From: a virus
Length of the DNA: 64,000 bases
Reading direction: 5' to 3' (one strand)
IMG/VR virus record: IMGVR_UViG_3300036846_000489
Location: 1-64,000 of that record
Shown here: positions 1-64,000 of the stretch, in pieces
How the letters are laid out: every line of letters begins with the position of its first letter
Position numbering within the stretch: the first letter of the stretch is position 1
Position numbers and translations under genes: made by a program
Notes under the pieces: model-generated
What the model was told of the DNA's origin: nothing
Seen by the model: the letters and a program-made list of their open reading frames with translations, nothing else
The model's database searches: none

Positions 1-2
1 TG

Positions 3-473
3 GCCTCTGCCCCGATAGGAGCCAAGGTCCAGGCGTTGTTACAGCAACAAGTGGACCTGATCACATCGCTTCCCTCTGAAGCCGCTCAAAGAGTGCAGCA
101 GAAGTCACTGGAAAGTATGGAGACAGGCTCACGCTATCCCGAACGCGGGGAAGAGATCGAGGAACTGCTCCGTCAGACCCGCCCCGAAGCCACCGAGGAA
201 TGGCTGAAGAACCGCGCAACCTTGATCGCCAGGACCGAGACCGCCAGGGCGGCCAGTGTGCTGACGCAAGCCAGGGCACAGCACATCGGCAGTGAGAACT
301 ACATCTGGAAGACCGCCGGGGATGCCAGGGTGAGACAAAGCCATCGGGTATTGAATGGCACCAGCCAGAAGTGGGATGATCCTCCATTGTCTGATCCACC
401 CGATCACCATTCCCATCCCGGTCAAATCTGGAACTGCCGGTGCGTGGCCCTTCCCATTATCCCTCAAGGGTAG
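3..473 (+). CDS. Phage minor head morphogenesis protein (MuF/SPP1 gp7 family), 5'-truncated by window
   Basis: RATLIARTETARA, WKTAGDARVRQSH and HPGQIWNCRC motifs; frame open back to window start. Confidence 0.9.
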   Translation, partial: ASAPIGAKVQALLQQQVDLITSLPSEAAQRVQQKSLESMETGSRYPERGEEIEELLRQTRPEATEEWLKNRATLIARTETARAASVLTQARAQHIGSENYIWKTAGDARVRQSHRVLNGTSQKWDDPPLSDPPDHHSHPGQIWNCRCVALPIIPQG

Positions 474-593
474 CATTCTGACCAAGCCGAAGGAGAGTCA
501 CATGAGCGACAAGCCAAAGCCAGACGAGAATGAAAAGCCACAACCCGATCCGCCACCACCACCAATACCACCGAGCAAGGAAGCCGAGGACGC

Positions 594-794
594 ATGACAC
601 CGGATCAGGAACCCCTGCTGCAATTCTTTTCCTACGACCACCTGCGCGAGGAACTACAGATAATCTCACGGTCGTTCTCTCTGCTGGCCCATCAAATGGT
701 GGATGTGTTGCCACGCAATCCGGAACGCACCGCCGCCATCCGGAAACTCCTGGAAGCCAAGGATTGCGCGGTGCGGGCCAAACTCTATCAGTAG
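594..794 (+). CDS. Small helical protein, Acb2/Tad1-hairpin-like
   Basis: FFSYDHL...LPRNPERTAAIRKLLEAKDCAVRA; ATGA overlap with upstream small ORF. Confidence 0.5.
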   Translation: MTPDQEPLLQFFSYDHLREELQIISRSFSLLAHQMVDVLPRNPERTAAIRKLLEAKDCAVRAKLYQ

Positions 795-803
795 GAAAAA
801 GCC

Positions 804-1112
804 ATGAGCGATGAGGTCAAGCTGGATGTCGATGCAATCGTCCCGATCATGGCCGGAGCGCTTTACGAGGATGTGCTGGCCACCGCCGACACATTCGACC
901 CTCCACCTCCGGCCAACCTGTTCATTGGTGCTGACCTCACGCCACAGTATTTTACCCTTTGCGACAAGGGCAATACCGTCGTGGTCATCACCTTTGATCC
1001 GCCAGGGGTCGAGGTGAACCCGGACTACGACTGGAACACCGCCGCCAAGTGCTTCTGGAATGCGGTCTGCCGGGTATCAGGCAGGCCGGCATTGTTTCCC
1101 GACGCAGGATGA
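804..1112 (+). CDS. Hypothetical protein
   Basis: ORF with AGGA Shine-Dalgarno (SD), in operon. Confidence 0.6.
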   Translation: MSDEVKLDVDAIVPIMAGALYEDVLATADTFDPPPPANLFIGADLTPQYFTLCDKGNTVVVITFDPPGVEVNPDYDWNTAAKCFWNAVCRVSGRPALFPDAG

Positions 1113-1357
1113 TCCTGGTGATCCTGGGCGCGGTGATCATCATCATTGTGGTGATCCTGGCATCGAGCGTGACATGACGGAACTGGTCGAGGCCACATGG
1201 CGCGAGACCGTGCGGGATATTTATGACCGGCTGCATTTCGGCCCGGAGGATTATTTCAGCGGCAACGCCAGACTGGCCAAGGAACTCGTTCATCTGATCG
1301 AAACCCGGCATCCGGATTTCTTCGGGCTGCCTGCCGCAGAATAACCAGGAGGGGCGC

Positions 1358-2995
1358 ATGGAGTGGCACACCGTCACCCGTCTCAGCCCACGCATGCACC
1401 TGACCGACGAAGGTTATCTGGTGTGTCGTGACGTGCCGGTCGCCCGCACCGGAACGCAGGTGTATTTCGAACACGAAGTCCCACCCCTGCAAGGCGACAG
1501 TGGTGGCCGGGTCCACGTCTCCCGCGACGCCTCGGAAGTGTTCAAGCCGCTCAGCATTTCGACTTTCGAAGGCAAGCCGATCTGCGACGATCATCCGATG
1601 GAGCCGGTCGGACCGGCCAACTGGCACAACCTCTCCATCGGCTACGTCAGTAACCCAAGACGCGGGGAAGGCACCAACGATGATCTCCTCTTCGCCGATC
1701 TGATCTTCACGACACAGAAAGGCATCGACGCGGTCCAAGGCGGCAAGCGAGCCATCAGCGTGGGGTATAATGCCTTCTATGAACAGACCGCCCCAGGGTT
1801 GGGAAGGCAGAAAGACATTCACTGCAATCATGTGGCACTGGTGGACGAAGGCCGTTGCGGCGCTCGGTGTTCCATCATGGACGGCAAAACGGTCTATACG
1901 GGCGATCTTCACAAAATCGCCGTCACTACGCCAGCAGGAACTTTCCATATTAGAAAGCATGGAGAGGTTGAGCGTTATCGCGAAGGGTATCACAATGCCG
2001 AACTTGATATCGAGCGTGAGTTCTCCCGACCCGAATGGCTCACCGATCTCCCCCAGCCCGACATCGACTTTCCGTCCGAGACCGACGATCCGCCCCTACG
2101 ACCCGGTGACGACGAAGACATCGACTATCCCGTCGAGGACGTGGCCGAGTTCCGCGAGACGCAACATCCAAGAGGCGGAAAGGGTAGTGGCAAGGGTGGT
2201 GAGTTCGTCGCGAAGGGGACTGGTTCCGGTGGAACCGAACGCACCCAGGAGGCCAGAGCCGGGAAGCGTGAACAGCGCGCCAGCCGCACCGAGCGTCAAG
2301 GTCGTCAGAGCGAGGCACAGGGTAAGGCCGTAGAGGCGGGTAGGAAGCCCCAGGAAGCCGCCGCGAAGGCTGCCGGCACCCCTACCACCACTCAGGCCCC
2401 GGAAGCCGCTCAGAGCGCTCCTAAGGCCGCCGCAAGCGGGGTCGGAAAGCTCACCCCGACCAAGACCCGTGCCTACACCGGCCAACAGGTCGCGACGAAG
2501 ACCCAACTCACCAAACAGGAGACCGGGGCCATCGGGGAAGCGGTGATCACCAATTACATGAAGCAGTTCGGTGGCCTGCCCGATGCCCGCCCGCTGAACA
2601 TGAAGGAAAGCAACTTCCCGGTGGACATGATCGGCGATCACGAACTGATCGAGATCAAGACCGGACTGGTATCCAATTCATCTTCGGCCCAGAAATGGCG
2701 TGCCACCATTGGTCAGCCGGGCAAGGCCGAAGCGGCATGGCTGGCGAAAGCGAAGCCGGAAGAGAAGGCCGCCTGGAACCAGAAGAAGATGCAGGCCATC
2801 ATGGACCGGAAAATGGCCGTGCTGAAGGAATACCAGCAGAAATACGGGAACAAGGTGCAGGGCAAAACGGTGACCGCGATCATCAACCCGGACACCCGCA
2901 CCGCCGACCTGTTCCAGTATAATGGCTTCCATCTGAATATCCGGTGGAACAGCGATGAGACCAAGAAATCCTACGTCGGGTCTTACAGCTATTGA
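1358..2995 (+). CDS. DUF2213 prohead protease-like domain fused to a C-terminal PD-(D/E)xK nuclease-like domain
   Basis: DEGYLVCRDVPVARTGTQVY, ISVGYNA, NHVALVDEGRCG; then HPRGG..GGEFVAKG linker and FPVDMIGDHELIEIKTG; SD AGGAGG. Confidence 0.8.
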   Translation: MEWHTVTRLSPRMHLTDEGYLVCRDVPVARTGTQVYFEHEVPPLQGDSGGRVHVSRDASEVFKPLSISTFEGKPICDDHPMEPVGPANWHNLSIGYVSNPRRGEGTNDDLLFADLIFTTQKGIDAVQGGKRAISVGYNAFYEQTAPGLGRQKDIHCNHVALVDEGRCGARCSIMDGKTVYTGDLHKIAVTTPAGTFHIRKHGEVERYREGYHNAELDIEREFSRPEWLTDLPQPDIDFPSETDDPPLRPGDDEDIDYPVEDVAEFRETQHPRGGKGSGKGGEFVAKGTGSGGTERTQEARAGKREQRASRTERQGRQSEAQGKAVEAGRKPQEAAAKAAGTPTTTQAPEAAQSAPKAAASGVGKLTPTKTRAYTGQQVATKTQLTKQETGAIGEAVITNYMKQFGGLPDARPLNMKESNFPVDMIGDHELIEIKTGLVSNSSSAQKWRATIGQPGKAEAAWLAKAKPEEKAAWNQKKMQAIMDRKMAVLKEYQQKYGNKVQGKTVTAIINPDTRTADLFQYNGFHLNIRWNSDETKKSYVGSYSY

Positions 2996-3254
2996 CCATC
3001 TTGCCTGGGTCCGCCGTCAGCCATGCTGTGTGCCGGAATGCGGTCGTGCGCCTTCGGAGGCGCATCACGTCAGGACCAGCGCGAACAGCGGCACCGGGAT
3101 GAAGCCGGACGCGGTCTACGCCGTCCCGCTCTGTCGCTACCATCACGATGCTTACCACCGTCTTGGCCGGCACACCTTCGAGGATCGGCATGGCGTCGAT
3201 CTGGACGCCGAACTTCGCTTCATGCAACTCGCGTCTGGAACCGAAATGCCATGA
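2955..3254 (+). CDS. DUF968/HNH-like zinc-binding protein (start uncertain)
   Basis: HLAWVRRQPCC..CG...EAHH...GTGMKP....VPLCRYHH. Confidence 0.75.
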   Translation: MRPRNPTSGLTAIDHLAWVRRQPCCVPECGRAPSEAHHVRTSANSGTGMKPDAVYAVPLCRYHHDAYHRLGRHTFEDRHGVDLDAELRFMQLASGTEMP

Positions 3255-3505
3255 CCAAGGAAGAAGCGGAGGCAGAGCTATACCGGCGCAACCATGACAT
3301 CGCCGCTCGCACCGCGACTAGCATTATTCATGCCCTGACGTGGGGCGATATTCCAGATGCCTCGATTGATGCAATTCGTAATCTTGGCCGGCAAAAATGG
3401 TCATGGATACCCGGTGTCGGGAGAATGACGTTGCTCGATCTCGACAAGCTGGTCAGGTATTGGACCGACGAAGAGAAAATGCTGCTGGAACGGACACCGC
3501 CATGA
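3251..3505 (+). CDS. Small protein with helix-hairpin-helix (RNAP alpha-CTD-like) motif
   Basis: RTATSI...SIDAIRN....W..IPGVGRMTLLDL; ATGA coupling. Confidence 0.45.
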   Translation: MTKEEAEAELYRRNHDIAARTATSIIHALTWGDIPDASIDAIRNLGRQKWSWIPGVGRMTLLDLDKLVRYWTDEEKMLLERTPP

Positions 3506-3705
3506 GCGCCGAAGACGATCTGAGAAAACTAATCCAACTCGCTCACAACGCAGTGGCGGCGAGCCACAACGGCGCGGATTTCACCGCTGCCTATGCCGAA
3601 CATTCGGCTCTGGCCAACGAGATCGGCCAGAAGTGCCAGGAGAGAGCCTACCAGGATGAATATTCCGCTGCCGTCACCCGACTGCTTCTGGATTACCGGC
3701 CATGA
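3502..3705 (+). CDS. Hypothetical protein
   Basis: ATGA-coupled on both sides. Confidence 0.55.
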   Translation: MSAEDDLRKLIQLAHNAVAASHNGADFTAAYAEHSALANEIGQKCQERAYQDEYSAAVTRLLLDYRP

Positions 3706-3938
3706 GCGGCACGGAAACTCCCGTCGATCCCGACGATCTTGATCCCGACATCGAGGTTCCCGAAGGGACCGAGGTCGATGTGCCGCCAGAGGTATTGGCC
3801 GAGTTCGAGGCCGAACTCGACGCCTACGAGCAGGAATTGCGCGAGCAATTGGGCCAGCAGTTCGCCGACTACGAAGACATCGACCATCCCGAGGACGATG
3901 ACGACGAGGACATCGATTATCCCGAAGGGGAGAAATAA
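3702..3938 (+). CDS. Highly acidic small protein
   Basis: D/E-rich ORF containing EDIDHP and DDEDIDYP. Confidence 0.55.
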   Translation: MSGTETPVDPDDLDPDIEVPEGTEVDVPPEVLAEFEAELDAYEQELREQLGQQFADYEDIDHPEDDDDEDIDYPEGEK

Positions 3939-3984
3939 CGTGCCGTGCCTGTGCGATATCTGCGTTAGCGAAAGGAGGACTAGC

Positions 3985-5007
3985 ATGAGCAAGCGGACCG
4001 TCCGCGATTGGATGAGCCGTTCGTTTTTCGCCAAGGACAAGGCGACATTCGCGCGTCTCGCCGACGAAGCGGAACAGGAACTCACCATCGCCAAGGGTCC
4101 AGCGGCCCAAGGCAACGGGAACGGAAACCCGAACCCAAACCCGGATGAAGACCTGGGGCAACACGTGGAACCGGACGGCGATGAGGGAAAGCATCCTCAG
4201 AACGTCCACATCCACGTCGAACATGCCGGCGAAAGCGGCAAGGGCAACGGTGGTGACAACGGTCTGATGGACCGCGTCACCGCCCTGGAAGACGGCGTGA
4301 AGGGCATCAACGACAAGCTCGGTCGCGTGCTCGACGCCCTGCCGCCCGAGTTCCTGAAGAAAAAGGACGACGATCCCGACGAGGTCAAAGACGCCGATTG
4401 GGGCGGCGACGTGACCGAAGGCGGAACCGACAAGGATGGCAAGGGCGATGACGGCGGCCTGACCATGAAGGCCCCGCCCGCTTCCTCCGCCGAACTGGTC
4501 GAAGCCGATCCGGCCTTGGGGCAGGAGAAAACCAGGATGGGCGACGCGGCAATCAAGTCCAGGACCATTCAGGCCATGGGCACGGTGATGCGCGATACCA
4601 TCGCACGCGCCGAAATCCTGGCACCGGGGATCAAGGTCGGCACCCTGGACGCCGGACCCGAGAAGTGGACCGACACCCAGAAGCGTCTCCATGCGCTGCG
4701 CCAGAACGCCCTGAAGGAACTGATGAAGTCCGAGAAGGCCCAAGGCGTCCTCGGACTCTATGCCGCCACCGCCGACAAAATGAGCTACGACGCCACCCGC
4801 CTTATCTTCAACGATGCGTCCGAGAAAATCAGGCAGGCGAACAACGCAGCCAATATGCCGTCACCGATGTTCGGCGACACCGCAGGAACCCTGCGTTCCT
4901 ACCGGAACCACCAGGAAGCCGTGATCGGCGGCATCAACGACGCCAATCGGGAATATTGGGAAAAGCAAGGGGTGGCAATGGGCCAACCCCGCAGGAGGGC
5001 CGCATAA
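3985..5007 (+). CDS. Capsid scaffold-like protein (resembles the C-terminal half of canonical DUF2213 proteins)
   Basis: SD AGGAGG; MSKRTVRDWMSRSFFAKD, ARAEILAPGIK, INDANREYW; position before decoration and capsid genes. Confidence 0.7.
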   Translation: MSKRTVRDWMSRSFFAKDKATFARLADEAEQELTIAKGPAAQGNGNGNPNPNPDEDLGQHVEPDGDEGKHPQNVHIHVEHAGESGKGNGGDNGLMDRVTALEDGVKGINDKLGRVLDALPPEFLKKKDDDPDEVKDADWGGDVTEGGTDKDGKGDDGGLTMKAPPASSAELVEADPALGQEKTRMGDAAIKSRTIQAMGTVMRDTIARAEILAPGIKVGTLDAGPEKWTDTQKRLHALRQNALKELMKSEKAQGVLGLYAATADKMSYDATRLIFNDASEKIRQANNAANMPSPMFGDTAGTLRSYRNHQEAVIGGINDANREYWEKQGVAMGQPRRRAA

Positions 5008-5508
5008 ATGGCACTGACACCAGGAGCGATGTCCGAAGGACCAAAGCCTGCTCCGACACCGTTCGATCAAACGGAAACACCGGCCAATGTCGCGGAAAGG
5101 GAAACACGGCTTCATGAAAAGGAAGCCATGCTCCGCGATATGCCGTTGATCGATGGCGCGCCGGAATATTGGGCGCTTTATCCGGAAGCGGTTGGCTTCC
5201 AATATCCGCCGGGCCAACAAGTCCTGCCATCCGGCATGTGGCCGTGGGAAAGCCCGGTGGCAAAATCCGCCAGGGCATTGCGTGGCGAAAATCCCAATGA
5301 GCCACCGCAGGATTACCAGGAAGTCGTTCTGGAAGCTCTCGGCTTCCCGTTTGTGCCGCATCTGCCCGAGGAAGAAAGGGCAAAGCGGGACGAGGCGAAA
5401 AGTGCCCACAGACAAGAAGCCACGGCAAGGGCACGGACTGCCCAGGAACAACGGGCCGCGCAGGCACAGCCCAATCGCTCCAACCCGCCTGCTGCTCACC
5501 AACACTAA
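5008..5508 (+). CDS. Hypothetical protein
   Basis: ORF abutting upstream stop. Confidence 0.55.
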   Translation: MALTPGAMSEGPKPAPTPFDQTETPANVAERETRLHEKEAMLRDMPLIDGAPEYWALYPEAVGFQYPPGQQVLPSGMWPWESPVAKSARALRGENPNEPPQDYQEVVLEALGFPFVPHLPEEERAKRDEAKSAHRQEATARARTAQEQRAAQAQPNRSNPPAAHQH

Positions 5509-5520
5509 TAGGAGGCATAA

Positions 5521-6027
5521 GTGGTAGCATTTCTCTATCGAATGGACGTTGGCTATCCCGGCGCGGTCAACCGCACCCAGCCGGCCACCGTGCAGGCGGA
5601 AATCCTCAATACCACCACCCCGCCACTCGGTTATGGCACCATGCTGGTCATGGACAGCGCAACCGGCACGCTGCGTCCACCCACCGGCACCGACACCTTG
5701 GCCGGCTTCGCCGGCCTCTATGTCCGGCCATACCCGAGGCAGAGCAACCTGAATATCAATGATCCACTCGGCACCGCCACACCGCCCACCACGGGCATGG
5801 GCGATGTGCTCAAGCGTGGCTACATGATCGTCAGGCTCAACACCGCGTCCCCGGCCGTCGTGAAGGGCCAGCCGGTCGGGGTATTTATCGGTGCCGCAAC
5901 GGCGGGAAATCCCGCCGGAGGTGTCACTGGAGCCGCGCCGGGAGCCACCGTTCTCGCTCTGACGAACTCACAATTCATGGGTCCGGCAGACGCAAATGGC
6001 ATGACTGAGATAGCCTACAACCTGTAA
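5521..6027 (+). CDS. Capsid decoration/cement protein
   Basis: FLYRMDVGYPGAVNR...DVLKRGYM...EIAYNL; directly upstream of the capsid gene; SD AGGAGG. Confidence 0.8.
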   Translation: MVAFLYRMDVGYPGAVNRTQPATVQAEILNTTTPPLGYGTMLVMDSATGTLRPPTGTDTLAGFAGLYVRPYPRQSNLNINDPLGTATPPTTGMGDVLKRGYMIVRLNTASPAVVKGQPVGVFIGAATAGNPAGGVTGAAPGATVLALTNSQFMGPADANGMTEIAYNL

Positions 6028-6041
6028 CGAAAGGAGACCGA

Positions 6042-7058
6042 ATGTCCGGCATGATCGGCCACAATGGTGGCCCACCGATGGGAGGGCAACTGCGGCCTCC
6101 CATGTTTACCTACGACGGGCTGTATACCAAAGACAGCACCGGCGCATTTCTGATCGGGGAATTGGAACGCCTCGACCAGACCCTTCACGGTCCACTGTTC
6201 ACCGTGACCTGGGGACGTGACATCGACCTCCGCGAAGACGTGACCGTGGGCGACGAATATTCGTCCTACACGAATTCATCCTTCGCTTCGGCCGGCGGCA
6301 TCAACCCCGCTGGTATTGCCTGGATCGCCAAGGACACGAATACGATCACAGGCGCTCAGTTGGACATCGGCAAGACGCCGCAGCCGTTGTTCCTCTGGGG
6401 CATGGAACTCAGCTACACCATGCCCGAACTCGCCTCTGCCATGCAGCTTGGCCGGCCCGTCGATGACCAGAAGTTCCAGGTCATCAGGACCAAGCACCAG
6501 ATGGACATCGACCAGTTGGTCTATATCGGTGACAGCACCGTGGGATCAGCCGGGCTGGTGAACCATCCGCTGGTGACAAACACCACGAACGTCACGGGTG
6601 GCACATGGCAAGCCGCCATCACGGCACAAACCCCAGCCGTCCTATTGCAGCAGATCAACGAACTGCTGACCTCGGTCTGGACCGCCTCGGCCTTCGCCGT
6701 GATGCCCGACCGTCTGCTCGTGCCTCCGGCACAATTCTCGCAGCTCGTCAGCAACATCGTGTCGAGTGCCGGCAACATCTCCATCCTGCGCTTTCTTCAG
6801 GAAAACAACCTCGCCGCCACGGCGGGGAAGACCCTGGAAATTCAGCCGGCCAAGTGGCTGATCGGGAGGGGCGCAGCCGGCGCGCAACGCATGATGGCCT
6901 ACACCAAGAACTACGACTACGTCCGCTATCCGATGACCCCACTGCAACGCACCCCGCTGGAGTGGCGTTCCCTCTACAACATTACAACTTACTGGGGCCG
7001 CCTCGGCATGATCGAGGTGGTGTATCCCGAACTCATCGGCTACCGCGACGGCATCTGA
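6042..7058 (+). CDS. Major capsid protein (DUF2184, HK97 fold)
   Basis: DSTGAFLIGELERLDQ, TWGRDIDLREDV, YWGRLGMIEVVYPE. Confidence 0.92.
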   Translation: MSGMIGHNGGPPMGGQLRPPMFTYDGLYTKDSTGAFLIGELERLDQTLHGPLFTVTWGRDIDLREDVTVGDEYSSYTNSSFASAGGINPAGIAWIAKDTNTITGAQLDIGKTPQPLFLWGMELSYTMPELASAMQLGRPVDDQKFQVIRTKHQMDIDQLVYIGDSTVGSAGLVNHPLVTNTTNVTGGTWQAAITAQTPAVLLQQINELLTSVWTASAFAVMPDRLLVPPAQFSQLVSNIVSSAGNISILRFLQENNLAATAGKTLEIQPAKWLIGRGAAGAQRMMAYTKNYDYVRYPMTPLQRTPLEWRSLYNITTYWGRLGMIEVVYPELIGYRDGI

Positions 7059-7169
7059 CCGTCGCAATCATTTATTCACATTCCTCTGAGCTATGCGGTG
7101 GGCAGATTATCCCGCAGACTTGCGCACGTTCGCCGCACCAAATTGCCGACCCGACAGGGAGCTACGCTC

Positions 7170-7583
7170 ATGATCATCCACGTCGCGAAGAAGTTCACCT
7201 TCCAGCACAACCCAAGGCAGACCGGGTCATACTTCGACGAGAAGGAAAAGAAGGAGTTGCCGGTGTTCGCCCTGGAAGGCGACCGCCAAGACTTTCTTCC
7301 CGGCATCTACGACGTGCCGGAATACGTCGCGAACCACTGGTATGTGCAGGCCCATCTGGAAGGCTTCGTCGAACCGATGCCGCAGAGGGGCCAGCCGGAC
7401 TATGCCCAGCGCGCGGCCATAGCAGCGAGAGCGGGCCGAAACACAACCAGCGTTGAAGAAGCCGCGCCCCGCCCCGCCCCGCCTCCACCGGGCGTCCAGC
7501 CGGCTCCCAGGCACTACTTCGCCGGTCAGCCCATAGAGGACAAGGAACGACCGGAGGCACCGTCCTGGATGTCGGGGAGGTAG
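7170..7583 (+). CDS. Phage protein following the capsid gene (STY1053-like)
   Basis: IHVAKKFTF...PGIYDVPEYVANHWYVQAH. Confidence 0.6.
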   Translation: MIIHVAKKFTFQHNPRQTGSYFDEKEKKELPVFALEGDRQDFLPGIYDVPEYVANHWYVQAHLEGFVEPMPQRGQPDYAQRAAIAARAGRNTTSVEEAAPRPAPPPPGVQPAPRHYFAGQPIEDKERPEAPSWMSGR

Positions 7584-7586
7584 CCG

Positions 7587-8141
7587 ATGCCACTCACCGA
7601 GAAGGGCGAGAAAATCCTGGAGAATATGGAAGAGACCTATGGGTCTGAAAGGAAGGCCAAGTCCGTGCTCTACGCATCCAAGAACGCCGGCAAGATCAGT
7701 GGCATCGACCAAGGTCCGCTGCCGTCATCCATGCCGACCGCGAGCATCGCACCGAACGCCGGCAGTCCCACAGCGGCGAGTGCCACACCGCCACCGACGC
7801 CCAGCAGTCCGGTCACCGGAGACGACGACAACACCGATGGGCCGAAGGGGGTATTGAAGCCAATCGGGGAAATGCCGGAAGAGAAGGCGATCAAAAGCAA
7901 CAATCCCGGCGGACCATCTGGCACGCCCGACGCGGCTGAAACCAAGGAAGGAGAGTGGCCGCCAATACCAAAGAAGCCGATCCTGGGTTCGACTGCGCCC
8001 AAGCCTGGACGCATCAAGACCGCATACGGCTGGGCCGGAAAGGATGAACCCGGGCAGCGCAATCTCGCCAAGGATCGTCCGCCGGATAAGGCGGTCGGCA
8101 CACTGAGAGACTACGCCGCAGCGGCAGGGGCAAAGCGGTGA
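7587..8141 (+). CDS. Hypothetical protein, ordered N-terminus plus Pro-rich tail
   Basis: MPLTEKGEKIL...YASKNAGKISG; SD GGAGG. Confidence 0.6.
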   Translation: MPLTEKGEKILENMEETYGSERKAKSVLYASKNAGKISGIDQGPLPSSMPTASIAPNAGSPTAASATPPPTPSSPVTGDDDNTDGPKGVLKPIGEMPEEKAIKSNNPGGPSGTPDAAETKEGEWPPIPKKPILGSTAPKPGRIKTAYGWAGKDEPGQRNLAKDRPPDKAVGTLRDYAAAAGAKR

Positions 8142-8671
8142 GCGGCACAATACCGCCTCCCGCTCCTCCTATCATCCCGCAGACCAATCCCTACGTCTCA
8201 CCAAGCCAGTTCCGCGCCGACTTCCCAAGCTTTGCCGACACGACCAAGTTCCCCGACGCTCAGATACAGCGGTTCCTCGACCTGTCCGGCTGCATGATCA
8301 ACACCGACCGATGGGGATGCTTTTCCACCATGGGAATGGAATTGATCACCGCACACTTCCTGACCATGCAAGGGTATTTTCTGGCGATCAACCAGGGAAT
8401 GCCCTATCCGGCTGGCATGGCGCTGGGAATACCGACCAGCAAGTCCGTGTCCAAGGTATCCGTAGGATCAGACATCGCGTCCTTCATGATCGAAGGTGGT
8501 GGACCGTGGAACTACACGGTCTATGGACAACAATACCTGTGGTGGGTCACGCTGGTCGGCACCGGAGGCTACGAAGTCCTGATGGACACCTATACGCCTT
8601 CCGGATTGGAAGGCACGGTGCAGACTTACGCGCGGGGTGTGTTCGAAGCCTGGGGGACGGGAAGTGCCTGA
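8138..8671 (+). CDS. Head-tail adaptor (DUF4054)
   Basis: [46 protein letters not shown]. Confidence 0.85.
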
Positions 8672-11090
8672 CGGGATCAGTTTCTCTTCGTCCTTTCTCG
8701 GGCCTTCCCCGTTGGCGCCGGCCAGGACCAACGTCATCCAGCATTACCGCACCGCGACCGACAACAATCCTCCGGCTCCGTTGTCCTTGGCCGAAGGCGA
8801 GTTCTGCGTGGAGATGGGCACACCCATGCGGGTGTGGATCGGGGTGCCCCTTTCACTTGATCCGACCGGCCAGAAGGTCATGTTCGACCACACCTTCAAC
8901 ACCGGTATTCCCGAGGCGCCCCAAGACGGTCAGGTCTATGGGCGCAGCGATGCCACGTGGCTGCCGGTGCTGCCGATATCGGGAGGCGCGCTGACCGGAT
9001 CATTGATCCTGGCACATGATCCGACCGCTCCGCTGGAAGCGGTGACGCTGGAATACTACACCACGAACCTACCTGTCGGCTTCCCCGAAGCGCCACAGGA
9101 CAGTCACCAGTATGGCCGGCAGAACGCCGCCTGGACGATTGTGGCAGGCAGCGAAACTGCCACCACGGTCGCGATCTCCGACACCGCGCCGTCGCTTCCC
9201 GTCCCCGGTGAACTGTGGTGGGACAGCAAGGGAACGCAGCTTTATATTTGGTATCAAGACCCGAACTCATCGGCCTGGGTCGCGGCGTCGAATGCGGTCG
9301 GTCCATTCTCCGAGGCGCCGACCGACGGCGCATCTTATGGCCGGCGAAACGCGGCCTGGAACGCTGTGCTTCCCCTGACCGGCGGCACGCTGACCGGCGC
9401 CTTGACCCTCTCGGCTGATCCCGCCGCTCCTTTGCAGCCGGTCACGCTGCAATATTTCAATGCCCATCTTCCGGCACCGCCGACCTCACTGCCGCCTTCG
9501 GGCGCGGCTGGTGGTGATCTGACCGGAAGCTATCCCAACCCGGTTCTTGCGAACACAACGGTCACTGCCGGCTCCTACACCAATACCAACCTCACCGTGG
9601 ATGCAAAGGGCAGGATCACCGCAGCGGCCAACGGAACGGGAGGCACGGGAGGCGGCGCCACAATCACCATTGGCGACACCGCGCCGGCCTCTCCGACCGT
9701 GGGGTCGATGTGGTTCGACAGCGTGGGCGTGCAGACCTACCTCTGGTATCAAGACCCGACCGGTGCCCCGCAATGGGTGCCCTTGAATGCGCCGCCGGGC
9801 ACGACCCAGACCGCCTACCTTCCCCTCTCTGGCGGCACCCTCACCGGCCCACTTAACATCACCTCTGCCGCCGGCTATGCCACCCTTACGCTTGCGGCGG
9901 TCTCCGGTCAGGGCAGGCAAATTTCCTCCTATACCGGAGCCAATCTGCGCTGGGTGCTTTCTCTTGGTGGATCGGCTGCCGAAAGTGGCAGCAATGTTGG
10001 CACCAACTTCTCGCTTAACAGCTATTCTGATACAGGCACTTTTCTCGATACACCGATGACGATCAACCGTGCCACCAGTAAATCCTCCTTCACGCAGACC
10101 ATGGCGGTCGGCGTCGCGATGCCTGCCAATATTTATCCAAGTGTATATGGCAATGAGATATCGTCGGCGGCAAGCATCTCGATCTGTGGCTACCTCAACG
10201 CTGCCGCGACCACTTGGATGCACGCGAATAGCACGGGATCAATCGGGGTATTCGATCCAAATCCATCGAGCATTACCCTCAGCGTCGGTCCTCCCGGCAC
10301 CGCCGACACAGCGTGTGGTTCTTACCTAACATATACCTTCGGCACAAATGGCCATTTCGGTGCGCGAAACGTCGATGTCGGTCAAGCCGCGGCGGTTAAT
10401 GATCCGCTGTTGGTGAGCGTCGCGAACGGCAGCTATGCCCGCGTTTATTATACCGTGACGGGAACACGCTCTTGGTCTTGTGGCATCAATCCTAATGGGC
10501 AGTTCGCGCTGGCCGATGAGACCCGAGCGCAAATTGCTGTGTTACTCGATACCGACGCCACTTTATACCATTATCAGTCAGGCAGCGTCAGGGCTAACTT
10601 TCAAGGTGGTTGGGGCCTTGGGTTTCCCAACTGTCCTTATGGTTCCGTCAACGCTTTCGTGCTTGGCTGGGGCACATCGGTAGCGAGCAACATCGCGATC
10701 TCGGTTGATGGCGGTGGGGCGGTCGGCAATGTTCCGAACAGCGACCGGCGGATGAAAATGGACATCGCGCCATCCTCACACGATTGTCTCTCCACCGTGC
10801 GCGCGTTGCCGGTGCATGAGTTCAATTGGCGCGATCTCGGTGATGATCCATGGAAATTGCGTGAGGCGCATTCGCGTGGTCTGCGCGCCAAGGGCCGTGT
10901 CAAGGTCAGGGCCGGTGTGGTCGCCCAAGAGATCGCCAAGGTATTTCCCGAGGGCATTCTTCATGGGGACGATTTCGAGGACCATCTTGGGGTCATCTGG
11001 AATGTTGATCCTGGAACCATGTTCGGATTGCTGATCGGCGCGATCCAACAGCTATCGGCGGAAGTGACGGAATTGCGTGCCCGTGTTTGA
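8664..11090 (+). CDS. Fibre protein with C-terminal intramolecular chaperone (peptidase S74)
   Basis: EAPxDGxxYGR, LPLxGGTLTG, WWDSxGxQLY repeats; SDRRMKMDI...GVVAQEI. Confidence 0.85.
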
Positions 11091-12522
11091 CTTCCCATCA
11101 TCGCCGACCTCCGGCACCATTGTCTCGGGACCAAACGGTGCGGCATGGCGCTGGGACGGCACCAAATGGCTCGCTTCCCAATCGGGTGCTCAGACCATTG
11201 TGGTGTCCGACACGCCGCCGCCGAATGCCACCCCTGGCACGCTCTGGTGGGACAGCGCGGGTGGCCAGATGTATCTGCGCTTTCAAGACCCGAACTCGAC
11301 CGCCTGGGTGCCGGCATCCAGCCTCGCGGGAAGCCAGGGCGTGTTCATCGGCGATACCCCGCCGACCACACCGGCACCGGGCGTGATGTGGTGGGACAGC
11401 ACGGGTGCCCAGCTATACGTCCGCTACCGTGATCCCTCCGGGCCGGATCAATGGGTGCAAGCGAATAGCCTGACCGCCGACATGAGCGCGGCGGTGGCTC
11501 AGTCGCAGGGCAACACCGGGCGCAATCTTATCGGGAATGCGTTGTTTCAGGTGCAACAGCGCGGCGTTGGTCCGTTCACTTTGAACGGCTCGGGGCCGGT
11601 ATATTCCGGTTATACCGCTGACCGTTGGTTCATGAGCCCATCAGGAGCCGGGTCTACGCAAACCGGCTCTATCATCACGCTGACCGACACCGACCGGGCG
11701 CAAATCGGCGATGAGGCTGCCAGATATGCTTTGCGCTGTGCCTTTGTCGGCTCATCTGGCAGCACCGATATGGTCGGTGCGCAACATAGGATGGAGGACC
11801 CGTATCGCGTATCCGGCAAGACCGTCATCGTGTCCTTCTGGGCAAGAGCAACGGTCGCCGGCATCAGGTTAGGCTTCAATACGTGCGTATATTTTGGCTC
11901 TACCGCCTATCAATCACCGACCGCTGCATTGGTGACGCTGACCACAACGTGGCAGCGCTACAGCGCGGTCTTCACCAATATCTCATCGAGCGGCTACGCC
12001 AATCCTCAAAACCACTATCTCCAACTCAATTATTCCAGCGGGTCGTTCTTCGGTAGTAGTGGAGTTTTTGGAGCGACAGGCGTGCAGTCCGGCACGGTAG
12101 ACTTGTGGGGCTGCCAGATGGAGATTGCGGCGGCGGGACAGACCCAGCCAACGCAACTAGAGAAAATCGACGCGGCGCTCGATCTGATCCGCTGCCAACG
12201 CTTCTATCAGACCTATTCCCCGCCACCGTTGCGCGGTGGCGCCCAAGGAGCGACTGCTGCGGCAACGCGAATGGGCATGGTGCTTCCGGTGCCGATGCGA
12301 GTAACGCCGACCCTTAGCCTTGTCCAGGCGTTACCGGTATGGAATGGAGTTTCGACGACAACAATCACTTCTTTCTCAGCCAATTATACCACCGCATTTG
12401 CGATTGAAGTTGAAGGCGTTATTCCGGTGGCTTGGGGAACTGTGTCAGGCACGGTATTGCCGGCTATGGTCTATCTTGCTTCCAATCCCACCGGCCAGCT
12501 AACCCTCAGCGCTGACCTCTGA
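11077..12522 (+). CDS. Fibre/appendage protein with carbohydrate-binding-like domain (paralog 1)
   Basis: FDFPSSP..WDGTKW; GRNLIGN.FQVQQRG, ADRW, VSFWA, CQRFYQ, ends SADL. Confidence 0.75.
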
Positions 12523-13673
12523 TGCTCGACTTCCCAGCATCCCCCGCAACCGGAGATACCTTCGCCGGCCCCAACGGCATCCTGTGGCAATGGGACGGGG
12601 CAAAGTGGGTGACGCTGGCACCGACCTCCGCTGCCGCCCCAATCATGTCGCCGGTGTTTCAGGGCGACCCACGGGCACCGACACCCGCCTACGGCGACAA
12701 CGACACCTCGATCCCGACCACGGCCTTTGTGCAGAGTGCGGTCGCGCCGGCACTCAACAACGTCGGACGCAACCTGCTGCACAACGGGCTGATGAACGTG
12801 CAGCAGCGCGGGGTAGGCGGGTGGACGGGGACGACTTACACGGTGGACCGCTGGCAAACCGTTGTCGTGGGAAGCACTGGCACCACGAACCTGCAAGCCC
12901 TTGCGGACGCGGATCGGGCAGTCATTGGTGATGAACAAGCGACGATTGCGCTACAGGCAGTGTTTACCGGCACGGCTGGCGCTACGGATGCGGTGCTGTT
13001 TTTGCAAAAAGTCGAGAACGTCAGACGACTAGCCAATAAGACGGTAACGGTATCGTTTTGGTCCAACGCCGGTGCAGCGCTGCGACTAGGCGTCTCGCTT
13101 GACCAAAACTTTGGCAGCGGTGGCTCGCCTTCGGCAGCAGTTCTGGGCAACGGTGTTGCGGTCACGTTGTCTGGAACCTGGACACGCTACACTGTGTCGC
13201 TGGTAGTGCCGAGCATCGCCGGAAAGACAATCGGCACAAATCATGACGACAATCTCGAACTCAATCTGTGGTTTACGGCGGGAAGCAGTTTCAACGCACG
13301 ATCCGGCAACGTCGGCGTGCAAAGCGGCGCTGTGAACATATGGGGCGTGCAGCTCGAACTCGGCTCCGTCGCCACCCCGCTGGAGAAGCCCGACCCGCAG
13401 CAGGATCTGGCCAAGTGCCAGCGGTTCTATTCCATTGGCTCGGTCCGTCTGCTTGGCGGAGCTTATATTGCGAACATTGTGCAAGCCCAGTGGCAGTCAT
13501 TCCCCGTCCAGATGCGGGCGACCCCGACGATAACTCCAACCTGGACCACCCAGAGTAATTGCACCGGCACCATAGCCCCGGTCGATGGCAGCGGATTTGA
13601 ACCGTATTCGCAGTCTGCGGCAGCAGGCCAGACTAACCTTCAAGGCTCTTACACCGCGAGTGCGGACCTCTGA
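12522..13673 (+). CDS. Fibre/appendage protein (paralog 2)
   Basis: Same motif set; TGATG overlap. Confidence 0.75.
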   Translation: MLDFPASPATGDTFAGPNGILWQWDGAKWVTLAPTSAAAPIMSPVFQGDPRAPTPAYGDNDTSIPTTAFVQSAVAPALNNVGRNLLHNGLMNVQQRGVGGWTGTTYTVDRWQTVVVGSTGTTNLQALADADRAVIGDEQATIALQAVFTGTAGATDAVLFLQKVENVRRLANKTVTVSFWSNAGAALRLGVSLDQNFGSGGSPSAAVLGNGVAVTLSGTWTRYTVSLVVPSIAGKTIGTNHDDNLELNLWFTAGSSFNARSGNVGVQSGAVNIWGVQLELGSVATPLEKPDPQQDLAKCQRFYSIGSVRLLGGAYIANIVQAQWQSFPVQMRATPTITPTWTTQSNCTGTIAPVDGSGFEPYSQSAAAGQTNLQGSYTASADL

Positions 13674-14806
13674 TGCTCGATTTCCCCAACTCCCCCACGG
13701 TCGGACAGGTCTTCCAGAACCTCACCTGGGATGGTGTGAAGTGGACCAGTGTTTCCAGCACCGCGCTGGCTCCGCTCAATTCCCCGGTCTTCATCGGCGA
13801 CCCACAAGCGCCAACAGCCTCGGTCGGAGACGCGGATCAGAGTTTGGCGACCACCGCATTCGTGGCAAGAGCTGTGGCGCCGGCGCTGCGCAATGCTGGG
13901 CGCAATTACCTGGACAATGCCCGCTTTCAGGTTTGGCAACGTGGCCTTGGACCATTCACCGTGTCTGGCCTCTCTGCGGATCGCTGGTCCTATGGGTATA
14001 GCGGGACGGGTGCTAGTATCAGTGTCCAGGCGACCTCGCTCACTGACGCCGACCGCGCTGCAATTGGCGACGAAAGCGCGATCTATGGAATGACCGTTAC
14101 CTTCGCCGGGACCGGGGCGGCGGGCGATTACAATCAGGCTTTCCAGATGGTGGAGGATGTTCGCGCGCTGGCGGGCAAGACCGTGACTGCCAGCTTTTGG
14201 GCAAAGTGCAACACGGCGCCGCTCAATCTTGGCATAGGCACCCTGCAACTTTTTGGGTCTGGCGGCTCGCCTTCTGCGCCGTTTCGGGTCAACGGGCAGG
14301 CGGTTGCGCTTTCGACCACATGGCAACGCTACAGTGTGACCATCACCCTACCGAGTGCGGCTGGGAAAACGCTGGGGACTTCCGGCGGCGATTGCACACA
14401 GCTTGCATTCTGGTTTTCCTCCGGCAGCACTTATGCGGCTAACGCCGGCAATCCCGGTGTGCAGTCCGGCACCGTGTCGATCTTCGGGGTCCAGTTTGAG
14501 GAAGGCTCTGTTGTATCACCGCTGACGCGGCAAATCTATCAGCAAGACCTTGCTCGTTGCCAACGCTTTTATCAGATCGGCTATTTGCAGGCGAACGGCT
14601 ATGGACAGCAGGTATTTGCTCTCGACATGCCGTTGCCGGTAGTAATGCGCGTGACGCCGACGATAACAAGCAATTTCACGACGCTGCAAAATTGCACTGT
14701 TGCTGTCAGTTCTTACTTCCCCGCGATGATCCAGTATGTCACCACCATTACGGCTGCTGGTATGTTTAACTCTGCTGGCACCTTCACAGCATCAGCGGAC
14801 CTCTGA
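13673..14806 (+). CDS. Fibre/appendage protein (paralog 3)
   Basis: Same motif set; TGATG overlap. Confidence 0.75.
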
Positions 14807-14807
14807 C

Positions 14808-15104
14808 ATGGCACAACCCTACCAACTTCTCCACGACACCGATACCGTGCTGCGGATCGCGGACAACGCTTACATCCCGAATGATCCCGCCAACCGCGAC
14901 CGACAGGAATACGAGGCGTGGTGTGAGGAAGGGAACGTCGCCGATCCCGCACCGTCACCTCCCGAACCTCTGCCTCCGGAACCGCTGAAGCTTCCCATGG
15001 CGATGCCGGAGGAGCCTATGGACGCGGTGCCGAAGGTCTATCTGGACAATCTGATCAATCCCTTGATCGCGCGGATCGCTGCGCTGGAACGAAAGCTCGG
15101 CTGA
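14808..15104 (+). CDS. Putative fibre assembly chaperone
   Basis: [21 protein letters not shown] motif typical of genes next to tail fibres. Confidence 0.7.
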
Positions 15105-17098
15105 TGTTTGACTTTCCCGCCTCTCCGGCGATCAGCGATACCGTCACCGGCCTTGATGGCGTCGTCTATGAATGGGACGGCGTGAAGTGGACGGCGATCA
15201 ATGGCGTTCTCGCTGTGATGCCGGACGCCCCTTCGAATGGCACAACATATGGGCGCATGAATGCCGCGTGGACGCCGGCAATGCCTCTCACCGGAGGCAC
15301 CCTCACCGGGCCGTTGATCCTCGCCGGCAACGCGACGAACCAACTCGGTGCGGTGACGCTACAGCAACTCACCTCGACGGAAGGGAATTATCTCCCCCTA
15401 ACCGGTGGCACGTTGACCGGCGGTTTGGCAATCAACGTATCATCTGGCTGGGCCAATCTTAGCCTTACGGCGCCATCTGGGTATGGCCGGCAGATCATCG
15501 GATACACCGGAGCCAATCTGCGTTGGACCCTTATCATGGGCGACGCGGCGGCGGAAAGCGGCGGAAACGTCGGCACCAACTTCAGTATTAACCGGTATAA
15601 CGACGCCGGCACCTATATCGACACCCCGTTGTCGATCAACCGTGCCAGCGGCGCGCTTTCCCTTGGCGCCACCACGACCGGCGCCTTGAATGTGAATGGC
15701 GGCATCTATGCTACCGGCAGCATTCTGGCGATGAACGACAGCGGCTTCGGTCTTGCCTCTGACGGCAGCTACAAATGGCTTTCTTGGCAAGCGAATTGGG
15801 TGGATTATTGGCGCCGCTCTGACGGACTTCGCCTGTGGAACTCTCCATCCGGCACCGTGATGTCGTTGGATGGCGGCGGCAACTTCTGGATCGGTGGAGG
15901 CTTTGTTGCGGTTGGAGCGGTCACCGCCGCCTATATTCATTCGACCGGCAACATGCAGATCGATGGCAGCATCAACGCCACTGGCAACATCATCACGCCG
16001 GGGAATACCGTGCAGGGCGCTTACATTCACTCGACCGGCTCCTTGCAGGTCGATACCAGCGGCAACTTCAACGGGAGACTGCGAACCGCCGAGGCCATCA
16101 TGTCGGCGAGCGGCACCTTCTATGTCGCCGACAACACCAACTATTATCTCTCGCGGAACAGCAGCAACGGCTCTTGGTATTTTGTCGAGAATGGCAACGT
16201 GACATTCCGGATCGACACCTCCGGAAATATCTGGCCCTCTGCCGCCTGCACCGCGACCTACGTTCATTCCACTGGCACCGTCGCGGCTGACGGCAACGTC
16301 ACCGGAAACCAGCTTTCTGCGGGCGGACTATGGATCAACGCCTGGGGGATGCAGGGGCCGAGCGGTTACTGGTGCCGCACCGACTGGGATGGCAGCAACT
16401 GCCCGTTCTATGTCAACGGCGGTTATGCCTGCACCTTGGTGTCCTCGACCTGGGTCAGCAACAACTTCAAAGCCATCGGTGCCTACACGCCGAACCAGAA
16501 TGTTGATAACGGCAGCAGTCCGACATTTTACAACCTCTACTATGGTAGTTCTGGCGAGCGTTATCTTGCAACGAACCAAGGCTCTGGCGTTATCTGGCAG
16601 TTCCAGGGCGGCTGGTATATGGACTGGAATTGGGGCAACGGCAATCTTGGGTGGCCCAGCAGCAACCTGTTTTTCTTCTGGCGGATCACCGATGGCTGGT
16701 CCTACAATGCGCGTGGTCCGGTCGGCGGGGTTGGGGGTTATCAAGATGTCTCCGATATTCGCACCAAGACCAGTATTTCCGATGCGCAGGTTGGTCTCAA
16801 TGAGGTGCTTCGCTTGCGCGCCAAGCGTTTCAGGCGCCTGCCTCCAAGGCCCCAGCAACTGCCGAACGGAGAATGGGCCAAGCATTCCGACCGGTTTCAT
16901 CTTGGCTTCACCGCGCAGGATGTGCGCGAGGTTATTCCCGAAGCGGTCTCTGAGGCTGGCATAGAATTGGCGGATGGCACGGGCGGCCTCGACACAGATG
17001 CGCCGACGCTGGCCATCACCTTGACCCCGATTGTCGCCGCCTTGGTCAACGGCATGAAGGAACTGGCCGCCCGCGTTGCCACGCTGGAAGGACGATAA
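15104..17098 (+). CDS. Fibre protein with S74 chaperone
   Basis: FDFP..WDGVKW N-terminus; SDIRTKTSI...LGFTAQDVREVIPEAV. Confidence 0.85.
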   Translation: MFDFPASPAISDTVTGLDGVVYEWDGVKWTAINGVLAVMPDAPSNGTTYGRMNAAWTPAMPLTGGTLTGPLILAGNATNQLGAVTLQQLTSTEGNYLPLTGGTLTGGLAINVSSGWANLSLTAPSGYGRQIIGYTGANLRWTLIMGDAAAESGGNVGTNFSINRYNDAGTYIDTPLSINRASGALSLGATTTGALNVNGGIYATGSILAMNDSGFGLASDGSYKWLSWQANWVDYWRRSDGLRLWNSPSGTVMSLDGGGNFWIGGGFVAVGAVTAAYIHSTGNMQIDGSINATGNIITPGNTVQGAYIHSTGSLQVDTSGNFNGRLRTAEAIMSASGTFYVADNTNYYLSRNSSNGSWYFVENGNVTFRIDTSGNIWPSAACTATYVHSTGTVAADGNVTGNQLSAGGLWINAWGMQGPSGYWCRTDWDGSNCPFYVNGGYACTLVSSTWVSNNFKAIGAYTPNQNVDNGSSPTFYNLYYGSSGERYLATNQGSGVIWQFQGGWYMDWNWGNGNLGWPSSNLFFFWRITDGWSYNARGPVGGVGGYQDVSDIRTKTSISDAQVGLNEVLRLRAKRFRRLPPRPQQLPNGEWAKHSDRFHLGFTAQDVREVIPEAVSEAGIELADGTGGLDTDAPTLAITLTPIVAALVNGMKELAARVATLEGR

Positions 17099-17686
17099 AT
17101 GCCAGAGTTCGATATCCGCAAGACCATCGACAACGTGGCCGAGTTGGTCAAGCGGGTGAACACGCTTACCGGCTCCGATGTATTTGTCGGTGTGCCGGCG
17201 AGCAAAACAAGTAGACGGCAGGGTCAGATCGGCAACGCCGACCTCGCCTACATTCATGAGTTCGGTTCTCCGGCCCACAACATCCCGGCACGACCATTTC
17301 TCCATCCGGGTATTAGGCGGGTAAAGGACGAGATCGTCGCCATGATGAAGGAGGGGATGAAGAATACGCTGGAAGGCAAAGGGAAGCCGGAACAGGTGCT
17401 TGAACGGGTCGGCATGCTGGCACGCAATTCGGTGGTCAACGAGATCACCGATCCCGATCCACCGTTCGTCCCGCTCAAGGCCGCCACCATCCGGGCACGG
17501 CTCCGCAGGACCGCCGCCGGACGAAGAAAGCTACGAAGTCTAAAGCAGATCAAGGCTGCCGCCGGCTGGAAAGCCGAGCAATCAAATGAGGCACTGACCG
17601 AATGGGCCGAGGCGGGCAACGCCAAGCCGCTGATTGACACCGGGCAGCTTCGTGCCAGCATTACCTATGTCGTCAGGAGCGTGTGA
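17099..17686 (+). CDS. Neck/tail-completion protein
   Basis: LAYIHEFGSP.HNIPARPFL, KPLIDTGQLRASITY. Confidence 0.85.
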   Translation: MPEFDIRKTIDNVAELVKRVNTLTGSDVFVGVPASKTSRRQGQIGNADLAYIHEFGSPAHNIPARPFLHPGIRRVKDEIVAMMKEGMKNTLEGKGKPEQVLERVGMLARNSVVNEITDPDPPFVPLKAATIRARLRRTAAGRRKLRSLKQIKAAAGWKAEQSNEALTEWAEAGNAKPLIDTGQLRASITYVVRSV

Positions 17687-18099
17687 TGGCGAATATCGGT
17701 GTTTCAGAACTCCTGCTTGATCCCGACTTCGTGGACCAAGTGATTGTGCTGCGGCAGGTCGAAATCATGGGAGACGATGGTATTGCGGTCAGACAGCCGC
17801 AGTCTATCAATATCCTCGCATCCATTCAGTCCAACGATGACACCCTTCAGATGACGCCCGATCTTGCCCGCACGGAAGGGAGCTACGAGATCATCACCAC
17901 ATTCCCGTTGCTCACCGCTACCGACACGTCGTCGGCGGATGTGGTGGTGTGGAACGGCCGGCAGCATAAAGTGACTTCCGTTGCGCGGTTCGGAAATTTC
18001 GCCACCGGCTTCGGGCATTTCGAGGGGATCATGGAAATCATCTCGGTCCAGCCGGTTCCCCTGGACGCACTGGCACCGACATTCAGCGAGGGAACATGA
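17686..18099 (+). CDS. Head-closure/stopper protein
   Basis: VSELLLDPDF...ADVVVWNG; synteny. Confidence 0.7.
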   Translation: MANIGVSELLLDPDFVDQVIVLRQVEIMGDDGIAVRQPQSINILASIQSNDDTLQMTPDLARTEGSYEIITTFPLLTATDTSSADVVVWNGRQHKVTSVARFGNFATGFGHFEGIMEIISVQPVPLDALAPTFSEGT

Positions 18100-18320
18100 C
18101 CGATCTTCCAGAGACGATTACCGTCAAAGAACAGGCACAAGCCTCTGGACAGGGAAAAATACTGCCCATTGGGGCCTATCCCGACATAGATCAGCTACGC
18201 GATCATGTCCGGGCATTTCTCATGGCCGAGCAGCACCAAGGTGGCGAGGCATTGGCGATGGCGAAGACCAAGGCGACCGAGATGGACTTCTGGCTGCGCA
18301 CTCATAGGGGCAGGCGGTGA
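18096..18320 (+). CDS. Small protein with Acb2/Tad1-hairpin-like C-terminal helix
   Basis: EALAMAKTKATEMDFWL. Confidence 0.4.
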   Translation: MTDLPETITVKEQAQASGQGKILPIGAYPDIDQLRDHVRAFLMAEQHQGGEALAMAKTKATEMDFWLRTHRGRR

Positions 18321-18955
18321 GCACAAGCGTTCCGAACGACAGCACGACCGGTGGCTACATCGTCGATGTCCCGCCGCCGCCGGCCACCGTGGAAGACCTC
18401 CAGAGCGCGCTCCAGCAGGCGGTGGCCGGACTGGCGGGACTGCCCGGCAGCCTTGTGCGGCCCCGCTGGCAGCCCGTCCCGCCGGCTCAGCCGCCGGTTG
18501 ACGTGACCTGGGTATCCATCGGCGTCACGATGGTCGAGGCCGACGAATACCCCTACCTCCTGCATGTCGGCGGCGTCACGCTGGCCGGTGCTACCGCTCC
18601 CGGCTACACCATCATGCAGCGGCACCAGACAATTACCGTGGTGACCACGTTCTACGGTCCCCAGGCCGACGCTCTGGCGGCACAGGTCAGGGACGCATTC
18701 TATGTGCCGCAGAACTACGAAAATCTGTTCCCGGTCGGACTAAAACTTCGCACCATCCACGACCTGCAACGCGCACCGGAATTGATGAACCAGCAATACG
18801 TGGACCGGGCCGATCTCAGAATGGAATTCCGTGCCATGATCGAGCGCGTCTACCCGATCCGCGATCTCGACGGCGCCGACTTCACCATCAATACCGACCA
18901 AGGCAGCGAGACGTTTCAGGTTCGCGAGGATACAGTAGTCTATCCTGAGGGCTAA
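18317..18955 (+). CDS. Tail terminator/neck protein
   Basis: NDSTTGGY, LVRPRWQPVPP, FYGPQA, PELMNQQYVDRAD. Confidence 0.75.
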   Translation: MSTSVPNDSTTGGYIVDVPPPPATVEDLQSALQQAVAGLAGLPGSLVRPRWQPVPPAQPPVDVTWVSIGVTMVEADEYPYLLHVGGVTLAGATAPGYTIMQRHQTITVVTTFYGPQADALAAQVRDAFYVPQNYENLFPVGLKLRTIHDLQRAPELMNQQYVDRADLRMEFRAMIERVYPIRDLDGADFTINTDQGSETFQVREDTVVYPEG

Positions 18956-19245
18956 GTTTCGTCGGGAATGTATTGGATGCCGTCGCGTGTCGCCATGCAG
19001 CCAATCGTCACCGATGACGGGTCGTTCATGTCACCGCGCGTCATGATGCTTGCCACCACCGAACAATTCACACAGAGCACCGTGTAGCAGCCGACCCCAG
19101 GTGCCGGGTATGGCACCAGACCAATCTGACAGCTAGGCTGATGGCCTCCGGTATAGTCCAGGTTGGACGTTCCCGGTTGCACCACGTCAGAGGCGTCAAA
19201 GTCCATCGCTTTCCAGGATACCTGAAACTGCTGAAGATACGCCAT
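18952..19245 (-). CDS. Cys-rich hypothetical protein antisense to the structural operon
   Basis: SD GGAGGTG; C..LVPYPAP..GC...C..C...DPSSVTIGC; fills the gap between + strand genes. Confidence 0.6.
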   Translation of the reverse strand: MAYLQQFQVSWKAMDFDASDVVQPGTSNLDYTGGHQPSCQIGLVPYPAPGVGCYTVLCVNCSVVASIMTRGDMNDPSSVTIGCMATRDGIQYIPDET

Positions 19246-19271
19246 TCTCACCTCCACAAAGGAGACCCAGC

Positions 19272-21566
19272 ATGCCGGGCCTAGCGCTGTCTGATGTCGT
19301 CAACGTCAGTGTGAACCTTACACCACTCGCCGTGCCGGTGCGCAACTTCGGCGTTCTGTGCATCGCCGGGGCGTCGGACGTGATCGACGTGGAAGAGCGG
19401 GTGCGGGAATACGCTACGCTCGACGAGGTGGTCTCGGACTTCGGCTCCACCGCGCCGGAATATCTGGCGGCCGATCTGTATTTTTCGCAAAATCCCACGC
19501 CGTCGATCTGCTATATTGGGCGGTTCGCACAAACGCCCACGTCGGCCATTCTGAAAGGCCAGATTTTCTCGACGGCCCAACAGACCCAGCTTTTGACTTC
19601 GTTGAACACGATCACCAACGGCACCATGACGATCCCCATCGACGGGTCGCCGCGTCCGGTCGGTCCTTCGGCTGCCGTGCTGTCTTCCGGGTTCTTCACC
19701 GCCACCGACCAGACCAATCTTCTCACCACCTTGCAGGGTATTAACAACGGCGCGTTCACCATCACGGTCAACGGCACCTTGCAGCATCCGGCCACCATCG
19801 ACTTCACGTCGATCCTGACCCTTACCGATGCGGCCACCAAGGTTCAGGCGGCCTTGACCAATGCGACCTGTGTGTGGAGTGCCTCGCAGGGAGGCTTCAT
19901 CATTACGTCCTCGACCCAGGGCACGGCTTCGACCTTGAGCTATGCCAGCCCACCGTCCGGCACACCGATCAATACCACGACCACCGCCTCGGTGGCCTCC
20001 GGTGCCACGGTGATCCCGGTTGCCACCACCACGGGAATGCTGGCGAACATGCCGATTGCCGCCACGGGCATTCCGGCAGGAGCCACCATCACCACGGTCT
20101 CTACCACCATGCCGATCATTACAACCACGACCGGCGTGGTCGCCTCTGGTGCCACCGTCATACCGGTCGCGTCGGCGGCGGGGATGGTTGCGGGTCAGCC
20201 GATTGCTGCTACCGGTATTCCGGCCAGCACGACCATTGTCTCGATTGCTTCACTTAACGTCACGATTTCGGCGGCAACCAATGCATCCATCGCGTCCGGT
20301 GCCACAATCACCGTCACGGCGACTTCGCCCAACGTCACCATCTCAACCCCGACCACCGCAACCATGGCGTCCGGCACGGCAGTTGTCGTCACCCCTCCCG
20401 GTGTCGGCACCGACGTTTCCGGCGATCTGCGGTTCACCGCGACCACTGGCGCCTTTCTGACCCAAGGCACGGCGGGTATGAACTTCACGGGAATTACCAA
20501 CCTCAACGGTGCGGCTTCCATCGTCTCATCGGCCCTTTTGGGCGCTCACTGTCATTGGGATGGACAGCGTTTCATTGTGGAATGCACCAGCGCTGGCACC
20601 GCGTCCACCTTGGGATACGCCAGCGGCACCGGATCGGGACAGGATGTTTCGGTTCTTCTGGGGTTGACCAATGGCCGGGCCTTGCCTCCGGTCAATGGTA
20701 TTGCGGCGGAAACACCTTTGGCCTGTGCCACCGCGTTGCGTGCTCATCCCGAATGGTATGGCCTGACCTTTGCGCCGCCGGCCAACCTGCCGCTGGCGGT
20801 CACCGATCAGATCGCGGTCGCGGGGTTCATCGAAGGCTGTCAGCCGTATTCTATTTTCGGCTACACCACCCAGGACACTCTCGTTCTGTCCGGCACGGTG
20901 AACAACGATATTGCATCGTCCATGCAATCGCTCGGCTTTACCCGCACCTTTGGTCAATACAGCCTTTCCTCGCTTTATGCGGTGTGCGCCATGTTCGGAC
21001 GCGCCTTCACCGTGGACTTCCAGGGCCAGAACACGGTGATTACCTTGAAGTTCAAGCAGGAGCCGGGCGTGGCGGCAGAGCAGTTGACCGAGACGCAGGC
21101 CAGCGTGCTGAGAACGAAACGGTGCAACGTATTCGTGGGATACGCCAACGATGCGGCGATTATCCAGGAAGGCGTCATGGCGTCGGGAATGTTCTTCGAC
21201 GAACGGCACAATGCCGACTGGCTGCAAAACCAAATCTCTACCGATCTCTTCAACGCGCTCTACACCAGTCCCACGAAAATCCCGCAGACCGATGCCGGCG
21301 TTCACGTGTTGACCACGACGGTCGCGAACTCCTGTGCTCAAGGGGTGCAGAACGGCATGATCGCGCCGGGGCAGTGGAACGGGCCGCCGCTGGGGCAGAT
21401 CAGCACCGGCCAACAGCTTCCTGCTGGCTTCTACGTCTACGCTCCCAGGGTGGCGACGCAACCGCAGAGTATCCGGGAGCAGAGGATTTCGCCGACCATT
21501 CAGGCATTGGTGAAACTGGCCGGGGCAATCCACTTCGCCGACTGCATCGTCAACGTCAACCGCTGA
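19272..21566 (+). CDS. Tail sheath protein (DUF3383) with nested domain insertions
   Basis: DFGSTAPEYLAA.LYFSQ, TLKFKQEPGV, KIPQTDAG, KLAGAIH. Confidence 0.92.
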   Translation: MPGLALSDVVNVSVNLTPLAVPVRNFGVLCIAGASDVIDVEERVREYATLDEVVSDFGSTAPEYLAADLYFSQNPTPSICYIGRFAQTPTSAILKGQIFSTAQQTQLLTSLNTITNGTMTIPIDGSPRPVGPSAAVLSSGFFTATDQTNLLTTLQGINNGAFTITVNGTLQHPATIDFTSILTLTDAATKVQAALTNATCVWSASQGGFIITSSTQGTASTLSYASPPSGTPINTTTTASVASGATVIPVATTTGMLANMPIAATGIPAGATITTVSTTMPIITTTTGVVASGATVIPVASAAGMVAGQPIAATGIPASTTIVSIASLNVTISAATNASIASGATITVTATSPNVTISTPTTATMASGTAVVVTPPGVGTDVSGDLRFTATTGAFLTQGTAGMNFTGITNLNGAASIVSSALLGAHCHWDGQRFIVECTSAGTASTLGYASGTGSGQDVSVLLGLTNGRALPPVNGIAAETPLACATALRAHPEWYGLTFAPPANLPLAVTDQIAVAGFIEGCQPYSIFGYTTQDTLVLSGTVNNDIASSMQSLGFTRTFGQYSLSSLYAVCAMFGRAFTVDFQGQNTVITLKFKQEPGVAAEQLTETQASVLRTKRCNVFVGYANDAAIIQEGVMASGMFFDERHNADWLQNQISTDLFNALYTSPTKIPQTDAGVHVLTTTVANSCAQGVQNGMIAPGQWNGPPLGQISTGQQLPAGFYVYAPRVATQPQSIREQRISPTIQALVKLAGAIHFADCIVNVNR

Positions 21567-21577
21567 GGGGCACAGCC

Positions 21578-23722
21578 ATGGGCAAGCCGCCGACCAGGAA
21601 GCCACCGGAAGGGCATCAGCCTCCCGGCCACGGCGGCACGCCCCCAGGGCAAGGCCCTGGAGGCCCTCCGGGCCAGGGGCCGGGTGGACCCCCAGGCCAG
21701 AGGCCAGACCGGCCTGAGCGGCCTCCTGAGCCGCCTGTAGACGCGGCTCCCGAGCATCCCATCGTCATCCCTCCCGAGGTTCCTCCCGAGCCGCCGGTAG
21801 ATGCCGCACCTGAACATCCCATTGTTATTCCGCCAGAACCGGAACAGCCGCCGGAAGAGATCACCCCGCCCGATCCACCGCCAGCCGGCACGTTGCAGGC
21901 CATCGTTGACCTGAGCGGCGGGCAGTTCGTCTACAACGAAGCGGATGGCACCGATGTCGGAACCTACCAAGACCCTGACGGGCGCTTCGCGGAACGCTGC
22001 ACCCGCACGGTTAGCACGGACTGTCCTATCCGCGTTGATTTCCGCAGGATGGAAGGGCGTGTCTCTGTCGTGTTCGGCCAAGGAGCCTGGAACGAACCAA
22101 CCCACCTTAACCTGCCACGCTATCGCGTCACCATCGTCGGAGACGAACTAACCTCTCCGGTCGAGATCGACGTGCCCAGCCATGGTTCCTATCAGCGGCA
22201 CCGCTGGTATTCGAACGACTGGCCGCTGCCGATGCGGAAGATGTCCGACATCTACGACAAAAAGCTCATGCCGCGCTTCGATCCCGACCTCACCCGTGGC
22301 ACCGACCCCTACCCTGGCCGACAATACCACTATACCCCGATGGGACTGGCCGGCCTTTTCGCCTACATGCCGACCACGGGCGGACGCGGCGACATTGGCC
22401 ACGTCACCAGTGCACAGGGCCATTATATGGCGAACGAGGACAATCCCGACGCGCTGGCCGACGTGATGGCACAGGCCGAAGCAGCCGGCACATTCACCTG
22501 GGATTTTTATGACCGGGACACGGGTGCGGTGATCGACCCGATCATGGGATACCCACAATCGACGCTTTACAGCGAACAGGCCGGCACGCCTTACATCACG
22601 TGGTCATTGGCTTCGAATTGGGTCGATGTGACTATTTCTGGCCCTGCGGGCACCGTGCTGTCGGCCAACGGCAGCCCGCCTGACTGGAACATGGTGGTCG
22701 ATGCCTTTGGTGTGGAATGTCGTGTGCCGGTCGATACCATGATCCCGGCCAGTGGCTCGGTGACGGTAAGCTGCGAGGTCTATGGCACTTCGACACCGGG
22801 TCCCGCCTCGATCAATCCTCCGGTCGAGGGTGTCAGCGCGGAAATCTCGGACAATTTCGTGCCCGGCACCGGCATCTATCTCGACAGCGCACACCAGCCG
22901 GCCGTGAGCTACCTGCCGTTTCTGCTGACCGGCGATCCGTATCATCTGGAAAATCTGCAACGGCAAGCCGTCTTCATCATCATGGAAAATCCAAGCGCAC
23001 CAGTCCGGTCCTACGGCGTGCTTCAGCCGAGAGCCACCGGCTGGTCGGCGCGCACGCTTGCCGCCGTTACACGGGTGTCTCCGGAAAATCCACCATCATG
23101 GCTTCTGCCTCGCTCGATTTTCCATCAGGCGCTGAAGGACTGGGCAGCCAACTTCGTTTACAATGAGACCGTGTTGAACGGTGATCCCATTGCCGATGTG
23201 CTGCACCTTGCCTCACGCAGCTTCGCTGGCGGCGAAGACAATACCTATTCGTGGTATCAGCCATGGCAGGAAGACATCTGCTCCGGCGGCTGGGGATGGA
23301 TCGCACTGCTGCATCCGGACATGGCGCAATGGCGGGAAATCGTTGACTGGAAGGCACGGAACGCGATTGCCCGACTGGATGAGAACTCTGGTTGGTCTTG
23401 TCCTTATGCGTCCAGCTATGTCGCGAAAGCCGCCGTCACCGACCTGTCCGACGTTTACACGTCCTGGTCCGATGCCTGGGCCGGAAATGCGCCGTTCCTG
23501 GGCGATCCGAGACCAGCGGAATATTCGCCTGACTATCCACCATTCAGCGGCGACATGGACTATCCTGGCTATTTGTCCTGCTCGTTGGCAATCGCATGGC
23601 AGGCCGGTGTGGCCGACGTTGAGCAAGCCCTGATTAAATTGGAGACCGGCCTGATCGCCGGGCTGGAGCAGGGCAGCACCGTGAGACCGATCAAGCAGGC
23701 CATCGCCGGACCTATGGGTTAA
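21578..23722 (+). CDS. Large protein: Pro-rich PEHPIVIPP N-terminus plus putative alpha/alpha-toroid glycan lyase-like domain
   Basis: TTGGRGDIG, DSAHQPAVSYLPFLLTGD, QPRATGWSARTLA, PWQED motifs; SD GAGG. Confidence 0.55.
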   Translation: MGKPPTRKPPEGHQPPGHGGTPPGQGPGGPPGQGPGGPPGQRPDRPERPPEPPVDAAPEHPIVIPPEVPPEPPVDAAPEHPIVIPPEPEQPPEEITPPDPPPAGTLQAIVDLSGGQFVYNEADGTDVGTYQDPDGRFAERCTRTVSTDCPIRVDFRRMEGRVSVVFGQGAWNEPTHLNLPRYRVTIVGDELTSPVEIDVPSHGSYQRHRWYSNDWPLPMRKMSDIYDKKLMPRFDPDLTRGTDPYPGRQYHYTPMGLAGLFAYMPTTGGRGDIGHVTSAQGHYMANEDNPDALADVMAQAEAAGTFTWDFYDRDTGAVIDPIMGYPQSTLYSEQAGTPYITWSLASNWVDVTISGPAGTVLSANGSPPDWNMVVDAFGVECRVPVDTMIPASGSVTVSCEVYGTSTPGPASINPPVEGVSAEISDNFVPGTGIYLDSAHQPAVSYLPFLLTGDPYHLENLQRQAVFIIMENPSAPVRSYGVLQPRATGWSARTLAAVTRVSPENPPSWLLPRSIFHQALKDWAANFVYNETVLNGDPIADVLHLASRSFAGGEDNTYSWYQPWQEDICSGGWGWIALLHPDMAQWREIVDWKARNAIARLDENSGWSCPYASSYVAKAAVTDLSDVYTSWSDAWAGNAPFLGDPRPAEYSPDYPPFSGDMDYPGYLSCSLAIAWQAGVADVEQALIKLETGLIAGLEQGSTVRPIKQAIAGPMG

Positions 23723-23853
23723 GTCTTGGTGGCACCCCGCGTTTGATCTACCAGCCGGCGCAGAAGCTCGCCTATGGTGATCCCGAGCCGCTTCGCTTCC
23801 CGGCGAAGCCAAGCCACCTGTTGATCTGTAAGCGAGACCGACATACGCTGCAT
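23719..23853 (-). CDS. Ribbon-helix-helix (CopG-like) DNA-binding protein
   Basis: MQRMSVSLTDQQVAWLRREAKRLGITIGELLRRLVD. Confidence 0.7.
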   Translation of the reverse strand: MQRMSVSLTDQQVAWLRREAKRLGITIGELLRRLVDQTRGATKT

Positions 23854-23904
23854 CGCGTAAGCAGTGCCTACGCACCACATCCCGTCAAGTGAAAGGACGT
23901 TTCC

Positions 23905-24477
23905 ATGCCAACCCTCGACGTAGTCATCAGGGGACAAATGGTCCTGCCGGAAGTCAGCACCGGCCCGTTGCCTCCCGGCAGCGGCGGTCATCCCGAGCAT
24001 CCGATCTACAACCCACCTGGGATCAATGTTCCGGTATTCCCGACGTTTCCCATCGTGATCCCGCCGGAGTTCATCGCTGACGTTCATCCCGAGCATCCCA
24101 TTGTCATTCCTCCGCCGCCAATGCCACCGGGCATCTGGCCTTCTCCGGGCCATCCTGCCCATCCTATCGCTCCCGGTGGCAGTCCCGGCCAGCCTGCGCA
24201 TCCTATCGCTCCCGGCGGTGGTCCCAGCCATCCCATCGTGATCCCGCCTGATGTCGATGTCTGGCCGCCGAACGCCAAGCCGGAACATCCCATTGTCGTT
24301 CCGCCGCCGACCACGATCTGGCCGCCGTTGCCGACCCATCCCATCGTGGTGCCTCCCGATGGCCCGCCGGAGGTTCTGGAGAAGTGGGACGTGGTGGCAT
24401 ACTGGACGCCGGCAGGCGGCTGGGCGATGGCCATCGTGCCGACTGAAAGCCATCCCGGTGTTCCGACCCCGGCCTAA
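23905..24477 (+). CDS. PxHPI-repeat Pro-rich protein
   Basis: Seven PxHPI repeats; C-terminal YWTPAGGW; SD AAGGA. Confidence 0.75.
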   Translation: MPTLDVVIRGQMVLPEVSTGPLPPGSGGHPEHPIYNPPGINVPVFPTFPIVIPPEFIADVHPEHPIVIPPPPMPPGIWPSPGHPAHPIAPGGSPGQPAHPIAPGGGPSHPIVIPPDVDVWPPNAKPEHPIVVPPPTTIWPPLPTHPIVVPPDGPPEVLEKWDVVAYWTPAGGWAMAIVPTESHPGVPTPA

Positions 24478-24500
24478 ACCCTCTCTCTGAAGGCAGACCT

Positions 24501-24689
24501 ATGCGCCGTCCGTGGTCTTGGCTGCGGGCGGCGTTTCTGCCTCTCGCGTTCCACCTTGCATCCTGCTCTGGCGCCCTGAACTCACACTCGGCATGTTATG
24601 TGTTCGTGTGGAACGCTATTGTTGCGTGCTGGCCGGAACAGGAGCCACCATCATCCCTGCCGCCGCTCCCACCACCAAAAAAGCCGTAA
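24501..24689 (+). CDS. Small putative lipoprotein
   Basis: Signal-like N-terminus with LASC lipobox, Pro-rich end. Confidence 0.35.
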   Translation: MRRPWSWLRAAFLPLAFHLASCSGALNSHSACYVFVWNAIVACWPEQEPPSSLPPLPPPKKP

Positions 24690-24698
24690 GGAGGTCCT

Positions 24699-25163
24699 AT
24701 GGCAACCGGAAGCACCTATTCGTTCATGGACGTGAACGCCTCCATTGTCGGGCCGGGAGGCTCATTTGCCCTCGGCTACGGCAGTGCAAATGCCGAAGAA
24801 GGCATCACCGTCGCGATGGTCGAGGCCAAGAACACGATGACCATGGGCGCCGATGGATCGTGGATGCACAGCCTTCACGCCGGCAACGGCGGCACCGTGA
24901 CCATTCGGTTCCTTAAGACCAGCCCGACCAACCAGCAACTCATGGAACTCTACGACACCCAGCGGATTAGTTCGGCGTTGTGGGGCCAAAATACCATCGT
25001 CATCTCGGACCCGGCACGCGGCGACAGTATCACCTGTTCCGGGGTCGCGGTGCAGCGGGCACCGAACATTGCCTATGCGAAGGACGGTGGTATTCTGGAA
25101 TGGGTGTTCGACGCCGGGGCAATCAACCACGTGCTCGGTGACGGCACACAGGTCGCCGCATGA
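24699..25163 (+). CDS. Tail tube protein (DUF3277)
   Basis: TYSFMDVNASIVGPGG, GADG..MHSLHA, LKTSPTN; SD AGGAGG. Confidence 0.9.
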   Translation: MATGSTYSFMDVNASIVGPGGSFALGYGSANAEEGITVAMVEAKNTMTMGADGSWMHSLHAGNGGTVTIRFLKTSPTNQQLMELYDTQRISSALWGQNTIVISDPARGDSITCSGVAVQRAPNIAYAKDGGILEWVFDAGAINHVLGDGTQVAA

Positions 25164-25678
25164 TCGAGTTTCGCATCGGCGATCACGTCTACCGGTCCAG
25201 GAAGATGAACGCCTTCCAGCAGTTCCACTGCGCCAGAAGACTGGCTCCGGTGATGTCGGAAGTGTTTACCAATTCCGAGCTTCGCGACGCTCTGGAAGAG
25301 GCACAAGGAAATCGGGCGCCAGCGGCGGACGGCGTAGACCAGGACAGCCTGGAAGGTCTCAAGGGCTTTCTGGTGGTCGCCGTGCCGTTCGCCAAGGCGC
25401 TCAGCCACGTCACCGACGAGGACTGCAATTATGTGTTGCAGATGTGCCTTCAGATGACGCAAAGATTGCAGGGCGGAAACGGCGCGGCACCGATCTGGGT
25501 GGACGTGTTCAGTGAACGGGCGAAGCGCCTGATGTTCGAAGACATGGACAATCTTCCCATGCTCATGCGGATCGTGAACGAGGTCTTGCAGGACAACCTC
25601 ACGGGTTTTTTCTTCGGCGTCTTGCCGGGTGGGGGCGCGACCGAGGGCCTGACCGGAACCCCGACATTGAATTCGTAG
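25160..25678 (+). CDS. Tail assembly chaperone (short form)
   Basis: KMNAFQQFHCARRLAP...LQDNLTGFF. Confidence 0.85.
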   Translation: MIEFRIGDHVYRSRKMNAFQQFHCARRLAPVMSEVFTNSELRDALEEAQGNRAPAADGVDQDSLEGLKGFLVVAVPFAKALSHVTDEDCNYVLQMCLQMTQRLQGGNGAAPIWVDVFSERAKRLMFEDMDNLPMLMRIVNEVLQDNLTGFFFGVLPGGGATEGLTGTPTLNS

Positions 25679-25857
25679 CTCTCGACGACGGCGAGATGTA
25701 TCTGATGCGGCCGGCGCTGCGTGGCGTCTACCGCATGGAAAGCCTGCTGGACGGCACCATTGACCTGGAACACGTTCTGGTCGCCAACGACGCGCTCAAC
25801 GTGAACGACGAGAACGAACAGCGCTTTCATGAATGGCAACTACGGAATAGAGACTGA
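25603..25857 (+). other. Programmed -1 frameshift site and extension frame (long chaperone form)
   Basis: G GGT TTT / T TTT TTC at 25603-25612; -1 frame open to TGA 25855-57 and encodes YLMRP..ESLLDGTIDL..NDAL. Confidence 0.8.
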
Positions 25858-26891
25858 TGGCAAATGGCACAGACGTTAATGCCACGCTGCCGGAAACCAC
25901 GGTCACCGCCAAGCGGGACCCGGTTCCTCCGTCGGCACTATGGATGCGGTTGTGGGACGTGGTAATTGCCGGTGGATCGAGCAGCGATACTCCCGGCGAC
26001 GTCAACGCTCAATCACTGGCACAATTCCACTACCAGTTTGAGATCGACATCAGCGTCTCTCAGGTCATGCAAGGCGCCTTGGTCACGGTGTTCAACCCAC
26101 CACCGGAACTGATCAATGAAAACCTGTCGCAATGGAGCGACATCGCGATTTATGGTGGCTACCAGAAGGCGCGCTATGGCGAACTCTTTTCGGGGAAGAT
26201 CACCTATTTCGAGCACGGGAAACAAAGCCCGTTGGAGACCTACCTGAAAATACATGCCGTCATGAACGACGAAACGCTCACCATTGCCGTGGTCAATCAC
26301 GCCCTGCCCGCCGGCACCACCGGAGACGACATCGTGAACGCCGTCGTGGCCGCCATGGCACCCTACGGCATCACCAAGGGGCAGATCACCGAACTGGCGA
26401 AGAAGATGCCGGCGTCTCCAAGGGGCCGCACGCTGTTCGGGATGCCGATGGACATTCTGCGCGACCTGTCTCAGACCCTCGATGCCCGCGTGTTCATCGA
26501 CACTGGTAAACTCCACATGCTCGGTCCCGGTGAACAGATCACCGGAGACGAGATCGAGTTGAACATCGGCAACGGACTGATCAACTTCCCGTCGCAGGAA
26601 ATGAACGGCGGTCTGAAGCTGCAATGTCTCTTGCACTATCAGGTCCGGCCAGGACGGGTAATCAAGATCAACAACAAGGATTTCAATACCCCGGTCAGGC
26701 AGATCACCAAGGTCAACAACCTGTTGGCGGATCAGGGGCTGGAAGCGTCCAAGGACGCCATTCAGGCGGATGGAAAATACGCGGTTCACACCGTTCGCCA
26801 CCACGGCGATAATCGAGGCCAGACGTGGTATACCGACATTACCACCAATCCGATCATTCAGCCCGGCCTGTCCATCGGCGGTGGAACGTAG
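25857..26891 (+). CDS. Baseplate hub protein
   Basis: GGYQ...GELFSG.I, PRGRTLFG, HHGDNRGQTWY. Confidence 0.8.
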   Translation: MANGTDVNATLPETTVTAKRDPVPPSALWMRLWDVVIAGGSSSDTPGDVNAQSLAQFHYQFEIDISVSQVMQGALVTVFNPPPELINENLSQWSDIAIYGGYQKARYGELFSGKITYFEHGKQSPLETYLKIHAVMNDETLTIAVVNHALPAGTTGDDIVNAVVAAMAPYGITKGQITELAKKMPASPRGRTLFGMPMDILRDLSQTLDARVFIDTGKLHMLGPGEQITGDEIELNIGNGLINFPSQEMNGGLKLQCLLHYQVRPGRVIKINNKDFNTPVRQITKVNNLLADQGLEASKDAIQADGKYAVHTVRHHGDNRGQTWYTDITTNPIIQPGLSIGGGT

Positions 26892-26894
26892 CTC

Positions 26895-29063
26895 ATGGCT
26901 AACGTCCTCGAAGAATACCTTGTCAACATAAAATATGTCGTAGACAGCACCAGCCAGAACAAGGTTCTGGAAGGGCTGAAGCATTTTGCCCATTCGGTTC
27001 TCGGCATTAACGTCGAAGTTCTCACCCTGGCCGGTGCACTGACGGAATTGACCAAGAAACTCGCTGAGGCCGGCGAGAAATGGTATTGGATGGGCCAACA
27101 GATCGGGGCCAGCGTCGGCGACCTGATCTCTGCATCCGACGCCCTGCGGTCGCTCGGAATGTCGTCCGAGGCGGCGGTGGGAAGCCTGAATGCCTTCGCC
27201 TTCTGGACCCGATCCATGGGGCCGGCGGCAATGGCGGTAATGCGTGGCCTGGGCGTCACCGCGACCGACTTCAAAGGCCAACTGCTACAGCTTGGGCCGA
27301 TCCTGGCCCGAATGGGAGGTGCCGACCCGAATAATCCGAATTACTGGCGAGCGCTCCAATGGGAGCAGATGATGCACATCTCGCCGGAACTCGGTCTGCG
27401 CGTGGCACAAGGGAAATTCGCGGACGAGGAGGCCCGACGAAGAGAGGTCGGTGCGACGGTCTGGGGCGTGAAGCCCGGCCAGTTGAACGCACAATACAAG
27501 GAATACGCTGACCAAGCCGAACGCTTCATGAAGGTGATGCACAACTTCGGCTTCGCCTTCGAGGATTTATACAAATATTTCGGGCTGGAACTTTTCAAAC
27601 AACTCACCCCGACGTTCGAGCATATGTTCAAGGTGTTCGAACAGAACATGCCGATGATCCGGAGTTTTCTCCACCTCATCGCCTCGCTGATCGGGGAATT
27701 CTTCCGGCTGGCCGACGCCGCCATCACGCTCACCTCCGCGCTCGCCCACGGGTTCTCCCAACTGCCGGGAATATTCGAGGTGGCGATTGCGGCGCTGACG
27801 CTTCTGGGTGCGCGGCTCTTGATGACCCCCATCGGGAGAATTATTGCCGGGCTGTCGTTCCTGCTCCTGCTGATGGAAGATTACATCGGCTGGCAGCACA
27901 AGATGAAATCCGCCTTCGACTGGTCTTCGGTTGACAAGGCGATCAAGACCAAGCCCGAAGAACGGTCATGGTGGCAGACGGCCCTGCATTATCTCGGGCA
28001 GGTGCTCGATTATTCTCTGGCCATCTGGCTTGGCTGGAAGGTATTTGGCGGCACGATCAGAACCGTGTTCAGGCCCATCGCGGCATTGCTCGGTCGCCTC
28101 GGTCTCGGAACATTGCTCCGTGCCGGCGGCGTGGCGGGAGCCGGCCTGCTGACCGGCGGTCTGGTGCCGGCCACCGCCATTGGCGCCGCCGCTCTGGGCG
28201 GCGCGGAAATCCTCATCGGCGCCGCCATCGGTGCATTGATCTACAAGGCCGGCGAATGGCTGTTCTCCAATACCGAAGTTCAGAACGCCCTGAAGGAAGG
28301 CGCCGAGGGCTTCTGGGATTTCATCAAGGGGCTGTTCGCGAACCAGGAGGAAGCCGATCCGACCGGTGGATCGGTGAACCAGCCGAAAGGTCTGTGGAAC
28401 CGTGTGACCCAAGGAGCGGGTGGCATGGGTCCGGCAGGCGATCCGGTCAAAGAAGCCGACATGATGAAGACCCTGACCAGCAAATACGGGCTGAGCCGGG
28501 AAGATGCCGCCGCGTGGATCACCAACTGGGAAGCCGAAAGCGGTCTTCGCAGCGACATCACCAATCAAGGGGGTGGATATAATCCGGCTTCCACCCGTGC
28601 CTACGGCCTGATGCAATGGATTGGCCCGAGGTTGCAGGCATTGAAGAAATTTGCCGCAGATCGCCATCTAGACATCCGCCAAATGGACACTCAGTTGGCG
28701 TTCTGGTGGCAGGAAACGCACGAGAACCCGACCTACAAGAACATCATGGCACATGTCGCCGCCGCAAAGGGCCGGCATAAGGCCGAAGTTGTATTTCATG
28801 AGGCCGAAAGCGGCGGTGACCCCAGCTTGGAACACGATCTTCCCGGCCACACCAAAAATTGGGAGCGTATTGCTAACCTTCCCGACACCCCTTCCACCGG
28901 CCCGCCAAGAATGGGAGGTGGACCGGTGGTGCAGAACAATAAAACCGACATCAACATCACCCATGGGCCAACTGCCGCCTCCACCGCCGCTGCCGTGGCG
29001 GACAAGCAGGATCAGGTGCATCGTGATCAGGTGCGAACCTTGCGTCACGCGGCGGTGCGATAG
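26895..29063 (+). CDS. Tape measure protein with tail lysozyme domain
   Basis: LEEYLVNI start; helical/hydrophobic core; NWEAESGL...AYGLMQWIGPR...TQLAF. Confidence 0.85.
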   Translation: MANVLEEYLVNIKYVVDSTSQNKVLEGLKHFAHSVLGINVEVLTLAGALTELTKKLAEAGEKWYWMGQQIGASVGDLISASDALRSLGMSSEAAVGSLNAFAFWTRSMGPAAMAVMRGLGVTATDFKGQLLQLGPILARMGGADPNNPNYWRALQWEQMMHISPELGLRVAQGKFADEEARRREVGATVWGVKPGQLNAQYKEYADQAERFMKVMHNFGFAFEDLYKYFGLELFKQLTPTFEHMFKVFEQNMPMIRSFLHLIASLIGEFFRLADAAITLTSALAHGFSQLPGIFEVAIAALTLLGARLLMTPIGRIIAGLSFLLLLMEDYIGWQHKMKSAFDWSSVDKAIKTKPEERSWWQTALHYLGQVLDYSLAIWLGWKVFGGTIRTVFRPIAALLGRLGLGTLLRAGGVAGAGLLTGGLVPATAIGAAALGGAEILIGAAIGALIYKAGEWLFSNTEVQNALKEGAEGFWDFIKGLFANQEEADPTGGSVNQPKGLWNRVTQGAGGMGPAGDPVKEADMMKTLTSKYGLSREDAAAWITNWEAESGLRSDITNQGGGYNPASTRAYGLMQWIGPRLQALKKFAADRHLDIRQMDTQLAFWWQETHENPTYKNIMAHVAAAKGRHKAEVVFHEAESGGDPSLEHDLPGHTKNWERIANLPDTPSTGPPRMGGGPVVQNNKTDINITHGPTAASTAAAVADKQDQVHRDQVRTLRHAAVR

Positions 29064-29939
29064 ATGAGCGGTATTCTCGGCGTCGGCACCGGACTGCTGC
29101 AAGGTTCTGCCGGCAGTCTCATCAGTGGCGTTTCCCAGGCATTTCCGGCGGTCATGCAGCAGACCGGCCTGGGTGGTCTGCTGGCGTTCATCCGTCAGCC
29201 GAGAAGCATCGGCACGATCATCCCGGACGTGACCATCGAAGAGAATTTCGAGGATCGTCTCGCCGTCACGTCGCATCCAGTGGCAACCGGCAGTCCCATC
29301 CAGGACCACGCCTACCGTGAGCCACGACAATGCACGATGCGGATCGGCTTCACCAACGCCAATCCGGTCGGTGGCGCCGTCAGTGGCCTGCTCAGCGGTG
29401 GCAGCGGCCTGCTGGGCAGTTCCGGCGGTGGGCTGCTGTCCGGTGACATCGCCGGAGGTCTGACCGGCGCGGCCAACGGCTTGATCTCTTCGGCCTTAGA
29501 GCAACGTGCTCAGGACATGTATAAGAAACTGCTGGATTTGCAGTTCACCGAGGCGGCGTCGTTCGCCTCCACCGGTCCCCAGGCGGGAACGCCAAACCAG
29601 CAGAGCAAGACCGGCACGGTCATTCCATTCCAACTGACCGCCGGAAAACGCACCTACCCGTCGATGGTGATCACCAGCATCAGCGTCAGGAACGACCACC
29701 GGACAGAATACGCCTGCATTCTGGAAGTGCGGATGCAGGAAGTCATGTTCGTCTCGGCGTCACTGTCCTCGCAGCCAAGCGGAGACAATCAGGGCAAGCC
29801 AAGCCAGACACAATCGCCTGACAAAACCGGAGAAACCCAGCCAACCGGGGAGACCACGCTGCACAGCGGCTTTGGCTTTCTAGGCAAAGTTCCCGGATTT
29901 CTCGGAGACCTCATCAGTGGCATCACAGGAAACCCATGA
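29064..29939 (+). CDS. Baseplate/Dit-like protein
   Basis: IIPDVTIEE...HPVATGS.IQDHAY, KRTYPSMVI. Confidence 0.8.
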   Translation: MSGILGVGTGLLQGSAGSLISGVSQAFPAVMQQTGLGGLLAFIRQPRSIGTIIPDVTIEENFEDRLAVTSHPVATGSPIQDHAYREPRQCTMRIGFTNANPVGGAVSGLLSGGSGLLGSSGGGLLSGDIAGGLTGAANGLISSALEQRAQDMYKKLLDLQFTEAASFASTGPQAGTPNQQSKTGTVIPFQLTAGKRTYPSMVITSISVRNDHRTEYACILEVRMQEVMFVSASLSSQPSGDNQGKPSQTQSPDKTGETQPTGETTLHSGFGFLGKVPGFLGDLISGITGNP

Positions 29940-30295
29940 GCGGCACCTTCACACCCACCTTCTATGAAATACCATTGAACGGCCGGCCACAGGTCTTCCC
30001 GATCACCCTGGCCGGAAATCCTCTCCGTCTGACCTTCAGCTACCGTGACAGCCAGATCGGCATGGGCGGCTGGGTGATGGACGTGGCCGACAGCGGCGGC
30101 GTGCCGATCCTGTGTGGGGTGCCTCTGGTCACCGGAGCCAATCTCTTGCAGCAGTATGACTATTTGGAGTTTGGTGGCGTGCTGTTCGTCATGACCGACG
30201 GCGATCAGGACGCGGTGCCGGGGTTCACCACCTTGGGCCAAATACCCGGAAGCCATCTCTATTGGATGCCCTTGCCAGGATCACCTTCGCCATGA
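29936..30295 (+). CDS. Baseplate protein
   Basis: YEIPL..PQVF.I.L, GVPLVTGANLLQQY. Confidence 0.8.
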   Translation: MSGTFTPTFYEIPLNGRPQVFPITLAGNPLRLTFSYRDSQIGMGGWVMDVADSGGVPILCGVPLVTGANLLQQYDYLEFGGVLFVMTDGDQDAVPGFTTLGQIPGSHLYWMPLPGSPSP

Positions 30296-31224
30296 GCGTC
30301 ACCACCGCGAAAAATCAGCAGTCCACTACCACCGTATTAGACAATCGGGAACGTCGCGCTGATCCGTTGGAGGCCATTCAGTCCGGCCTGGACGGACGGC
30401 AGGCACAAATACACACCGGAATGCCGGGGCAGATCGTCAGCTACAATGCCGCGAAGATGACCGCCACGGTGCAGCTTTCCATTCAGGCGGTGCAGACCCA
30501 GAAGGACGGCACCAGAAAGAACATCTCCATCGCCCCCATTCAGGATGTGCCGGTGATGTTTCCCGGCGGCGGTAGCCACACCTTTACCTTTCCCATCGCA
30601 GCCGGTGACGAATGCTGGGTGGCGTTCTCGGAACGGAACATCGACGCTTGGTTTCAGCACGGTGGACCGAAGCCGCCGCCTGACTGGCGAATGCACGATG
30701 TCAACGATGCGGTCTGTTTTGTCGGGCTGCGCAATCAATCTCGGGTGCTGGGTGCGGATGGCAAAGCGCCGGTCGCCAGCAAAGATACGACCACGCTGCG
30801 CAGTGATGACGGCAAGACCGTCGTGCAGATAGATGGTCCGAACAACGCGATCACCCTTTATGCCGCCGGCCAGACCGAAAGCGTGGTATTCGTGGACGGC
30901 AAGAACCAGCAGATCACCACGATGGCGGGTGGCACAAAGACTGTGGTCGATGGCTCCGCTAATACGATCACCGTGACGGCGGCAACCGTGACGATGAGTG
31001 GCGATCTCCATGTGATGGGTGAGGTGTGGGGCAAGTTCCAGAGCGGCCCTGTGTCGGTCACGCAGCACATTCACAAGGCACTCAACCAGCCGCCGAATGT
31101 CGGCACGTTTGCGATACCCGCTGAGCCGCCGGTTATTACCGGAAGCTATGGCGGCATCGCGGCACTGAAGAACCTTTTACAATTTCTCGACCAACGCGGC
31201 GACATCGTGGATCAAAGCACATGA
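30292..31224 (+). CDS. Baseplate central spike (gp138/gpV-like)
   Basis: HTGMPGQIVSY, DVPVMFP, GDEC.V.FSERNID.W, HIH apex motif. Confidence 0.88.
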   Translation: MSVTTAKNQQSTTTVLDNRERRADPLEAIQSGLDGRQAQIHTGMPGQIVSYNAAKMTATVQLSIQAVQTQKDGTRKNISIAPIQDVPVMFPGGGSHTFTFPIAAGDECWVAFSERNIDAWFQHGGPKPPPDWRMHDVNDAVCFVGLRNQSRVLGADGKAPVASKDTTTLRSDDGKTVVQIDGPNNAITLYAAGQTESVVFVDGKNQQITTMAGGTKTVVDGSANTITVTAATVTMSGDLHVMGEVWGKFQSGPVSVTQHIHKALNQPPNVGTFAIPAEPPVITGSYGGIAALKNLLQFLDQRGDIVDQST

Positions 31225-31354
31225 GCGAAGAACCGAACCTGGAGCGTGACTTTCAGGAGACTGTGCTGATTTCACTGGCACGCATCGAAGCCATGCTGAA
31301 GCAAATGCTCGATCAGCAACTCCTTCCGGAAAAGCCAGAGCGGGGATTTGGGAA

Positions 31355-31888
31355 TTGAGATACCGGAAGCTCGATCCGGTGACCGGCGACTATCGCTTCG
31401 GGCGCGGTCAAGGGGATTTTTACGTCAACGTCCCAGAGGCGGTCGGTCAGAGCGTCTACACCCGGCTTATGCTGTGGACCGGCCAGTGGTTTGCCGACCT
31501 GACTGAAGGCACGCCATGGGGCGCCGAGGTATTGGGAACCAACACCCGCTGGACGCGGGACATCGTGGTGCAGGAACGGGTGCAGACCACCTACGGTGTG
31601 ACCGACATCGCCGCCTACGCCTCGACGGTCAACGTCAACCGACGTTCCTTCACCGCCGCGATGACCGTGGACACCATCTACGGCACCGTGGTCTCAGTCC
31701 TGGCACCCTCCCTGCCCGCCACCATCCCGCCGTTGCCGGCACCAACTGTCGCGGCTCATCTGCTCGGCCTTGTCGGTGGCAACCCACCGAAGACCGGAAC
31801 CGAGATGCAGCCGGCAGACCTAACCGCATCCGGTCAGGCACAGATCACCGACTTTCAGGTCACACGGGCAGACAGCGGGAGCTTCTGA
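31355..31888 (+). CDS. Baseplate wedge/sheath initiator (gp25/gp46-like) with C-terminal extension
   Basis: RYRKLD..GDY.FG.G, TRLMLWTGQWFAD..EGTPW. Confidence 0.82.
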   Translation: MRYRKLDPVTGDYRFGRGQGDFYVNVPEAVGQSVYTRLMLWTGQWFADLTEGTPWGAEVLGTNTRWTRDIVVQERVQTTYGVTDIAAYASTVNVNRRSFTAAMTVDTIYGTVVSVLAPSLPATIPPLPAPTVAAHLLGLVGGNPPKTGTEMQPADLTASGQAQITDFQVTRADSGSF

Positions 31889-32382
31889 TGGACATCACAA
31901 CCTCCCCGGTCATGGTCGTGATCCCCGGTCGAAGCCCGATGCCCCTCGTCCCGGCCCGTGGAAGGCCCGTGACGGCCGAGAAGCCGGCCCCCGCCCCTTA
32001 CACCGCCCCTGGGCCTCCACGGCTTCCAGCGGCTCCCCAGCCGCTCCGGGTGCGGGCCAAAGGCCCCGAGCCGAAGGTGAAGCCAAAGGAGCCGCCTAAG
32101 GCTCCGGTCATCCTCTACGTGCCGCCCACACCATCCCTTCAGGTTGAGCCGTCTTGGCGGCTGGTCTTCACGGCACGGGTAGAGATGGCACAGAAGGCGG
32201 CACCGGCACCAAAGGCTCCGGCCCCGCCGCCCTATGTTCCCACCAATTTCGCGACTTACGTGGGACTTATTCCAAGCGGCGGGACCTTCGTCACATCAAC
32301 ACCAGCTAACCTGTTGATTGGGCCGGTAACTTACATTGCCGACTTCACCATTCATGCGCTGGACGCGGGAACCTACCTATGA
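31888..32382 (+). CDS. Pro-rich hypothetical virion protein
   Basis: TGATG-coupled ORF between wedge genes. Confidence 0.55.
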   Translation: MDITTSPVMVVIPGRSPMPLVPARGRPVTAEKPAPAPYTAPGPPRLPAAPQPLRVRAKGPEPKVKPKEPPKAPVILYVPPTPSLQVEPSWRLVFTARVEMAQKAAPAPKAPAPPPYVPTNFATYVGLIPSGGTFVTSTPANLLIGPVTYIADFTIHALDAGTYL

Positions 32383-33833
32383 GCGGAACGGTTTCGCAGA
32401 CTGCCGCCTATGTCGATAGCACCGGTATCCATGCGCCGAGCTATCAGGATTTGGTCGGCTTCCTGACCAGCCAGTTCCAGGCGATCTACGGTGCCGACAT
32501 CGTGGTGTCGCCGGACAGTCAGGACGGGCAATTGATTGGTATTTTCGCCCTGGCGCTCAGCGATCTCAACGCCGCCTGCATCGCGGTGTATAATTCCTTC
32601 AGCCCATCCACCGCCCAAGGCGTGGGGCTGTCGTCCAACGTCAAGATCAACGGAATGACCCGTGCCATTCCGAGCCAGTCCACGGTGCAGCTTCTGGTGA
32701 CCGGCGTGGCCTATACGGTCATCAACAACGGTGTCGCCAGAGACGATGCCGGGAATTCATGGGCACTGCCATCGGCGGTGGAAATCGATGCCACCGGACA
32801 GATCACCGTCACCGGCACATGCACGGTTCCCGGTGCGGTATTCGCGCTGCCCAACACGATCACCGAGATTGCCACCGTCACTCTTGGCTGGCAGAGCGTG
32901 ACCAACCCGGCTGCCGCCGATCTTGGGGCACCATTGGAAACCGATGCGGCGCTGCGTCAGAGGCAGGCGACCTCTACGGCGGTGCCGTCTGTGACCGTGC
33001 TGTCTGGTATTGTCGGCGCGGTGCTGAAGCTCTCCGGTGTGACCTCGTGCGTGCCGTATGAGAACGACACAAATACCGATTATACAACCGCGCCAATCAC
33101 CACGACCACGACCGCTCTGGTGGCGTCGGGCGCAACGGTTATCCCGGTGACTTCGGTTGCTGGAATGGCAGCGGGCCAACCGATTGCCGCCGCCGGAATT
33201 CCGGCCAACACGACCATTTCTTCGATTGCGGCGCTGAATGTCACGATCTCGCACGCAACCACCGCCAGCATCGCGTCTGGTGCGACGATCACCGTCACCG
33301 GACCAGGAACGCCGCCCATCGGTGAAGGTCCATTGCCGCCACATTCCATCAGCCTCGTGGTCCAGGGCGGCGATCCGGTGGCAATCTGCAATACCATTCT
33401 CATGCACAAGACGCCCGGTTGCTACACCTACGGCACAACCAGGAGAACGGTGGACGATGGTTACGGCCTGCCCCACGACATCGGCTTCTACATTCCGACG
33501 CCGGTCAATGTCGGGGTGAGCATCAATCTGAAAGCCGGCGCGGGGTATTCCAGCATCATTGGAAGCCAGATCAGCGCCGCCGTCGCCTCCTACATCAATG
33601 CTCTCGGCTCCGGCGAGCCGGTGGTGTGGAGCAAGCTGTGGCTGCCGGCCAACCTGTGCGACTGGACCACGGGCGTGCCGACCAATGCCACCGGCACATA
33701 CGACATCACCCAGATCACCCAAGGCACCCCACCAAGCGGCACGGCGGTGGGCTACGGCATGACCAATATTCCCATCAGCATTTTCCAGATTGCACAGTGC
33801 CAAGTCTCTGACGTGATCGTCCACGCCTCGTGA
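32379..33833 (+). CDS. Baseplate J-like protein with inserted beta module
   Basis: IYGAD...DSQDGQ, ETDAALRQRQ, YENDT, PHSISLVVQGG. Confidence 0.9.
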   Translation: MSGTVSQTAAYVDSTGIHAPSYQDLVGFLTSQFQAIYGADIVVSPDSQDGQLIGIFALALSDLNAACIAVYNSFSPSTAQGVGLSSNVKINGMTRAIPSQSTVQLLVTGVAYTVINNGVARDDAGNSWALPSAVEIDATGQITVTGTCTVPGAVFALPNTITEIATVTLGWQSVTNPAAADLGAPLETDAALRQRQATSTAVPSVTVLSGIVGAVLKLSGVTSCVPYENDTNTDYTTAPITTTTTALVASGATVIPVTSVAGMAAGQPIAAAGIPANTTISSIAALNVTISHATTASIASGATITVTGPGTPPIGEGPLPPHSISLVVQGGDPVAICNTILMHKTPGCYTYGTTRRTVDDGYGLPHDIGFYIPTPVNVGVSINLKAGAGYSSIIGSQISAAVASYINALGSGEPVVWSKLWLPANLCDWTTGVPTNATGTYDITQITQGTPPSGTAVGYGMTNIPISIFQIAQCQVSDVIVHAS

Positions 33834-34513
33834 CGCTCTACGAATACATTGCGCTGATCCCGTCGTTCAACGCCGGGAAGCCGCGTTTTGTCAATACTCT
33901 GGCGGCGTTGATCCAGCCGCTCATCGACGCCCAGGACCTGTTGGCCTCGCTCACCGCAGACTTCGACCTCGACACCGCGGTCGGCGTGCAACTCGATATC
34001 GTGGGTCAGTGGCTGGGTCGCACACGGTATCTGACCGAGCCGATCACCGGGGTCTACTTCGCGTTCCACACCCCCACCGATCCGGTGCAACGCGACGGCT
34101 TTGATCAAGGTATTTGGCTCGGTCCTTATGATCCGACCACCAAGATCATCGCCATGCCGGACGATGCCTACCGGAAAATCCTCAAGTTACAGGCCATCGC
34201 CAATCACTGGGACGGGACGGTTCCGTCCATCCAGGAAGCGTTCAACAACGTCTTCCCCGGCGTGGTGGTCCAGGACATGGGCGACACGTCCGGTGGCCTC
34301 ATGGTCATGGACGTGCTGATCCCTGGCATCGAGATGAGCAGTCTGGAACTTGCCGCCCTGGAGCAAGACTTTCCCATCAAGCCGTCCGGGGTGCGGGTGA
34401 ACATCATCGAAAGCAGCGTCACCACCACACCGCTGTTTGGCTTCAACGTGGACGGTAGCATCATCGGCGGCTTCGACCACGGCTCTTGGGGCGTCGTGAT
34501 CCAATCGACGTAA
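33830..34513 (+). CDS. Baseplate wedge protein (DUF2612)
   Basis: FDLDTAVGVQLDIVGQWLG, NHWDGT. Confidence 0.88.
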   Translation: MTLYEYIALIPSFNAGKPRFVNTLAALIQPLIDAQDLLASLTADFDLDTAVGVQLDIVGQWLGRTRYLTEPITGVYFAFHTPTDPVQRDGFDQGIWLGPYDPTTKIIAMPDDAYRKILKLQAIANHWDGTVPSIQEAFNNVFPGVVVQDMGDTSGGLMVMDVLIPGIEMSSLELAALEQDFPIKPSGVRVNIIESSVTTTPLFGFNVDGSIIGGFDHGSWGVVIQST

Positions 34514-34522
34514 GGGAAACAA

Positions 34523-36499
34523 ATGGCAACCAACGACTTCCTCGCGTTCGCGGCAGACCCTGCGGCCAACGTCATGCTGCAAACCGACTACGCGGCAACC
34601 GGCTTCACGCCGCGTATTCTGGGCTTTCAGACCGGCACCGCGCTCAGCATTCAGTTGAACAAGGTCTGGCGGCAGGCCAGCCTGATCTCGGCCATGATCG
34701 GCCAGTTTCCCGTCACGTCGATTGGCGCCGACATGAAGGACGATGGAAGCGCGGCAGGTCAGGCGGCGCTCCTGACGAACTTCACCAATGCCGTTGCCCA
34801 GGTCGGCGGTGCCGGCCTCGCGGGGAAATACCTGCCGCTTACCGGTGGAATACTGACCGGCCCTCTCGGGATAAACGCCGGATCAAATCAACTGTATATT
34901 TCCGGCACCACCGGCAGCCACGCTATTGCCACGATGACGCGAAACCCCGGTCTGGTGGCACGTTGGGAAGCGTTGTCGAACAATCAGGCGCGCTGGACGC
35001 TGGACATTGCCGATGGAACACCAGAGACAGGGAACAACCTCGGCAGCAACTTCTCCGTCTCGCGATACAACGATGCCGGTGCCTATCTGGAAACTCCGTT
35101 CTCGATTGCCCGCTCGACCGGCATTGTGCAATTCACTCATCCGCCCCAGGTCAACGGTGGCCCGTTGCCCTACCTGCCGATTACCGGTGGCACCCTGACC
35201 GGTGCGCTTGGTCTTCCCCTTCCGGGCATCTACTACAATGGCACCGCCGGCCATTGGCTCGCATTCGATTGGGATGGCAGCTTTATTCGTGGCTGGGTCG
35301 ATGGCGGCAGCGTGGTCTATCAGCTTGCTCACGTTGGTTGGGTCAATTCCCTGGTCGGCAATTATGTCAACAAGGGCGGCGACATCATCTACAATTGGTT
35401 CGAAGCGGATTGCAACGTCACCATCGACGGGTCGCTGTTCAATCGCTCGACGGTGTATTTTTCCAACCTCAGCGACTTCGCCAATTTCACCGGAGGCAAC
35501 TGGCGTTACCGGCAATGGGCCGGCAACTGGTATGACGCATGGGACGGTGCCAGCGGCACAAGAATTTGGGTGAACGGTCCCACCGGCACCAACATGACGC
35601 TGGACCCGTATGCCAATCTGGCGATCAGCGGCACCTTGCACGTCTACGGTGGCCGGCTCGCGGTCGGCCAATACGGCTCGATCTCGGTTTATCATCCCCA
35701 GACCAGCCAAGGATTGTGGGCCGCAGCGGACGGTCTGTGGTTCGGTTGGAACGACAACAGCGCCAACCCTCAACGTGGCCTTCTTCGCCTGGGAAACGAC
35801 GGCGTGCTGGCGAGTTGGTATGGCATTGTCAGCTACGGCTGGATACAGAGCAGCCAATGGGCATCATTCGGCTCCGATGTCACGGTCGGCGGCCACCTTC
35901 AGGTCAACAGCAATGCCGACATCAACGGCTACATGAACAGCCAAAGCTGGGTGCATGCCCACGGCGATATGTGGTGCGATGGCAATTTCACCGCCAATGG
36001 CTGGGCCACTTTCCAGAACCCGACCAACGTCTACGGCCCAGGCCGCTTCATGGTGCATTCCAATCAGCCGGCGATTGGTCTTGATTTCGTCGGCAATTAC
36101 GGCATGGGCATCTGCATCAATTACGCCCTTGGCGCCGCGATGGTATTTACCATGATGGACGGTGGCGCCAACCCGACCGGCTGGCTCGGCTTTCTCAATA
36201 CCGCCGGCGTCTGGGGCGGCTATTATTTCCAGACCGTCTCCGGTCGTGACATCAAAAAGAACATCGATGGATCGCCTGAGTTCGACAGCCTTGCCGCCAT
36301 TTCTCGGATCGCGACGCACAGCTACGATATGAAGGAAAATGACGTGCATCGTGATTTTGGCTTCATTGCCGAGGAGGTTGCCGAGCAACTTCCCGATGCC
36401 GTCGAAGACCACGGCGCCGGCCCGATGCTGGATATCATGACCTTGATTGCCCACGCCTATCGTGCCATTGCGCAATTGGAAGCCAAGCTGGCGCACTGA
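34523..36499 (+). CDS. Tail fibre protein with S74 chaperone
   Basis: MATNDFLAFA...NKVWRQAS anchor; SGRDIKKNI...GFIAEEV. Confidence 0.88.
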   Translation: MATNDFLAFAADPAANVMLQTDYAATGFTPRILGFQTGTALSIQLNKVWRQASLISAMIGQFPVTSIGADMKDDGSAAGQAALLTNFTNAVAQVGGAGLAGKYLPLTGGILTGPLGINAGSNQLYISGTTGSHAIATMTRNPGLVARWEALSNNQARWTLDIADGTPETGNNLGSNFSVSRYNDAGAYLETPFSIARSTGIVQFTHPPQVNGGPLPYLPITGGTLTGALGLPLPGIYYNGTAGHWLAFDWDGSFIRGWVDGGSVVYQLAHVGWVNSLVGNYVNKGGDIIYNWFEADCNVTIDGSLFNRSTVYFSNLSDFANFTGGNWRYRQWAGNWYDAWDGASGTRIWVNGPTGTNMTLDPYANLAISGTLHVYGGRLAVGQYGSISVYHPQTSQGLWAAADGLWFGWNDNSANPQRGLLRLGNDGVLASWYGIVSYGWIQSSQWASFGSDVTVGGHLQVNSNADINGYMNSQSWVHAHGDMWCDGNFTANGWATFQNPTNVYGPGRFMVHSNQPAIGLDFVGNYGMGICINYALGAAMVFTMMDGGANPTGWLGFLNTAGVWGGYYFQTVSGRDIKKNIDGSPEFDSLAAISRIATHSYDMKENDVHRDFGFIAEEVAEQLPDAVEDHGAGPMLDIMTLIAHAYRAIAQLEAKLAH

Positions 36500-36510
36500 A
36501 AGGAGAATAA

Positions 36511-36714
36511 ATGCCTGATTATCCTAGCGTCCCGGTCGCGGACCCGGCCACCGCGAATGTCGAAACCGGACCAACGCCGATGCCTCCCGACATCGGGCCG
36601 CTGCAAACCATCCCTAAGGCCGCGCCGCCGCCGCCTTCGCCGCCAGACGGCATGACCATCGGCACGGCTGAAGCACCACCGATGGTCGCGCCGCCAATCC
36701 CCCCACTGCCATAG
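36511..36714 (+). CDS. Pro-rich small protein
   Basis: SD AAGGAG. Confidence 0.5.
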   Translation: MPDYPSVPVADPATANVETGPTPMPPDIGPLQTIPKAAPPPPSPPDGMTIGTAEAPPMVAPPIPPLP

Positions 36715-36726
36715 GAGACCGCACTA

Positions 36727-36945
36727 ATGTCAGGCACTACCCCACGTTCGGTGCAAGAGCCGGAAATCACCTGGACCATGCCATTGAGTTCGGCACGGTT
36801 CGTGCTCTCGATCATCGCCAAGCAGCCCTACGAAACCGTCAACACGCTGTTCCGCATGCTGGAAGAACAGGGCAATGCCCAGGTTCGGCAGTTTGAACAA
36901 CAGATGCAGCATCGGGGGAACGGCGAGGATAGGCCACTCGCATGA
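36727..36945 (+). CDS. Small fibre-associated protein
   Basis: L.IIAKQPYETV..L motif; SD AGGAG. Confidence 0.55.
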   Translation: MSGTTPRSVQEPEITWTMPLSSARFVLSIIAKQPYETVNTLFRMLEEQGNAQVRQFEQQMQHRGNGEDRPLA

Positions 36946-37115
36946 GCCTAATATGGGTTCTGATCATCGTCCTGCTGGTGGTTGTGCTGGTCGGCGGTGG
37001 TGGTGGCCATTATTACGGCTGGTATGGTGCCTCGCCGTATTTTGGTCCCGGCATTGGCATCGTCGGCGTGATCCTTGTGGTTTTGGTCTTGCTTGTGCTC
37101 ATGGGCCGCATCTGA
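36942..37115 (+). CDS. Small two-TM membrane protein (DUF3309-like); not in ORF track
   Basis: MSLIWVLIIVLLVVVLVGGGGGHYYGWYG...GIVGVILVVLVLLVLMGRI. Confidence 0.7.
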   Translation: MSLIWVLIIVLLVVVLVGGGGGHYYGWYGASPYFGPGIGIVGVILVVLVLLVLMGRI

Positions 37116-37150
37116 TAGCCTTCCCGCTTCCTCAACACTGTTCCCCTGAG

Positions 37151-37180
37151 GCCCCGCTCTCCCAAGCGGGGCTTTTTTTA
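37151..37180 (+). terminator. Intrinsic terminator of the late operon
   Basis: GCCCCGCT-ctccca-AGCGGGGC followed by T-run. Confidence 0.85.
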
Positions 37181-37284
37181 TTCCTTTTTCCTCGGGGGCG
37201 AAGCGATCCACAACGCCAACGCCGTCACCCCGATCCACATCCCTATGGTGATCGCGGCGACGATGGAAAGCAGCCACCAGAGGC

Positions 37285-37470
37285 TCATTCCGGCCGGAAC
37301 TTCGGCCTGAGCGCCTCGACCTCGTCAAGCAGCCACGTGATAGCGAGCCGGTCGATCCGGGTGGATACGGAAATACGCTCATTGCACTCGGCGATGACGT
37401 GCGTCAGCACCCGGCTGATCAGGTCACATTCGCGGTCGGTAAGTTCGACGGTCATCGGCCCTTCCTTCAC
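37285..37470 (-). CDS. Hypothetical protein
   Basis: ORF in leftward operon. Confidence 0.45.
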   Translation of the reverse strand: MKEGPMTVELTDRECDLISRVLTHVIAECNERISVSTRIDRLAITWLLDEVEALRPKFRPE

Positions 37471-37639
37471 TCGTCACGACTGTTGCCCGCCAGCCCTTCT
37501 GGCGGAAATACTCGCGTATTTGGTCAGACGACCAACCGATCATCCGGCGCAGGATCGGCGCAGCACGAATGCAATATCCGTCACGGACGATCAGTCCGGC
37601 GACAAAGTGTGGTGCGACCACACGAACCAGGGTTTCCAT
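37424..37639 (-). CDS. Phage hypothetical protein
   Basis: APHFVAGL..DG..IRAAPILR...KGW. Confidence 0.55.
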   Translation of the reverse strand: METLVRVVAPHFVAGLIVRDGYCIRAAPILRRMIGWSSDQIREYFRQKGWRATVVTSEGRADDRRTYRPRM

Positions 37640-38547
37640 AGGTCGGTCTCGCTCACCACTTCGGTCGTGTAGAAGCCGATATTGGCATAGGCACGGTCTA
37701 GCGCTATGCTCGCCAATGTGATACCGGCCACCAAGAGCCACCGCGATCCGCCTAGCCTAACGTCCCCTCGGGTAGTGGCGTGGAACCGGTGCACGACCTA
37801 CGAGCGCCGGAGATTTTTAACGCTGCTCAACGATACCCAGGAACCAAAGGACTTGCCCCATGAGTGAATACCAGAGTGAGCTGGTGCGTGAGCTGTATAT
37901 ACAAATCAAGCAGCTTGAGCGCGAGAACGCGGACCTGAAACGCCAGAACGCCGAGCTGCGTGGAGCGGTTGCAGCATTGATGGATCCTACATCTGTAAAG
38001 TTTTCTGACACTCTCGGCGTTTCCCCACAAGAGGGAGCGGTCCAGGGCGTTGCATCGCGTGGCAGGCCGGCACAGCGAACGAGCAGGAACTCATCCGGCT
38101 GATGGACAAGATTGTCCAGGCCACCGGCTCAGGCGTCGAGATGGACCCCGGCAGGTGCGTGGCGGGACCGGTGGACACCGTCAGCAAGACGCTTCAGCGG
38201 CTGGAGCCGACCCTCGATCCCGCCGAAGTTTCCGGTGATACTTGAAGCGTGCAACGACGCACCAGCTTTTGGCGCGCAGCGGGTCAATCGTCCAGGCATG
38301 TATTCCGTTCTTTTCTCCGCAATAGAGCGTGCCGTCCTGCGGGGTGCGCAGATACCATCTCATGTCGCACTTCGTGCGAAGCGTTTCTGGTAGCAGGTCA
38401 TACACAGCCTCTGGCCTTCCTTGATCTTCGGGTTTTGCGCGTGGGTATAGCCGAACGAAGCGTCGGCACGGCACCGGTCACAGAGAAACTTGCTGTCCCG
38501 CCGCATCGGGATCGGCAGCCGATGAGACCTCGGCTCTTTCTTGCGGA

Positions 38548-38826
38548 TCATTGGAACCTCTCGGGCGCGTGCTGTTTCGCCGCGTCCATGAAATAGTGTG
38601 CCAACATCATCATGACCTCCCCGCGTTTGATCTGGTAATTGTCGGCGGTGGTTAGCGCCACGCTGACCGTCACGTTCATCAGGGCGGTTAGCGTATCGCC
38701 GGGCATATGGCCTTCCCCAACCAGCCGGTTGGCAAGCGCACCGAACAGGTCGGCCATGAAGCCGATGTTTGGCGGCACCTCCTTGGTGAAGTGATAATCG
38801 AGCGTCTGGGTCCAGTTCTCGGTCAT
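38548..38826 (-). CDS. Hypothetical protein
   Basis: MTENWTQTL...; ATGA-coupled to gcrA. Confidence 0.55.
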   Translation of the reverse strand: MTENWTQTLDYHFTKEVPPNIGFMADLFGALANRLVGEGHMPGDTLTALMNVTVSVALTTADNYQIKRGEVMMMLAHYFMDAAKQHAPERFQ

Positions 38827-39287
38827 AGCGCTGTCTCCCGCCGATCTTTGATCTTGACATAGGCCAGCCGGCAATGATCGGCACAATACGACCGGCCTGG
38901 ATCGGACGGCTTGCCGCAGAACCGAAAGCTTGCCGTTCCCGGCTCTCCCAGCGGCCAGGAGCAGGTTCGGGGCGGGGGCGGCGGCCTTACCACCGGCTCG
39001 AACCTCACCGCCGTCCTGGGGCCTCCTGGGGGCTGTGGCGACGGTGTCGGCGGCTTCGCCGCCCGGCGGGCGATGATGGTGGCGCGCTTGGTCTCTTCCC
39101 GCCGAGCCTGTATGCCAGGATCGTTGCTCTTGATCGGCGATCCGCGAGCCGGCAATCCGAGCCGATGTGCCTTCCCCGCGACCGCGCTCGCGCTGACGCC
39201 GCCGACTTCCTTGGCGATCACCGAACAGAAATGCCCCTCCGGCCACATCCGGCGCAGGGTCGCCAGCATCTTGTCGGTCCATTCCAT
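38823..39287 (-). CDS. gcrA: GcrA-family cell-cycle regulator homologue
   Basis: MEWTD...LRRMW.EG...IA...VS.SAV.GKAHRLGL and C.WPLGEP....FRFCG...GRSYC..H...AY. Confidence 0.9.
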   Translation of the reverse strand: MEWTDKMLATLRRMWPEGHFCSVIAKEVGGVSASAVAGKAHRLGLPARGSPIKSNDPGIQARREETKRATIIARRAAKPPTPSPQPPGGPRTAVRFEPVVRPPPPPRTCSWPLGEPGTASFRFCGKPSDPGRSYCADHCRLAYVKIKDRRETAL

Positions 39288-39895
39288 CAGTGCAGCATCC
39301 GGTGGTTGCCGTCGTAGGCGATGTCGAACAGGTCGCGGTCGATCAGCCCGTTATCTTCATAGTATTTCCGCATCACCTCATTGGCCGCACTGCGGGAGAG
39401 CCGCGTCGCATCGGTGTCCAGGCAGATGGTCTGAGCATATAGTATTTCCCCGTCTGCGGCGTCCGACCGAAGAACCATGGATTGCGTGGGAGCGTGGAAC
39501 TTCACCCAATCGGGATACGGCTGCTTCATCTCCCCGTTCAGCATGTGGGTTTCCAGGACGCCATAAATACCATGAACGGTCTGCACCGCCCTGGCGCTCT
39601 CGCGCTTCGCCTGAATGGAAATCTGGCGGTTCACTCTGACCGACATCAGCCCGCCGACACACATCGGCTGAAGCTCCCGGCGGGTCTGCTGAGTGGCAAT
39701 CATCAGTTCGAACTGCTCGTCCGGGTCCACGTTGCAATCAATCGCGAACATGATGATCGAGCGATATCGGCCCTGGGTATAATCCGCCAGGGTGCCGCCG
39801 TTGCTGAGAAAGTTCACGGTGGCACCTTCCAACGGCTGATTTCGCATCCTGACGTTGGCCGGGATGATGTGGTCGAGCAGGAAATCTCGGATCAT
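39287..39895 (-). CDS. Hypothetical protein
   Basis: Coupled ORF MIRDFLLDH... Confidence 0.55.
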   Translation of the reverse strand: MIRDFLLDHIIPANVRMRNQPLEGATVNFLSNGGTLADYTQGRYRSIIMFAIDCNVDPDEQFELMIATQQTRRELQPMCVGGLMSVRVNRQISIQAKRESARAVQTVHGIYGVLETHMLNGEMKQPYPDWVKFHAPTQSMVLRSDAADGEILYAQTICLDTDATRLSRSAANEVMRKYYEDNGLIDRDLFDIAYDGNHRMLH

Positions 39896-40314
39896 GGCGA
39901 GAACTCCAACGTGCCGTCGGCGTGGACTATGGTGACGATCTTGCCTTGCTTTCTGGCGTATCGGATGGTTGCCCAGGTTCCCGACCGTGGCGAATGCGCT
40001 TCGTCCGAAGCGGGCGCGGCAATCAGTTCTTCGCTGAAATCGACGATGGTGTGATTTCTCTGAAGGTATTCCTGTTCGGGGTAGAGCTGGTCGAAATAGC
40101 CACACTCCACGGCACGGTGACGTTGGTTCTTGGGTGGGTGTCCAGCGACGAATATCCCGAGGCTGATAGCGATCCTGTGGGCCTGTTCGTCGGCACCGAC
40201 ACACACGCCGTGATGCAGCCATGCCGGAACCCGTGCCAAGAGAAGATCGGACAGAACGGCCTTCTGCACGTTCTTCATACCCTCTCGGGTGCCGGTGAAG
40301 CCAATATGCCTCAT
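39892..40314 (-). CDS. SLOG-superfamily nucleotide-binding protein
   Basis: IGFTGTR, HHG.CVGAD, RNH.IVD, SGTWATIRYA. Confidence 0.8.
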   Translation of the reverse strand: MRHIGFTGTREGMKNVQKAVLSDLLLARVPAWLHHGVCVGADEQAHRIAISLGIFVAGHPPKNQRHRAVECGYFDQLYPEQEYLQRNHTIVDFSEELIAAPASDEAHSPRSGTWATIRYARKQGKIVTIVHADGTLEFSP

Positions 40315-40565
40315 GATGACGCCACCAATCGTCTGGCATCCGATCCCTCGCTTTCCAGCGCGTTCTTCCCCGCCCGCGTGAGATCGAAGATCACCAGCCG
40401 CTTGTCGTCCGGGTCTTCTAGGGCACGCGCCCAGCCGCGCGCCACGAGGTTGTGGGCCTGCTTTCCCACCTGAGAGCGTGACAGGCCCATCAATTCCCCG
40501 GCCTCGGTAGCTGATAGCGCCCCGTGCTGGTCGATCAGCGCCATCAGCTTCCGCGACGGCCTCAC
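40311..40565 (-). CDS. MarR-type winged-helix regulator
   Basis: LSATEAGELMGLSRSQV...LVARGW...DPDDKR...LTRAG. Confidence 0.75.
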   Translation of the reverse strand: MRPSRKLMALIDQHGALSATEAGELMGLSRSQVGKQAHNLVARGWARALEDPDDKRLVIFDLTRAGKNALESEGSDARRLVASS

Positions 40566-42088
40566 CCCAACTCTCCCTGCTTCTTGCCGAACGCTGCCGC
40601 CACGATGTCGAACGTCGGCTTGTCTTCCTTGTTCATCACCCTCATGCGTGGATACGCCGCATTCTTCGCCGCCTCGAAACCTTCCGTGTCGGTGATCCAA
40701 TGCAGTTCGGCCATTCTCGCCTCGGCCCATTCCTTGTGGTCGCAGGCAGCGCCGATTGGCAGGATCAACTGACGTAGCCAGTCCGGCTTTGCCATCCCGC
40801 GCTTGGTCATGGCACCGGCAATAACCCTGACCGCCACCTGCCGGTAGAGGATTTCGGCGTCGGCCATGACCGACTTCTGGGCTTCCAGCCAGGACATCAG
40901 ATATTCATCCTCCGGAAAATTCCCGATCAAAGACTTGACCCAGGCGCTCCACACCGGCCTCCCGTTGTTCATCGGCGGCTGCACCGTCTCAAAGGACAGC
41001 GGTGGACTTTCGTCTCCGCTGGTCTCCTTGCGCCACTCGTCCACGTCCTTGAGCAGCGGCGTGCGGGTCTTTCGTGCCGCAACCAGGGCGTCGGCGTTGT
41101 GGTGCAACAGGTTCTCTCTGGCCTCGGCTCCGGTCGCCGCGTTCCAGTATTCCTTGAACTCCCTTACCCAGCCGGCGACATCTGGGTATAGCTCGCCGTC
41201 AGTCTCTCCCTCAGCGTCCCTCACCAAGAAATCGAACCTCTCCGGCGCGGCACTCAGACGCTCGCGCGCTTTCATCAAAGCCTCCCCTATTTCCTTCTGC
41301 TTCCCGGCGTCGAGAGTGTTCACATTATCCCGCACCAGATCGACCAGAGCTTCCAGGTCTTCCGATGTTTTTGCATCAGCGAAGCCGTGGGCCAGCGCGC
41401 CCCACCACTGCGGGTTACGCTTGAGTATGTCTTCGACGCTCTTGGCCCAAACATTTCCCATCGACTTTTCTGATGGTGGCGGCGAGGCCGGCCCACGCTC
41501 CCGATGGGTTCCGTCCGTGTCTTCGCCCTTCACCACGATATTCAGCAGCGCGACGGTGAGATAGCGGATGGCAAAGGTCTGCGCGGCCCCGCCTTTCTGC
41601 TGAATACCCATGTAGGCATCTTTGTCGATTGGCTCCTGTTTCCTGGCGGTGAACGACCATCCGGTATCTTCGTGGATCAGTTCCCCCTCCACGATGATGT
41701 AGTCGGCGGTCTGCTCGATGGGCCGGAAGGTCAATCCGAACCCGTGCTTCGTCATGATCGGTCGAACCACTTCGTCGATGTCTTCCTGGGTGGCAAAGCC
41801 GTATTTTATGGTCCCCCCACGCTTCGTGACGGTATCCACCCTGCCCTTTTTCTCGATCTGCGGAATGTCGTGGTGCATCCGCACGAACGCCTGTTTGGCG
41901 GCAATCTCCCGGTCGCGATCTTTGGTCCGCTCCCACAGGGTGGTCAGCCGCTCAAGCACCTCTATGTTTCCACTGGTGGAAGCTTGCGCCATCATGGTCA
42001 TGATGGATGGCACGGCCTGTTCTACTACCTTCCCGTTCCCGGTGTGCGTGATGTTGATCTGCGCTTCGGATGTGTCTGTCTGGCTCAT
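40562..42088 (-). CDS. ERF-family single-strand annealing protein with long C-terminal extension
   Basis: AFVRMH.DIPQIEK, FAT.EDI..VVRP.M.KHG, QQ.GGAAQTFAIRY, EDTDG. Confidence 0.8.
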   Translation of the reverse strand: MSQTDTSEAQINITHTGNGKVVEQAVPSIMTMMAQASTSGNIEVLERLTTLWERTKDRDREIAAKQAFVRMHHDIPQIEKKGRVDTVTKRGGTIKYGFATQEDIDEVVRPIMTKHGFGLTFRPIEQTADYIIVEGELIHEDTGWSFTARKQEPIDKDAYMGIQQKGGAAQTFAIRYLTVALLNIVVKGEDTDGTHRERGPASPPPSEKSMGNVWAKSVEDILKRNPQWWGALAHGFADAKTSEDLEALVDLVRDNVNTLDAGKQKEIGEALMKARERLSAAPERFDFLVRDAEGETDGELYPDVAGWVREFKEYWNAATGAEARENLLHHNADALVAARKTRTPLLKDVDEWRKETSGDESPPLSFETVQPPMNNGRPVWSAWVKSLIGNFPEDEYLMSWLEAQKSVMADAEILYRQVAVRVIAGAMTKRGMAKPDWLRQLILPIGAACDHKEWAEARMAELHWITDTEGFEAAKNAAYPRMRVMNKEDKPTFDIVAAAFGKKQGELG

Positions 42089-42291
42089 GATTGAACCTCC
42101 TTCCGCTTTTTCTCTTTCCGCAGTCTGTCAAGTTCCCGCTTTGACCTGCCCTCTCGGATGCTGCCGGACAGGATGACCATGGCACCACACGGATGCAGCG
42201 CCCTGAAGTGGCCGCTTCCGGTCGGCGTCACCGTGTATCCGAGGTCACGAGCAAATCTGAGAACGGTGTCTCGCGCATTTCGCGATGTCAT
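42085..42291 (-). CDS. HicA-like small protein
   Basis: LGYTVTPTGSGHFRALHPCG.MVILS. Confidence 0.5.
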   Translation of the reverse strand: MTSRNARDTVLRFARDLGYTVTPTGSGHFRALHPCGAMVILSGSIREGRSKRELDRLRKEKKRKEVQS

Positions 42292-42899
42292 GACACCGCC
42301 AGGGTCTGGTTCTTCACCCACTTGATCCCCGGTATTGTCCGGCGTGGCACGCGAGTTTTCGGGTGGCGATCCGCCATCACCGCCTTTACCATCCGGTCGT
42401 CCACCGTGAGATATTCCTTGGGGACTTTGGCGATGTCCTCGACCTCGTATCCCCAGGTCTCCTTCACGGTTGCCTTTGAGCCATAGATGCCCCGCACCGG
42501 CTCCTTTTCCTCAAAGACCCGAGCGCGGTCCCGGCGAATGGTAAAATCCCGCAGGGCCGAACGGAGCGGCTCCACCGCTGCGTCGATCATCCCGGTGATG
42601 GTATTCGTCCAGACATCGACCTTTCTGCCGAGGGTCAAATACGGAGCCTTTTCCTCCTGGTGAAAATCCACGAAGGCCGAGCGGAGCGCCGCCACCATGC
42701 GGATGTTCTCGGTGAAAATACCAGCCGTCTCTTCGTCGCCGTCGTTGATGACAGGATGCTCCTGCCTGATCTGCGACAACGCCGGGGCGAGTTCTTTCCA
42801 TCGGGTGAGAAGGTCCGAAGCGGCATATTCCAGCCACGCGAAAAGTTCTTCCGGCTTTGCCGTTTCGGGTCGTCGCGGCACATTCGCTATGGTGTCCAT
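42288..42899 (-). CDS. Recombination-linked coiled-coil protein (Gam/Gp157-like)
   Basis: EEKAPYL..GRKVD; WGYEVEDIAKVPKEYL...IPGIK. Confidence 0.6.
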   Translation of the reverse strand: MDTIANVPRRPETAKPEELFAWLEYAASDLLTRWKELAPALSQIRQEHPVINDGDEETAGIFTENIRMVAALRSAFVDFHQEEKAPYLTLGRKVDVWTNTITGMIDAAVEPLRSALRDFTIRRDRARVFEEKEPVRGIYGSKATVKETWGYEVEDIAKVPKEYLTVDDRMVKAVMADRHPKTRVPRRTIPGIKWVKNQTLAVS

Positions 42900-43261
42900 G
42901 GTTTCCTCGGTATCAGTGGTCGCAGGTTCATCGGGTCCATGCTGGTCCACGGGTTCAGGCACGGATGATCCGGGTCGTGCCTTTTTGCCCATTCCTTGAT
43001 CCCGATCAGGTAGCCGTAATGTCGGTCGCTGACTTTCTCTCCCCATTCGTGGATGTGAACGATCTGCGGACAGTCAAACGGATCAGCCACCGTGTATCTG
43101 GCGCGGCTTCCATCGACCTCCGCGAACCACAGAAAATCTTCCTGGATGATCCGGCACGGCACCTTCCATCCCTTCCGAATGAGCGACATCCGATACAGTC
43201 CAGGCTCAATGACATCCGGTCGTCTTGCCTGTTCTGGCCGGTGCATTCTGGAACGCGCCAT
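42887..43261 (-). CDS. Hypothetical protein
   Basis: PGLYRMSLIRKGWKVP...HP. Confidence 0.6.
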   Translation of the reverse strand: MARSRMHRPEQARRPDVIEPGLYRMSLIRKGWKVPCRIIQEDFLWFAEVDGSRARYTVADPFDCPQIVHIHEWGEKVSDRHYGYLIGIKEWAKRHDPDHPCLNPWTSMDPMNLRPLIPRKPWTP

Positions 43262-43268
43262 GTGCGGG

Positions 43269-43344
43269 ATATTAGACAGGTTGTAGTTCGATTGTCAACA
43301 TCTATTTCTCCATATTGACATATAGAAACCGCTTGCCGCATGGT
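43269..43344. promoter_or_regulatory. Back-to-back divergent sigma70-type promoters
   Basis: TTGACA on - (43293-98) with TAATAT 18 nt away; TTGACA on + (43315-20); AT-rich gap between divergent operons. Confidence 0.65.
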
Positions 43345-43352
43345 CTGAATTT

Positions 43353-43721
43353 ATGGGGGATCAGCGTCCAACCATGGTCCGGTGCCGAACCTTCACCGAG
43401 GTGCTGGACCTGTTTCCGAGCTTCACGTCGCTGGCGGCGAGCCTGCGGCTTCCCGCCTCCACGGTGCGTTCATGGAGCGTGAGAAACAACGTGCCGGTGG
43501 CCTACTGGCACGACCTTGTCGCCGCCGCGCGGGCCACGGGAATTCACCTGACCCTCCACCGCCTGAATATCTGCATCAAACAACAGGAGCCACAGGATGG
43601 CAGCCAACAACGATCTGATCTGCGAAGCCAGTCGCGTCTATCGCGGCGACCGGCGGACTATGGACAGTCACAACGGACGGCTCAGGGCACACCTGAAGCA
43701 CTACGGCGAGCAAGGCGTTGA
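43353..43721 (+). CDS. Cro-like HTH protein
   Basis: FTSLAASLRLPASTVRSW..RNNVP..YW..LV.AA. Confidence 0.7.
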   Translation: MGDQRPTMVRCRTFTEVLDLFPSFTSLAASLRLPASTVRSWSVRNNVPVAYWHDLVAAARATGIHLTLHRLNICIKQQEPQDGSQQRSDLRSQSRLSRRPADYGQSQRTAQGTPEALRRARR

Positions 43722-44283
43722 CCTGAAGGCACTGCAACGGGTCAGCCGCGCATTCGGCAAGATGGAGCCGGAGGATTTCGTCAAGCTCCTGGCCACCGAA
43801 CTCCACTACGCGAAGCTGATCCTGCGCGCCGAAGCCCAGCCGGAAATGTTCTTCGGGGAAGACAGCGATACCACGGTCAGCAACATGACCCGCTATAGCG
43901 ACGATGTGATGACCGCTGAAAGCAGGGGATACGAGGCCGGGCGCCAGGGCGTGGCACGCGACGAATGTCCCTACCCAGAGGGTTCCGATCTGGCGAAATC
44001 CTGGAGGAAGTGGTGGAAGAACGGCGACACCCACCGCGCCGAGGTGAAGCCGGCCAGCAAGCCAGCAAATGCCAGCCGAAAGGAAGCGCGCAAGCGTCAA
44101 GCAAGAATGGCAGGCACCGAGGGTATTCAGTATTCCCCCAGGCGCAAGCGGCGTCAGCAGGCTGCGGAACAACAGGCCCAAACGGGCAAGCGGCGCGGCA
44201 GGCCGAAGGGCAGCAAGAACCGGCCAAAGGTGAACGGCCCCGAGGTGGTCGATTTCCCGGCACAGCTTCCGCCGGCAGCGTGA
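43597..44283 (+). CDS. GapR-like N-domain plus RMF-like motif protein
   Basis: GVDLKAL...Y..L...QPEMF; AESRGYEAG..G...DECPY.......W...W..G; basic tail; SD AGGAG. Confidence 0.55.
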   Translation: MAANNDLICEASRVYRGDRRTMDSHNGRLRAHLKHYGEQGVDLKALQRVSRAFGKMEPEDFVKLLATELHYAKLILRAEAQPEMFFGEDSDTTVSNMTRYSDDVMTAESRGYEAGRQGVARDECPYPEGSDLAKSWRKWWKNGDTHRAEVKPASKPANASRKEARKRQARMAGTEGIQYSPRRKRRQQAAEQQAQTGKRRGRPKGSKNRPKVNGPEVVDFPAQLPPAA

Positions 44284-44867
44284 CAAACCTTCCTCCCGGC
44301 GGGGTGTTGACGCTTGACCTCTCCACCATGGTCGGGTGGTGCTATGGGCCAGTGACGGGGAAACTCCCACTGGCCACTGGCACATGGGAACTTCCCACGT
44401 TCGACGGAACCAAGCTTGGACTTGGCTCCAAGGTTCCCTACGGAACCAAGGGTCACCGAGGCATGTCCCTGGAAAATAGCCTGATCCAAGACTTCCTCTG
44501 CGTCGGCAAGAATGAGATCGTGCTACCCAGCCTGATCATCGTAGAGAAGCCGTTGCCTCCCCAGGCGCAGACCCAAACGGAGACCTGCGCTTTGCAATAC
44601 GGGCTTTCCTTTCTGGTCGAAAAGAATGCCTATGTCGCGAGTGTGCGGTATTCCGAGATCGAGGTCTGGAACGTTCGCCGCGAGGTATTTGGGGAGGCGG
44701 TTCGGGTAAGCCCGAAGCAACTGAAATCGACGATCCTCAAGCTGATCCGGCAACGGGGTATTCCCGCCAGAGATCATCACCAAGCCGACGCCGCCGCAAT
44801 CTGGTTGTGCCACAAGCAGCGCTCCACCCACGGTGCCGGTCCTTTGTGGGAGGAATACGCGGCATGA
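44280..44867 (+). CDS. RuvC-like Holliday junction resolvase
   Basis: LTLDLSTMVGW, IIVEKP, DHHQADAAAI. Confidence 0.7.
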   Translation: MTNLPPGGVLTLDLSTMVGWCYGPVTGKLPLATGTWELPTFDGTKLGLGSKVPYGTKGHRGMSLENSLIQDFLCVGKNEIVLPSLIIVEKPLPPQAQTQTETCALQYGLSFLVEKNAYVASVRYSEIEVWNVRREVFGEAVRVSPKQLKSTILKLIRQRGIPARDHHQADAAAIWLCHKQRSTHGAGPLWEEYAA

Positions 44868-45058
44868 AAATCAATGACCTCATCCTTGTCGCCATCATGG
44901 CGGAAATCGAGGATCATGCCGGGGACTGCAAGATCGAAATCCACAAGATTGTGCCACTGGATTATCCCCAACAGGTGAAGGTCGCGCTGGCCTTCGAAAC
45001 CATGCTGGACAACATCGAGGATGCCATTCGAAATGCCAGCGACATTGGATCAACGTGA
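44864..45058 (+). CDS. Hypothetical protein
   Basis: SD GGAGG, ATGA overlap. Confidence 0.5.
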   Translation: MKINDLILVAIMAEIEDHAGDCKIEIHKIVPLDYPQQVKVALAFETMLDNIEDAIRNASDIGST

Positions 45059-45452
45059 TCGGGAAAAGCTGATCAAGCTGCTGGGAATGATCGGCTCGTC
45101 AGCGGACGGCGAGGCGCTCAACGCCGCCCGTCTGGCGAACAAGCTCGTTTCCGACCGGGGACTGACCTGGGGTCAGGTGCTCGCTGTCAACGGTGCCCAG
45201 GTATGGCCCCAAGGGGCACACCAGACCGTCTGGCCGCAGTCGTCCTGGTCGCCTCCACCGCCTCCCAGACCGTCGCAGATGGAGCGGTGGAGGACCGTGG
45301 CCGACTTCATCAAGACCTACCGGGCGGCTGAGATTAACGATTGGGAACAGCACTTTCTGGCCAGCATCTTGTCCAAGAGATCAGCTCTCACGCCGAAGCA
45401 GATGGAGACCCTGGTGAAGATCGGTCAGAAGTGCCGTATCATCGTTGACTGA
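45033..45452 (+). CDS. Phage protein with DUF2786-like N-terminus
   Basis: KLIKLLGMIGS..DGEALNAAR, WEQHFL.SI, LTPKQ. Confidence 0.6.
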   Translation: MPATLDQRDREKLIKLLGMIGSSADGEALNAARLANKLVSDRGLTWGQVLAVNGAQVWPQGAHQTVWPQSSWSPPPPPRPSQMERWRTVADFIKTYRAAEINDWEQHFLASILSKRSALTPKQMETLVKIGQKCRIIVD

Positions 45453-45889
45453 CCAACTTCTCTCCTGATTTCAACAGGATGCCGTGCCGGCTTCAACCGG
45501 TCTGTGCGGAACAGCAGAGAATTTGGGGGTTGACTGGTGAGGTCCGGGGTGTAGGCTTTTCCCTTCGACCCGACCTAGGTTCGTGCCTGAAATAGAACCG
45601 GCCCCGCTTGTCTAGAGCGGAGCCGGCAGACTTGGAGGTTGTGCGCCTACCAAGGAGGAAAAACGACCACCCTCCACGTAGCGCACTTCCTCCGTCATTG
45701 CAACAGGAGGAAAGCGCAAATGTCTGAAAATTCCGTGACAGCCCTCGATACCACCACCGACCAGCTTCTCGCTGAATGGCGGCGGCAGCTTCTGGTTGTG
45801 CCGCGTTTCGAGCGGTGGCACCGGACGGTGTGCCTGATCTCCAACCTGCTTCACAGCCTCGCCGTGGTCGAGGATTGGGAGGCCGGTCA

Positions 45890-46381
45890 ATGACTGGCAC
45901 AGAAATTGCTCTCGCGCGCACACCCCTTTCTTCTACTTCTTCTACCTCTAACAACCAAGATAATAATTACAATCCTTTTGATACCAAGAAAGGGAAGGGA
46001 AGACGTAGTGATGGAACTAATCCCAGAGCACTAGGAACCAACCCTAAAGCTCTCGGAACTAACCCAAGAGCATTAGGCACCAATCCAAAGAAAATTGGAA
46101 TTATCGTTCCGCAGGACTGGCGTCCTTCCCAGAGTGCTTGGACCTTTGCCACCAAGCTTGGATTTGGGGAAAGGGAACTTGCCCAATTCATCCGCTACAA
46201 CCGGCATAAAAGGTATCACGCATTCAAATGGCAATGGAATAAAATTTTCGTCGGATGGTGCAAGAAAATCCATCAGCGGAAGGAGGAACGGTCGGCACAA
46301 CCGACAGAGACACCGATGGGACAATTCGGCGGGTCATTGCTTGATGGGAGAAAACTCGGGATGTGGGAGACGGTGTGGTGA
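45890..46381 (+). CDS. Replication-associated protein with GTNP(R/K)AL repeats and DnaT-like C-domain
   Basis: VPQDWRPS...ELAQF..Y...W...F.GW; upstream of primase-helicase. Confidence 0.5.
   Translation: MTGTEIALARTPLSSTSSTSNNQDNNYNPFDTKKGKGRRSDGTNPRALGTNPKALGTNPRALGTNPKKIGIIVPQDWRPSQSAWTFATKLGFGERELAQFIRYNRHKRYHAFKWQWNKIFVGWCKKIHQRKEERSAQPTETPMGQFGGSLLDGRKLGMWETVW
46013..46090 (+). repeat. 21-bp tandem repeat, about 3.7 copies
   Basis: ggaactaatcccagagcacta / ggaaccaaccctaaagctctc / ggaactaacccaagagcatta / ggcaccaatccaaag. Confidence 0.85.
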
Positions 46382-48150
46382 TCGAGAAGAACCTGTTCGA
46401 CCTCCTGGATGAACACGGCATTCCCCGCCTCAAAAGCTACCAGCCCGGCTACACCGAGAAACTGATCTGCCCCAAATGCGGGGGTGGAAGAACCCGAGAC
46501 CACTGCCTGTCCGTGACCATCTCCGACGATGGCACAAACGCCATGTGGCAGTGCCACCGTGGAAACTGCGATGGCTTCTCCGGCAAGGTGTTCGTCAAGG
46601 GCGGGCACTTCGAACCAAAGCCCAAGCCTCGCCCAGCCAATCCGTTCGCCGATGCCGAGGTTCCCCAGGATCAGCCTGTTTATGCGCCGCCGTGGTATTG
46701 GGACTTTTGGGCCAACCGGCACATCGGGAAAAAGACCCTCGACGATCTCGGCATCCATTTTTCAGTTCATCCCGTCTTAGCTGACAGCATCGTCTTCCCG
46801 TATCGGTGGAAAGGGAGGCTGGTCAATCGGAAATTCCGATCCCATCCGAACAAGGACTTCCGCAACGACGCCGGGTCGCAGCCGACGCTGTTCAACGTGG
46901 ACAGCATCGATCCCAAGGAACCGCTGTATTGGGTCGAGGGAGAGATCGACGTTCTGACCATGCACGAGATGGGCTACCCGCACGTCGTCTCGTTGCGCGA
47001 CGGTGCACCGCAGAAGGTCGGCCAGGGCGACAAGCGGTTCGAGGCACTGAATACCCACGCCGACGCGCTGCACAAGGTCGGCACACACATCCTGTGTCCC
47101 GACGCCGACAAGCCGGGTGAGGCGTGGCTGGAAGAACTCAGCCGGCGTCTGGGCCGGCACAGGTGCAAGATCGTGCGCTGGCCTGCGGGGCGAAAGGATG
47201 CCAACGACACGCTCTGCATGGCCGACGACGATGAACGAAATACCATCGAGTATTGCACCTCCCACGCGCAGCGGTTTCCGCTTCAGGGCATCCGCGACAT
47301 TTCCGAGCGGGTGATCGAACGGGCGTTCACCAGAAAGCAACCCGACGTTCTGACCCTCGGGGTCCAGTCCATCGACAGCACGCTGAAGTTTCCCGCCGAG
47401 GGAAAGTTGATCGTGGTGAGCGGCGTGCCGTCCCACGGAAAGTCCACGTTCATGCGCTTCGTGACGGTCAAGACGATCCAGCACTACGAACGGAAATGGC
47501 TGGTGTTCGTGCAGGAAGACGACTTCCACGACTACGTCATCGACGTGGCAAAAATACATGCCGACAAGATGTATTCCGAGGTGACCAGGGAAGACCGTGG
47601 CGAGGCCGGCGCTTCGTTCATGAACGGCGGTCTGCGGATTTTGATGTTCGACGGCGAGCGTGATCCACCAACCATCGACACGATCTTGGAGCGGGCACGA
47701 TTGTCCATTCTTCAGGACGGCACCACAGACCTGTTGCTCGATCCGTTCAACGAACTGGAAGATGCCTACGAGCATGGCGACCAAAGCCAGACCCAGCACA
47801 TCGGCCGCACGCTGCAACGGCTCAAAGCCTTCGCCAAGGAATATTCCTGCAACGTCTGGGTCATCGCCCATCCGGCCAAGCCGTCCAACGGTGAGCGCCA
47901 TCCACCGGATGGATATTCCTGTGCCGGCTCGGCGAATTGGGCCAACAAGCCCGACCTTGGTTTTTCGGTCTGGCGTCCCGGTCCAATCGGCGACGTGGAA
48001 CTTTACGTCTGGAAGAGCCGCACCCAGCGATGGGGTAGCGCGAAGACAGTCGCGAAGGCGTGGTTCAACGCTTCGATTGGCACCTACCACACACCCACAC
48101 CGAAGGAGACCGAACAGGCACCAACAGACACACCCGGTTGGATCGACTGA
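46378..48150 (+). CDS. Bifunctional primase-helicase (T7 gp4/Twinkle type)
   Basis: Zn finger CPKC..CHRGNC; TOPRIM VEGEID, DADKPG, KDAND; SF4 Walker A GVPSHGKS, LLDPFN, VIAHP. Confidence 0.92.
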   Translation: MIEKNLFDLLDEHGIPRLKSYQPGYTEKLICPKCGGGRTRDHCLSVTISDDGTNAMWQCHRGNCDGFSGKVFVKGGHFEPKPKPRPANPFADAEVPQDQPVYAPPWYWDFWANRHIGKKTLDDLGIHFSVHPVLADSIVFPYRWKGRLVNRKFRSHPNKDFRNDAGSQPTLFNVDSIDPKEPLYWVEGEIDVLTMHEMGYPHVVSLRDGAPQKVGQGDKRFEALNTHADALHKVGTHILCPDADKPGEAWLEELSRRLGRHRCKIVRWPAGRKDANDTLCMADDDERNTIEYCTSHAQRFPLQGIRDISERVIERAFTRKQPDVLTLGVQSIDSTLKFPAEGKLIVVSGVPSHGKSTFMRFVTVKTIQHYERKWLVFVQEDDFHDYVIDVAKIHADKMYSEVTREDRGEAGASFMNGGLRILMFDGERDPPTIDTILERARLSILQDGTTDLLLDPFNELEDAYEHGDQSQTQHIGRTLQRLKAFAKEYSCNVWVIAHPAKPSNGERHPPDGYSCAGSANWANKPDLGFSVWRPGPIGDVELYVWKSRTQRWGSAKTVAKAWFNASIGTYHTPTPKETEQAPTDTPGWID

Positions 48151-48306
48151 AAGGGAGGACGCCATGAACCGCGAGACTGAGGTTGTTGAGCAAGCCATGC
48201 GAGACTTGGAAGAGGAACTGGACACCCGCTTTGACATGCACGAACGCATTGCCGTTCAGCACGTTCTTGAACGGCTGGTTGATGAAGCACCCAGGAGGTA
48301 TCAGCC

Positions 48307-48528
48307 ATGGCACTGATCGAACTGCCGCAGATCGAGCATGTTTGGGTGTGCCTCTGTCGTGCTGAAACTGTCTGTCGTCCTGAGGATTTTTACCCCGGCG
48401 CTGTCTACCAGTGCCCCGGTTGCGAACGTGTGTGGGCATGCGTTAGTCCCCGGAGAGGCGGAAAAGCCTGGGTCAGAGTGACCGACCAGGATGCAGAATT
48501 CCATCGGCTAATGGATGAGGATGACTAG
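48307..48528 (+). CDS. Small zinc-ribbon protein
   Basis: CLC, CPGC; SD GGAGG. Confidence 0.55.
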   Translation: MALIELPQIEHVWVCLCRAETVCRPEDFYPGAVYQCPGCERVWACVSPRRGGKAWVRVTDQDAEFHRLMDEDD

Positions 48529-48530
48529 CA

Positions 48531-48851
48531 ATGGCACTGAATTACGGAATACACGGCAGCAGGGCTGCCAGGGATCAGGGTATTTCTCTGGTCTCGGGAA
48601 ACGCCACGTCCTTCATGGCACGCGGCATGGAATACATCCAGAAGCTTCCGCCCGGTGATTACACCAGCGAGGATATTAATGCCCGGCTGGACATCGCCGG
48701 CATCAAGCCGCACACCCCAAAGGCGTATGGGGCGCTGACTTCCCATGCGGTGCGGCTCGGTCTGCTGGAAGATACCGGGCGGGTGCGGCAGATGAAGAAA
48801 TACAAGAGCCACGCCCGCCGCACGCCGGTCTGGCGCCGGCCGGCTTGGTGA
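48531..48851 (+). CDS. Phage hypothetical protein
   Basis: ARDQGI, PKAYGAL, SHARRTPVW. Confidence 0.6.
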   Translation: MALNYGIHGSRAARDQGISLVSGNATSFMARGMEYIQKLPPGDYTSEDINARLDIAGIKPHTPKAYGALTSHAVRLGLLEDTGRVRQMKKYKSHARRTPVWRRPAW

Positions 48852-49474
48852 TGGCCAAGGGAGGCAGACCAGCCGTTCCGGACGAACTGGTGCCGGCGGC
48901 GATCCGGATGCTGATGACCTACGGTCCCACGGCGGTCATGGAGGCGCACTGGCGTGATCCGGATGACACGACACCGAACGCGGCACGGAACGCCAGAGAG
49001 GTCAGGGGGTTCCGGTCTTACGATCCGCTGCGGTGGTCGCGCCGCCGGCATGGTGACGCCAGTTCGATCACCGAGCTTCACATCCATGCCGCCGACCGGC
49101 TTCGACACGCCGCCGACGTGGCACGCCTAGGAGGGCTTCCAGGGCCGTTGCCAGGGTGGGGCGCCACCCCTACCCAGGCCGGCCGCTACAGCCCGTCCAC
49201 GGGCTTCCCCGCCGCCGCACGGGCCATGTTGCGGGCCGACCGGGAATACCGGAGAGCCATGAGCATTCTGATACCGTCCGAACAGGAGATCATCGTCGTG
49301 GTCGTGCTGAGAAACGTCAGCATTGCTGCCTGGACGCGGCTTCGAAGATACCTCGGGGACCGGACCCTGCCGCAGACCGAGACGGCCAAGCTGGTTGGCG
49401 CTTTGGACAAGCTGGTTGACCACTACGACACCGAGATCAAGGAAGACATGGCATTCGGGAGGGTCGAGGTATGA
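48851..49474 (+). CDS. Putative late transcription regulator (Q/sigma-region-4-like)
   Basis: IT..H..AADRL, ALDKLVDHY; position after replication genes. Confidence 0.5.
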   Translation: MAKGGRPAVPDELVPAAIRMLMTYGPTAVMEAHWRDPDDTTPNAARNAREVRGFRSYDPLRWSRRRHGDASSITELHIHAADRLRHAADVARLGGLPGPLPGWGATPTQAGRYSPSTGFPAAARAMLRADREYRRAMSILIPSEQEIIVVVVLRNVSIAAWTRLRRYLGDRTLPQTETAKLVGALDKLVDHYDTEIKEDMAFGRVEV

Positions 49475-49770
49475 AGCTGCCGACCAGCGCTTCCCAGCCG
49501 GTCATCGATCTGCTGCGAGAGATCAATGAAACCGCCAATCGGAAAAAGGTCGAAGACCTGCGGGATCAGATCAACGATATCCTGGTCGATGAGAACCGAT
49601 GCGACAGCATGTTTGCCATGGTTCTTGTGCTGTCGGGAATGGCCATCGATCAGCCGGAAGAGAACTGCCAGGAAATCATTCTGCAATCATTCTACACGCT
49701 CGCGAGACAGGTCATCTATTTGTGGGAAATGAAGCAGGACGGGAACCATCGCCGGAATTTCCAACCGTAG
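49471..49770 (+). CDS. Hypothetical protein
   Basis: ATGA-coupled, SD GAGG. Confidence 0.5.
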   Translation: MKLPTSASQPVIDLLREINETANRKKVEDLRDQINDILVDENRCDSMFAMVLVLSGMAIDQPEENCQEIILQSFYTLARQVIYLWEMKQDGNHRRNFQP

Positions 49771-49921
49771 ACGCCCCGTGACGCCCCTGTGTGGCCAGAA
49801 AATGCTGTAGAACACTGGAAATATCGGATAATTCCGAAACTCTGCACGACAGAAGGCGCTGGACAAACCGAAAAAATGCGCCGAGAATAATCAGGAAGGA
49901 CACGCAACCAGGAGAACGAAC

Positions 49922-50455
49922 ATGAATAAGAAGATGCAGGTTCCGTGGGTAAACCAAGCTACGTTGACCAAGGCCGAAATGGAGAAGGTTCGCACGAATT
50001 GCGAACCGCGTCGGCCAACGATGTGCCTTAATACCAAGATGGTGAAGCTCGGTGCCGAGAAAAAGGGAAGGATCGTGCGTGGAGTAAGCACCTTGAATGG
50101 GTTCGTTCATTGGTCTGAACAAGAGAAAGACCTTACGTGGCATATGTGGCGCGCGAAATTGCTGCTTCCGTATGCGGAGAAGATCGATGTCTACGATACG
50201 GACGGCAAGCAATTCACATTGCCAGCAAAGCCGCCGTTTGGTCCGGTGGAATACCGGGGGCCGTGTCGGCCACGCCGGGGCACGCCAGAGGGTGCCAGAT
50301 TGGCCAGCAAGAAATTCCAGGAAAGGAAGGCGGCCGGATTGGCTCAGTCACGGAAGAAGTATCGCAATTTGCAAGCTCCCGAGGTGATCAGGATGGGAGA
50401 GATGGAGCGGGAAAGGGAAAGCTTGCCAGAGGCCGAGCTAGTTCCTACCTTCTGA
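49922..50455 (+). CDS. Hypothetical basic protein
   Basis: SD AGGAG. Confidence 0.5.
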   Translation: MNKKMQVPWVNQATLTKAEMEKVRTNCEPRRPTMCLNTKMVKLGAEKKGRIVRGVSTLNGFVHWSEQEKDLTWHMWRAKLLLPYAEKIDVYDTDGKQFTLPAKPPFGPVEYRGPCRPRRGTPEGARLASKKFQERKAAGLAQSRKKYRNLQAPEVIRMGEMERERESLPEAELVPTF

Positions 50456-50842
50456 TCCCCTTCGGGGTGTGGTGTCCTTCCACAGAGAGCCGGGCGATCC
50501 CGTCGCTCGGCTCTCACCACATCTGGCGCGAGAAGGGGCTTGACCGCGCAAGATGAGCGAAGGCATGCTTTCCCTATCGTCGCGGGATCGCACACCTTGG
50601 AGCCAGCTATGTGACCTGCTAGCGCAGCATTATGAATGGATACGGAATTGGTGTGCTACCTGTTGGGCATCCAGCGACGCGGGTAGAAGCCGGGATAGTC
50701 TTTTCCTTCTTGCCACCACTCACGAGCAAGTTTCGGCGCTCTCAGTAGGGCCGCGTCGCGTTCTTCCCCTAGAGACAGCAGGTGGAAGTAGGCTCTGAAT
50801 ACCAAGGCACGATGTTCCCCCACCCGCATGTCCAGGTGGCGG

Positions 50843-51055
50843 TCAGTCTTTGGAAGCATAGGGCTGCACCTTTTGTCCGAGGAAATCGAGGTCAAGAACA
50901 TTCAGGTTGTGGCGTTTGCACCAGACCTGAATACCCTGTTGCGTCCAGCCGACCTCAAGCCGTGACCACGTTTGCGGCGAGACGCCGGCGGGCATTTCCT
51001 TCAGGCACCTGGCACAGTGCATGAACTGGAAGATGCGGTTGGGATGGTCGGTCAT
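50843..51055 (-). CDS. Small Cys/His protein
   Basis: HCARC...LEVGWT..GIQVWCKRH. Confidence 0.6.
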   Translation of the reverse strand: MTDHPNRIFQFMHCARCLKEMPAGVSPQTWSRLEVGWTQQGIQVWCKRHNLNVLDLDFLGQKVQPYASKD

Positions 51056-51348
51056 ATCGGACCCTCCGCATCACACCACACACACCGGCCGTCTACACCG
51101 TAGCGGTGCCTTCCGCTCGGCACACGGCAGGAAGTTTCTGATCTCACCGGCTTCGGTTCGACCAGATCGTCCACCTTGTGCTTGATGTATGCCTGATCGT
51201 CGGAGAACGTGACCCACGAACGAACGTCGGGGAAGATACGCTGTCCGCATTCAGGGCAGAAGTTCGGCAGCCGGGGATTAACCCAGCATAGCAGACAGAT
51301 GCAGCATTCTGTGCGAATGAGCCGGAAGTGCGCTCTGGTCAGTGCCAT
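51052..51348 (-). CDS. Zinc-finger hypothetical protein
   Basis: CC..LLCWVNPRLPNFCPECG. Confidence 0.55.
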   Translation of the reverse strand: MALTRAHFRLIRTECCICLLCWVNPRLPNFCPECGQRIFPDVRSWVTFSDDQAYIKHKVDDLVEPKPVRSETSCRVPSGRHRYGVDGRCVWCDAEGPI

Positions 51349-51448
51349 TCCATTACTCCCGTCTGCTGCATCAGCCAGTGCTGGACGACGACGTGGCGGT
51401 AGTGCCACATCGCCGGGTAGAAGGTGGTTGTGGTCATCAGAAACAGCT

Positions 51449-51697
51449 TCATTGTTTCAACCTCTGGCTGACATTGATCTTGGTGTCCGGACCAATACCG
51501 TCCTTTAGGGTTTCCGCGCAGTGTGCTTCGGTTTCGCCGGAGAAAATCATGACATCGACCGGCAGCCCAACTTCGCGACCGATGATGCGGATGAAGCTGT
51601 CACCCGGCTCTTTGCGGAACTGGTCCAGGTTGGCGAAACTCAGGCCGATCACCAGGATGCTTTTTCCGGTTCCGTCTCTCGCAATTGCTTTGATCAT
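51449..51697 (-). CDS. Hypothetical protein
   Basis: MIKA...IGLS..N...GETE. Confidence 0.6.
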   Translation of the reverse strand: MIKAIARDGTGKSILVIGLSFANLDQFRKEPGDSFIRIIGREVGLPVDVMIFSGETEAHCAETLKDGIGPDTKINVSQRLKQ

Positions 51698-51942
51698 GAG
51701 GATTTCCTGTCCAGCTTGATGTCGTGGGTGCGGTGGCCGTATGATCTACCGGTTCTTATGGCATCGACCAGTTCCTCCATCAGTTCAACAAACTCATGAG
51801 GGGGTGTGGTCGAGACCACGCGATTTTTCTTTTCTCCCGCCAGTCGATAGATCAGCAGCCAGTCACCGTCATCGCCTATTGCCTTGGCGAGAAACTGACC
51901 TACGGCATCAGCTATGAATTCATCCTCTTTGTCTTCGGTCAT
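51694..51942 (-). CDS. Cassette gene, hypothetical
   Basis: Start preceded by AAGGACACCAAATG. Confidence 0.65.
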   Translation of the reverse strand: MTEDKEDEFIADAVGQFLAKAIGDDGDWLLIYRLAGEKKNRVVSTTPPHEFVELMEELVDAIRTGRSYGHRTHDIKLDRKSS

Positions 51943-52014
51943 TTGGTGTCCTTTTCCTGTTTCCAGCGAAGTGCTGGTGCAGAGAGCCACGCCCCACGGG
52001 ACGCGCTCCCTGCA

Positions 52015-52266
52015 TCAATGCTTCGTCTCCGCAGCGTCTTTTAAGGCGGTGAGTTTGAGGATTAATTTCACTAGCATCGTCAATAGGCTCGACCGAATTT
52101 CTGCGGTGTCCTTGTCGTCTTCCCCATAATGCCCAGCAACCCATATGGCGGTTAGTTCGGCGAGAACTGCGCCCTGTATGGCTGAGGACTTGCCAGCCAG
52201 GATCGGCTTGATCTGACCGATCAGAGCGATTATTTCCTCTACGTCTTTCTTGGCGAAATCGGTCAT
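52015..52266 (-). CDS. Cassette gene, hypothetical
   Basis: LAGK...IQGAVLAEL.A.WVAGH; stop lies in type B element. Confidence 0.65.
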   Translation of the reverse strand: MTDFAKKDVEEIIALIGQIKPILAGKSSAIQGAVLAELTAIWVAGHYGEDDKDTAEIRSSLLTMLVKLILKLTALKDAAETKH

Positions 52267-53309
52267 CAACGCACCTCGTAGTGGGAACGGTTGGACTTGA
52301 AGCTCTTCCGCTGTTCCTCGGTAGCATTGACCAGTGTGTCCGCGATCCAGATCGACCGACCCGTGGCGTAGTTTCTCGGGTGTCCCATGCGGATGTGGAA
52401 CTGCGGACTTGCGTGGTGCCCGCCCAGACCTTCGCTCCGCTCCCGATGACCGCGTGCCAGAATAGCCGTGACATACGGCTCACTAAGCACCCGGTCGTAG
52501 TGCGGGATCGGCGGCTTCCGGCTTTTCATCCTGGCACGTTGCAATTTCTCCGGTGGCCGAACTGTCTCCCGATCCACCCCGCGCGTGGCGAGGATCATCA
52601 GGCAACAGATAATCGGGTCACCGATATTGCAGCTTGCCGCCTCGTGGGCCGATTGTCCGTTGTTCTGCAAGGCACGGAATTCATCGTCGGCGACGAACCG
52701 CAGAATAGACGGTGCCACTTGGGAAATATGGTCAACGCCAAGTTCCGGTGGCGGCACCATGAACATGCCACGGTCACCGATTACCAGGAGTTGCTGGTAA
52801 CCGAGCGTCAAGGGCTGAAGCTCGCAGACTTCGAAGGTCGTGTCGGAAGGACGATTGACCAGATAGACCGCTATCGCCTTGGTTTCTGGCAACACCACTG
52901 GCTGAGGGCCTGCGCCCTTCCAGATGAGGTTATGATCCCAAGTGTGGTAGCAAATCCACGGGTCGGAAAATGGGAAACCCAAGGCTCCCATATTCCACAT
53001 CTTCCCGCCACGCTTCGCGCATTCCGAGATGACCAAGTTCGGCAAGTGACCGAAGTCGATGACCCTGCCGGCTGTCACCGCATCGCGGCACCGAAGGGAG
53101 ATCAATTCAACCTCCCTCTGTGTCGAGGCGTATTCACGGCTCTCGGGAAGCAACCGCATGTTCGATGACTGGAAACCGGTGACGCGAAAATCGAGCACCG
53201 CGTCCCGCATCTGCGTGACGGTTGGTCTCCACTCCATGTCCAGCGACATAGTTAGCTCCTGCCCGAAGATCACCTGACCTTCGGGAGTTCTCATTAGTCT
53301 CGGTTCCAT
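52266..53309 (-). CDS. Cassette gene with C-terminal HxRxGH motif
   Basis: Conserved start sequence; HASPQFHIRMGHPR. Confidence 0.75.
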   Translation of the reverse strand: MEPRLMRTPEGQVIFGQELTMSLDMEWRPTVTQMRDAVLDFRVTGFQSSNMRLLPESREYASTQREVELISLRCRDAVTAGRVIDFGHLPNLVISECAKRGGKMWNMGALGFPFSDPWICYHTWDHNLIWKGAGPQPVVLPETKAIAVYLVNRPSDTTFEVCELQPLTLGYQQLLVIGDRGMFMVPPPELGVDHISQVAPSILRFVADDEFRALQNNGQSAHEAASCNIGDPIICCLMILATRGVDRETVRPPEKLQRARMKSRKPPIPHYDRVLSEPYVTAILARGHRERSEGLGGHHASPQFHIRMGHPRNYATGRSIWIADTLVNATEEQRKSFKSNRSHYEVR

Positions 53310-53379
53310 TTGGTGTCCTTCTCTGTGTCCCCTGGTCGGGGCGAGGACAGCACCGATGCCGGCGCTGCCTTCGTCCAGA

Positions 53380-53997
53380 TCAGCGAATATCAACCTTTTT
53401 CGCCGCGCCTTGCTCAAGAGCGGCTTTGAGTATCTGTTGGGCGGCATCGCGTTCTTCGAAGGTTGGCTCCCTTTCCGGCAGAACCTCGGCAAAACTTCCC
53501 ATTATGAAACTCTGCGGGTCAGAGGTCTTTTCATCCTTTACCCCGGTGCATTTGCCTTTCGCGTTTCTTACGACTTCGGCTTGTGCCACGGCGGTAAGGC
53601 GTTCACCGGTATCGTCGTTGCGCCATATGATCTGTGCTATGACGACTTCTTGGCGATCTTCCCGTTGGCTCGGCATGACCTCGGGATATTCTGGGTCCGG
53701 TTCTCCTGGCTTGCTGCTCGCAATCCAGGCTTCGCCGATGAAGGCGACGGCGAACCCGTTGTCGGCTATACAGATGAGCCGGGCCATTTCCCGGTGTCCG
53801 CGTTTTTCCTTGTCGTCGTAGTTGTTCATTCCGCCGACACCTATCGGGGTAACTCTATGGGCGGCATGAACCACGAATAGCGGCATAAGGTGTCCTTCTT
53901 TGGTGATACACCGCTTGGCATATTCTAGATCAAGCCGAAGTTGTTTGGCATAATCGAACTTTCCCTTGGCGATGTTTGGTCCGGTTTTTCTCGGCAT
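53380..53997 (-). CDS. Cassette gene, hypothetical
   Basis: Conserved start sequence; EAWI...PSQREDRQEVV; TGA inside element. Confidence 0.75.
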   Translation of the reverse strand: MPRKTGPNIAKGKFDYAKQLRLDLEYAKRCITKEGHLMPLFVVHAAHRVTPIGVGGMNNYDDKEKRGHREMARLICIADNGFAVAFIGEAWIASSKPGEPDPEYPEVMPSQREDRQEVVIAQIIWRNDDTGERLTAVAQAEVVRNAKGKCTGVKDEKTSDPQSFIMGSFAEVLPEREPTFEERDAAQQILKAALEQGAAKKVDIR

Positions 53998-54070
53998 CTG
54001 GTGTCCTTCCTGTTCTCCCCTGGTCGGGGCGGTGACAGCCACGGAATATCCTTGGCTGCCCCCGTCTGGA

Positions 54071-54235
54071 TCAGGGCAAATACCTCTCAGCGACGTTCTC
54101 GCGCTTAATGAACTTCAGTAGGGCTGAATAGAATTCTTCCAGCCGTTGCTCGCCGTCCTGTTGCGACAGCCGTTGTTGCCAATGCTCCAGGAAATCCCAG
54201 GCATTGATCAACGCTCTTTCCCGGTCATAGAACAT
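54071..54235 (-). CDS. Cassette gene, hypothetical
   Basis: TGA inside element. Confidence 0.5.
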   Translation of the reverse strand: MFYDRERALINAWDFLEHWQQRLSQQDGEQRLEEFYSALLKFIKRENVAERYLP

Positions 54236-54458
54236 GAGCGGCCGCCAGCAGTAATCCAGCGACAATTCCGACCACCAGGAACAGGCTGAAGCCGCCCTGT
54301 CCTGGCCGTTCCCGATCCCGCCTTCTCTCGGTGATTTCGATGTTGACCACCACGCGCCGGGGCGGCCCGCCTGAAGGCGGGGGAGGATCGTTGTGGAAGG
54401 AATTGCCGTCCAGTAAGTAGTCGAATGAGCCACGCTTCGGCTCCTTGTTCTTCAGCAT
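54225..54458 (-). CDS. Small membrane-anchored protein
   Basis: C-terminal hydrophobic segment. Confidence 0.5.
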   Translation of the reverse strand: MLKNKEPKRGSFDYLLDGNSFHNDPPPPSGGPPRRVVVNIEITERRRDRERPGQGGFSLFLVVGIVAGLLLAAAHVL

Positions 54459-54685
54459 ATGCCCAACTCCTTCTTGGTCCGATCAACCAGATTTTCCCAC
54501 TCCTTGCAGGCATCTTCCAGCCAGTTGATTGACTTGGCCGATCCCTGAAATTCGTAGGTATCGCGATCAAAGTGAAGACCGTTGAGCACCTCTCTTGCCG
54601 CCGCTCTCATCGAACAGGCAACATCATACATCAATTGCTTGTTCGCTTTCATAGCGACGGCCTGATCTTCAGTTCTTTTCGGCAT
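54452..54685 (-). CDS. Cassette gene, hypothetical
   Basis: Conserved start sequence. Confidence 0.6.
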   Translation of the reverse strand: MPKRTEDQAVAMKANKQLMYDVACSMRAAAREVLNGLHFDRDTYEFQGSAKSINWLEDACKEWENLVDRTKKELGIC

Positions 54686-54790
54686 GGGTTTGGTGTCCTT
54701 CTCTATTCCCCGACCGACTGGTCGAGGCGACAACAGCACCGCGCAAGGCGGGCTGTTCCCGTCAGGATCAGCACGACAGTCTGGCGACCG

Positions 54791-55402
54791 TCAGTGGTAT
54801 CTCCGGTGGTTGCCGTCGGCGGACCAATTTACTTCGTGCCAGTCCGCGACCGGCCCAGGCACGGTCAGAACCGGCACGGCCAATGCCCCGATGATCCCAG
54901 CGGACGCCCTGCCCTCTACACCGGCCAGGACGATCAGCGTGCCACGAGTAAGGAGCGTGGCCTTTTGGTTCGGGAACAGAACCGGCTCCTTGGTATTATC
55001 GAGGCGATCAAGGCTGCTTTCGAATTCGGCAATTCCCTGTTCCCCCAGGCGGGTTGCCAGGGTGACAAGGGCGCCGTGGCTGTCAGCTTGAAGAATGAAA
55101 GACGCCATGGTTGACCACAGTGCTGCCCGGTCTTCCAGGTCGGTATTATTTATCTCTGGGACCGGGTCAGACCACCGAAGCATGTCGCAGATCATTCCCC
55201 GGTTGGGGGAGGCAAATACCACATGCCGCCCATAGCAGGCCGGGAGTGCTAGTTTCCCAGCTTCCTCTGAAGCGATGGCATCGACAACCTCCTGCAAGGT
55301 CGGAATACAGCGACGCAGTATTCGCTTCGTGCTCGGCTTTTGCGCGCGGCCTTTCACCACATCCTCTAAGGTCATGGTGGCGACGTGTTCTCCTAGTGTC
55401 AT
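54791..55402 (-). CDS. Cassette gene, hypothetical
   Basis: Conserved start sequence. Confidence 0.65.
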   Translation of the reverse strand: MTLGEHVATMTLEDVVKGRAQKPSTKRILRRCIPTLQEVVDAIASEEAGKLALPACYGRHVVFASPNRGMICDMLRWSDPVPEINNTDLEDRAALWSTMASFILQADSHGALVTLATRLGEQGIAEFESSLDRLDNTKEPVLFPNQKATLLTRGTLIVLAGVEGRASAGIIGALAVPVLTVPGPVADWHEVNWSADGNHRRYH

Positions 55403-55479
55403 GGGTTGGTGTCCTTCTCCGTCCTCGACTTCTGGTCGAGGCGGCGACAGCGCGGCTTCCCGTGCTGTCTCCGTCCAGA

Positions 55480-56637
55480 TCAGGGTCGTCTCCTGATGAC
55501 GTCATAATCGTCGTGAACAACGAAGCCGCGTGAGGCGTCGCCGCGTTCATGCTCCGGTCGCCACCAGCGTTTGCCGCCACAGTCCGAACAGACCCAATTA
55601 TCCGGATCGTCCGGCCCAGCGTCCGGCCACGGCAGCCATTTCGGTGGACCGTGGTTCGGTTCGAAGTTGTGGACGCACCCGGCGATCCTGGAATAATCGC
55701 GGGCTTCCTTGTTGTGGCAGTAGTGACCACGAACTTCGTGCCGGCGACGCGGCACAGCGTCACCCGCCGGGGTGCCGATCAGCCTTAAGGTCGGCACCGG
55801 ATCGATCTCTATGGTCACCGTGGTATGTGCCATGTAGGCCCGGAACTTGCCGCTGATGAAGCCAGGGGCATTCGGCAGAGAGTTCCGGTAGCTGGTCAGC
55901 GACGGCCGGTTGAGCATCAGCAGGATCGCGATGATCGTCCGAAAGTCGCCAATCGTGCCACGTGCCATGGACGCCATGCCGCCGTCAGCGGTCCATTTAT
56001 GGTAGGATGGATGGGCCGGATTGAGCGGCGTCTGTTCCATGACGTTGAACTCTCGCAGCACGCGCCGTTCGTCGTTGGTCAGGTTGTCCCAGGTTGATCC
56101 CCACATAAGCATGTCGAGGCTCATCCGAGAGCACCCGCACAGACGGGCGAATTCCAACTGATCGTCTATCGGCCATTCGGTTCTTAGTCGATACTGCATT
56201 CCGGTCACCTGCGGGTCAGTGACCGGGTTGGCCACCGTGCCGCCGCAGATGGTATTGATCCGATTATGGTCGATCAGATACCCGACCGTGTGATCGGCAC
56301 TGTCAAGTTCGCCATACCAGCCGGTATTTTCATACCGTCCTGGATCAGCGTCGCGTAGCACCTTCCAGTAAATCCACGAAGGCCACTCTATCCAGGTGAC
56401 CTCGAAAGGTGGTCTGGCGAAGCCGTGTTCCCGCACCAGAAGTGAAGGAATATCACGCACGACCTGGGCAATACGCTCCGCGGCCCGCTCGTCAAAGACG
56501 AACTTATGGGCGGCACGCATGGAGCGTTGAAGCATGTCCATGGTTTTCGGATGGACGAACCGCTCCTTGGCCGAAAACTTATGAGCCAAAAAGCGGTCAG
56601 CCAGTATTGGCCCCCGCTTGGTAGGTGTTTTGGCCAT
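55480..56637 (-). CDS. Cassette gene with HEVRGHY and Cys-rich C-terminus
   Basis: Start-sequence variant; RRRHEVRGHY, CSDCGG, HERGDAS. Confidence 0.75.
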   Translation of the reverse strand: MAKTPTKRGPILADRFLAHKFSAKERFVHPKTMDMLQRSMRAAHKFVFDERAAERIAQVVRDIPSLLVREHGFARPPFEVTWIEWPSWIYWKVLRDADPGRYENTGWYGELDSADHTVGYLIDHNRINTICGGTVANPVTDPQVTGMQYRLRTEWPIDDQLEFARLCGCSRMSLDMLMWGSTWDNLTNDERRVLREFNVMEQTPLNPAHPSYHKWTADGGMASMARGTIGDFRTIIAILLMLNRPSLTSYRNSLPNAPGFISGKFRAYMAHTTVTIEIDPVPTLRLIGTPAGDAVPRRRHEVRGHYCHNKEARDYSRIAGCVHNFEPNHGPPKWLPWPDAGPDDPDNWVCSDCGGKRWWRPEHERGDASRGFVVHDDYDVIRRRP

Positions 56638-56712
56638 GTTGTGTCCTTCTGTTCTCCCCGAGCATGTCTGATCGAGGCGGAAACAGCCATGCTGCTTCCG
56701 TCCGGATCAGGC

Positions 56713-56738
56713 AAAGAAAAGGGGAGCCGAAGCTCCCC
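56713..56738 (-). terminator. Intrinsic terminator (UUCG loop)
   Basis: On - strand: GGGGAGC-TTCG-GCTCCCC-TTTTCTTT. Confidence 0.8.
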
Positions 56739-56769
56739 ACAAAGTCTGGGTCGGATATTTTCTGCCGGT

Positions 56770-57408
56770 CTACGCCGACCGACGCCGCAACAGGGTCAGG
56801 CCGATCAGGCCCATCCCGAGGATCACAAGCGAGGCAGGCTCCGGCACGGCCGTCGCCGAAGCACTGATGTCACCCGCAAAGCTGGCATTGAAGGCGCCAA
56901 TTGTGCTGCCGTCCAAGGCAAGGGTGGGCAGCAGATTGGTGAACGCCAGATTGAACGAGCTTGGGGGCACCAACTCGTTGGCCGGAATGACGTTGCTGGC
57001 CAACGTGAGGCTCTCCGGGGGGTTGTTGACATTGACTGTCAGACCCGGCCCACCATTTGCCCCAAAGGCGGCATCGGTGAACGTGCCAGAGAGGAAGTTA
57101 CCCGTGCATCCGGCAGCACTTGAGATACAGAAGCTTCCCGAGTAATGCTGGATGATGTTGCCCGCTACCGTGATTGCCGCATCGATAGAATGCGCGGAGA
57201 GGGTCATCATGGCGCCAGGAATGGCACCGAGAATACCGCCGCCCAGCAAAGCTAGCTGGTTGGTGTAACTGATATTCGTCACGGTGCCATTGTCGGTCGC
57301 TACCACGGTATTCGTCGTGGCCTCCTGAGCGAAAGTCGTAAGCAAGGCGGCTTCCGCTACTGTCGGCAAGGCCACGGCGATGGTGGAGGCAAGCAAAAGT
57401 GCCTTCAT
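56770..57408 (-). CDS. PEP-CTERM sorted secreted/surface protein
   Basis: Signal peptide MKALLLASTIAVALPTVAEA; C-terminal VPEPASLVILGMGLIGLTLLRRR. Confidence 0.9.
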   Translation of the reverse strand: MKALLLASTIAVALPTVAEAALLTTFAQEATTNTVVATDNGTVTNISYTNQLALLGGGILGAIPGAMMTLSAHSIDAAITVAGNIIQHYSGSFCISSAAGCTGNFLSGTFTDAAFGANGGPGLTVNVNNPPESLTLASNVIPANELVPPSSFNLAFTNLLPTLALDGSTIGAFNASFAGDISASATAVPEPASLVILGMGLIGLTLLRRRSA

Positions 57409-57518
57409 CTGGTTTCCTTTCGGGTTGGTGTGAACACTCAGTCTCCCCGGCTTTGCTGGCCGAGGCCGGAACGCCCGCCACAGTTTCCTGTGGGGACGCT
57501 CCGGTCAAGGTCAGATTT

Positions 57519-57728
57519 CTACCGTCTCCGGTGGCTGGCATCTATAGGTTCGATGTCGGTCTCAACCTGACGGGGATCGCGGCCCTGTTGTATCCGCGAT
57601 ATCCTGGCGGGCAGGATGATATCCCGATTGCAGTCGTCGCAGCACCGGCCATGGTTGATCGGCTCCGCGTTGTTCCCGAACCGGGTGTATGGCCGCCCGC
57701 AGATCGTGCAGGCTCCGTTCTCATCCAT
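57519..57728 (-). CDS. Small zinc-binding protein
   Basis: CTICG...GNNAEP...GRCCDDCN. Confidence 0.7.
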   Translation of the reverse strand: MDENGACTICGRPYTRFGNNAEPINHGRCCDDCNRDIILPARISRIQQGRDPRQVETDIEPIDASHRRR

Positions 57729-58224
57729 CCTTGTTCTCCTCTTCCTTGCGCGGCATTCCGGAAAGAAGCTGACCGTAGGTGTGGAGCACCTCGGTCACCG
57801 GCTTGCCGTCTCGGAAGAACGTGATGGTTCCCGCCGCCTCTGAGGCGCGAGAGTTGCCCCAGGCGTCGAACTCGGCACGATCCATCCAAATGATGTTCCG
57901 ACGCAGCCATTCGACGGTGACCACCGGATCGACCGTGTAGTAGCCTCCCGGCACGTCTTCGTCTTCGACCTCTTCGCCCACAACCACACCGTTGCCGGCC
58001 ATTGGCTGGTCGGTGCGGAATGCGCAGAAGAAAAAGTGCATGGTTGGTTTCAGCAAGCCTTCCTCGTCCACGAACATCACATCTCCAGACGGGAACCGAA
58101 AGGCCGCTTCGATCCAGCCACCGATATAGTCACCGACGGTAGGAAGCTCGCCTTCGGCACTTTGTATGCGATATTCGACCTCACGGATTTCCCGCTTCAC
58201 GGCATCAATGAGAATTGCCTTCAT
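57721..58224 (-). CDS. DUF3846-like protein
   Basis: MKAILID, IGGWIE, FVDEEGLL, AGNGVVVG. Confidence 0.65.
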   Translation of the reverse strand: MKAILIDAVKREIREVEYRIQSAEGELPTVGDYIGGWIEAAFRFPSGDVMFVDEEGLLKPTMHFFFCAFRTDQPMAGNGVVVGEEVEDEDVPGGYYTVDPVVTVEWLRRNIIWMDRAEFDAWGNSRASEAAGTITFFRDGKPVTEVLHTYGQLLSGMPRKEEENKDG

Positions 58225-58308
58225 GGGTATTTGGTGTCCTTCCATTCAGTTTCCCCAGGCTGGCTGAGGCGAGGACAGCCACCGGCCTGAGCCGGCGCTG
58301 CCTTCGTC

Positions 58309-58491
58309 TTAGTCAGGGTCTATCGGCTCGTCGTGATCGTAGTTCGGATCGGTCAGAACCTCTGGCCGGAACGCGGCCAGCTTCTCCTTTTCGCATTTCC
58401 CGCACATGTATCCGAGAGGAATTCCCCTCGCATCCAGTCCGACCCACGGCCACTCGCCGCTGCCGCACGGGCATTCAGTCAGCATCGCCAT
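58309..58491 (-). CDS. Small zinc-binding protein
   Basis: CPCGSG...DARGI....C.KC...FRPEVL. Confidence 0.65.
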   Translation of the reverse strand: MAMLTECPCGSGEWPWVGLDARGIPLGYMCGKCEKEKLAAFRPEVLTDPNYDHDEPIDPD

Positions 58492-58778
58492 CATGGTTCT
58501 CCGTCGTGGCCAACGGCTTTCTGGTCCGCCACGCCATCGACGGTGCGATGGCGTCCGGCGTATTCCCACTGGACCTGATGGAAGCGTTCGATATTCGCGA
58601 TGTCACGAATATCCAACTTGAACCCCAGAGCCAAGTAGATTAGTTCCAAATCGCCTTGGTTGAGCCGGTCGAGGTTGGGCAAGGTGGCATGAGGGATGCC
58701 ACAGTGCTCAATGATCCACTCACGGATGACGCGGACCAGTTCGTATTTGTCTGGCCGCATCTTGGGAGGAAGCGACAT
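58491..58778 (-). CDS. Hypothetical protein
   Basis: TGATG-coupled to upstream minigene; SD GGGAGG. Confidence 0.55.
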   Translation of the reverse strand: MSLPPKMRPDKYELVRVIREWIIEHCGIPHATLPNLDRLNQGDLELIYLALGFKLDIRDIANIERFHQVQWEYAGRHRTVDGVADQKAVGHDGEP

Positions 58779-58894
58779 CACGCTGCCTCCCGAGGGTCTT
58801 CAGTATTTATCGGCATTTGGTGTCCTTTCCAAAGTCCTCGGCGAACTGGCCGAGGCGGCGGTAGCCACGACAAGCGCAGCTACCCCCGTCCAGG

Positions 58895-59113
58895 TCAGAT
58901 CAACTTGATCTCGACAGAAGTGACCGTGTAGGGGCCGTTGCAGCCAAGGCCGGGAGAGCCATACACGGCCTTCCCGTGGGTCAGTTCCCAGAAGCTTTTC
59001 TGCCGAGCCTGAAGGTAGACATCATCAAGCTCACCTTCGCAGATCGACTTTGTCTCCCAGGTCTGGCCCTTGGCAGCGGTGCCACGAAGGGTGCAGTTGT
59101 AGAGGCGGATCAT
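58895..59113 (-). CDS. Cassette gene, hypothetical
   Basis: LTHGKAVYGSPGLGC.GPY; TGA inside element. Confidence 0.6.
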   Translation of the reverse strand: MIRLYNCTLRGTAAKGQTWETKSICEGELDDVYLQARQKSFWELTHGKAVYGSPGLGCNGPYTVTSVEIKLI

Positions 59114-59445
59114 GCCGGCCTCCTTATGAACTCTCGGCCCGGCCTGGACCGAATACCATGGATCAGATCGTCATGTTCTGTAGCGAACCGAACCATGGCA
59201 CGGCGAAGGTCCAGCATCACGTCGCAGATTTTCCGCAGGCGATCCACCTCTTTCTGATCCATCGGAAACTCCGACAACTGCGCCATGGCATCACAGAGGT
59301 TCGATACCATCGCGTTCATCCGGCCCAGGATCAGGTCTTTCTGATCGGTCTCTTTCTGGTATTTCGCCATCAACAAAGCCATGCTGGAACGCGCTTCTCG
59401 CGCTTCAGCCTTCGCCTGTTGCAGCGGTGTAGGGTTTCGAGGCAT
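59110..59445 (-). CDS. Cassette gene, helical
   Basis: Conserved start sequence. Confidence 0.6.
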   Translation of the reverse strand: MPRNPTPLQQAKAEAREARSSMALLMAKYQKETDQKDLILGRMNAMVSNLCDAMAQLSEFPMDQKEVDRLRKICDVMLDLRRAMVRFATEHDDLIHGIRSRPGREFIRRPA

Positions 59446-59520
59446 TTGGTGTCCTTCCGTTCTCCAGCGCAAACGCTGGTGCAAAGAGCCACGGGCCATT
59501 GCTGACCCGCGCTCCTTGCA

Positions 59521-59991
59521 TCAAGGTTTGTTTGCTTCTCGCGCTATCCGCTCGTCTTCCTTCGTCGCATAATGAGGAAGTTCGCGCAGAGAAAGGCGGG
59601 GCCTTCCAGGCTTTTTTGGCCCAGGTGTTCTTTCCCGTTTCTTTTCCGGTGCTCGCTTTCCCAGCCTATGGGCTTTGGTAGGCGCAAAAAGTGTGAGTTT
59701 GCCGTAGACAAACCGTCCTTCGGTATCGAATTGACGAATGACTTCTGGCCAGTGGTTGACGTATCTCAGCCAGTGTTTTGCCCCTTCTTCTAGCACATAA
59801 GCTCGGTATTTATAGACTATCGCTGCCCGAGCGCCTTCGCGCATTAACGAACGAGCCCAAGGGCAGTCGCACGGATCGTTGGGGCAGGCGCCCTTGATAT
59901 CAACAAGAAGAGCCACGACAGGTCTATTCTTCTTCGCGTCCACTATGGGTAGTCCTAGAAAGGCTGGATGGTTTCTCATCATGGATGCCAT
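59521..59991 (-). CDS. Cassette gene, hypothetical
   Basis: Conserved start sequence; DPCDCPWARSL. Confidence 0.7.
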   Translation of the reverse strand: MASMMRNHPAFLGLPIVDAKKNRPVVALLVDIKGACPNDPCDCPWARSLMREGARAAIVYKYRAYVLEEGAKHWLRYVNHWPEVIRQFDTEGRFVYGKLTLFAPTKAHRLGKRAPEKKRERTPGPKKPGRPRLSLRELPHYATKEDERIAREANKP

Positions 59992-60084
59992 TTGGTGTCC
60001 TTCTCTGTTTCCTGGTCCGGGTCTGGCCCAGGCGGAAACAGAAACGGCCCCCGAAAGGGCCGCTCTGCTACCGTCACGGTCAGA

Positions 60085-60351
60085 TCATCCCCGCCGCGTG
60101 ATGGTCACGTCGTATCCCTTGTCCACGATTTTCTGGATCAGAATTTCCAGGTCTTCGTGATCGTCGGGGAAAAGCATGTGCAACAGCTTTTTCACCTTGG
60201 CGGGACGCGGCTGGGCGTTGCCGTTCTCGATCTGCGACAGATAGCCATTGGACAATCCGGCACGTTCCGCGAGAGCGGTCTGAGACAAACCGCGTTCCTC
60301 ACGGGCTTGCCTGATCTTTTCGCCCAGGTCGGGGCTGTCGAAATTCACCAT
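60085..60351 (-). CDS. XRE-family HTH regulator
   Basis: KIRQAREERGLSQTALAERAGLSNGYLSQIENG. Confidence 0.88.
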   Translation of the reverse strand: MVNFDSPDLGEKIRQAREERGLSQTALAERAGLSNGYLSQIENGNAQPRPAKVKKLLHMLFPDDHEDLEILIQKIVDKGYDVTITRRG

Positions 60352-60353
60352 GG

Positions 60354-60569
60354 TCAACCTCCTGTCTTCCACCATCGGCCGTGATCGCCCAGAGTGTATT
60401 TCTGGCCGACCCCGACGCCGAGGCCAAAGCCGAACAGAAGATGGCATCTCAGGCACATCATTGCCCACGGCCCCCGACGGGTTGCTCCATCAACAAAGTC
60501 GGTGTTGAGGGAGCCGCGGCAGATGGCACAGGCAACAGGCTTGCTGCCTTGCCAGTAAAGCTTGGTCAT
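60354..60569 (-). CDS. Small zinc-binding protein
   Basis: CAIC...FVDGAT..GPWAMMC..C...G.GLG.G.GQKY. Confidence 0.7.
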   Translation of the reverse strand: MTKLYWQGSKPVACAICRGSLNTDFVDGATRRGPWAMMCLRCHLLFGFGLGVGVGQKYTLGDHGRWWKTGG

Positions 60570-60654
60570 TTGGTGTCCTTTCCGTTTCCCCCGATCCGCT
60601 GATCGAGGCGGTGGCAGCACCGCACAGCGGCGGGCTGCCCCCGTCCGGATCAGA

Positions 60655-61209
60655 TCATTCCATCCAGAAACAATTATACCGTTCGCGTTTCGCCATCCGG
60701 CACTTCAGGTTGTTCGCCTCGGCGATCCCTCGCAGATAGGCGAACCACTTCGCACTGGTCTGACCCGTGTGATCGCTGAGTTCCTTTCTCGAAACCCCCT
60801 GCGGCCGGCGAGATTGCTCGACTGCCCAATCGACGAACCCGGCGGGCAGTTTGGAGAGGCTGGGACCGCCCTTGATCTCCGGCCCCCGGTATTCCCCAGG
60901 CTCGACTTCTTCCGGCTTGGGAGAAGCCTCAGCGGCCTTCCTGGCAGCCTTCTTCGGCGCCGGCGCTTTCTTCGCGGTCGGTGCCGCCGCTTTCTTCTTC
61001 TTCGCAGCCTCGATACGCACGACGTTGCTTCCTTCATCGTCAGGAAGCGGACGATCAATCAGGCACCACTTGCCTTCAGCATTCTGTCCCGGCATGTGGT
61101 CGGCACCGAGCAGACGCAGACCGGAGCGCTTGAACTCCTTCTCCATGTCTTCCTTGCTGTCCCATGTCCGAGTTTGTGCCTCGACAATGGTCATGCGTGT
61201 AGCGGCCAT
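60655..61209 (-). CDS. K/A-rich protein with DUF3489-like winged helix
   Basis: AKKAPAPKKAARKA; RRPQGVSRKELSDHTG. Confidence 0.6.
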   Translation of the reverse strand: MAATRMTIVEAQTRTWDSKEDMEKEFKRSGLRLLGADHMPGQNAEGKWCLIDRPLPDDEGSNVVRIEAAKKKKAAAPTAKKAPAPKKAARKAAEASPKPEEVEPGEYRGPEIKGGPSLSKLPAGFVDWAVEQSRRPQGVSRKELSDHTGQTSAKWFAYLRGIAEANNLKCRMAKRERYNCFWME

Positions 61210-61319
61210 GAATGTGTCCTTCTGTCCGTGGTGGAAATTCCCGGGACTGGCCCAGGCGGAAAAAGCGTGGGGCAGAGGTTTCCCCCTGCCCCGAGTTGTT
61301 TCCGTCACGGTCAGTCAGA

Positions 61320-61739
61320 TCAGGCGCGCTTGCGCACTGCGATCTTGGTCAGCTTGAACACCGGCTTGCCGCCAGAGACGCTGTAGGCGAGGCCGTTGCT
61401 CGTGGCCAACCGTTCTACCCATGGCCGCCACGCCACTTGGTTCTGTCCGGCTCGGCGCGCCAGCATGGCCCGCGTTACCCCTCCCGGACTGGACGCCATC
61501 TCCAATACCATCTTCGCGAAATCCTTCGGCAGGATGGTATCGTTGACCGGCGGCATCGGCGTTCTGGCTTTTCTCGGCGCTCTGGCTTTTCTTTCTGCCC
61601 GAGGCTTCCGAGCCGACTTCTTCGCTTCCCGGCCCGGTTTCGGGCCTTGACGCCCCCCGGCCACTACCTTGAACTTCTCTGGCACCGCAGCCATGCGGGC
61701 TGAGGCGCTGTTCTTTTTCTTGATTACGGTCTTAGCCAT
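61320..61739 (-). CDS. Basic protein with DUF3489-like winged helix
   Basis: K/R-rich N-half; MASSPGGVTRAMLARRAG. Confidence 0.6.
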   Translation of the reverse strand: MAKTVIKKKNSASARMAAVPEKFKVVAGGRQGPKPGREAKKSARKPRAERKARAPRKARTPMPPVNDTILPKDFAKMVLEMASSPGGVTRAMLARRAGQNQVAWRPWVERLATSNGLAYSVSGGKPVFKLTKIAVRKRA

Positions 61740-61850
61740 TGTCTTAACCCTCTTGTTCGAAGACGCACGCCCGCAGTCGGGACGTGCCCCCGGCATACTG
61801 GCCGAGGCCGCAGCACCACCACGGTTTCCCGTGGGGTGCTCCGGTCCGGG

Positions 61851-62036
61851 TCAGGTATCGAAGTCGCGGCGATGCGCCGCTAGGATTTCCGCGATTTCCT
61901 CTGATGGGATCGGCTCGGCCCGATAGAGGATATCGATGTCCGGCACTTTGCTGATGATCATCCGGTAGCCGGGTGGCATTTTCTCCAGCAACATGAGAAT
62001 GGTTGCTGCCACGTCGGCATTTTCATCGTTTACCAT
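61851..62036 (-). CDS. Cassette gene, hypothetical
   Basis: SD AGGAG; TGA inside element. Confidence 0.55.
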   Translation of the reverse strand: MVNDENADVAATILMLLEKMPPGYRMIISKVPDIDILYRAEPIPSEEIAEILAAHRRDFDT

Positions 62037-62328
62037 CCGTTTCTCCTTGCCCTAAAAAGCGAAAGCTGAGACCGTGATTGCCGTCGTTCTCCCCGACAAA
62101 GGATATCGCTGGATGCCCCTCGATCAACAGAAGGTCTTCGTAGAAGCTGTCCCATTCGTCGATCACGGTATCCATCTCTTCCCCTTCTTTCGGGTAGTTC
62201 TCGGCTATGTAGGCGTCGAGCGACATCTGCCGAGCCAATAATACGGCGTTGCCTTCTTCCTGGGCATTCACCCGGATCGCTTGCATGTAGCCTTCGTCTC
62301 CTATCAGGATGACGGTGTAGGGTTGCAT
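62023..62328 (-). CDS. Cassette gene, acidic
   Basis: Conserved start sequence. Confidence 0.6.
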   Translation of the reverse strand: MQPYTVILIGDEGYMQAIRVNAQEEGNAVLLARQMSLDAYIAENYPKEGEEMDTVIDEWDSFYEDLLLIEGHPAISFVGENDGNHGLSFRFLGQGETDGKR

Positions 62329-62400
62329 TTGGTGTCCTTTCTCCCGAACCATTCTGGCCCAGGGAGAAACGTCGTCCGCAGACGACGCTTCCCTCACAGG

Positions 62401-62652
62401 TCAGGCTTCTTGGGGTTCGCCAAACAATTCCTTCCACATCTCGACCGTGGAGAACTGTTCGACCAGCTTCTTCGCCTCGTCCTCTGGCTGCGGCTCTATG
62501 CTCATGGTTTCGTAGCTCTTGACGAAGAGGTAGAACCGGGAGCTTGCGGTGCGATACAGGATCGCATGATCCCAGTGGAGATACTGGCCGAGGTCGCAGA
62601 TCGGCTTTCCCTTATCCGTATCGTAGAGAACGCCGTCGATTATTTTCTGCAT
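62401..62652 (-). CDS. Cassette gene, small protein
   Basis: KIIDGVLYDTD...LYRT....FYL...EA...FGEPQEA. Confidence 0.7.
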   Translation of the reverse strand: MQKIIDGVLYDTDKGKPICDLGQYLHWDHAILYRTASSRFYLFVKSYETMSIEPQPEDEAKKLVEQFSTVEMWKELFGEPQEA

Positions 62653-62735
62653 TTGGTGTCCGTCCTTCTGTCTCCCGTGCCAACCACTGGCCCAGGCGAG
62701 GACGGCCACGGTTCCCCGCGCCGCCTTCGTCTTGG

Positions 62736-63032
62736 TCAGATAAGTGGTTTCCATCCACCCCATGGGGGAAGCTCTTCGCCCCACCGTTTCTTCGGCTTCA
62801 CCCTCTTGCTGCGTGCGGTCACCGCCCGATCATGGGCGGCTCCCAACGCGGCATCCGACATTGGTTTCTCTTTCGCCCGAGACCAGCTATCGCTTGGCCC
62901 CACACGAAGCCGAACCTCTGGCACGCTTCCATAGGGCAGACCCTTCGCCTTGGATTTCCGGTTGGGATTTCCCTGACGAAGGAACTTCCTGCCCTTCGGA
63001 TACGACCAGTTAATCCGAGACTTTTTCTTCAC
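62736..63032 (-). CDS. Basic hypothetical protein
   Basis: GTG start; TGA inside first element. Confidence 0.45.
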   Translation of the reverse strand: MKKKSRINWSYPKGRKFLRQGNPNRKSKAKGLPYGSVPEVRLRVGPSDSWSRAKEKPMSDAALGAAHDRAVTARSKRVKPKKRWGEELPPWGGWKPLI

Positions 63033-63198
63033 TCGGAATAGGCTCGAATATGACCGACCACTCGGGGTTTGATCCTTCCGGGTTGCATCTGATTACGATC
63101 TGCTCTCCGGGAGAAAGGTCGTCGAGAAACTCGACCACCCGCTGAATGATGGCGAACCTTGGTTCTTCGTATTCGCGCTTGTTGGCGACTTCTTCCAT
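63010..63198 (-). CDS. First gene of early operon, hypothetical
   Basis: Start preceded by GAAGGACAGACACATG. Confidence 0.55.
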   Translation of the reverse strand: MEEVANKREYEEPRFAIIQRVVEFLDDLSPGEQIVIRCNPEGSNPEWSVIFEPIPSEEKVSD

Positions 63199-63199
63199 G

Positions 63200-63880
63200 T
63201 GTCTGTCCTTCCGTTCACACTCGTGCTCTGTCTTGGGGGCTTGCAACCCTCGGCAACCTTTCGGCTGACGGCGACATTCCGACCGACCCCCGTAGGGGCC
63301 GGGCGGTGAACAGAGGTTAAGGACACACCAAATTTTCGTATGAATACAACCGAGACTGTTTCGCCCTTCCCGCCCGCAAGATCGCCTCACGGCTACCCTT
63401 ACGACTTGTTCTCAGGCTAGGCTGTATCCACACGCCCGTATCCATTCACAATGCTGGCTTACACGCTGACGCCAGCAGACATCCGACAACCCTGCTCACG
63501 CCCACCGGGCGTTTTTCTAGGTGTCGGTGTATCTACTGTGTCAGCCAGAGCGGGGCGCTCTTGGCAGGCTTACAAGGATCGCGCTCTCCCGGTATTCCCA
63601 ACGCGCATTGATCCAGGGGGGTTTATGTTGCTGCCCATTTCGCCTTGCCAGTCTGATACCCTTTGCGACCTCTGTTGAGGTCGGGCCTTCTGGGTGGCAC
63701 TATGGCGTGGCCGTGGTCCGCTCCTTGACACACTGTCGGCCAGCGTGTCACCTCGGACACCGTCCACTTGCACCTCGGAAGTTCTTTCCTCGCACGCTTG
63801 CAGCGCCCCATCTTCACCTGTCAAAGAACCCGCCGGGGTCGAAGGCGGGGCGGCCCGCCGCCCCTTTTCCTCCCGGCCAT
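63200..63880 (-). ncRNA. Long structured 5' leader / candidate ncRNA
   Basis: No SD-supported ORF; long imperfect stems (e.g. 63466-63546, 63301-63366); lies between promoter and first gene. Confidence 0.55.
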
Positions 63881-63886
63881 TTTAAG

Positions 63887-63915
63887 ATCATAGCAAATTT
63901 TACCAGGTTTGTCAA
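63887..63915 (-). promoter_or_regulatory. Near-consensus sigma70 promoter with extended -10
   Basis: On - strand: TTGACA-17 nt-TATGAT, with TG one base upstream of the -10 (TGcTATGAT). Confidence 0.85.
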
Positions 63916-64000
63916 GGTGGAGGATGCGCGGCGGTGGCGCCGTTCGCCGGTTTCCATCGTTGCTCATGTCCCAGGCGACACGCGACCCGCGAAACGATAA

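What the first reader, a model, noticed from the sequence alone, without database searches (positions are those of the whole stretch)
51940..63211. Conserved start-associated sequence GAAGGACACCAAATG on the first gene of each cassette
Seen: near-identical extended RBS at starts 51942, 53309, 53997, 54685, 55402, 58224, 58816, 59445, 59991, 60569, 62328 and 62652. Variants occur at 56637, 57408, 61209, 61739 and 63198. Conservation extends beyond the SD into the spacer (CACCAA), which ribosome binding alone does not need. I did not see it at structural or replication gene starts. Known: mycobacteriophage start-associated sequences are a precedent. Inference: target of a common translational regulator, or part of the cassette unit. 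It also corrects many ORF-track starts.
Basis: partly seen in the sequence, partly recalled or inferred. Interest (0 to 1): 0.7.

Follow-up and report, generated by a model that had tools for sequence, protein, structure and literature searches.

The report
Standard ribosome-binding module on phage cassettes
A 75-kb soil phage puts the same ready-made ribosome-binding sequence, preceded by a folded RNA spacer, in front of the first gene of each of about 17 early-gene cassettes, so shuffled genes of unknown function may all be expressed and perhaps controlled in the same way.

Summary
GAAGGACACCAAATG (minus strand) occurs 13 times at up to 2 mismatches, against 0.13 expected. All 17 listed starts carry it or a variant, and structural, replication and cassette-internal genes do not.

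It is the Shine-Dalgarno plus spacer core of a roughly 25-nt initiation module. That module ends an 80-120-nt connector between genes: stop codon (often the TGA in CTGAYC), covarying hairpins, an A/C-rich open leader, then ATG.

Two relatives (G001/L376 and L409) share the connectors and RRGGACAC, but their spacers vary and their cassette order differs. Relatives place twister ribozymes at the same position, and a sub-threshold twister precedes the first gene here.

The module's reverse complement is the only conserved island in the roughly 700-nt leader. A copy without a start codon closes the array in all three phages.

My best reading is a standardised insulator/processing-plus-RBS part that also marks cassette boundaries. 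RBS:anti-RBS control is a plausible added layer. No expression data exist.

The closest analogues are Cluster K SAS/ESAS and T4 PeSLs, and I file this as a new variant. This scan had already noted the two-state hairpins on related DNA (e1-5361019).

The parts
63887..63915 (-). Only strong sigma-70-type promoter of the array (TTGACA-17-TATGAT, with TG extension)
   Evidence: 11 of 12 consensus matches. No comparable promoter lies inside any connector.
63320..63347 (-). Inverted copy of the initiation module in the leader (TTTGGTGTGTCCTTAACCTCTGTTCA), an anti-RBS in the sense transcript
   Evidence: It is the only shared word of 14 nt or more between the otherwise diverged leaders of this phage and G001. 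It folds onto the first RBS in both phages. No antisense ORF is conserved (read from sequence).
63220..63283 (-). Probable twister-P1-type self-cleaving ribozyme between the anti-RBS and the first RBS
   Evidence: 32 bits (gathering 67.2), full-length match, E 2.4e-5 in the local search. Where the consensus has CCC and GGG, this copy has UGC and GCA, which could still pair. That reading rests on my assumption that these triplets form a pseudoknot. G001 shows a similar CCA/UGG change.
63196..63211 (-). RBS module variant GAAGGACAGACACATG of the first gene (63198-63010)
62650..62739 (-). Type A connector: CTGACC (stop TGA), hairpin H1, hairpin H2, then GACGGACACCAAATG
62326..62404 (-). Type A connector ending in AAAGGACACCAAATG
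61737..61854 (-). Type A connector with a degenerate RBS (GAGGGTTAAGACAATG)
61207..61314 (-). Type A connector whose H1 top is terminator-like, ending in GAAGGACACATTCATG
60567..60653 (-). Type A connector ending in AAAGGACACCAAATG
59989..60083 (-). Type A connector ending in GAAGGACACCAAATG
59443..59524 (-). Type B connector (TTGATG...CACCAG hairpin, CCAGC/GCTGG second hairpin) ending in GAAGGACACCAAATG
   Evidence: The same type occurs in G001 and L409.
58814..58898 (-). Type A connector ending in AAAGGACACCAAATG. This ATG opens a 12-codon mini-ORF coupled (GTGATG) to the next gene.
58222..58316 (-). Type A connector ending in GAAGGACACCAAATACCCATG (ATA in place of ATG, start shifted 6 nt)
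57406..57514 (-). Type A connector ending in AAAGGAAACCAGATG, upstream of the PEP-CTERM gene
56635..56710 (-). Type A connector ending in GAAGGACACAACATG, upstream of the 385-aa gene. It follows the intrinsic terminator at 56721-56738.
55400..55483 (-). Type A connector ending in GAAGGACACCAACCCATG
54683..54771 (-). Type A connector ending in GAAGGACACCAAACCCATG
53995..54074 (-). Type A connector ending in GAAGGACACCAGATG
53307..53383 (-). Type A connector ending in GAAGGACACCAAATG
51940..52018 (-). Type B connector ending in AAAGGACACCAAATG
50440..50560 (.). Conserved element at the array end: box CTCATCTTGCGCGGTCAAG, a hairpin, then a module without a start codon (GAAGGACACC at 50471-50480) exposed in the loop of a short 5-bp hairpin that lies between two stronger hairpins. 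On the + strand it reads as an anti-RBS.
   Evidence: present in all three phages. In this phage and G001 the flanking hairpins pair better on the strand antisense to the array.

Best explanation
The motif is the Shine-Dalgarno plus spacer core (RAAGGACAC-CAA-AUG) of a roughly 25-nt standardised translation-initiation module. The module consensus is GGGRRAACAGA-GAAGGACACCAA-AUG.

This module is the 3' end of an 80-120-nt intercistronic connector. The connector is repeated about 17 times in one long early operon, on the minus strand and driven by a single promoter, of a 75-kb soil myovirus.

Each connector has three parts in order:
- a stop codon, usually the TGA inside CTGAYC;
- a structured RNA, which is a two-hairpin element of type A (14 copies) or type B (2 copies), or a probable twister ribozyme before the first gene;
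- an A/C-rich leader that cannot fold, carrying a purine Shine-Dalgarno sequence, followed by AUG.

Shown:
- the anatomy of the connectors;
- covariation of the hairpins;
- higher predicted RBS accessibility than at other genes of the phage;
- restriction of the module to the first gene after each connector;
- conservation of RRGGACAC in three phages;
- re-ordering of cassettes between the phages.

Inferred:
- the structured part insulates or processes the polycistronic early RNA;
- the module gives any inserted gene the same open, moderately strong RBS;
- the repeated modules and arms serve as homology patches at which cassettes are shuffled, plausibly by the phage's Erf-type annealing protein;
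- near-identity of CACCAA within this genome reflects homogenisation and/or matching to the phage's own anti-RBS elements.
For: - **Enrichment and position:** 13 matches against 0.13 expected, all on the minus strand.
- **Specificity:** other genes use AGGAGG-type Shine-Dalgarno sequences, and internal cassette genes use GGAG with overlapping stop/start codons.
- **One promoter:** only one sigma-70-type promoter serves the whole array.
- **Fold of the sense RNA:** the minimum-energy fold of the connectors is usually H1 plus H2 with the RBS left unpaired.
- **Covariation of H1 and its arms:** 86.5% of cells are paired against 76.4% in shuffles. Ten of 17 pairs change on both sides. The covariation score is 0.381 against 0.179 (0 of 500 shuffles). 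Slid controls score 0.16 or less.
- **Base helix:** variable positions pair in 51 of 52 cases, and no shuffle exceeded 47 (0 of 20000).
- **H2:** cognate arms give -11.2 kcal/mol against -8.7 for non-cognate arms (0 of 5000 shuffles).
- **Strand of the structure:** the upper H1 stem has 33 G.U pairs and H2 has 16, all in the sense strand.
- **RBS accessibility:** the unpaired probability over -13..+3 is 0.60, against 0.42 +/- 0.12 for 59 other genes of the phage.
- **Relatives:** G001/L376 and L409 carry the same type A and type B connectors. G001 also has a terminator-like type C. All are followed by RRGGACAC.
- **Cassette order:** it differs between the phages.
- **Ribozymes in the same slot:** at least five twister matches in L395, two of them at or above the Rfam gathering score, each between a stop codon and a conserved leader plus ATG. 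One Twister-P5 above gathering lies in G001 just 5' of a module. A sub-threshold twister lies before the first RBS here.
- **Recombination protein:** an Erf-like annealing protein is encoded at 40562-42088.
- **Independent recurrence:** unrelated IMG/VR phage contigs also pair AAGGACA(C/A)-nnn-ATG with repeated regulatory units. This suggests the sequence is a generally good RBS.
Against: - There are no RNA data. No RNA run is listed for this DNA, so transcription from one promoter, processing and translation strength are all inferred.
- Insulation needs only an unstructured spacer. It does not explain why 11 of 17 spacers are exactly CACCAA.
- In the relatives the spacer is variable. Selection and gene conversion therefore cannot be told apart.
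- RBS accessibility is the same in both conformations of the two-state element. The purpose of the switch, and of the invariant A.C mismatches, remains unexplained.
- The type A and type B elements match no known ribozyme.
- The host is unknown, so pairing of RAAGGA with the 16S 3' tail rests on general knowledge.
- The units are paralogues, so the shuffle statistics overstate independence.
Confidence: 0.6

Rival explanations
1. The module is kept uniform because it is the target of a phage-encoded global regulator that acts by RBS:anti-RBS pairing. One anti-RBS sits in the early leader, where twister cleavage could release it. A second would be made from the + strand at the convergent end of the array, as the 3' tail of the replication operon. 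It would shut off early translation when middle genes come on. This could operate on top of the best explanation.
For: - The leader copy is a 26-28-nt near-perfect reverse complement of the whole module.
- It is the only conserved island in a leader that has otherwise diverged between two phages.
- It pairs with the first RBS in the minimum-energy folds of both phages.
- A twister-like element lies between the two partners.
- The terminal copy without a start codon is conserved in three phages. In this phage it sits in the loop of a short hairpin between two stronger hairpins. In G001 it is mostly single-stranded in the antisense fold.
- In this phage and G001 the flanking hairpins pair better on the antisense strand, and the z-scores are better there.
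- Cluster K phages also keep one inverted SAS copy with no associated gene.
- Mean duplex energy of the leader element with array starts is -24.4 kcal/mol, against -15.8 for other starts.
Against: - The leader copy may act only in cis on the first gene.
- G001 modules of the AAAGGACC type would pair over only about 7 nt.
- More distant relatives with their own standard RBS show no clear inverted copy in the stretches fetched.
- No promoter or terminator defines a small RNA.
- The terminal copy could be the remnant of a lost cassette.
- The duplex-energy contrast is noisy for the terminal element.
- There are no expression data.
Confidence: 0.3
2. The motif is a protein-binding site. It could be an operator on the mRNA for a RegA-like translational repressor. 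Alternatively it could be an asymmetric DNA site like the L5 stoperators, at which a repressor blocks elongation through the early operon.
For: - There are about 17 copies in one orientation, in intergenic positions of one operon, plus one inverted copy near the promoter end.
- An XRE-type HTH protein is encoded in the array at 60085-60351.
- Pope et al. raise binding by a host or phage product for SAS, and DNA binding for ESAS.
Against: - The motif keeps a Shine-Dalgarno-like distance to ATG and is the only Shine-Dalgarno candidate at these starts, which stoperators do not require.
- Only RRGGACAC is conserved across the three phages.
- The inverted copy lies about 550 nt downstream of the promoter.
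- No candidate RNA-binding repressor was identified.
Confidence: 0.08
3. The connectors are attC-like recombination sites of an integron-like cassette array. On this view the RBS motif is merely the conserved flank of the site.
For: - The sites are imperfect palindromes with conserved outer (CTGAYC/GRYCAG) and inner (GACGG/CCGCC) boxes, and with a centre variable in length and sequence.
- The lower stem pairs better on the + strand, with A.C in the sense strand equal to G.T in the antisense strand.
- One upstream promoter serves small cassettes of unknown function.
- Cassette order differs between relatives.
Against: - No tyrosine recombinase or other site-specific recombinase was found anywhere near the array or among the proteins scanned.
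- There is no GTTRRRY/RYYYAAC core.
- Three or four unrelated connector types (A, B, C and twister) occupy the same slot, which one recombinase could not serve.
- The upper H1 stem and H2 carry G.U pairs in the sense strand, pointing to structure at the mRNA level.
Confidence: 0.04
4. The motif has no special role. It would be the host's ordinary optimal RBS, or a recent duplication that has not yet diverged.
For: AAGGACA-type RBSs recur in unrelated phage contigs, so the sequence may simply be a good RBS.
Against: - Within the same phage about 95 other genes do not use it.
- The hairpin tops next to the motif have diverged completely while keeping their pairing. The units are therefore old, yet the motif stays identical.
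- RRGGACAC persists across phages whose shared proteins are only about 30-73% identical.
Confidence: 0.03

Closest known systems
[quoted passage not shown] 2011, PMC3203893; 2025 survey PMC12699233)
   Same: - A short asymmetric motif in 11-19 copies.
- Found only in the non-structural half of the genome and in one orientation.
- Lies a few bases upstream of mostly ATG starts.
- Contains the Shine-Dalgarno core plus conserved bases that rRNA pairing does not need.
- One inverted copy has no associated gene.
- About half the copies are preceded by imperfect inverted repeats with a variable spacer.
- Associated with genes of differing families.
- Function is still unknown.
   Different: - The sequence is different: GAAGGACACCAA against GGGATAGGAGCCC.
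- The phage type and host are different (soil myovirus; the PEP-CTERM cargo hints at a Gram-negative host).
- Here every copy has an upstream structured element.
- Departures in the repeats DO preserve RNA pairing, which Pope et al. did not find for ESAS.
- The stop codon of the upstream gene sits in the left arm.
- Relatives place twister ribozymes in the same slot.
PeSLs (promoter-early stem-loops), the mobile regulatory cassettes of T4-type phages (Arbiol et al. 2010, PMC2839356; Comeau et al. 2014, PMC4122927)
   Same: - Composite conserved intergenic motifs flank small genes of unknown function in plastic early regions.
- They are associated with insertion, deletion and re-ordering of genes between close relatives.
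- They supply expression signals to newly acquired genes.
   Different: - A PeSL is an early promoter plus a terminator-like stem-loop.
- Here the units contain no promoter; one promoter serves the whole array.
- Here the conserved expression signal is the RBS.
- Here the structured part is a two-hairpin, two-state element without a U tract.
RNase III processing sites of the T7 early region (R0.3-R1.3), and ribozyme insulators such as RiboJ in synthetic biology
   Same: - Structured elements lie between the cistrons of one long early transcript.
- They are expected to cut or insulate the RNA so that each downstream RBS works in a fixed context.
- Relatives use self-cleaving twisters at the same place.
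   Different: - Cleavage is not shown here.
- The type A and type B elements match no Rfam family.
- They show two conserved, nearly iso-energetic folds.
- The RBS itself is standardised, which is not a feature of the T7 sites.
Integron attC sites
   Same: - Imperfect palindromes with conserved outer and inner boxes and a variable centre lie between promoterless cassettes downstream of one promoter.
   Different: - No integrase is present.
- There is no GTTRRRY core.
- Several unrelated connector types occupy the same slot.
- G.U pairs in the sense strand point to an mRNA structure.

Membership tests
Cluster K SAS/ESAS | 13-bp consensus GGGATAGGAGCCC with up to 2 mismatches | tested here: not met
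   The motif here is GAAGGACACCAA.
Cluster K SAS/ESAS | Asymmetric motif, one orientation, a few bases upstream of mostly ATG starts, non-structural genes only | tested here: met
Cluster K SAS/ESAS | [quoted passage not shown] | tested here: met
   The inverted copy lies at 63320-63347 and is conserved in G001. No antisense ORF is conserved.
Cluster K SAS/ESAS | Upstream imperfect inverted repeats with a variable spacer (ESAS), judged not to form RNA hairpins | tested here: not met
   Inverted repeats are present, but here they covary as RNA helices.
T4-type PeSL | An early promoter inside each repeated unit | tested here: not met
   Only one sigma-70-type site (63887-63915) serves the array, and none lies inside a unit. 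Other promoter types are not covered by the scan.
T4-type PeSL | A stem-loop in each unit, and units at the boundaries of gene gain, loss or shuffling between close relatives | tested here: met
Integron (attC/IntI) | A tyrosine recombinase IntI encoded next to the array | tested here: not met
   No recombinase domain was found in the proteins scanned with Pfam or PHROGs. Not every small ORF was scanned.
Integron (attC/IntI) | R''/R' core sites RYYYAAC...GTTRRRY | tested here: not met
   The arms are CTGAYC...GRYCAG.
Twister ribozyme (Rfam RF03160 / RF02684), for the element at 63220-63283 | Score at or above the Rfam gathering threshold | tested here: not met
   It scores 32 bits against 67.2. 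Relatives do pass: G001 scores 40.9 against 37.6, and L395 scores 53.7 and 40.2.
Twister ribozyme (Rfam RF03160 / RF02684), for the element at 63220-63283 | Conserved core nucleotides and pseudoknot complementarity | tested here: inconclusive
   AA..CGCC, GGU..CAAGCCC and GAG are kept. The CCC:GGG triplets are replaced by UGC:GCA, which can still pair (read from the alignment). The pseudoknot assignment is from memory. Self-cleavage is untested.
L5-type stoperators | An asymmetric 13-bp DNA site bound by the phage repressor that blocks elongation | not testable with these tools
   The orientation bias fits. No repressor-site relation can be tested. The fixed Shine-Dalgarno-like spacing argues against membership.
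T7-type RNase III intercistronic sites | Cleavage by host RNase III within an irregular hairpin | not testable with these tools
   By my count from the folds, state A gives a 20-25-bp irregular helix. No RNA data are available.

The most novel reading that the evidence does not exclude
The phage may run a translational regulon built from standard parts. Every early cassette would carry the same RBS module so that one or two phage anti-RBS RNAs can switch all of them together. One anti-RBS would be released from the leader by a twister ribozyme. The other would be made antisense at the convergent end of the array.

In addition, the two-state hairpin connector, which pairs or frees the upstream stop codon, would be a new class of intercistronic processing or insulating RNA, standing in for self-cleaving ribozymes. 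If so, this would also offer a mechanism for the unexplained SAS/ESAS motifs of mycobacteriophages.
Probability: 0.25. Interest if true: 0.85.

Novelty: new variant of a known kind. Interest (0 to 1): 0.6.

Why it matters
- **Expression of foreign genes.** It suggests how a phage can take in unrelated genes of unknown function and express them reliably. Each slot supplies a stop codon, an RNA insulator or processing element, and an open standard RBS. This is a natural counterpart of the insulator-plus-RBS parts of synthetic biology.
- **A second system for SAS/ESAS.** It is an independent case, richer in covariation, of the start-associated sequence phenomenon. The function of that phenomenon in mycobacteriophages has been open since 2011.
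- **A role for twister ribozymes.** It links these ribozymes, whose biological role is largely unknown, to a defined slot between early phage genes.
- **Gene calling.** The motif fixes start codons and cassette boundaries in this phage group.
- **An experimental handle.** A cultured relative (Planktothrix phage Pag-Yong1 / Synechococcus phage MinM2) has analogous connectors.

Tried and rejected
- **Phage collection, DNA search.** Megablast of the array found no match.
- **Motif scans of IMG/VR and GTDB genomes.** Almost all hits were single chance matches. The few multi-copy hits were unrelated phages.
- **Hairpin-arm pattern scans.** These gave chance hits in GC-rich genomes, apart from G001.
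- **Rfam at gathering threshold.** Nothing was found on the whole genome. No known ribozyme, miRNA-like or sRNA family explains the type A or type B units, even at E up to 10.
- **attC/integron reading.** Rejected: there is no recombinase and no core site.
- **Per-unit promoters.** Rejected.
- **Programmed read-through of UGA into the next gene.** Rejected because the frames do not match (73 and 86 nt offsets, read from the sequence).
- **A closing helix between the left arm and GAACAG.** It is inconsistent across units.
- **State A versus state B as a switch of RBS accessibility.** No difference was seen, 0.62 against 0.61.
- **Inverted copies of phage-specific RBS motifs in more distant relatives.** None was convincing in the stretches held.
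- **The AAGGACA module in relatives of 55% identity or less.** It is absent.
- **Duplex-energy contrast for the terminal element.** It is noisy.
- **RNA evidence.** No RNA holder is listed. There are only three soil-metagenome DNA runs, one of which may be the source.
- **The look-up of encoding contigs.** Closer homologue contigs such as P0002 could therefore not be fetched that way.
- **Literature.** No paper on Pag-Yong1 was found in the library.

Full report
**1. The observation**

GAAGGACACCAAATG is on the minus strand. With up to 2 mismatches it occurs 13 times, all within 51940-62664. The expected number is 0.13, and none of 100 shuffles reached 13. The core AAGGACAC occurs 20 times against 1.7 expected.

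Eleven of the 17 starts have exactly CACCAA after GGA. Three copies (58224, 55402, 54685) keep GAAGGACACCAA but have the ATG 3-6 nt further on. The conserved unit is therefore the sequence, not merely its spacing.

**2. The genome**

The window is part of a 75,088-bp virus record. It is a myovirus, with a sheath, major head protein, tape measure, Erf-like annealing protein and primase/helicase.

A crude gene call shows canonical AGGAGG-type Shine-Dalgarno sequences at structural and replication genes. Second and third genes inside cassettes use GGAG-type sequences with overlapping stop/start codons.

The array proteins are almost all without a known family. The exceptions are an XRE-type HTH protein, a DUF3846 protein and a PEP-CTERM protein.

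**3. What the motif belongs to**

Each copy is the 3' end of an 80-120-nt connector.

*Type A (14 copies).* On the sense strand it reads CTGAYC-nn-GACGG, a variable GC-rich stem-loop, CCGCC-TC-GRYCAG, 10-40 nt, then GGRRAACAG-RAAGGACAC-CAA-ATG.

- In 8 of the 14 copies the TGA inside CTGAYC is the stop codon of the upstream gene.
- Several other copies have tandem TGATCTGAYC, which gives stops in two frames (read).

*Type B (2 copies, at 59524 and 52018).* It has the same layout with different sequences: TTGATG...CACCAG, then a CCAGC/GCTGG hairpin.

*Promoters and terminators.* Only one strong sigma-70-type promoter serves the array (63915-63887; 11 of 12 matches), and none lies inside a unit. 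Two intrinsic terminator-like sites lie within the array (61292-61269 and 56738-56721). A leader of about 670 nt precedes the first gene.

**4. RNA structure**

Folding whole connectors as sense RNA gives, in most units, two adjacent hairpins with the RBS left unpaired. H1 comprises the variable stem plus CGG/CCG. H2 pairs CCTCGRC with a downstream GYCGRGG.

*Covariation of the long form of H1, by the pair-counting tool:*

| Measure | Observed | Shuffled |
|---|---|---|
| Cells paired | 86.5% | 76.4% |
| Pairs changed on both sides (of 17) | 10 | mean 4.9 |
| Covariation score | 0.381 | 0.179 (0 of 500 reached it) |

Slid controls scored 0.16 or less.

*Covariation over 26 type A units from three phages:*

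- The variable positions of the outer arms pair in 51 of 52 cases. No shuffle exceeded 47 (0 of 20000).
- Cognate H2 arms pair better than non-cognate arms, -11.2 against -8.7 kcal/mol (0 of 5000 shuffles).

*Pair classes are asymmetric between strands:*

| Helix | Watson-Crick | G.U in sense | A.C in sense |
|---|---|---|---|
| Upper H1 | 245 | 33 | 0 |
| H2 | 156 | 16 | 0 |
| L-box | 98 | 5 | 26 |
| Base helix | 133 | 1 | 21 |

The A.C mismatches sit almost entirely at two fixed positions: the A of TGA and the A of GACGG.

*Two conformations.* The base helix and H2 share the right arm, so they exclude each other.

- State A is the long hairpin that pairs the stop codon. State B is H1 plus H2.
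- The two states are nearly iso-energetic, with B lower than A by about 1.8 kcal/mol on average.
- Type B units show the same pattern, read: CTGATG/CACCAG and CTGACG/CGCCAG, again with an A.C mismatch.
- Both folds therefore appear to be selected.
- Predicted RBS accessibility is the same in both states, 0.62 and 0.61. It is higher than for 59 other genes of the phage, at 0.42 +/- 0.12.
- I cannot say what the switch does.

*Caveat.* The units are paralogues, so the shuffle tests overstate independence.

**5. Relatives**

*Close relatives.* A pattern scan found IMGVR_UViG_3300045044_000009 (75,005 bp), referred to here as G001 and held as L246 and L376. A profile of the 385-aa array protein then found 33 viral and 29 metagenomic loci, including L409 at 69% identity.

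- G001 and L409 carry the same type A and type B connectors. G001 also has a terminator-like type C.
- All of these are followed by (T)GAACA(R)-RRGGAC(A/C) and an A/C-rich spacer of 0-11 nt.
- At family level the constraint is therefore RRGGACAC plus composition. The exact CACCAA is a feature of this genome, and of a subset of sites in the others.

*Cassette order differs.*

- The 385-aa and PEP-CTERM cassettes are swapped relative to G001 and L409.
- DUF3846 is followed by a Zn-ribbon gene here but by an XRE gene in G001.

*Other relatives.* More distant relatives lack AAGGACA. Each has its own repeated start-proximal motif, for example TCAAGGAGTGA 14 times in L403 and CACAGGAGA 7 times in L407. 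Unrelated IMG/VR contigs have arrays of hairpin plus promoter plus ...ACGAAAGGACA(C/A)nnnATG, so this RBS type recurs independently.

**6. Ribozymes in the same slot**

I tested this.

- L395 (38% identity) has at least five twister matches, two of them at or above the Rfam gathering score. Each lies between a stop codon and a conserved leader plus ATG.
- G001 has a Twister-P5 above the gathering score (40.9 against 37.6 bits). It starts right after a stop codon and ends just upstream of an RBS module.
- This window has a full-length but sub-threshold twister-P1 match (32 bits) at 63283-63220, immediately before the first RBS.
- In that match the consensus CCC and GGG triplets are replaced by UGC and GCA, which can still pair. 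G001 shows an analogous CCA/UGG change. That these triplets form a pseudoknot is my recollection, not something I tested.

This makes RNA processing or insulation the most likely job of the structured part of the connectors. The type A and type B elements themselves match no known family.

**7. Anti-RBS elements**

These were leads from notes e1-6101531 and e1-6101525, and I tested them in part.

*The leader copy.*

- The leader contains TTTGGTGTGTCCTTAACCTCTGTTCA (63347-63320). This is the reverse complement of the whole module, with two small insertions.
- The leaders of this phage and G001 have otherwise diverged. Two adjacent 14-mers of this element are their only long shared words.
- In both phages the minimum-energy fold pairs the element with the first gene's RBS, enclosing the twister-like region.
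- A divergent small ORF is not conserved (read from the sequence).

*The terminal copy.*

- At the far end of the array, a module without a start codon follows a conserved box (TCATnTTGCGCGGTCAAG) in all three phages.
- In this phage the module sits in the loop of a short hairpin between two stronger hairpins. In G001 it is mostly single-stranded in the antisense fold.
- In this phage and G001 the flanking hairpins pair better on the strand antisense to the array.

*Assessment.* These features fit RBS:anti-RBS control, but other readings remain. The leader copy may act only in cis, and the terminal copy may be a remnant. No inverted copies were evident in more distant relatives.

**8. Comparison with known systems**

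- **Cluster K SAS/ESAS** share almost all the formal features, including a single inverted copy and upstream inverted repeats. Their function is still unknown. The sequence differs, and here the repeats do covary as RNA.
- **PeSLs** share the role in cassette shuffling but contain promoters.
- **attC sites** are excluded by the lack of an integrase and of core sites.
- **Ribozyme processing of polycistronic RNA.** A review notes that this has been suggested for bacterial ribozymes but never defined.

I therefore file this as working like SAS/ESAS and PeSLs, but as a new variant rather than a member of either.

**9. Limits**

- There are no RNA runs.
- The host is unknown.
- Pairing of RAAGGA with the 3'-terminal UCCUUU of 16S rRNA is inferred from general knowledge.
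- The Erf-mediated shuffling mechanism is inference.

Noticed in passing
window 43597-44283 (+): A 228-aa protein carries a full ribosome modulation factor (RMF, PF04957) domain: 35.3 bits against a cut-off of 27.9, covering residues 97-144. It is the first gene of the + strand replication operon. A phage RMF could interfere with Shine-Dalgarno:anti-Shine-Dalgarno pairing, and so bear on which RBS types are translated.
   Followed up: no
window 63220-63283 (-): A probable twister-P1-type ribozyme lies in the early leader, between the anti-RBS element and the first RBS. It is below the Rfam threshold (32 bits), but it is a full-length match with complementary changes in what I take to be a pseudoknot.
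   Followed up: partly
L395 2555-5156 (+); L246 2428-2495 (+): Relatives carry twister ribozymes in the gaps between early genes: at least five matches in L395 and one in G001. Each lies directly after a stop codon and upstream of a conserved leader or RBS.
   Followed up: yes
window 55480-56637 (-): The 385-aa array protein has more than 100 metagenomic homologues. It also has 38%-identical homologues in Planktothrix phage Pag-Yong1, Planktothrix phage Pra-JY27 and Synechococcus phage MinM2. In the Pag-Yong1 record the homologue is annotated as anti-CRISPR AcrVA2. That annotation is untested, and the protein has no Pfam or PHROG match.
   Followed up: partly
L438 (Planktothrix phage Pag-Yong1, OL906435.1 15474-36487): This cultured phage has 10 repeated connectors in 21 kb of early genes. 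Each has the palindrome GGTTCAGSCTGAACC, an A/C-rich leader, a Shine-Dalgarno sequence and ATG. In most copies the palindrome is preceded by cTGATCC, with TGA often serving as the stop codon. It could serve as an experimental model.
   Followed up: partly
L023, L069, L054, L098, L111, L010 (IMG/VR contigs): These contigs share no detected proteins with this phage, yet they have dense arrays of hairpin, promoter-like TTCTAAAGAAGTTATAATG, A/C-rich leader and ACGAAAGGACA(C/A)nnnATG. L023 has 14 units in 4.5 kb. The AAGGACA-type RBS therefore recurs independently.
   Followed up: partly
window 58779-58816 (-): The motif-associated ATG at 58816 opens only a 12-codon mini-ORF (MPINTEDPREAA). Its stop overlaps the start of the next gene (GTGATG), which looks like a leader peptide coupled to that gene.
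   Followed up: no
window 53884-53898 (-): An internal copy, GAAGGACACCTTATG, lies inside gene 53997-53380 with its ATG in frame. It could produce a shorter 168-aa isoform. It was not seen in the G001 orthologue.
   Followed up: no
window 56770-57408 (-) and 56721-56738 (-): This cassette encodes a protein with a PEP-CTERM sorting signal (PF07589, 26.8 bits). Unusually, it is followed by an intrinsic terminator before the next connector. The gene-terminator pair is also present in G001 and L409.
   Followed up: partly
L238 1381-1392 (genome 65381-65392, -), outside the window: A further module (GGAAGGACACCACGATG) follows a terminator hairpin in a second minus-strand gene group.
   Followed up: no
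L401 (IMGVR_UViG_3300037418_001546, a 523-kb contig): About 40 tRNA genes are packed into roughly 12 kb, next to a distant homologue of the 385-aa protein.
   Followed up: no

What the first reader, a model, noticed from the sequence alone, without database searches (positions are those of the whole stretch)
51974..62739. Integron-like gene-cassette array in a phage early region: 16 covarying palindromic elements separate co-oriented small genes
Seen: 14 elements of 43-68 bp read on + as CTGRYY-NN-GGC[palindromic variable core]GTC-NN-RRTCAG, plus 2 variants. Arms covary within each copy (position 5 C-G vs T-A; position 6 T-A only at 58260; positions 12-13). Two G.T pairs and a usually unpaired 2x2 internal loop are conserved, while the inner hairpin sequence is unrelated between copies. 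The TCA at the element end is the TGA stop of the upstream gene in 10 of 16 cases (52015, 53380, 54071, 55480, 58895, 59521, 61851, 62401, 62736 exactly; 58309 has its stop inside the arm), and the stop lies close by in most others. Spacing is 333-1358 bp, mostly 550-800. Known: integron attC sites have this logic (conserved ends, variable hairpin, stop codon in the site, structure rather than sequence recognised), and T4-type PeSL cassettes mediate module shuffling. These elements lack the attC RYYYAAC/GTTRRRY consensus, and no IntI is in the window. Inference: an undescribed cassette capture/shuffling system, or a repeated RNA-processing/regulatory element (e.g. RNase III sites as in the T7 early region).
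Basis: partly seen in the sequence, partly recalled or inferred. Interest (0 to 1): 0.93.

Follow-up and report, generated by a model that had tools for sequence, protein, structure and literature searches.

The report
Repeated RNA linkers between phage genes
A 75-kb soil phage separates its early genes with about 16 copies of a folded linker (stop codon, long hairpin, small hairpin, standard ribosome site), and related phages gain, lose and reorder genes at these linkers; no integron-type enzyme is present.

Summary
There are 13 strict copies plus 3 variants, all in one orientation and all within 51.9-62.8 kb. A looser form of the motif gives 12 matches against 0.01 expected by chance.

The genes lie on the minus strand. 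In mRNA sense each unit reads: upstream stop codon inside segment A (CUGAYCNNGAC), a variable hairpin, segment B (GCCUCGRYCAG), segment C, then a standard start site (GAACAGAAGGACACCAAAUG). B can pair with A, closing a long hairpin with an internal loop. B can also pair with C, forming a small hairpin. Both pairings covary. Wobble pairs in the inner stem and in B-C show that the mRNA strand folds.

A 75-kb relative is collinear everywhere except here, where co-oriented genes are swapped, gained or lost between linkers. Strain variants in two soil metagenomes lack single genes with breakpoints in the linkers. Neither genome encodes a tyrosine recombinase, a serine recombinase or a Y1 transposase. 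An ERF annealing protein is present.

Best reading: standard intercistronic RNA modules of one long early operon, probably T7-like processing or stability sites. Because they are repeated, they serve as crossover points for cassette shuffling, as T4 PeSLs do. This is a new variant of known kinds, and its biochemical function is untested.

The parts
53307..53383 (-). Type-1 linker between g21 (stop 53380) and g22 (start 53309): A, hairpin, B, C (CCCC/GGGG), standard start block
   Evidence: (68.5 bits)
53995..54074 (-). Type-1 linker upstream of g21; the stop of the upstream ORF (54071) lies in A
54683..54771 (-). Type-1 linker between g18 and g19; 8-bp B-C hairpin
55400..55483 (-). Type-1 linker between g17 (stop 55480 in A) and g18
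56635..56738 (-). Intrinsic terminator of the PEP-CTERM gene (56738-56721), followed directly by the shortest type-1 linker (56710-56668) and the start of g17. The same terminator plus short-core linker follows the PEP-CTERM gene in the relative, where a different gene lies downstream
57406..57514 (-). Type-1 linker between g15 and the PEP-CTERM gene g16
58222..58316 (-). Type-1 linker with the CU/AG arm variant (A CUGACU, B AGCCAG, C CUGGGG); UAA stop at 58309 inside A
58814..58898 (-). Type-1 linker between g11 (stop 58895 in A) and a 12-codon leader ORF that overlaps the start of g12
59443..59526 (-). Type-2 linker (UGA, long hairpin UGCAAGGAGC..GCUCUUUGCA, adjacent small hairpin CCAGCG..CGCUGG, standard start block) between g9 and g10
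59989..60083 (-). Type-1 linker between the HTH gene g8 and g9
60567..60653 (-). Type-1 linker between g6 and g7; 8-bp B-C hairpin
61207..61314 (-). Type-1 linker between g5 and g6; its variable core is itself a terminator-like hairpin followed by a U run
61737..61854 (-). Type-1 linker between g4 (stop 61851 in A) and g5; long non-standard leader
62326..62404 (-). Variant linker (A-like CUGACCUGUGA, hairpin, CCCUGGGCCAG) between g2 (stop 62401) and g3
   Evidence: (34.3 bits)
62650..62739 (-). Type-1 linker between g1 (stop 62736 in A) and g2
51940..52020 (-). Type-2 linker between g23 (stop 52015) and g24
63887..63915 (-). The only strong sigma-70-type promoter of the region (TTGACA, 17 nt, TG, TATGAT); it drives the minus-strand early operon
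63300..63336 (-). Segment of the roughly 680-nt leader that is complementary to the standard start block (anti-start sequence); conserved in the relative
40562..42088 (-). ERF-family single-strand annealing protein, a candidate for recombination between short repeats
   Evidence: PF04404, E 2.6e-14

Best explanation
The elements are standard intercistronic RNA modules of one long early operon. The operon is transcribed leftwards from a single strong promoter at 63.9 kb.

In the mRNA each module starts at, or just after, the stop codon of the upstream gene. Segment A (CUGAYCNNGAC) pairs with segment B (GCCUCGRYCAG). This gives a 6-bp lower stem, a 2x2 internal loop and a G-C / A.C / C-G step. 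Above these sits a covarying 9-bp stem with a variable tip. The result is a long hairpin of 20 or more base pairs, built like the RNase III sites of the T7 early region. B can instead pair with segment C to form a 5-9-bp hairpin. About 10 nt downstream lies the standard start block (GAACAGAAGGACACCAAAUG). The two folds have nearly equal predicted energy.

Inferred mechanism: a double-strand-specific endonuclease, most likely host RNase III, cuts in or near the internal loop. The upstream message then ends in a protective hairpin. The freed 3' half of B refolds with C into a 5'-terminal hairpin that protects the downstream message. Each gene therefore becomes a self-contained unit with standard expression. 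A ribosome stopping inside A could flip the same switch without any cut.

Shown by comparison: because about 16-20 near-identical modules lie in one orientation, recombination between them deletes, inserts and reorders whole gene-plus-linker units. The likely agents are short-homology recombination by the phage ERF protein or by host functions.
For: Structure: 84.7% of cells are paired against 74.9% in shuffles (0 of 500 reach it). Eleven pairs carry changes on both sides, and sliding the partner columns drops pairing to 46% or less (per-position table).

Sense strand: inner-stem position 16 is G.U in 8 of 20 copies and A.C in 1. The B-C hairpin is more stable in sense in 18 of 20 copies. B position 4 pairs as U.G in 10 copies, U-A in 7 and C-G in 3 (read by eye from the folds). 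Each B folds better with its own C (-11.7 kcal/mol) than with the C of another copy (-8.2). Type-2 modules and two variants fold better in sense by 6-12 kcal/mol in 5 of 6 cases.

A-B pairing: positions 5, 6 and 11 covary. A variant in the relative (G001 36289) has entirely different but perfectly complementary outer arms, GAAACU and AGUUUC, around the same GAC..GCC core.

Balanced alternatives: the A-B-closed and A-free folds differ by -6 to +7 kcal/mol across copies.

T7-like geometry: the T7 intergenic hairpins between genes 0.4/0.5 and 1.2/1.3, folded here, show a lower stem, an internal loop and an upper stem. Between 0.4 and 0.5 the stop codon lies in the lower stem, and a Shine-Dalgarno site follows both.

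One operon: there is a single strong promoter and no promoter-like site inside the elements.

Shuffling: the relative G001 is collinear at 66-80% nucleotide identity, except in the array. There g16 and g17 are swapped, g14 and g15 are swapped, and more than 10 genes are unique to one phage. All stay co-oriented and are separated by modules. In strain contigs, g9 plus its linker is absent (59462->60019 and 59416->59989). g2 plus its linker is absent (62342->62712). g19 is absent (54458->54715). g23 is replaced (52024->52263). The breakpoints lie in the start blocks or hairpin bases. An ERF protein is present.
Against: No RNA data exist. No cleavage, RNA end or in-vivo structure has been observed. 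Cleavage by RNase III is an inference from shape alone.

Taken as a single A..B hairpin, the element is on average 4 kcal/mol more stable on the antisense strand, because of the two A.C positions. Over the whole module the two strands come out about equal.

The number of independent compensatory events in the outer arms is small, about 2-3 subfamilies plus one variant. One copy has a C.A mismatch at position 6.

Type-2 modules have only about 14 bp in the long hairpin and no competing pairing. A single mechanism for all types is therefore not assured.

The host is unknown. Only one close relative could be fetched, so the shuffling evidence rests on two genomes plus Logan contigs. One variant has a depth of only 2.6.
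Confidence: 0.5

Rival explanations
1. The module is a ribosome-sensed translational coupling switch with no cleavage. A ribosome terminating at the UGA inside A melts the A-B pairing (or a pairing of A with the start block). B then pairs with C, and this changes access to the downstream start site. Each gene's translation would then depend on translation of the gene before it.
For: The stop codon lies inside A in 6 of 13 type-1 copies and within a few nucleotides in most others. The alternative folds are balanced. In many minimum-energy folds the stop region pairs with the leader and Shine-Dalgarno site, closing a three-way junction. Some pairs fit strikingly well, for example 61314 CUGACCGUG with CACGGACAG at -15.2 kcal/mol.
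Against: Pairing of the stop region with its own start block is only weakly better than with other copies' start blocks (-8.65 against -8.06 kcal/mol, permutation p = 0.086; z = -2.1 against shuffles). The predicted accessibility of the start block is the same with the native or a shuffled upstream sequence (0.566 against 0.569). The element after the PEP-CTERM terminator has no stop codon nearby.
Confidence: 0.22
2. This is an integron-like dedicated cassette system. The elements would be folded single-stranded DNA recombination sites (+ strand) recognised by structure, and an unrecognised recombinase would capture and reorder cassettes.
For: The layout matches an integron array: co-oriented promoterless genes behind one promoter, a conserved-ends and variable-core palindrome at the 3' end of each gene, and the stop codon in the site. 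Cassette-level gain, loss and permutation are observed. The A..B hairpin alone is more stable on the + strand. One contig joint runs backwards (60591->60023), as a circle or a tandem copy would.
Against: Six-frame searches of both complete genomes find no Phage_integrase, Resolvase or Y1_Tnp match, while the control genomes are positive. There is no RYYYAAC/GTTRRRY consensus. The inner stem, the B-C hairpin and the type-2 modules carry sense-RNA wobble pairs that would be C.A mismatches on the + strand. Breakpoints fall in the start block in some variants and in the hairpin in others. Several unrelated linker families coexist in the same arrays.
Confidence: 0.08
3. The hairpins are transcription attenuators or terminators. 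They would be read through by an antiterminated polymerase (boxA-like leader) and would set the timing of early genes.
For: The operon contains a true intrinsic terminator (56738-56721) and a terminator-like core in the linker at 61247-61314, so read-through is needed.
Against: Fourteen of the 16 elements have no U run after either hairpin. The three-way covariation and the embedded stop codon have no role in termination.
Confidence: 0.07
4. The elements are DNA-level sites. Either they are inverted repeats bound by a phage repressor or regulator (like the stoperators or ESAS of mycobacteriophages), or they are small selfish MITE-like elements that have spread through the intergenic spaces.
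For: The elements are imperfect 11-bp inverted repeats with a variable spacer, oriented with transcription and next to start sites, as ESAS are (PMC3203893). An HTH protein is encoded in the array.
Against: The spacer varies from 21 to 46 nt, which fits poorly with a protein dimer binding duplex DNA. Compensatory changes extend through the 9-bp inner stem and the B-C hairpin, which a duplex-binding protein would not select. No transposase is present. Placement from stop codon to start block is exact, and no copies lie elsewhere in the genome.
Confidence: 0.06

Closest known systems
PeSL (promoter-early stem-loop) mobile regulatory cassettes of T4-type phages (Arbiol et al. 2010, PMC2839356; Comeau et al. 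2014, PMC4122927)
   Same: Both are short conserved regulatory repeats between small, mostly orphan early genes in a plastic region. In both, insertions, deletions and replacements between close relatives are bounded by the repeats and attributed to recombination between them. Mini-circles are a possible by-product.
   Different: PeSLs combine a strong sigma-70-like promoter with a terminator stem-loop. Here the repeats contain no promoter-like site and most hairpins lack a U run. The conserved parts are instead a stop-codon-bearing hairpin base, a competing small hairpin and a standard ribosome site. The phage is unrelated to T4: 75 kb, from soil, with a DUF2213 prohead protease, a Phage_portal_3 portal and a Toprim/DnaB-type primase-helicase.
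Start-associated sequences (SAS) and extended SAS (ESAS) of Cluster K mycobacteriophages (Pope et al. 2011, PMC3203893)
   Same: Both have a conserved asymmetric block containing the ribosome site just upstream of the start codons of a subset of non-structural genes. [quoted passage not shown] All copies share one orientation, and the function is unknown.
   Different: The sequences differ: SAS is GGGATAGGAGCCC, with 17-bp repeats and a 4-13-bp spacer. The authors found little support for an mRNA hairpin. Here the arms and inner stems show compensatory changes and enclose a real hairpin of 21-46 nt. The stop codon of the upstream gene is part of the element, and a second, competing hairpin exists.
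RNase III processing sites of the T7 early region (Dunn and Studier 1983; cited from my own knowledge, geometry folded)
   Same: Both are a repeated family of intercistronic hairpins with a lower stem, an internal loop and an upper stem. They lie between the stop codon and the next ribosome site, and the stop codon can sit in the lower stem. They occur in one long host-transcribed early operon.
   Different: There is no sequence similarity, and cleavage is not shown here. Here an invariant A.C step and a competing B-C hairpin are added, and the copies are about three times as numerous.
Integron attC sites
   Same: Both are imperfect palindromes with conserved ends, an unpaired central part and a variable tip, placed at the 3' end of each co-oriented promoterless gene. 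The genes behave as cassettes.
   Different: There is no IntI or any other recognisable site-specific recombinase and no R-box consensus. The strand signals point to RNA. Crossovers are not at one fixed point.

Membership tests
Integron (IntI + attC array) | An IntI-type tyrosine recombinase encoded next to the array | tested here: not met
   A six-frame PF00589 search of both complete genomes gave 0 candidates, while 14 of 14 control genomes were positive. Resolvase and Y1_Tnp searches also gave no match.
Integron (IntI + attC array) | attC ends with the RYYYAAC ... GTTRRRY consensus | tested here: not met
   The ends are CTGRYY ... RRTCAG on the + strand in all copies.
Integron (IntI + attC array) | The site is active as a folded single DNA strand (bottom strand) with extrahelical bases | tested here: inconclusive
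   The A..B hairpin alone favours the + strand by about 4 kcal/mol. The inner stem, the B-C hairpin and type 2 carry sense-RNA G.U pairs. DNA folding in vivo cannot be tested with these tools.
Integron (IntI + attC array) | Cassettes gained or lost exactly at the sites, at one fixed crossover point | tested here: not met
   Gain, loss and permutation occur at the modules. The breakpoints, however, lie in the start block (59462/60019, 62342) or in the hairpin or B region (54715, 62712), not at one position.
PeSL cassettes of T4-type phages | A strong sigma-70-like early promoter inside each repeat | tested here: not met
   The promoter scan finds one strong site at 63915-63887 and none within the elements.
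PeSL cassettes of T4-type phages | A stem-loop that acts as a transcription terminator | tested here: not met
   Only the hairpin after the PEP-CTERM gene and the core of the linker at 61247-61314 are followed by a U run.
PeSL cassettes of T4-type phages | Indels and replacements between close relatives bounded by the repeats | tested here: met
   Own genome against G001 and strain variants.
SAS/ESAS of Cluster K mycobacteriophages | A conserved asymmetric block with the ribosome site a few nucleotides before the start codons of a subset of non-structural genes | tested here: met
   GGACACCAAATG occurs 8 times exactly and 2 times with one mismatch, on the minus strand only. Sixteen start blocks are listed.
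SAS/ESAS of Cluster K mycobacteriophages | The 13-bp sequence GGGATAGGAGCCC and the 17-bp inverted repeats of that cluster | tested here: not met
   The sequences differ. The similarity is one of design only.
T7-type RNase III processing sites | An intercistronic hairpin with two helical segments separated by an internal loop, about two helical turns long | tested here: met
   The stack is a 6-bp lower stem, a 2x2 loop, 12 bp (with the A.C step) and an apical stem. T7 intergenic hairpins were folded for comparison.
T7-type RNase III processing sites | Specific cleavage by RNase III | not testable with these tools
   No RNA run holds the sequence. The phage encodes no RNase III of its own, so the host enzyme would be required.
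Any Rfam family | A score at or above the family's gathering threshold | tested here: not met
   There are 0 matches at gathering thresholds over the window. At E<=1 over 50300-64000 there are only two sub-threshold matches: a weak twister-P1 hit in the operon leader and a mir-1001 hit (23.7 bits, E 0.96) on the + strand at 61244-61318, which is chance.

The most novel reading that the evidence does not exclude
The array is a phage-borne cassette platform with a dedicated exchange mechanism. The folded elements would be recognised, as single-stranded DNA or through their RNA, by an unrecognised recombinase among the orphan early genes. Genes would then be captured, excised as circles and reinserted in register behind standard ribosome sites. 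This would be a functional analogue of integrons that arose independently in a virus.
Probability: 0.07. Interest if true: 0.9.

Novelty: new variant of a known kind. Interest (0 to 1): 0.62.

Why it matters
If the reading holds, this uncultivated soil phage builds its accessory early region from plug-and-play units: standard ribosome site, gene, stop codon and a two-state RNA linker. It would show, outside the T4 group and with different regulatory content, that repeated regulatory linkers are the seams along which phage accessory genes are exchanged. The linker itself has three mutually covarying segments and an embedded stop codon. It is a compact natural candidate for an RNA processing or coupling switch and could be tested in vitro. 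Together with the complementary segment in the operon leader, it suggests that a whole set of shuffled genes is held under common post-transcriptional control.

Tried and rejected
1. Megablast of the region against 50,697 phage records gave no match.

2. Exact scans for the start block GAAGGACACCAAATG in viral contigs and in bacterial genomes gave only single, scattered chance hits.

Every listed locus had a single match, so the pattern was too permissive and the scans gave no relatives.

The closer g17 homologues (80% and 69% identity) could therefore not be fetched.

5. Twenty-three of the loci holding more distant g17 homologues (55% identity or less) were searched with the covariance model, and none contains the element. 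Three that were inspected show no comparable array.

6. No RNA holder is listed for this sequence, so expression and RNA ends could not be examined.

7. The idea that A supplies stop codons in all three frames fails: all three frames are closed in only 1 of 20 copies.

8. The idea that the hairpins keep the start block accessible fails: unpaired probability is 0.566 with the native upstream sequence and 0.569 with a shuffled one (p = 0.42).

9. Pairing between the stop region and the start block is weak (permutation p = 0.086).

10. A sub-threshold twister-P1 hit in the leader (32 bits against a gathering score of 67) is not reproduced in the relative and is treated as chance.

11. The phage encodes no RNase III of its own.

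Full report
**What the window is.** The window is the first 64 kb of a 75,088-bp IMG/VR virus record with a 123-bp terminal repeat, judged complete. It comes from a soil metagenome. Pfam hits identify a tailed phage:
- DUF2213 prohead protease, tail lysozyme, Toprim/DnaB primase-helicase and ERF annealing protein
- large terminase and portal

All genes between about 50.6 and 63.2 kb lie on the minus strand. They sit behind the only strong sigma-70-type promoter of the region, TTGACA-17-TGnTATGAT at 63915-63887, and a leader of about 680 nt. Most of the roughly 25 genes are orphans. The exceptions are an HTH protein, a DUF3846 protein and a PEP-CTERM protein.

**Check of the observation.**
- A looser sense-strand version gives 12 matches against 0.01 expected.
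- With the variant at 62345-62404 and two copies of a second sequence type (51974-52020, 59474-59526), the count of 16 is right.
- The stop-codon claim is confirmed by the ORF ends.
- No Rfam family reaches its threshold.

**Anatomy in the transcribed sense.** Each intergenic space reads, in order:
1. the upstream stop codon, usually the UGA of segment A = CUGAYCNNGAC
2. a hairpin whose lower 9 bp are conserved (GRRRRCAGC / GCUGYYYYC) and whose tip is free to vary
3. segment B = GCCUCGRYCAG
4. a 3-10-nt loop
5. segment C (RYCGRGG)
6. about 10 nt further on, a standard start block GAACAGAAGGACACCAAAUG

The second type has the same plan with other sequences: UGA, a long hairpin, an adjacent small hairpin CCAGC..GCUGG, and the same start block.

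**Covariation.** I pooled 20 type-1 copies, 13 from this genome and 7 from the relative.
- The A-B plus inner-stem structure is paired in 84.7% of cells, against 74.9% in shuffles (0 of 500 reach it) and 46% or less when the partners are slid.
- Eleven of the 18 pairs show changes on both sides.
- Position 5 is C-G in 11 copies and U-A in 9. Position 6 is C-G in 17, U-A in 2 and C.A in 1. Position 10 is A.C in all 20. Position 4 is A.C in 16 and A-U in 4.

B also pairs with C.
- The hairpin is 4-9 bp long.
- Each B folds better with its own C (-11.7 kcal/mol) than with the C of a copy with a different B core (-8.2).
- The pair at B position 4 is U.G in 10 copies, U-A in 7 and C-G in 3. I read these counts by eye from the folds.

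A, B and C thus covary three ways, for example CU / AG / CU at 58316. A variant in the relative has completely different but perfectly complementary outer arms (GAAACU / AGUUUC) around the same core. This is the best single argument that A-B pairing is selected.

The two folds, A-B closed or A free with B-C formed, differ by -6 to +7 kcal/mol across copies. They are balanced alternatives.

**Which strand folds.** As a bare A..B hairpin, the antisense strand is about 4 kcal/mol more stable. Three observations point the other way:
- The inner stem tolerates G.U in the sense reading (8 of 20 at position 16) and almost never A.C.
- The B-C hairpin is better in sense in 18 of 20 copies.
- Type-2 modules and two variants are better in sense by 6-12 kcal/mol in 5 of 6 cases.

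The A.C at position 10 never varies. It therefore looks like a required feature rather than a tolerated wobble. The base opposite it, C2 of B, is needed for B-C pairing. An A on the other side keeps A-B from outcompeting B-C. That last step is inference. I conclude that the mRNA is the folding strand, with confidence of about 0.75-0.8.

**Relatives and shuffling.** Protein-guided scans found one close relative, IMGVR_UViG_3300045044_000009 (75,005 bp). Its g17 protein is 72% identical and its primase 64%.
- The two genomes are collinear at 66-80% nucleotide identity, except inside the array.
- In the array, g16 (PEP-CTERM) and g17 are swapped, and g14 (DUF3846) and g15 are swapped.
- The HTH gene sits elsewhere, although this match is weak.
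- More than ten genes are unique to one phage.
- All genes stay co-oriented and are separated by modules.
- The PEP-CTERM gene carries its terminator and its short-core linker with it, while the gene downstream differs. The unit is therefore a gene plus the linker after it.
- The relative has seven type-1 modules, one variant, two type-2 modules and further linker families of the same plan.

Logan contigs from the source sample and from a second soil study show strain variants:
- g9 plus its linker is absent in two forms: 59462->60019, and 59416->59989 with local depth 1.13.
- g2 plus its linker is absent (62342->62712, with a hybrid linker in between).
- g19 is absent (54458->54715, depth only 2.6).
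- g23 is replaced by 235 other letters (52024->52263).

The breakpoints lie in the start block or in the hairpin and B region, not at one nucleotide.

**Mechanism of shuffling.** Six-frame searches of both complete genomes find no tyrosine recombinase, serine recombinase or Y1 transposase, while the control genomes are positive. An ERF single-strand annealing protein is encoded. Together with the scattered breakpoints, this fits recombination between short repeated homologies. PeSL cassettes of T4-type phages are described the same way (PMC2839356, PMC4122927). A dedicated integron-like system cannot be excluded, because most early genes are orphans. I put it at 0.07-0.08.

**What the modules do.** This part is inferred. 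The long fold has a lower stem, an internal loop, an upper stem and the stop codon in the base, with a ribosome site downstream. This is the plan of the T7 early RNase III sites. I folded the T7 intergenic regions for comparison. That these regions hold RNase III sites is from my own knowledge of Dunn and Studier 1983.

A cut on the B side of the loop would leave the upstream message with a 3' hairpin. It would also free the rest of B to pair with C at the new 5' end. That would account for all three conserved pairings and for the balance between them.

The main rival is a switch flipped by the terminating ribosome. Support for it is weak: p = 0.086 for pairing between the stop region and the start block, and no effect on predicted start-site accessibility. 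Terminator, operator and MITE readings fit less well (see the rival explanations).

**Standard start block.** This was also noted by other first readers. Following their lead, I found that leader segment 63336-63300 is complementary to all 16 start blocks: -23.4 kcal/mol against -11.5 +/- 0.65 for shuffles. It is conserved in the relative, where the z-score is -14. Common antisense control of the cassettes is a further testable idea.

**Comparison with known systems and verdict.** In evolutionary role the array matches PeSLs, but it lacks their promoter and terminator. In layout it matches the SAS/ESAS repeats of Cluster K mycobacteriophages, whose function is unknown and for which no hairpin covariation was found (PMC3203893). 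In shape it matches the T7 RNase III sites. It is not an integron.

I rate it a new variant of known kinds. The anatomy and the shuffling are shown. The biochemical function is inferred. Interest is 0.62.

Noticed in passing
window 63300-63336 (-); G001 32799-32826: A segment of the early-operon leader (AAAAUUUGGUGUGUCCUUAACCUCUGUUCACC) is the near-complement of the standard start block. Its predicted duplexes with 16 start sites average -23.4 kcal/mol, against -11.5 for shuffles. In cis it folds onto the first gene's start site. It is conserved in the relative.
   Followed up: partly
window 50459-50538: In the minus sense this is a copy of the start block (GGAAGGACACCAC) without a start codon, set in a bulge of a hairpin downstream of the last called minus-strand ORF (stop at 50656). 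Read on the + strand it presents the anti-start sequence. A strain variant has a terminator-like hairpin directly next to it (loose end at 50486).
   Followed up: partly
window 56770-57408 (-), terminator 56721-56738: The phage encodes a secreted protein with a PEP-CTERM sorting signal (Pfam E 5e-6). Its gene has its own intrinsic terminator inside the operon. The gene and terminator are conserved in the relative (47% identity) but at a different place in the array.
   Followed up: partly
window 58779-58816 (-): The standard start block at 58814 opens only a 12-codon ORF (MPINTEDPREAA) whose stop overlaps the start of g12. It may be the remnant of a lost cassette or a coupling leader peptide. 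Strain X2 differs here (joint 58733->58812).
   Followed up: no
window 53884-53905 (-): A second standard start block lies inside g21, in frame (ATG at 53886). It could give a shorter isoform.
   Followed up: no
window 60023-60591: One contig of the source sample joins 60591 back to 60023 with 12 other letters between. This places the g8-side linker in front of g7. It could be a circle or tandem-copy junction of the g7-g8 cassette, or another gene order in a co-occurring strain.
   Followed up: no
window 63220-63283 (-): A sub-threshold match to the twister-P1 ribozyme (32 bits, gathering score 67) lies between the anti-start segment and the first gene. It was not found at the same place in the relative, so it is probably chance.
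   Followed up: yes
window 55480-56637 (-): g17 (385 aa, no Pfam hit) has 107 homologues in the 5.8-billion-protein set. Many are on contigs of 67-88 kb. It has invariant Cys/His positions near the C-terminus (C321, H323, C350, C353), and one fragment is labelled rubredoxin by its source. It is a marker gene of this wider phage group.
   Followed up: partly
G001 33172-34330 (L075 13172-14330): The relative has a third linker family (CCCCGNCG..CGGGGAUUUCGUGUGCUC, a second hairpin, then AUUGAACAAAGGACC) in three consecutive intergenic spaces. It also has other two-hairpin linkers. The plan is conserved while the sequences differ.
   Followed up: partly
window 61247-61314 (-): The variable core of this linker is a 10-bp GC hairpin followed by a U run. 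This puts a terminator-like signal inside a linker.
   Followed up: no

Follow-up and report, generated by a model that had tools for sequence, protein, structure and literature searches.

Results

A repeated spacer in a minus-strand phage operon

The window analyzed here, a stretch of 64,000 nt, covers most of a complete 75-kb phage genome. The source record (75,088 bp with a terminal overlap of ~124 bp) is complete and belongs to a tailed phage from soil with head, tail, Erf-like, and primase/helicase genes. About 13 kb are occupied by small minus-strand genes behind one sigma-70-type promoter, the sole strong promoter of the gene block. The cassettes of this block are separated by 16 spacers, 14 of type A and two of type B, that run from stop codon to start codon. 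All copies have the same orientation, are confined to this operon, and reach exactly from stop to start with a Shine-Dalgarno (SD) sequence and an AUG. Type A copies hold a long stem, a 20-position imperfect inverted repeat. We call its upper two thirds HP1 and the short hairpin directly 3' of the long stem HP2. The promoter and elements are as follows.

63887..63915, minus strand: promoter, TTGACA, 17-nt spacer, TG, TATGAT (11/12 matches), followed by a leader of ~680 nt and the gene array
62650..62739, minus strand: type A element, CUGA to AUG; HP2 62674-62696; CM 67.8 bits; upstream ORF ends at the embedded UGA
62326..62404, minus strand: type A element, divergent; HP2 62341-62366; CM 33.7 bits; HP1 loop UGCG
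61737..61854, minus strand: type A element; HP2 61788-61807; HP1 loop GAAA
61207..61314, minus strand: type A element; HP2 61240-61256; real stop 9 nt upstream of the embedded UGA
60567..60653, minus strand: type A element; HP2 60589-60608, 8 bp, U.G on the sense strand; real stop 5 nt upstream
59989..60083, minus strand: type A element; HP2 60011-60032
59443..59524, minus strand: type B element; HP1 59480-59520, loop GCAA; HP2 59464-59479, CCAGCG/CGCUGG; embedded UGA is the stop
58814..58898, minus strand: type A element; HP2 58836-58855
58222..58316, minus strand: type A element; HP2 58253-58269, CCUCAG/CUGGGG
57406..57514, minus strand: type A element upstream of the PEP-CTERM gene; HP2 57445-57465; HP1 loop GAAA
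56635..56710, minus strand: type A element upstream of the 385-aa gene; HP2 56656-56677
55400..55483, minus strand: type A element, reference dissection; HP1 55442-55473; HP2 55423-55441; AUG 55400-55402
Segments of 55400..55483, minus strand: tail CUGAUCUGGA 55474-55483; shared middle segment CCUCGACCAG 55432-55441; AAGGACACC 55408-55416
54683..54771, minus strand: type A element; HP2 54708-54727; real stop 23 nt upstream
53995..54074, minus strand: type A element; HP2 54017-54029, 4-bp CCCC/GGGG form
53307..53383, minus strand: type A element; HP2 53329-53341, 4-bp form
51940..52018, minus strand: type B element; HP2 51963-51977

A promoter scan of the block found no promoter-like sites inside the elements. 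No U-tract follows HP1 or HP2 save at the apex of element 61207-61314, where a terminator-like site (61269-61292) coincides with the HP1 apex; in the other copies the stem-loop does not qualify as an intrinsic terminator. The modules extend to the AUG, as seen at 58816 in a uORF fusion of 12 codons and at 53997 in an N-terminal extension that is in frame; the uORF begins at the AUG of element 58814..58898 and overlaps the start of the real gene. Rfam gave no match in the window at gathering score, nor did any element match at E<=1. The spacers may well be intercistronic modules of one long early phage mRNA. Two local peculiarities are a third hairpin before a non-standard ribosome-binding site in element 61737..61854 and a terminator-like hairpin (56721-56738) preceding element 56635..56710.

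The short hairpin covaries and carries mRNA-strand signatures

A first-pass annotation of this DNA had proposed a second, short hairpin in each element. HP2 was found in all 16 copies (14 type A, two type B) and in 14 copies from two related phages, and every example listed in the annotation was verified (55423, 57445, 58836, 60011, 60589, 61788, and ccagc/gctgg in type B). Its folding energy ranges from -7.4 to -16.5 kcal/mol over the 14 type A and two type B copies. The arms covary (GAC/GUC, GGC/GCC, GAUC/GAUC, GGG/CCC, and CAG/CUG). Cognate arms give -11.45 kcal/mol versus -8.39 for non-cognate arms, which was reached by none of 5000 permutations (p<2e-4). The described alternation of U-A and U.G at the third pair was confirmed on the mRNA strand, and C-G also occurs there; because of this composition, 5/14 copies form a less stable HP2 on the opposite strand. 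Its G.U pairs are found on the mRNA strand only. The arms resemble an anti-SD/SD pair, CCYC with GRGG. By these models HP2 is a real hairpin of the mRNA.

The long stem is a composite

The type A palindrome has a variable centre of 3 to >25 nt and ends in CTGAYC ... GRYCAG in all copies. The long stem consists of 6 bp, a 2x2 loop, 5 bp, a mismatch, and then a variable stem and loop. Double-sided changes affect 11 of its 20 pairs, a number reached in 0/500 shuffles. For element 56635..56710, the ortholog in the relative L048 has three compensatory double changes in HP1. The annotation had also stated that the long stem carries A.C mismatches on the mRNA, which are G.T on the plus strand. This holds at position 4 (15/19 copies) and position 10 (19/19), and all sense-strand mismatches of the basal helix are A.C or C.A; element 60567..60653 has a basal helix without mismatch (CUGAUC/GAUCAG). 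The bias is not uniform, however, as the mRNA has G.U at positions 8 and 16, and GNRA or UNCG loops cap HP1 in 12/25 copies on the sense strand versus 0/25 on the antisense strand. The upper long stem, HP1, is modeled as a sense-RNA hairpin. To judge from the alignments, both hairpins bear compensatory changes and sense-strand signatures.

The 5' tail (CUGA, GA) and CCAG are invariant, even in copies that stop at a codon other than this UGA. Covariation links a single middle segment (CCYNRNYCAG) to two different partners, the 3' arm of HP2 and, at positions 5 and 6, the 5' tail, and types A and B share this two-partner topology. Independent events behind the basal-helix covariation are few; positions 5 and 6 may represent one or two ancestral events.

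The two strands are predicted to fold differently

The two structures had been described as mutually exclusive. HP2 overlaps the long stem only at stem positions 4-10, so exclusivity applies to the basal third, but HP1 coexists with HP2 and the predicted minimum-energy fold of the mRNA contains both in 14/16 copies. On the sense strand, the Boltzmann probability of the full long stem is <0.03 in 12/14 type A copies and <=0.016 in 5/7 L048 copies. On the antisense strand with RNA parameters it is 0.64-0.95 in 12/14 type A copies and 0.51-0.96 in all seven from L048. With DNA energy parameters, the long stem is the minimum-energy fold of the plus strand in 7/14 copies, with P>0.5 in four. The energy gap between the states spans 0.2 to 9 kcal/mol with the HP2 state favoured and is not tuned. 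Element 58222..58316 is one of two copies whose sense strand prefers the basal helix. The folding of both strands that the annotation had suggested thus yields HP1 and HP2 side by side as the predicted ground state of the mRNA, with the full long stem predicted to dominate only on the opposite strand. The basal pairing of YUGA with CCAG is, in these models, a weak alternative contact on the mRNA.

The cassette layout recalls integrons. Their attC arrays consist of promoterless cassettes in one orientation behind one promoter. Each attC is an imperfect palindrome whose ends are conserved and whose centre varies; it has an internal loop and folds asymmetrically on the two strands. Promoterless one-orientation cassettes are likewise bounded here by attC-like imperfect palindromes. 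The annotation had offered, as an alternative, a short hairpin acting on RNA and a long, attC-like one on the opposite DNA strand. A related reading is a dual-strand code: HP1 and HP2 on the mRNA, and the full stem on plus-strand ssDNA or antisense RNA as a structure-specific recombination or replication signal by which cassettes would move, an attC analogue without an integrase. The sense-strand G.U pairs of HP2, the antisense preference of the full stem, and the conversion of every basal-helix mismatch to G.T on the plus strand agree with it, as do the overall stem-loop shape, similar to folded attC, and the single cassette orientation with indels and permutations at the elements.

Several observations oppose it. 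HP1 carries its RNA-type tetraloops and G.U pairs on the coding strand. No tyrosine, serine, or HUH recombinase was found in the complete 75-kb genome, where PF00589 (the IntI-type tyrosine recombinase) had no match while all positive controls did. The ends are CTGAYC/GRYCAG and not the RYYYAAC/GTTRRRY cores of attC. Unlike attC, the element holds a ribosome site and AUG. DNA parameters favour the plus-strand long stem in only half of the type A copies. The strand asymmetry may be a side effect, since the stop codon dictates the A at position 4, and the C opposite this A also takes part in HP2. The alternative is partly borne out, for the short hairpin on RNA and for a basal helix predicted to be favoured only on the opposite strand. 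We consider the dual-strand reading unlikely.

Masking the stop codon leaves predicted ribosome-site accessibility unchanged

The annotation had tied each element to the upstream stop codon. The embedded UGA is the actual stop in nine of the 16 copies and in 18/30 over the three phages, where reading frame alone would predict one third; in 25-26/30 copies the stop is no more than 9 nt away from it. The tie is thus exact in part of the set, as 7/16 copies stop elsewhere. The annotation had further proposed a two-state mRNA switch, with the long stem, basal helix included, formed at rest and melted by a ribosome terminating at the UGA so that HP2 forms and relays translation or antitermination to the next gene. 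The exclusive helices of such a switch both covary here, and in both types the middle segment takes part in each of them, in basal pairs 5 and 6 as well as in those of HP2. The position of the stops is also in keeping with it, and the basal helix could form first during transcription.

Folding predictions do not bear out the relay. HP1 and HP2 are already the predicted ground state in the absence of a ribosome. The long-stem state is less stable by the whole of the energy gap given above, so the states are not generally near balance. When a ribosome footprint was masked at the UGA, HP2 stayed in place and the mean unpaired probability of the SD was 0.60, compared to 0.61 for the free RNA. There is no predicted change in SD accessibility by which translation could be relayed, and the elements, one copy excepted, have no terminator for antitermination to act on. 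No platform that changes with state was found. One copy lies 63 nt past a terminator, and the covariation of tail positions 5 and 6 may stem from very few ancestral events. Because the mask leaves HP2 and the SD as they were and the UGA is a real stop in only nine of 16 copies, the two-state relay is not supported. We think a genuine switch improbable, more so than the dual-strand code.

Cassettes are gained, lost, and reordered at the spacers

Related phages and strains differ by cassette gain, loss, and reordering, and the breakpoints fall within the spacers. Compared to L048 and L096, the 385-aa cassette and the PEP-CTERM cassette have traded places. Strain variants without single cassettes have joints at 59462>60019, 62342>62712, 54458>54715, and 59416>59989. 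The elements are lineage-specific: they are absent where the 385-aa protein of relatives is <=57% identical, and the genes there abut or overlap. This restriction to one small clade, and ends like terminal inverted repeats, would suit selfish palindromes of the MITE, REP, or ERIC kind, spreading in the lineage and merely tolerated between genes. Against this, the copies keep one orientation, one operon, and an exact stop-to-start fit with SD and AUG; orthologous copies differ by compensatory changes, and tetraloops occur on the sense strand. No transposase was found in the complete genome. A pattern scan of bacterial genome contigs requiring the phage's own AAGGACAC ribosome-site motif returned no locus that was CM-confirmed as an element copy. 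Selfish spread is very unlikely.

Discussion

The transcript of the coliphage T7 early region has irregular ~20-bp helices with internal loops between its cistrons, which are RNase III processing hairpins. A similar helix with an internal loop lies between cistrons of the long early transcript here. In a T7-style model, RNase III or another endonuclease would capture the ~20-bp conformer, cut it in the internal loop at positions 7-8, and separate the cistrons; removal of the HP2 5' arm would then open the downstream leader. The irregular helix of about two turns, the conserved 2x2 loop, the fixed non-Watson-Crick positions, and the invariant 5' tail and CCAG are consistent with this, as is the general analogy to T7 intergenic sites. 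However, the comparable helix is a minor predicted conformer on naked RNA, and no phage-encoded RNase III was found. We place this model, including its consequence for the leader, below the dual-strand code and above the switch, and doubt it.

The closest analogues are the ESAS/SAS of cluster K mycobacteriophages and the PeSL cassettes of T4-like phages. The conserved start-associated sequence (SAS; extended, ESAS) lies directly before many start codons in the non-structural region (Pope et al. 2011, PMC3203893; 2025 survey, PMC12699233). An inverted repeat of ~17 bp, imperfect and interrupted by 4-13 bp of variable spacer, precedes the SAS, all copies having one orientation, and the function is still unverified (PMC3203893; PMC12699233). 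As in the ESAS, the inverted repeat described here is imperfect, has a spacer of variable length, and immediately precedes a start-associated sequence, a likeness of architecture only. The sequences are unrelated and the host phylum is different. The SAS consensus GGGATAGGAGCCC (PMC12699233) is not matched within two mismatches, the start-associated motif here being GAAGGACACCAAAUG. Unlike the ESAS/SAS, our repeat extends over the upstream stop as well, includes a second hairpin that covaries, and is where cassette breakpoints fall. The PeSL (promoter-early stem-loop) of T4-type phages is a sigma-70 promoter plus terminator that flanks small ORFans in a plastic region, where recombination between modules inserts, deletes, and reorders genes (Arbiol et al. 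2010, PMC2839356; Comeau et al. 2014, PMC4122927). The repeated intergenic modules of our phage are likewise associated with gene gain, loss, and shuffling between relatives. Unlike PeSLs, they have no promoter and normally no terminator, and they sit inside one transcription unit from stop codon to start codon.

With moderate confidence, we propose a static two-hairpin intercistronic module that serves as punctuation, ribosome-site insulation, and homology for cassette shuffling. From 5' to 3' it would comprise the YUGA stop region, a GNRA- or UNCG-capped HP1, an abutting HP2, an A/G-rich unstructured linker, and a standard SD and AUG. The hairpin pair may punctuate the polycistronic RNA, give Rho or RNases few naked stretches to act on, and shield the ends should the transcript be cut. 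The module could also insulate an open, standard ribosome site from whatever coding sequence lies upstream. These insulating and stabilizing roles are suggested by the module's design. The ~80-bp repeats might also supply the homology by which recombination shuffles cassettes, with the phage Erf-like annealing protein as a candidate agent. Repeat recombination may be a by-product rather than a function.

The invariance of the tail and CCAG where the UGA is not the stop, together with the covariation of positions 5 and 6, is left unexplained by a purely static module. The strong preference of the basal helix for the opposite strand hints at a second layer of function. It is unlikely, if somewhat less so than the dual-strand code by itself, that the element is either a strand-resolved dual code or a true termination-sensing bistable element. 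In the former, the same ~60 nt would encode two RNA hairpins on the message and, on the opposite strand or in a minor RNA conformer captured by a protein or ribosome, one long irregular hairpin for cassette cutting or joining. If true, the dual code would amount to an attC-like cassette system, lacking a known recombinase, native to the operon of a lytic-type phage.

The array and its intercistronic elements

The virus record of 75,088 bp, of which the window is the first 64 kb, repeats its first ~124 bases at its end and is rated complete. PHROGs matches include a head maturation protease, major head protein, tape measure, tail fibre, Erf-like annealing protein and primase/helicase, and the head and tail genes therefore identify a tailed phage. 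Its DNA is present in two soil metagenome runs. The minus-strand array spans 63.9 to 50.5 kb, with ~30 small genes after a ~680-nt leader, and has a single promoter of the following kind:

63915-63887, minus strand, strong sigma-70-type promoter ahead of the leader (11/12 matches)

Pfam matches in the array genes were limited to an HTH_3 domain, DUF3846 and a PEP-CTERM tail. The genes form cassettes of 1-3 translationally coupled ORFs each, and between the cassettes are 16 spacer elements (14 of type A, two of type B), all on the coding strand. Rfam matched no family to the element. A 385-aa protein encoded at window 55480-56637 (minus strand) matches no Pfam family and has Cys and His residues that are invariant; with 107 homologues, many on 68-85-kb contigs, it is a marker of a wide group of uncultured phages. 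In the leader, shortly before the first genes, there is a weak match to the type-P1 twister ribozyme (window 63220-63283, minus strand), scoring 32 bits against a gathering score of 67.2 (E 7.5e-05 on an 851-nt stretch), with the conserved blocks aligned in part.

On the mRNA, a type A element begins with the tail C-U-G-A-Y-C-N-N-G-A (positions 1-10), followed by the hairpin HP1, the segment C-C-Y-N-R-N-Y-C-A-G and the 3' arm of the short hairpin HP2, which pairs back to that segment. An A/G-rich linker and then GAAGGACACCAAAUG complete the 3' end. Two elements indicate that the module extends to the AUG itself. The AUG of one opens a 12-codon uORF (window 58778-58816, minus strand) that ends in a UGA overlapping the real gene's AUG (GUGAUG), and that gene has its own GGGAGG ribosome site. 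The AUG of the other, at 53997, adds 37 in-frame codons before an internal copy of the ribosome-site motif. This internal AAGGACACC with AUG (window 53886, in frame 37 codons into the minus-strand ORF 53380-53997) suggests either two starts or a cassette fused behind the AUG of the element.

Both hairpins covary

HP2 is present in all 16 copies, where the first-pass annotation had placed it. It is also found in the relative IMGVR_UViG_3300045044_000009 (loci L024 and L048; seven full type A and two degenerate copies) and in the metagenome contig Ga0126373_10003934 (L096; seven copies). The first-pass annotation had staked this hairpin on covariation of its arms, which proved significant. The arms change together (GAC/GUC, GGC/GCC, GAUC/GAUC, GGG/CCC, CAG/CUG), and cognate arms pair at -11.45 kcal/mol versus -8.39 kcal/mol for non-cognate arms, with 0/5000 permutations as low. 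The third pair on the mRNA is U-A, U.G or C-G, and HP2 is thus weaker on the other strand in several copies; the wobbles lie on the sense strand, as expected of the mRNA signature the annotation had seen in this alternation.

The long stem of the first-pass annotation corresponds to positions 1-20 paired with the 20 nt ending in CCAG. Over 14 copies (n=280 pair cells) there are 201 Watson-Crick, 19 G.U, 32 A.C and 28 other combinations. When 19 copies from two phages were aligned with a covariance model (CM) of the element, both-sided changes were found at 11 of the 20 pairs; none of 500 shuffles gave covariation as high as observed, and slid controls dropped to a third. In these 19 copies position 7 is never paired, and an A.C is found at position 4 in 15 and at position 10 in all. 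At tail positions 5 and 6, every one of the 19 copies matches the middle segment. The CUGA and GA of the tail and the CCAG are invariant, also in copies whose UGA is not the stop, and YUGA...CCAG is kept in the type B elements around a different HP1. We rejected a closing helix that would pair the stop region (UCUGG/UCCGG) with the spacer (ACAGA/ACGGA), as the four combinations occur without covariation.

The basal helix competes with HP2 and is strand-asymmetric

The two hairpins had been proposed to be mutually exclusive. This holds for the base of the long stem, the 5' arm of HP2 being the partner of stem positions 4-10 only; it does not hold for HP1, which starts at position 11, adjoins HP2 without a spacer and coexists with it. 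HP1 plus HP2 is the minimum-energy fold of the mRNA in 14/16 copies. Forcing the basal helix on the mRNA costs 0.2 to 9 kcal/mol, and its Boltzmann probability is <0.03 in 12/14 sense copies and <=0.016 in 5/7 copies of L048. When the opposite strand is folded with RNA parameters, the minimum-energy fold becomes the full long stem, at a probability of 0.64-0.95 in 12/14 copies; in L048 it reaches 0.51-0.96 in 7/7 copies. DNA parameters give the same direction more weakly for the plus strand, the long stem being the minimum-energy fold in 7/14 copies and exceeding a probability of 0.5 in four. As modelled by folding both strands, here and in the relative, the strand asymmetry noticed in the first reading is real, conserved and robust.

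Such asymmetry could mean that the long stem acts on the opposite strand and only the short hairpin on RNA. Consistent with this division are the sense-strand wobbles of HP2 and the basal helix, the only part of the element that is better on the plus strand. That preference arises in part because position 4 is the A of the UGA, and the C opposite it takes part in a C-G pair of HP2; in copies with U in place of this C, the HP2 partner is A. HP1 argues against the division. Its apical loop is GNRA or UNCG in 12/25 sense and 0/25 antisense loops (~5% expected by chance), and 8/19 copies have a sense-strand G.U at position 16. The element that follows the PEP-CTERM gene and its ortholog in L048 are three compensatory double changes apart, and both keep the G.U at position 16. 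Judged by these sequence signatures, HP1 is predicted to be a sense-RNA hairpin. Antisense terminators were rejected as a candidate, since no T-runs follow the plus-strand hairpins.

Folding gives no support to a ribosome-driven relay

The first-pass annotation envisaged that a ribosome ending at the embedded UGA melts the long stem and lets HP2 form, relaying translation or antitermination from gene to gene. The UGA is the stop of the upstream ORF in 9/16 copies here and in 18/30 copies from three phages, with a stop <=9 nt away in 25-26/30 (longest-frame heuristic). Its use as the stop is above frame chance yet not obligatory. The UGA itself is not the stop in 7/16 copies. One orthologous set has the element behind a terminator 60 nt past the stop.

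When a ribosome footprint was masked on the UGA, HP2 stayed formed. The mean unpaired probability of the Shine-Dalgarno (SD) region was 0.61 free versus 0.60 masked, with changes both ways among copies. We also considered that the 3' arm of a melted HP1 might pair with the SD, and rejected this; some copies showed such pairing and others the reverse, with no consistent direction. The elements contain no terminator on which antitermination could act, except for one terminator-like HP1 apex. This apex (window 61269-61292, minus strand) consists of a GC hairpin of 10 bp with a U-run after it, and its element is the only one resembling an intrinsic terminator. The energy gap between the two states is broad, not tuned. 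Given a ground state of HP1 plus HP2, a mask without effect, no terminator and a broad gap, thermodynamics gives the relay no support, for translation or for antitermination. Kinetic or protein-assisted switching between the two states may occur.

The earlier observation was thus largely right, and the ribosome-driven two-state relay drawn from it is not supported by the folding models. The element is best read as a static intercistronic module of two hairpins and a standard ribosome site, which doubles as a cassette junction. The conserved YUGA...CCAG pairing is a residue for which the static reading does not account.

Elements as cassette junctions

Gene order differs among the three carriers: the 385-aa cassette follows the PEP-CTERM cassette in this phage and precedes it in L048 and L096. 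The terminator plus element downstream of PEP-CTERM travels with that gene in all three. In related-strain contigs from two soil runs, single cassettes are missing and the joints lie inside elements or at the element AUG.

Joints in related-strain contigs (window positions)
59462>60019
59416>59989
62342>62712
54458>54715

A back-joint, 60591>60023, with 12 other letters between, was found at a depth of 4.5 in a contig of one soil run. It would fit a circularised or tandemly duplicated cassette (the 71-aa gene and the HTH gene) with a hybrid element. Searches of the complete genome, including those for Y1 transposase and serine recombinase, found no tyrosine, serine or HUH recombinase; the Erf-like annealing protein noted from PHROGs is encoded. 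RNase III had no match in the complete genome, and a phage RNA polymerase search had none either, its control being also unmatched.

A UGGUGUCCUU-like stretch, reverse-complementary to the standard ribosome-site motif, occurs in the leader at window 63317-63340, on the minus-strand RNA, and again in a plus-strand hairpin at 50457-50538, at the far end of the array. From their sequence, these two sites could regulate all 16 starts as anti-RBS elements, in cis or in trans.

Distribution among relatives

The CM finds the element only in this phage, L048 and L096. It found no copies in 29 loci of relatives whose 385-aa protein is <=57% identical; genes there abut or overlap. L049 has tightly packed genes in place of elements, and repeat searches in four other relatives found no analogous hairpin-plus-RBS element. 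A first pattern scan of viral contigs gave mostly single chance matches and one real relative (L024). Pattern scans of metagenomes and bacterial genomes gave 58 loci, of which the CM confirmed only L096 (seven copies) and possibly L091; none of the scan loci in bacterial genomes was confirmed, with the ribosome-site motif of this phage an obligatory part of the scan pattern. Deposited phages gave no blastn match to a 5-kb piece of the array.

The upstream part of the array in L024 (680-3000) has a different repeated spacer, consisting of a terminator-like GC hairpin, TTGAACAAAGGACC and AUG, before paralogous small genes. Many type A copies of L048 and L096 also have the motif TGAAC(A/G)G, placed between HP2 and the SD. 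The distant relative L068 has its own repeated start motif, GGAGGGCUGAGCCAUGA (four copies, 5335-7873), with a 75-nt direct repeat block upstream. Standardised starts private to one lineage may be a recurrent feature of this phage group.

Relation to known systems and implications

Closest in architecture are the ESAS/SAS of cluster K mycobacteriophages, in which a conserved start-associated sequence adjoins an imperfect inverted repeat of 17 bp whose spacer varies; the literature gives no verified function for them (PMC3203893, PMC12699233). Closest in evolutionary behaviour are the PeSL cassettes (PMC2839356, PMC4122927). By the tests that define ESAS/SAS, PeSL and integrons, the phage elements belong to none of them.

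The strand-asymmetric rivalry of two covarying helices is a clean test case and could help to tell RNA-level from DNA-level selection on palindromes. If our reading is true, this phage clade owns a plug-and-play linker, made of a stop, two insulating hairpins, a standard ribosome site and a start, that lets unrelated accessory genes swap in and out of one operon with expression retained. It would then offer a sequence-defined model for the ESAS/SAS of mycobacteriophages, a non-promoter counterpart to PeSL shuffling and a source of natural insulator parts.
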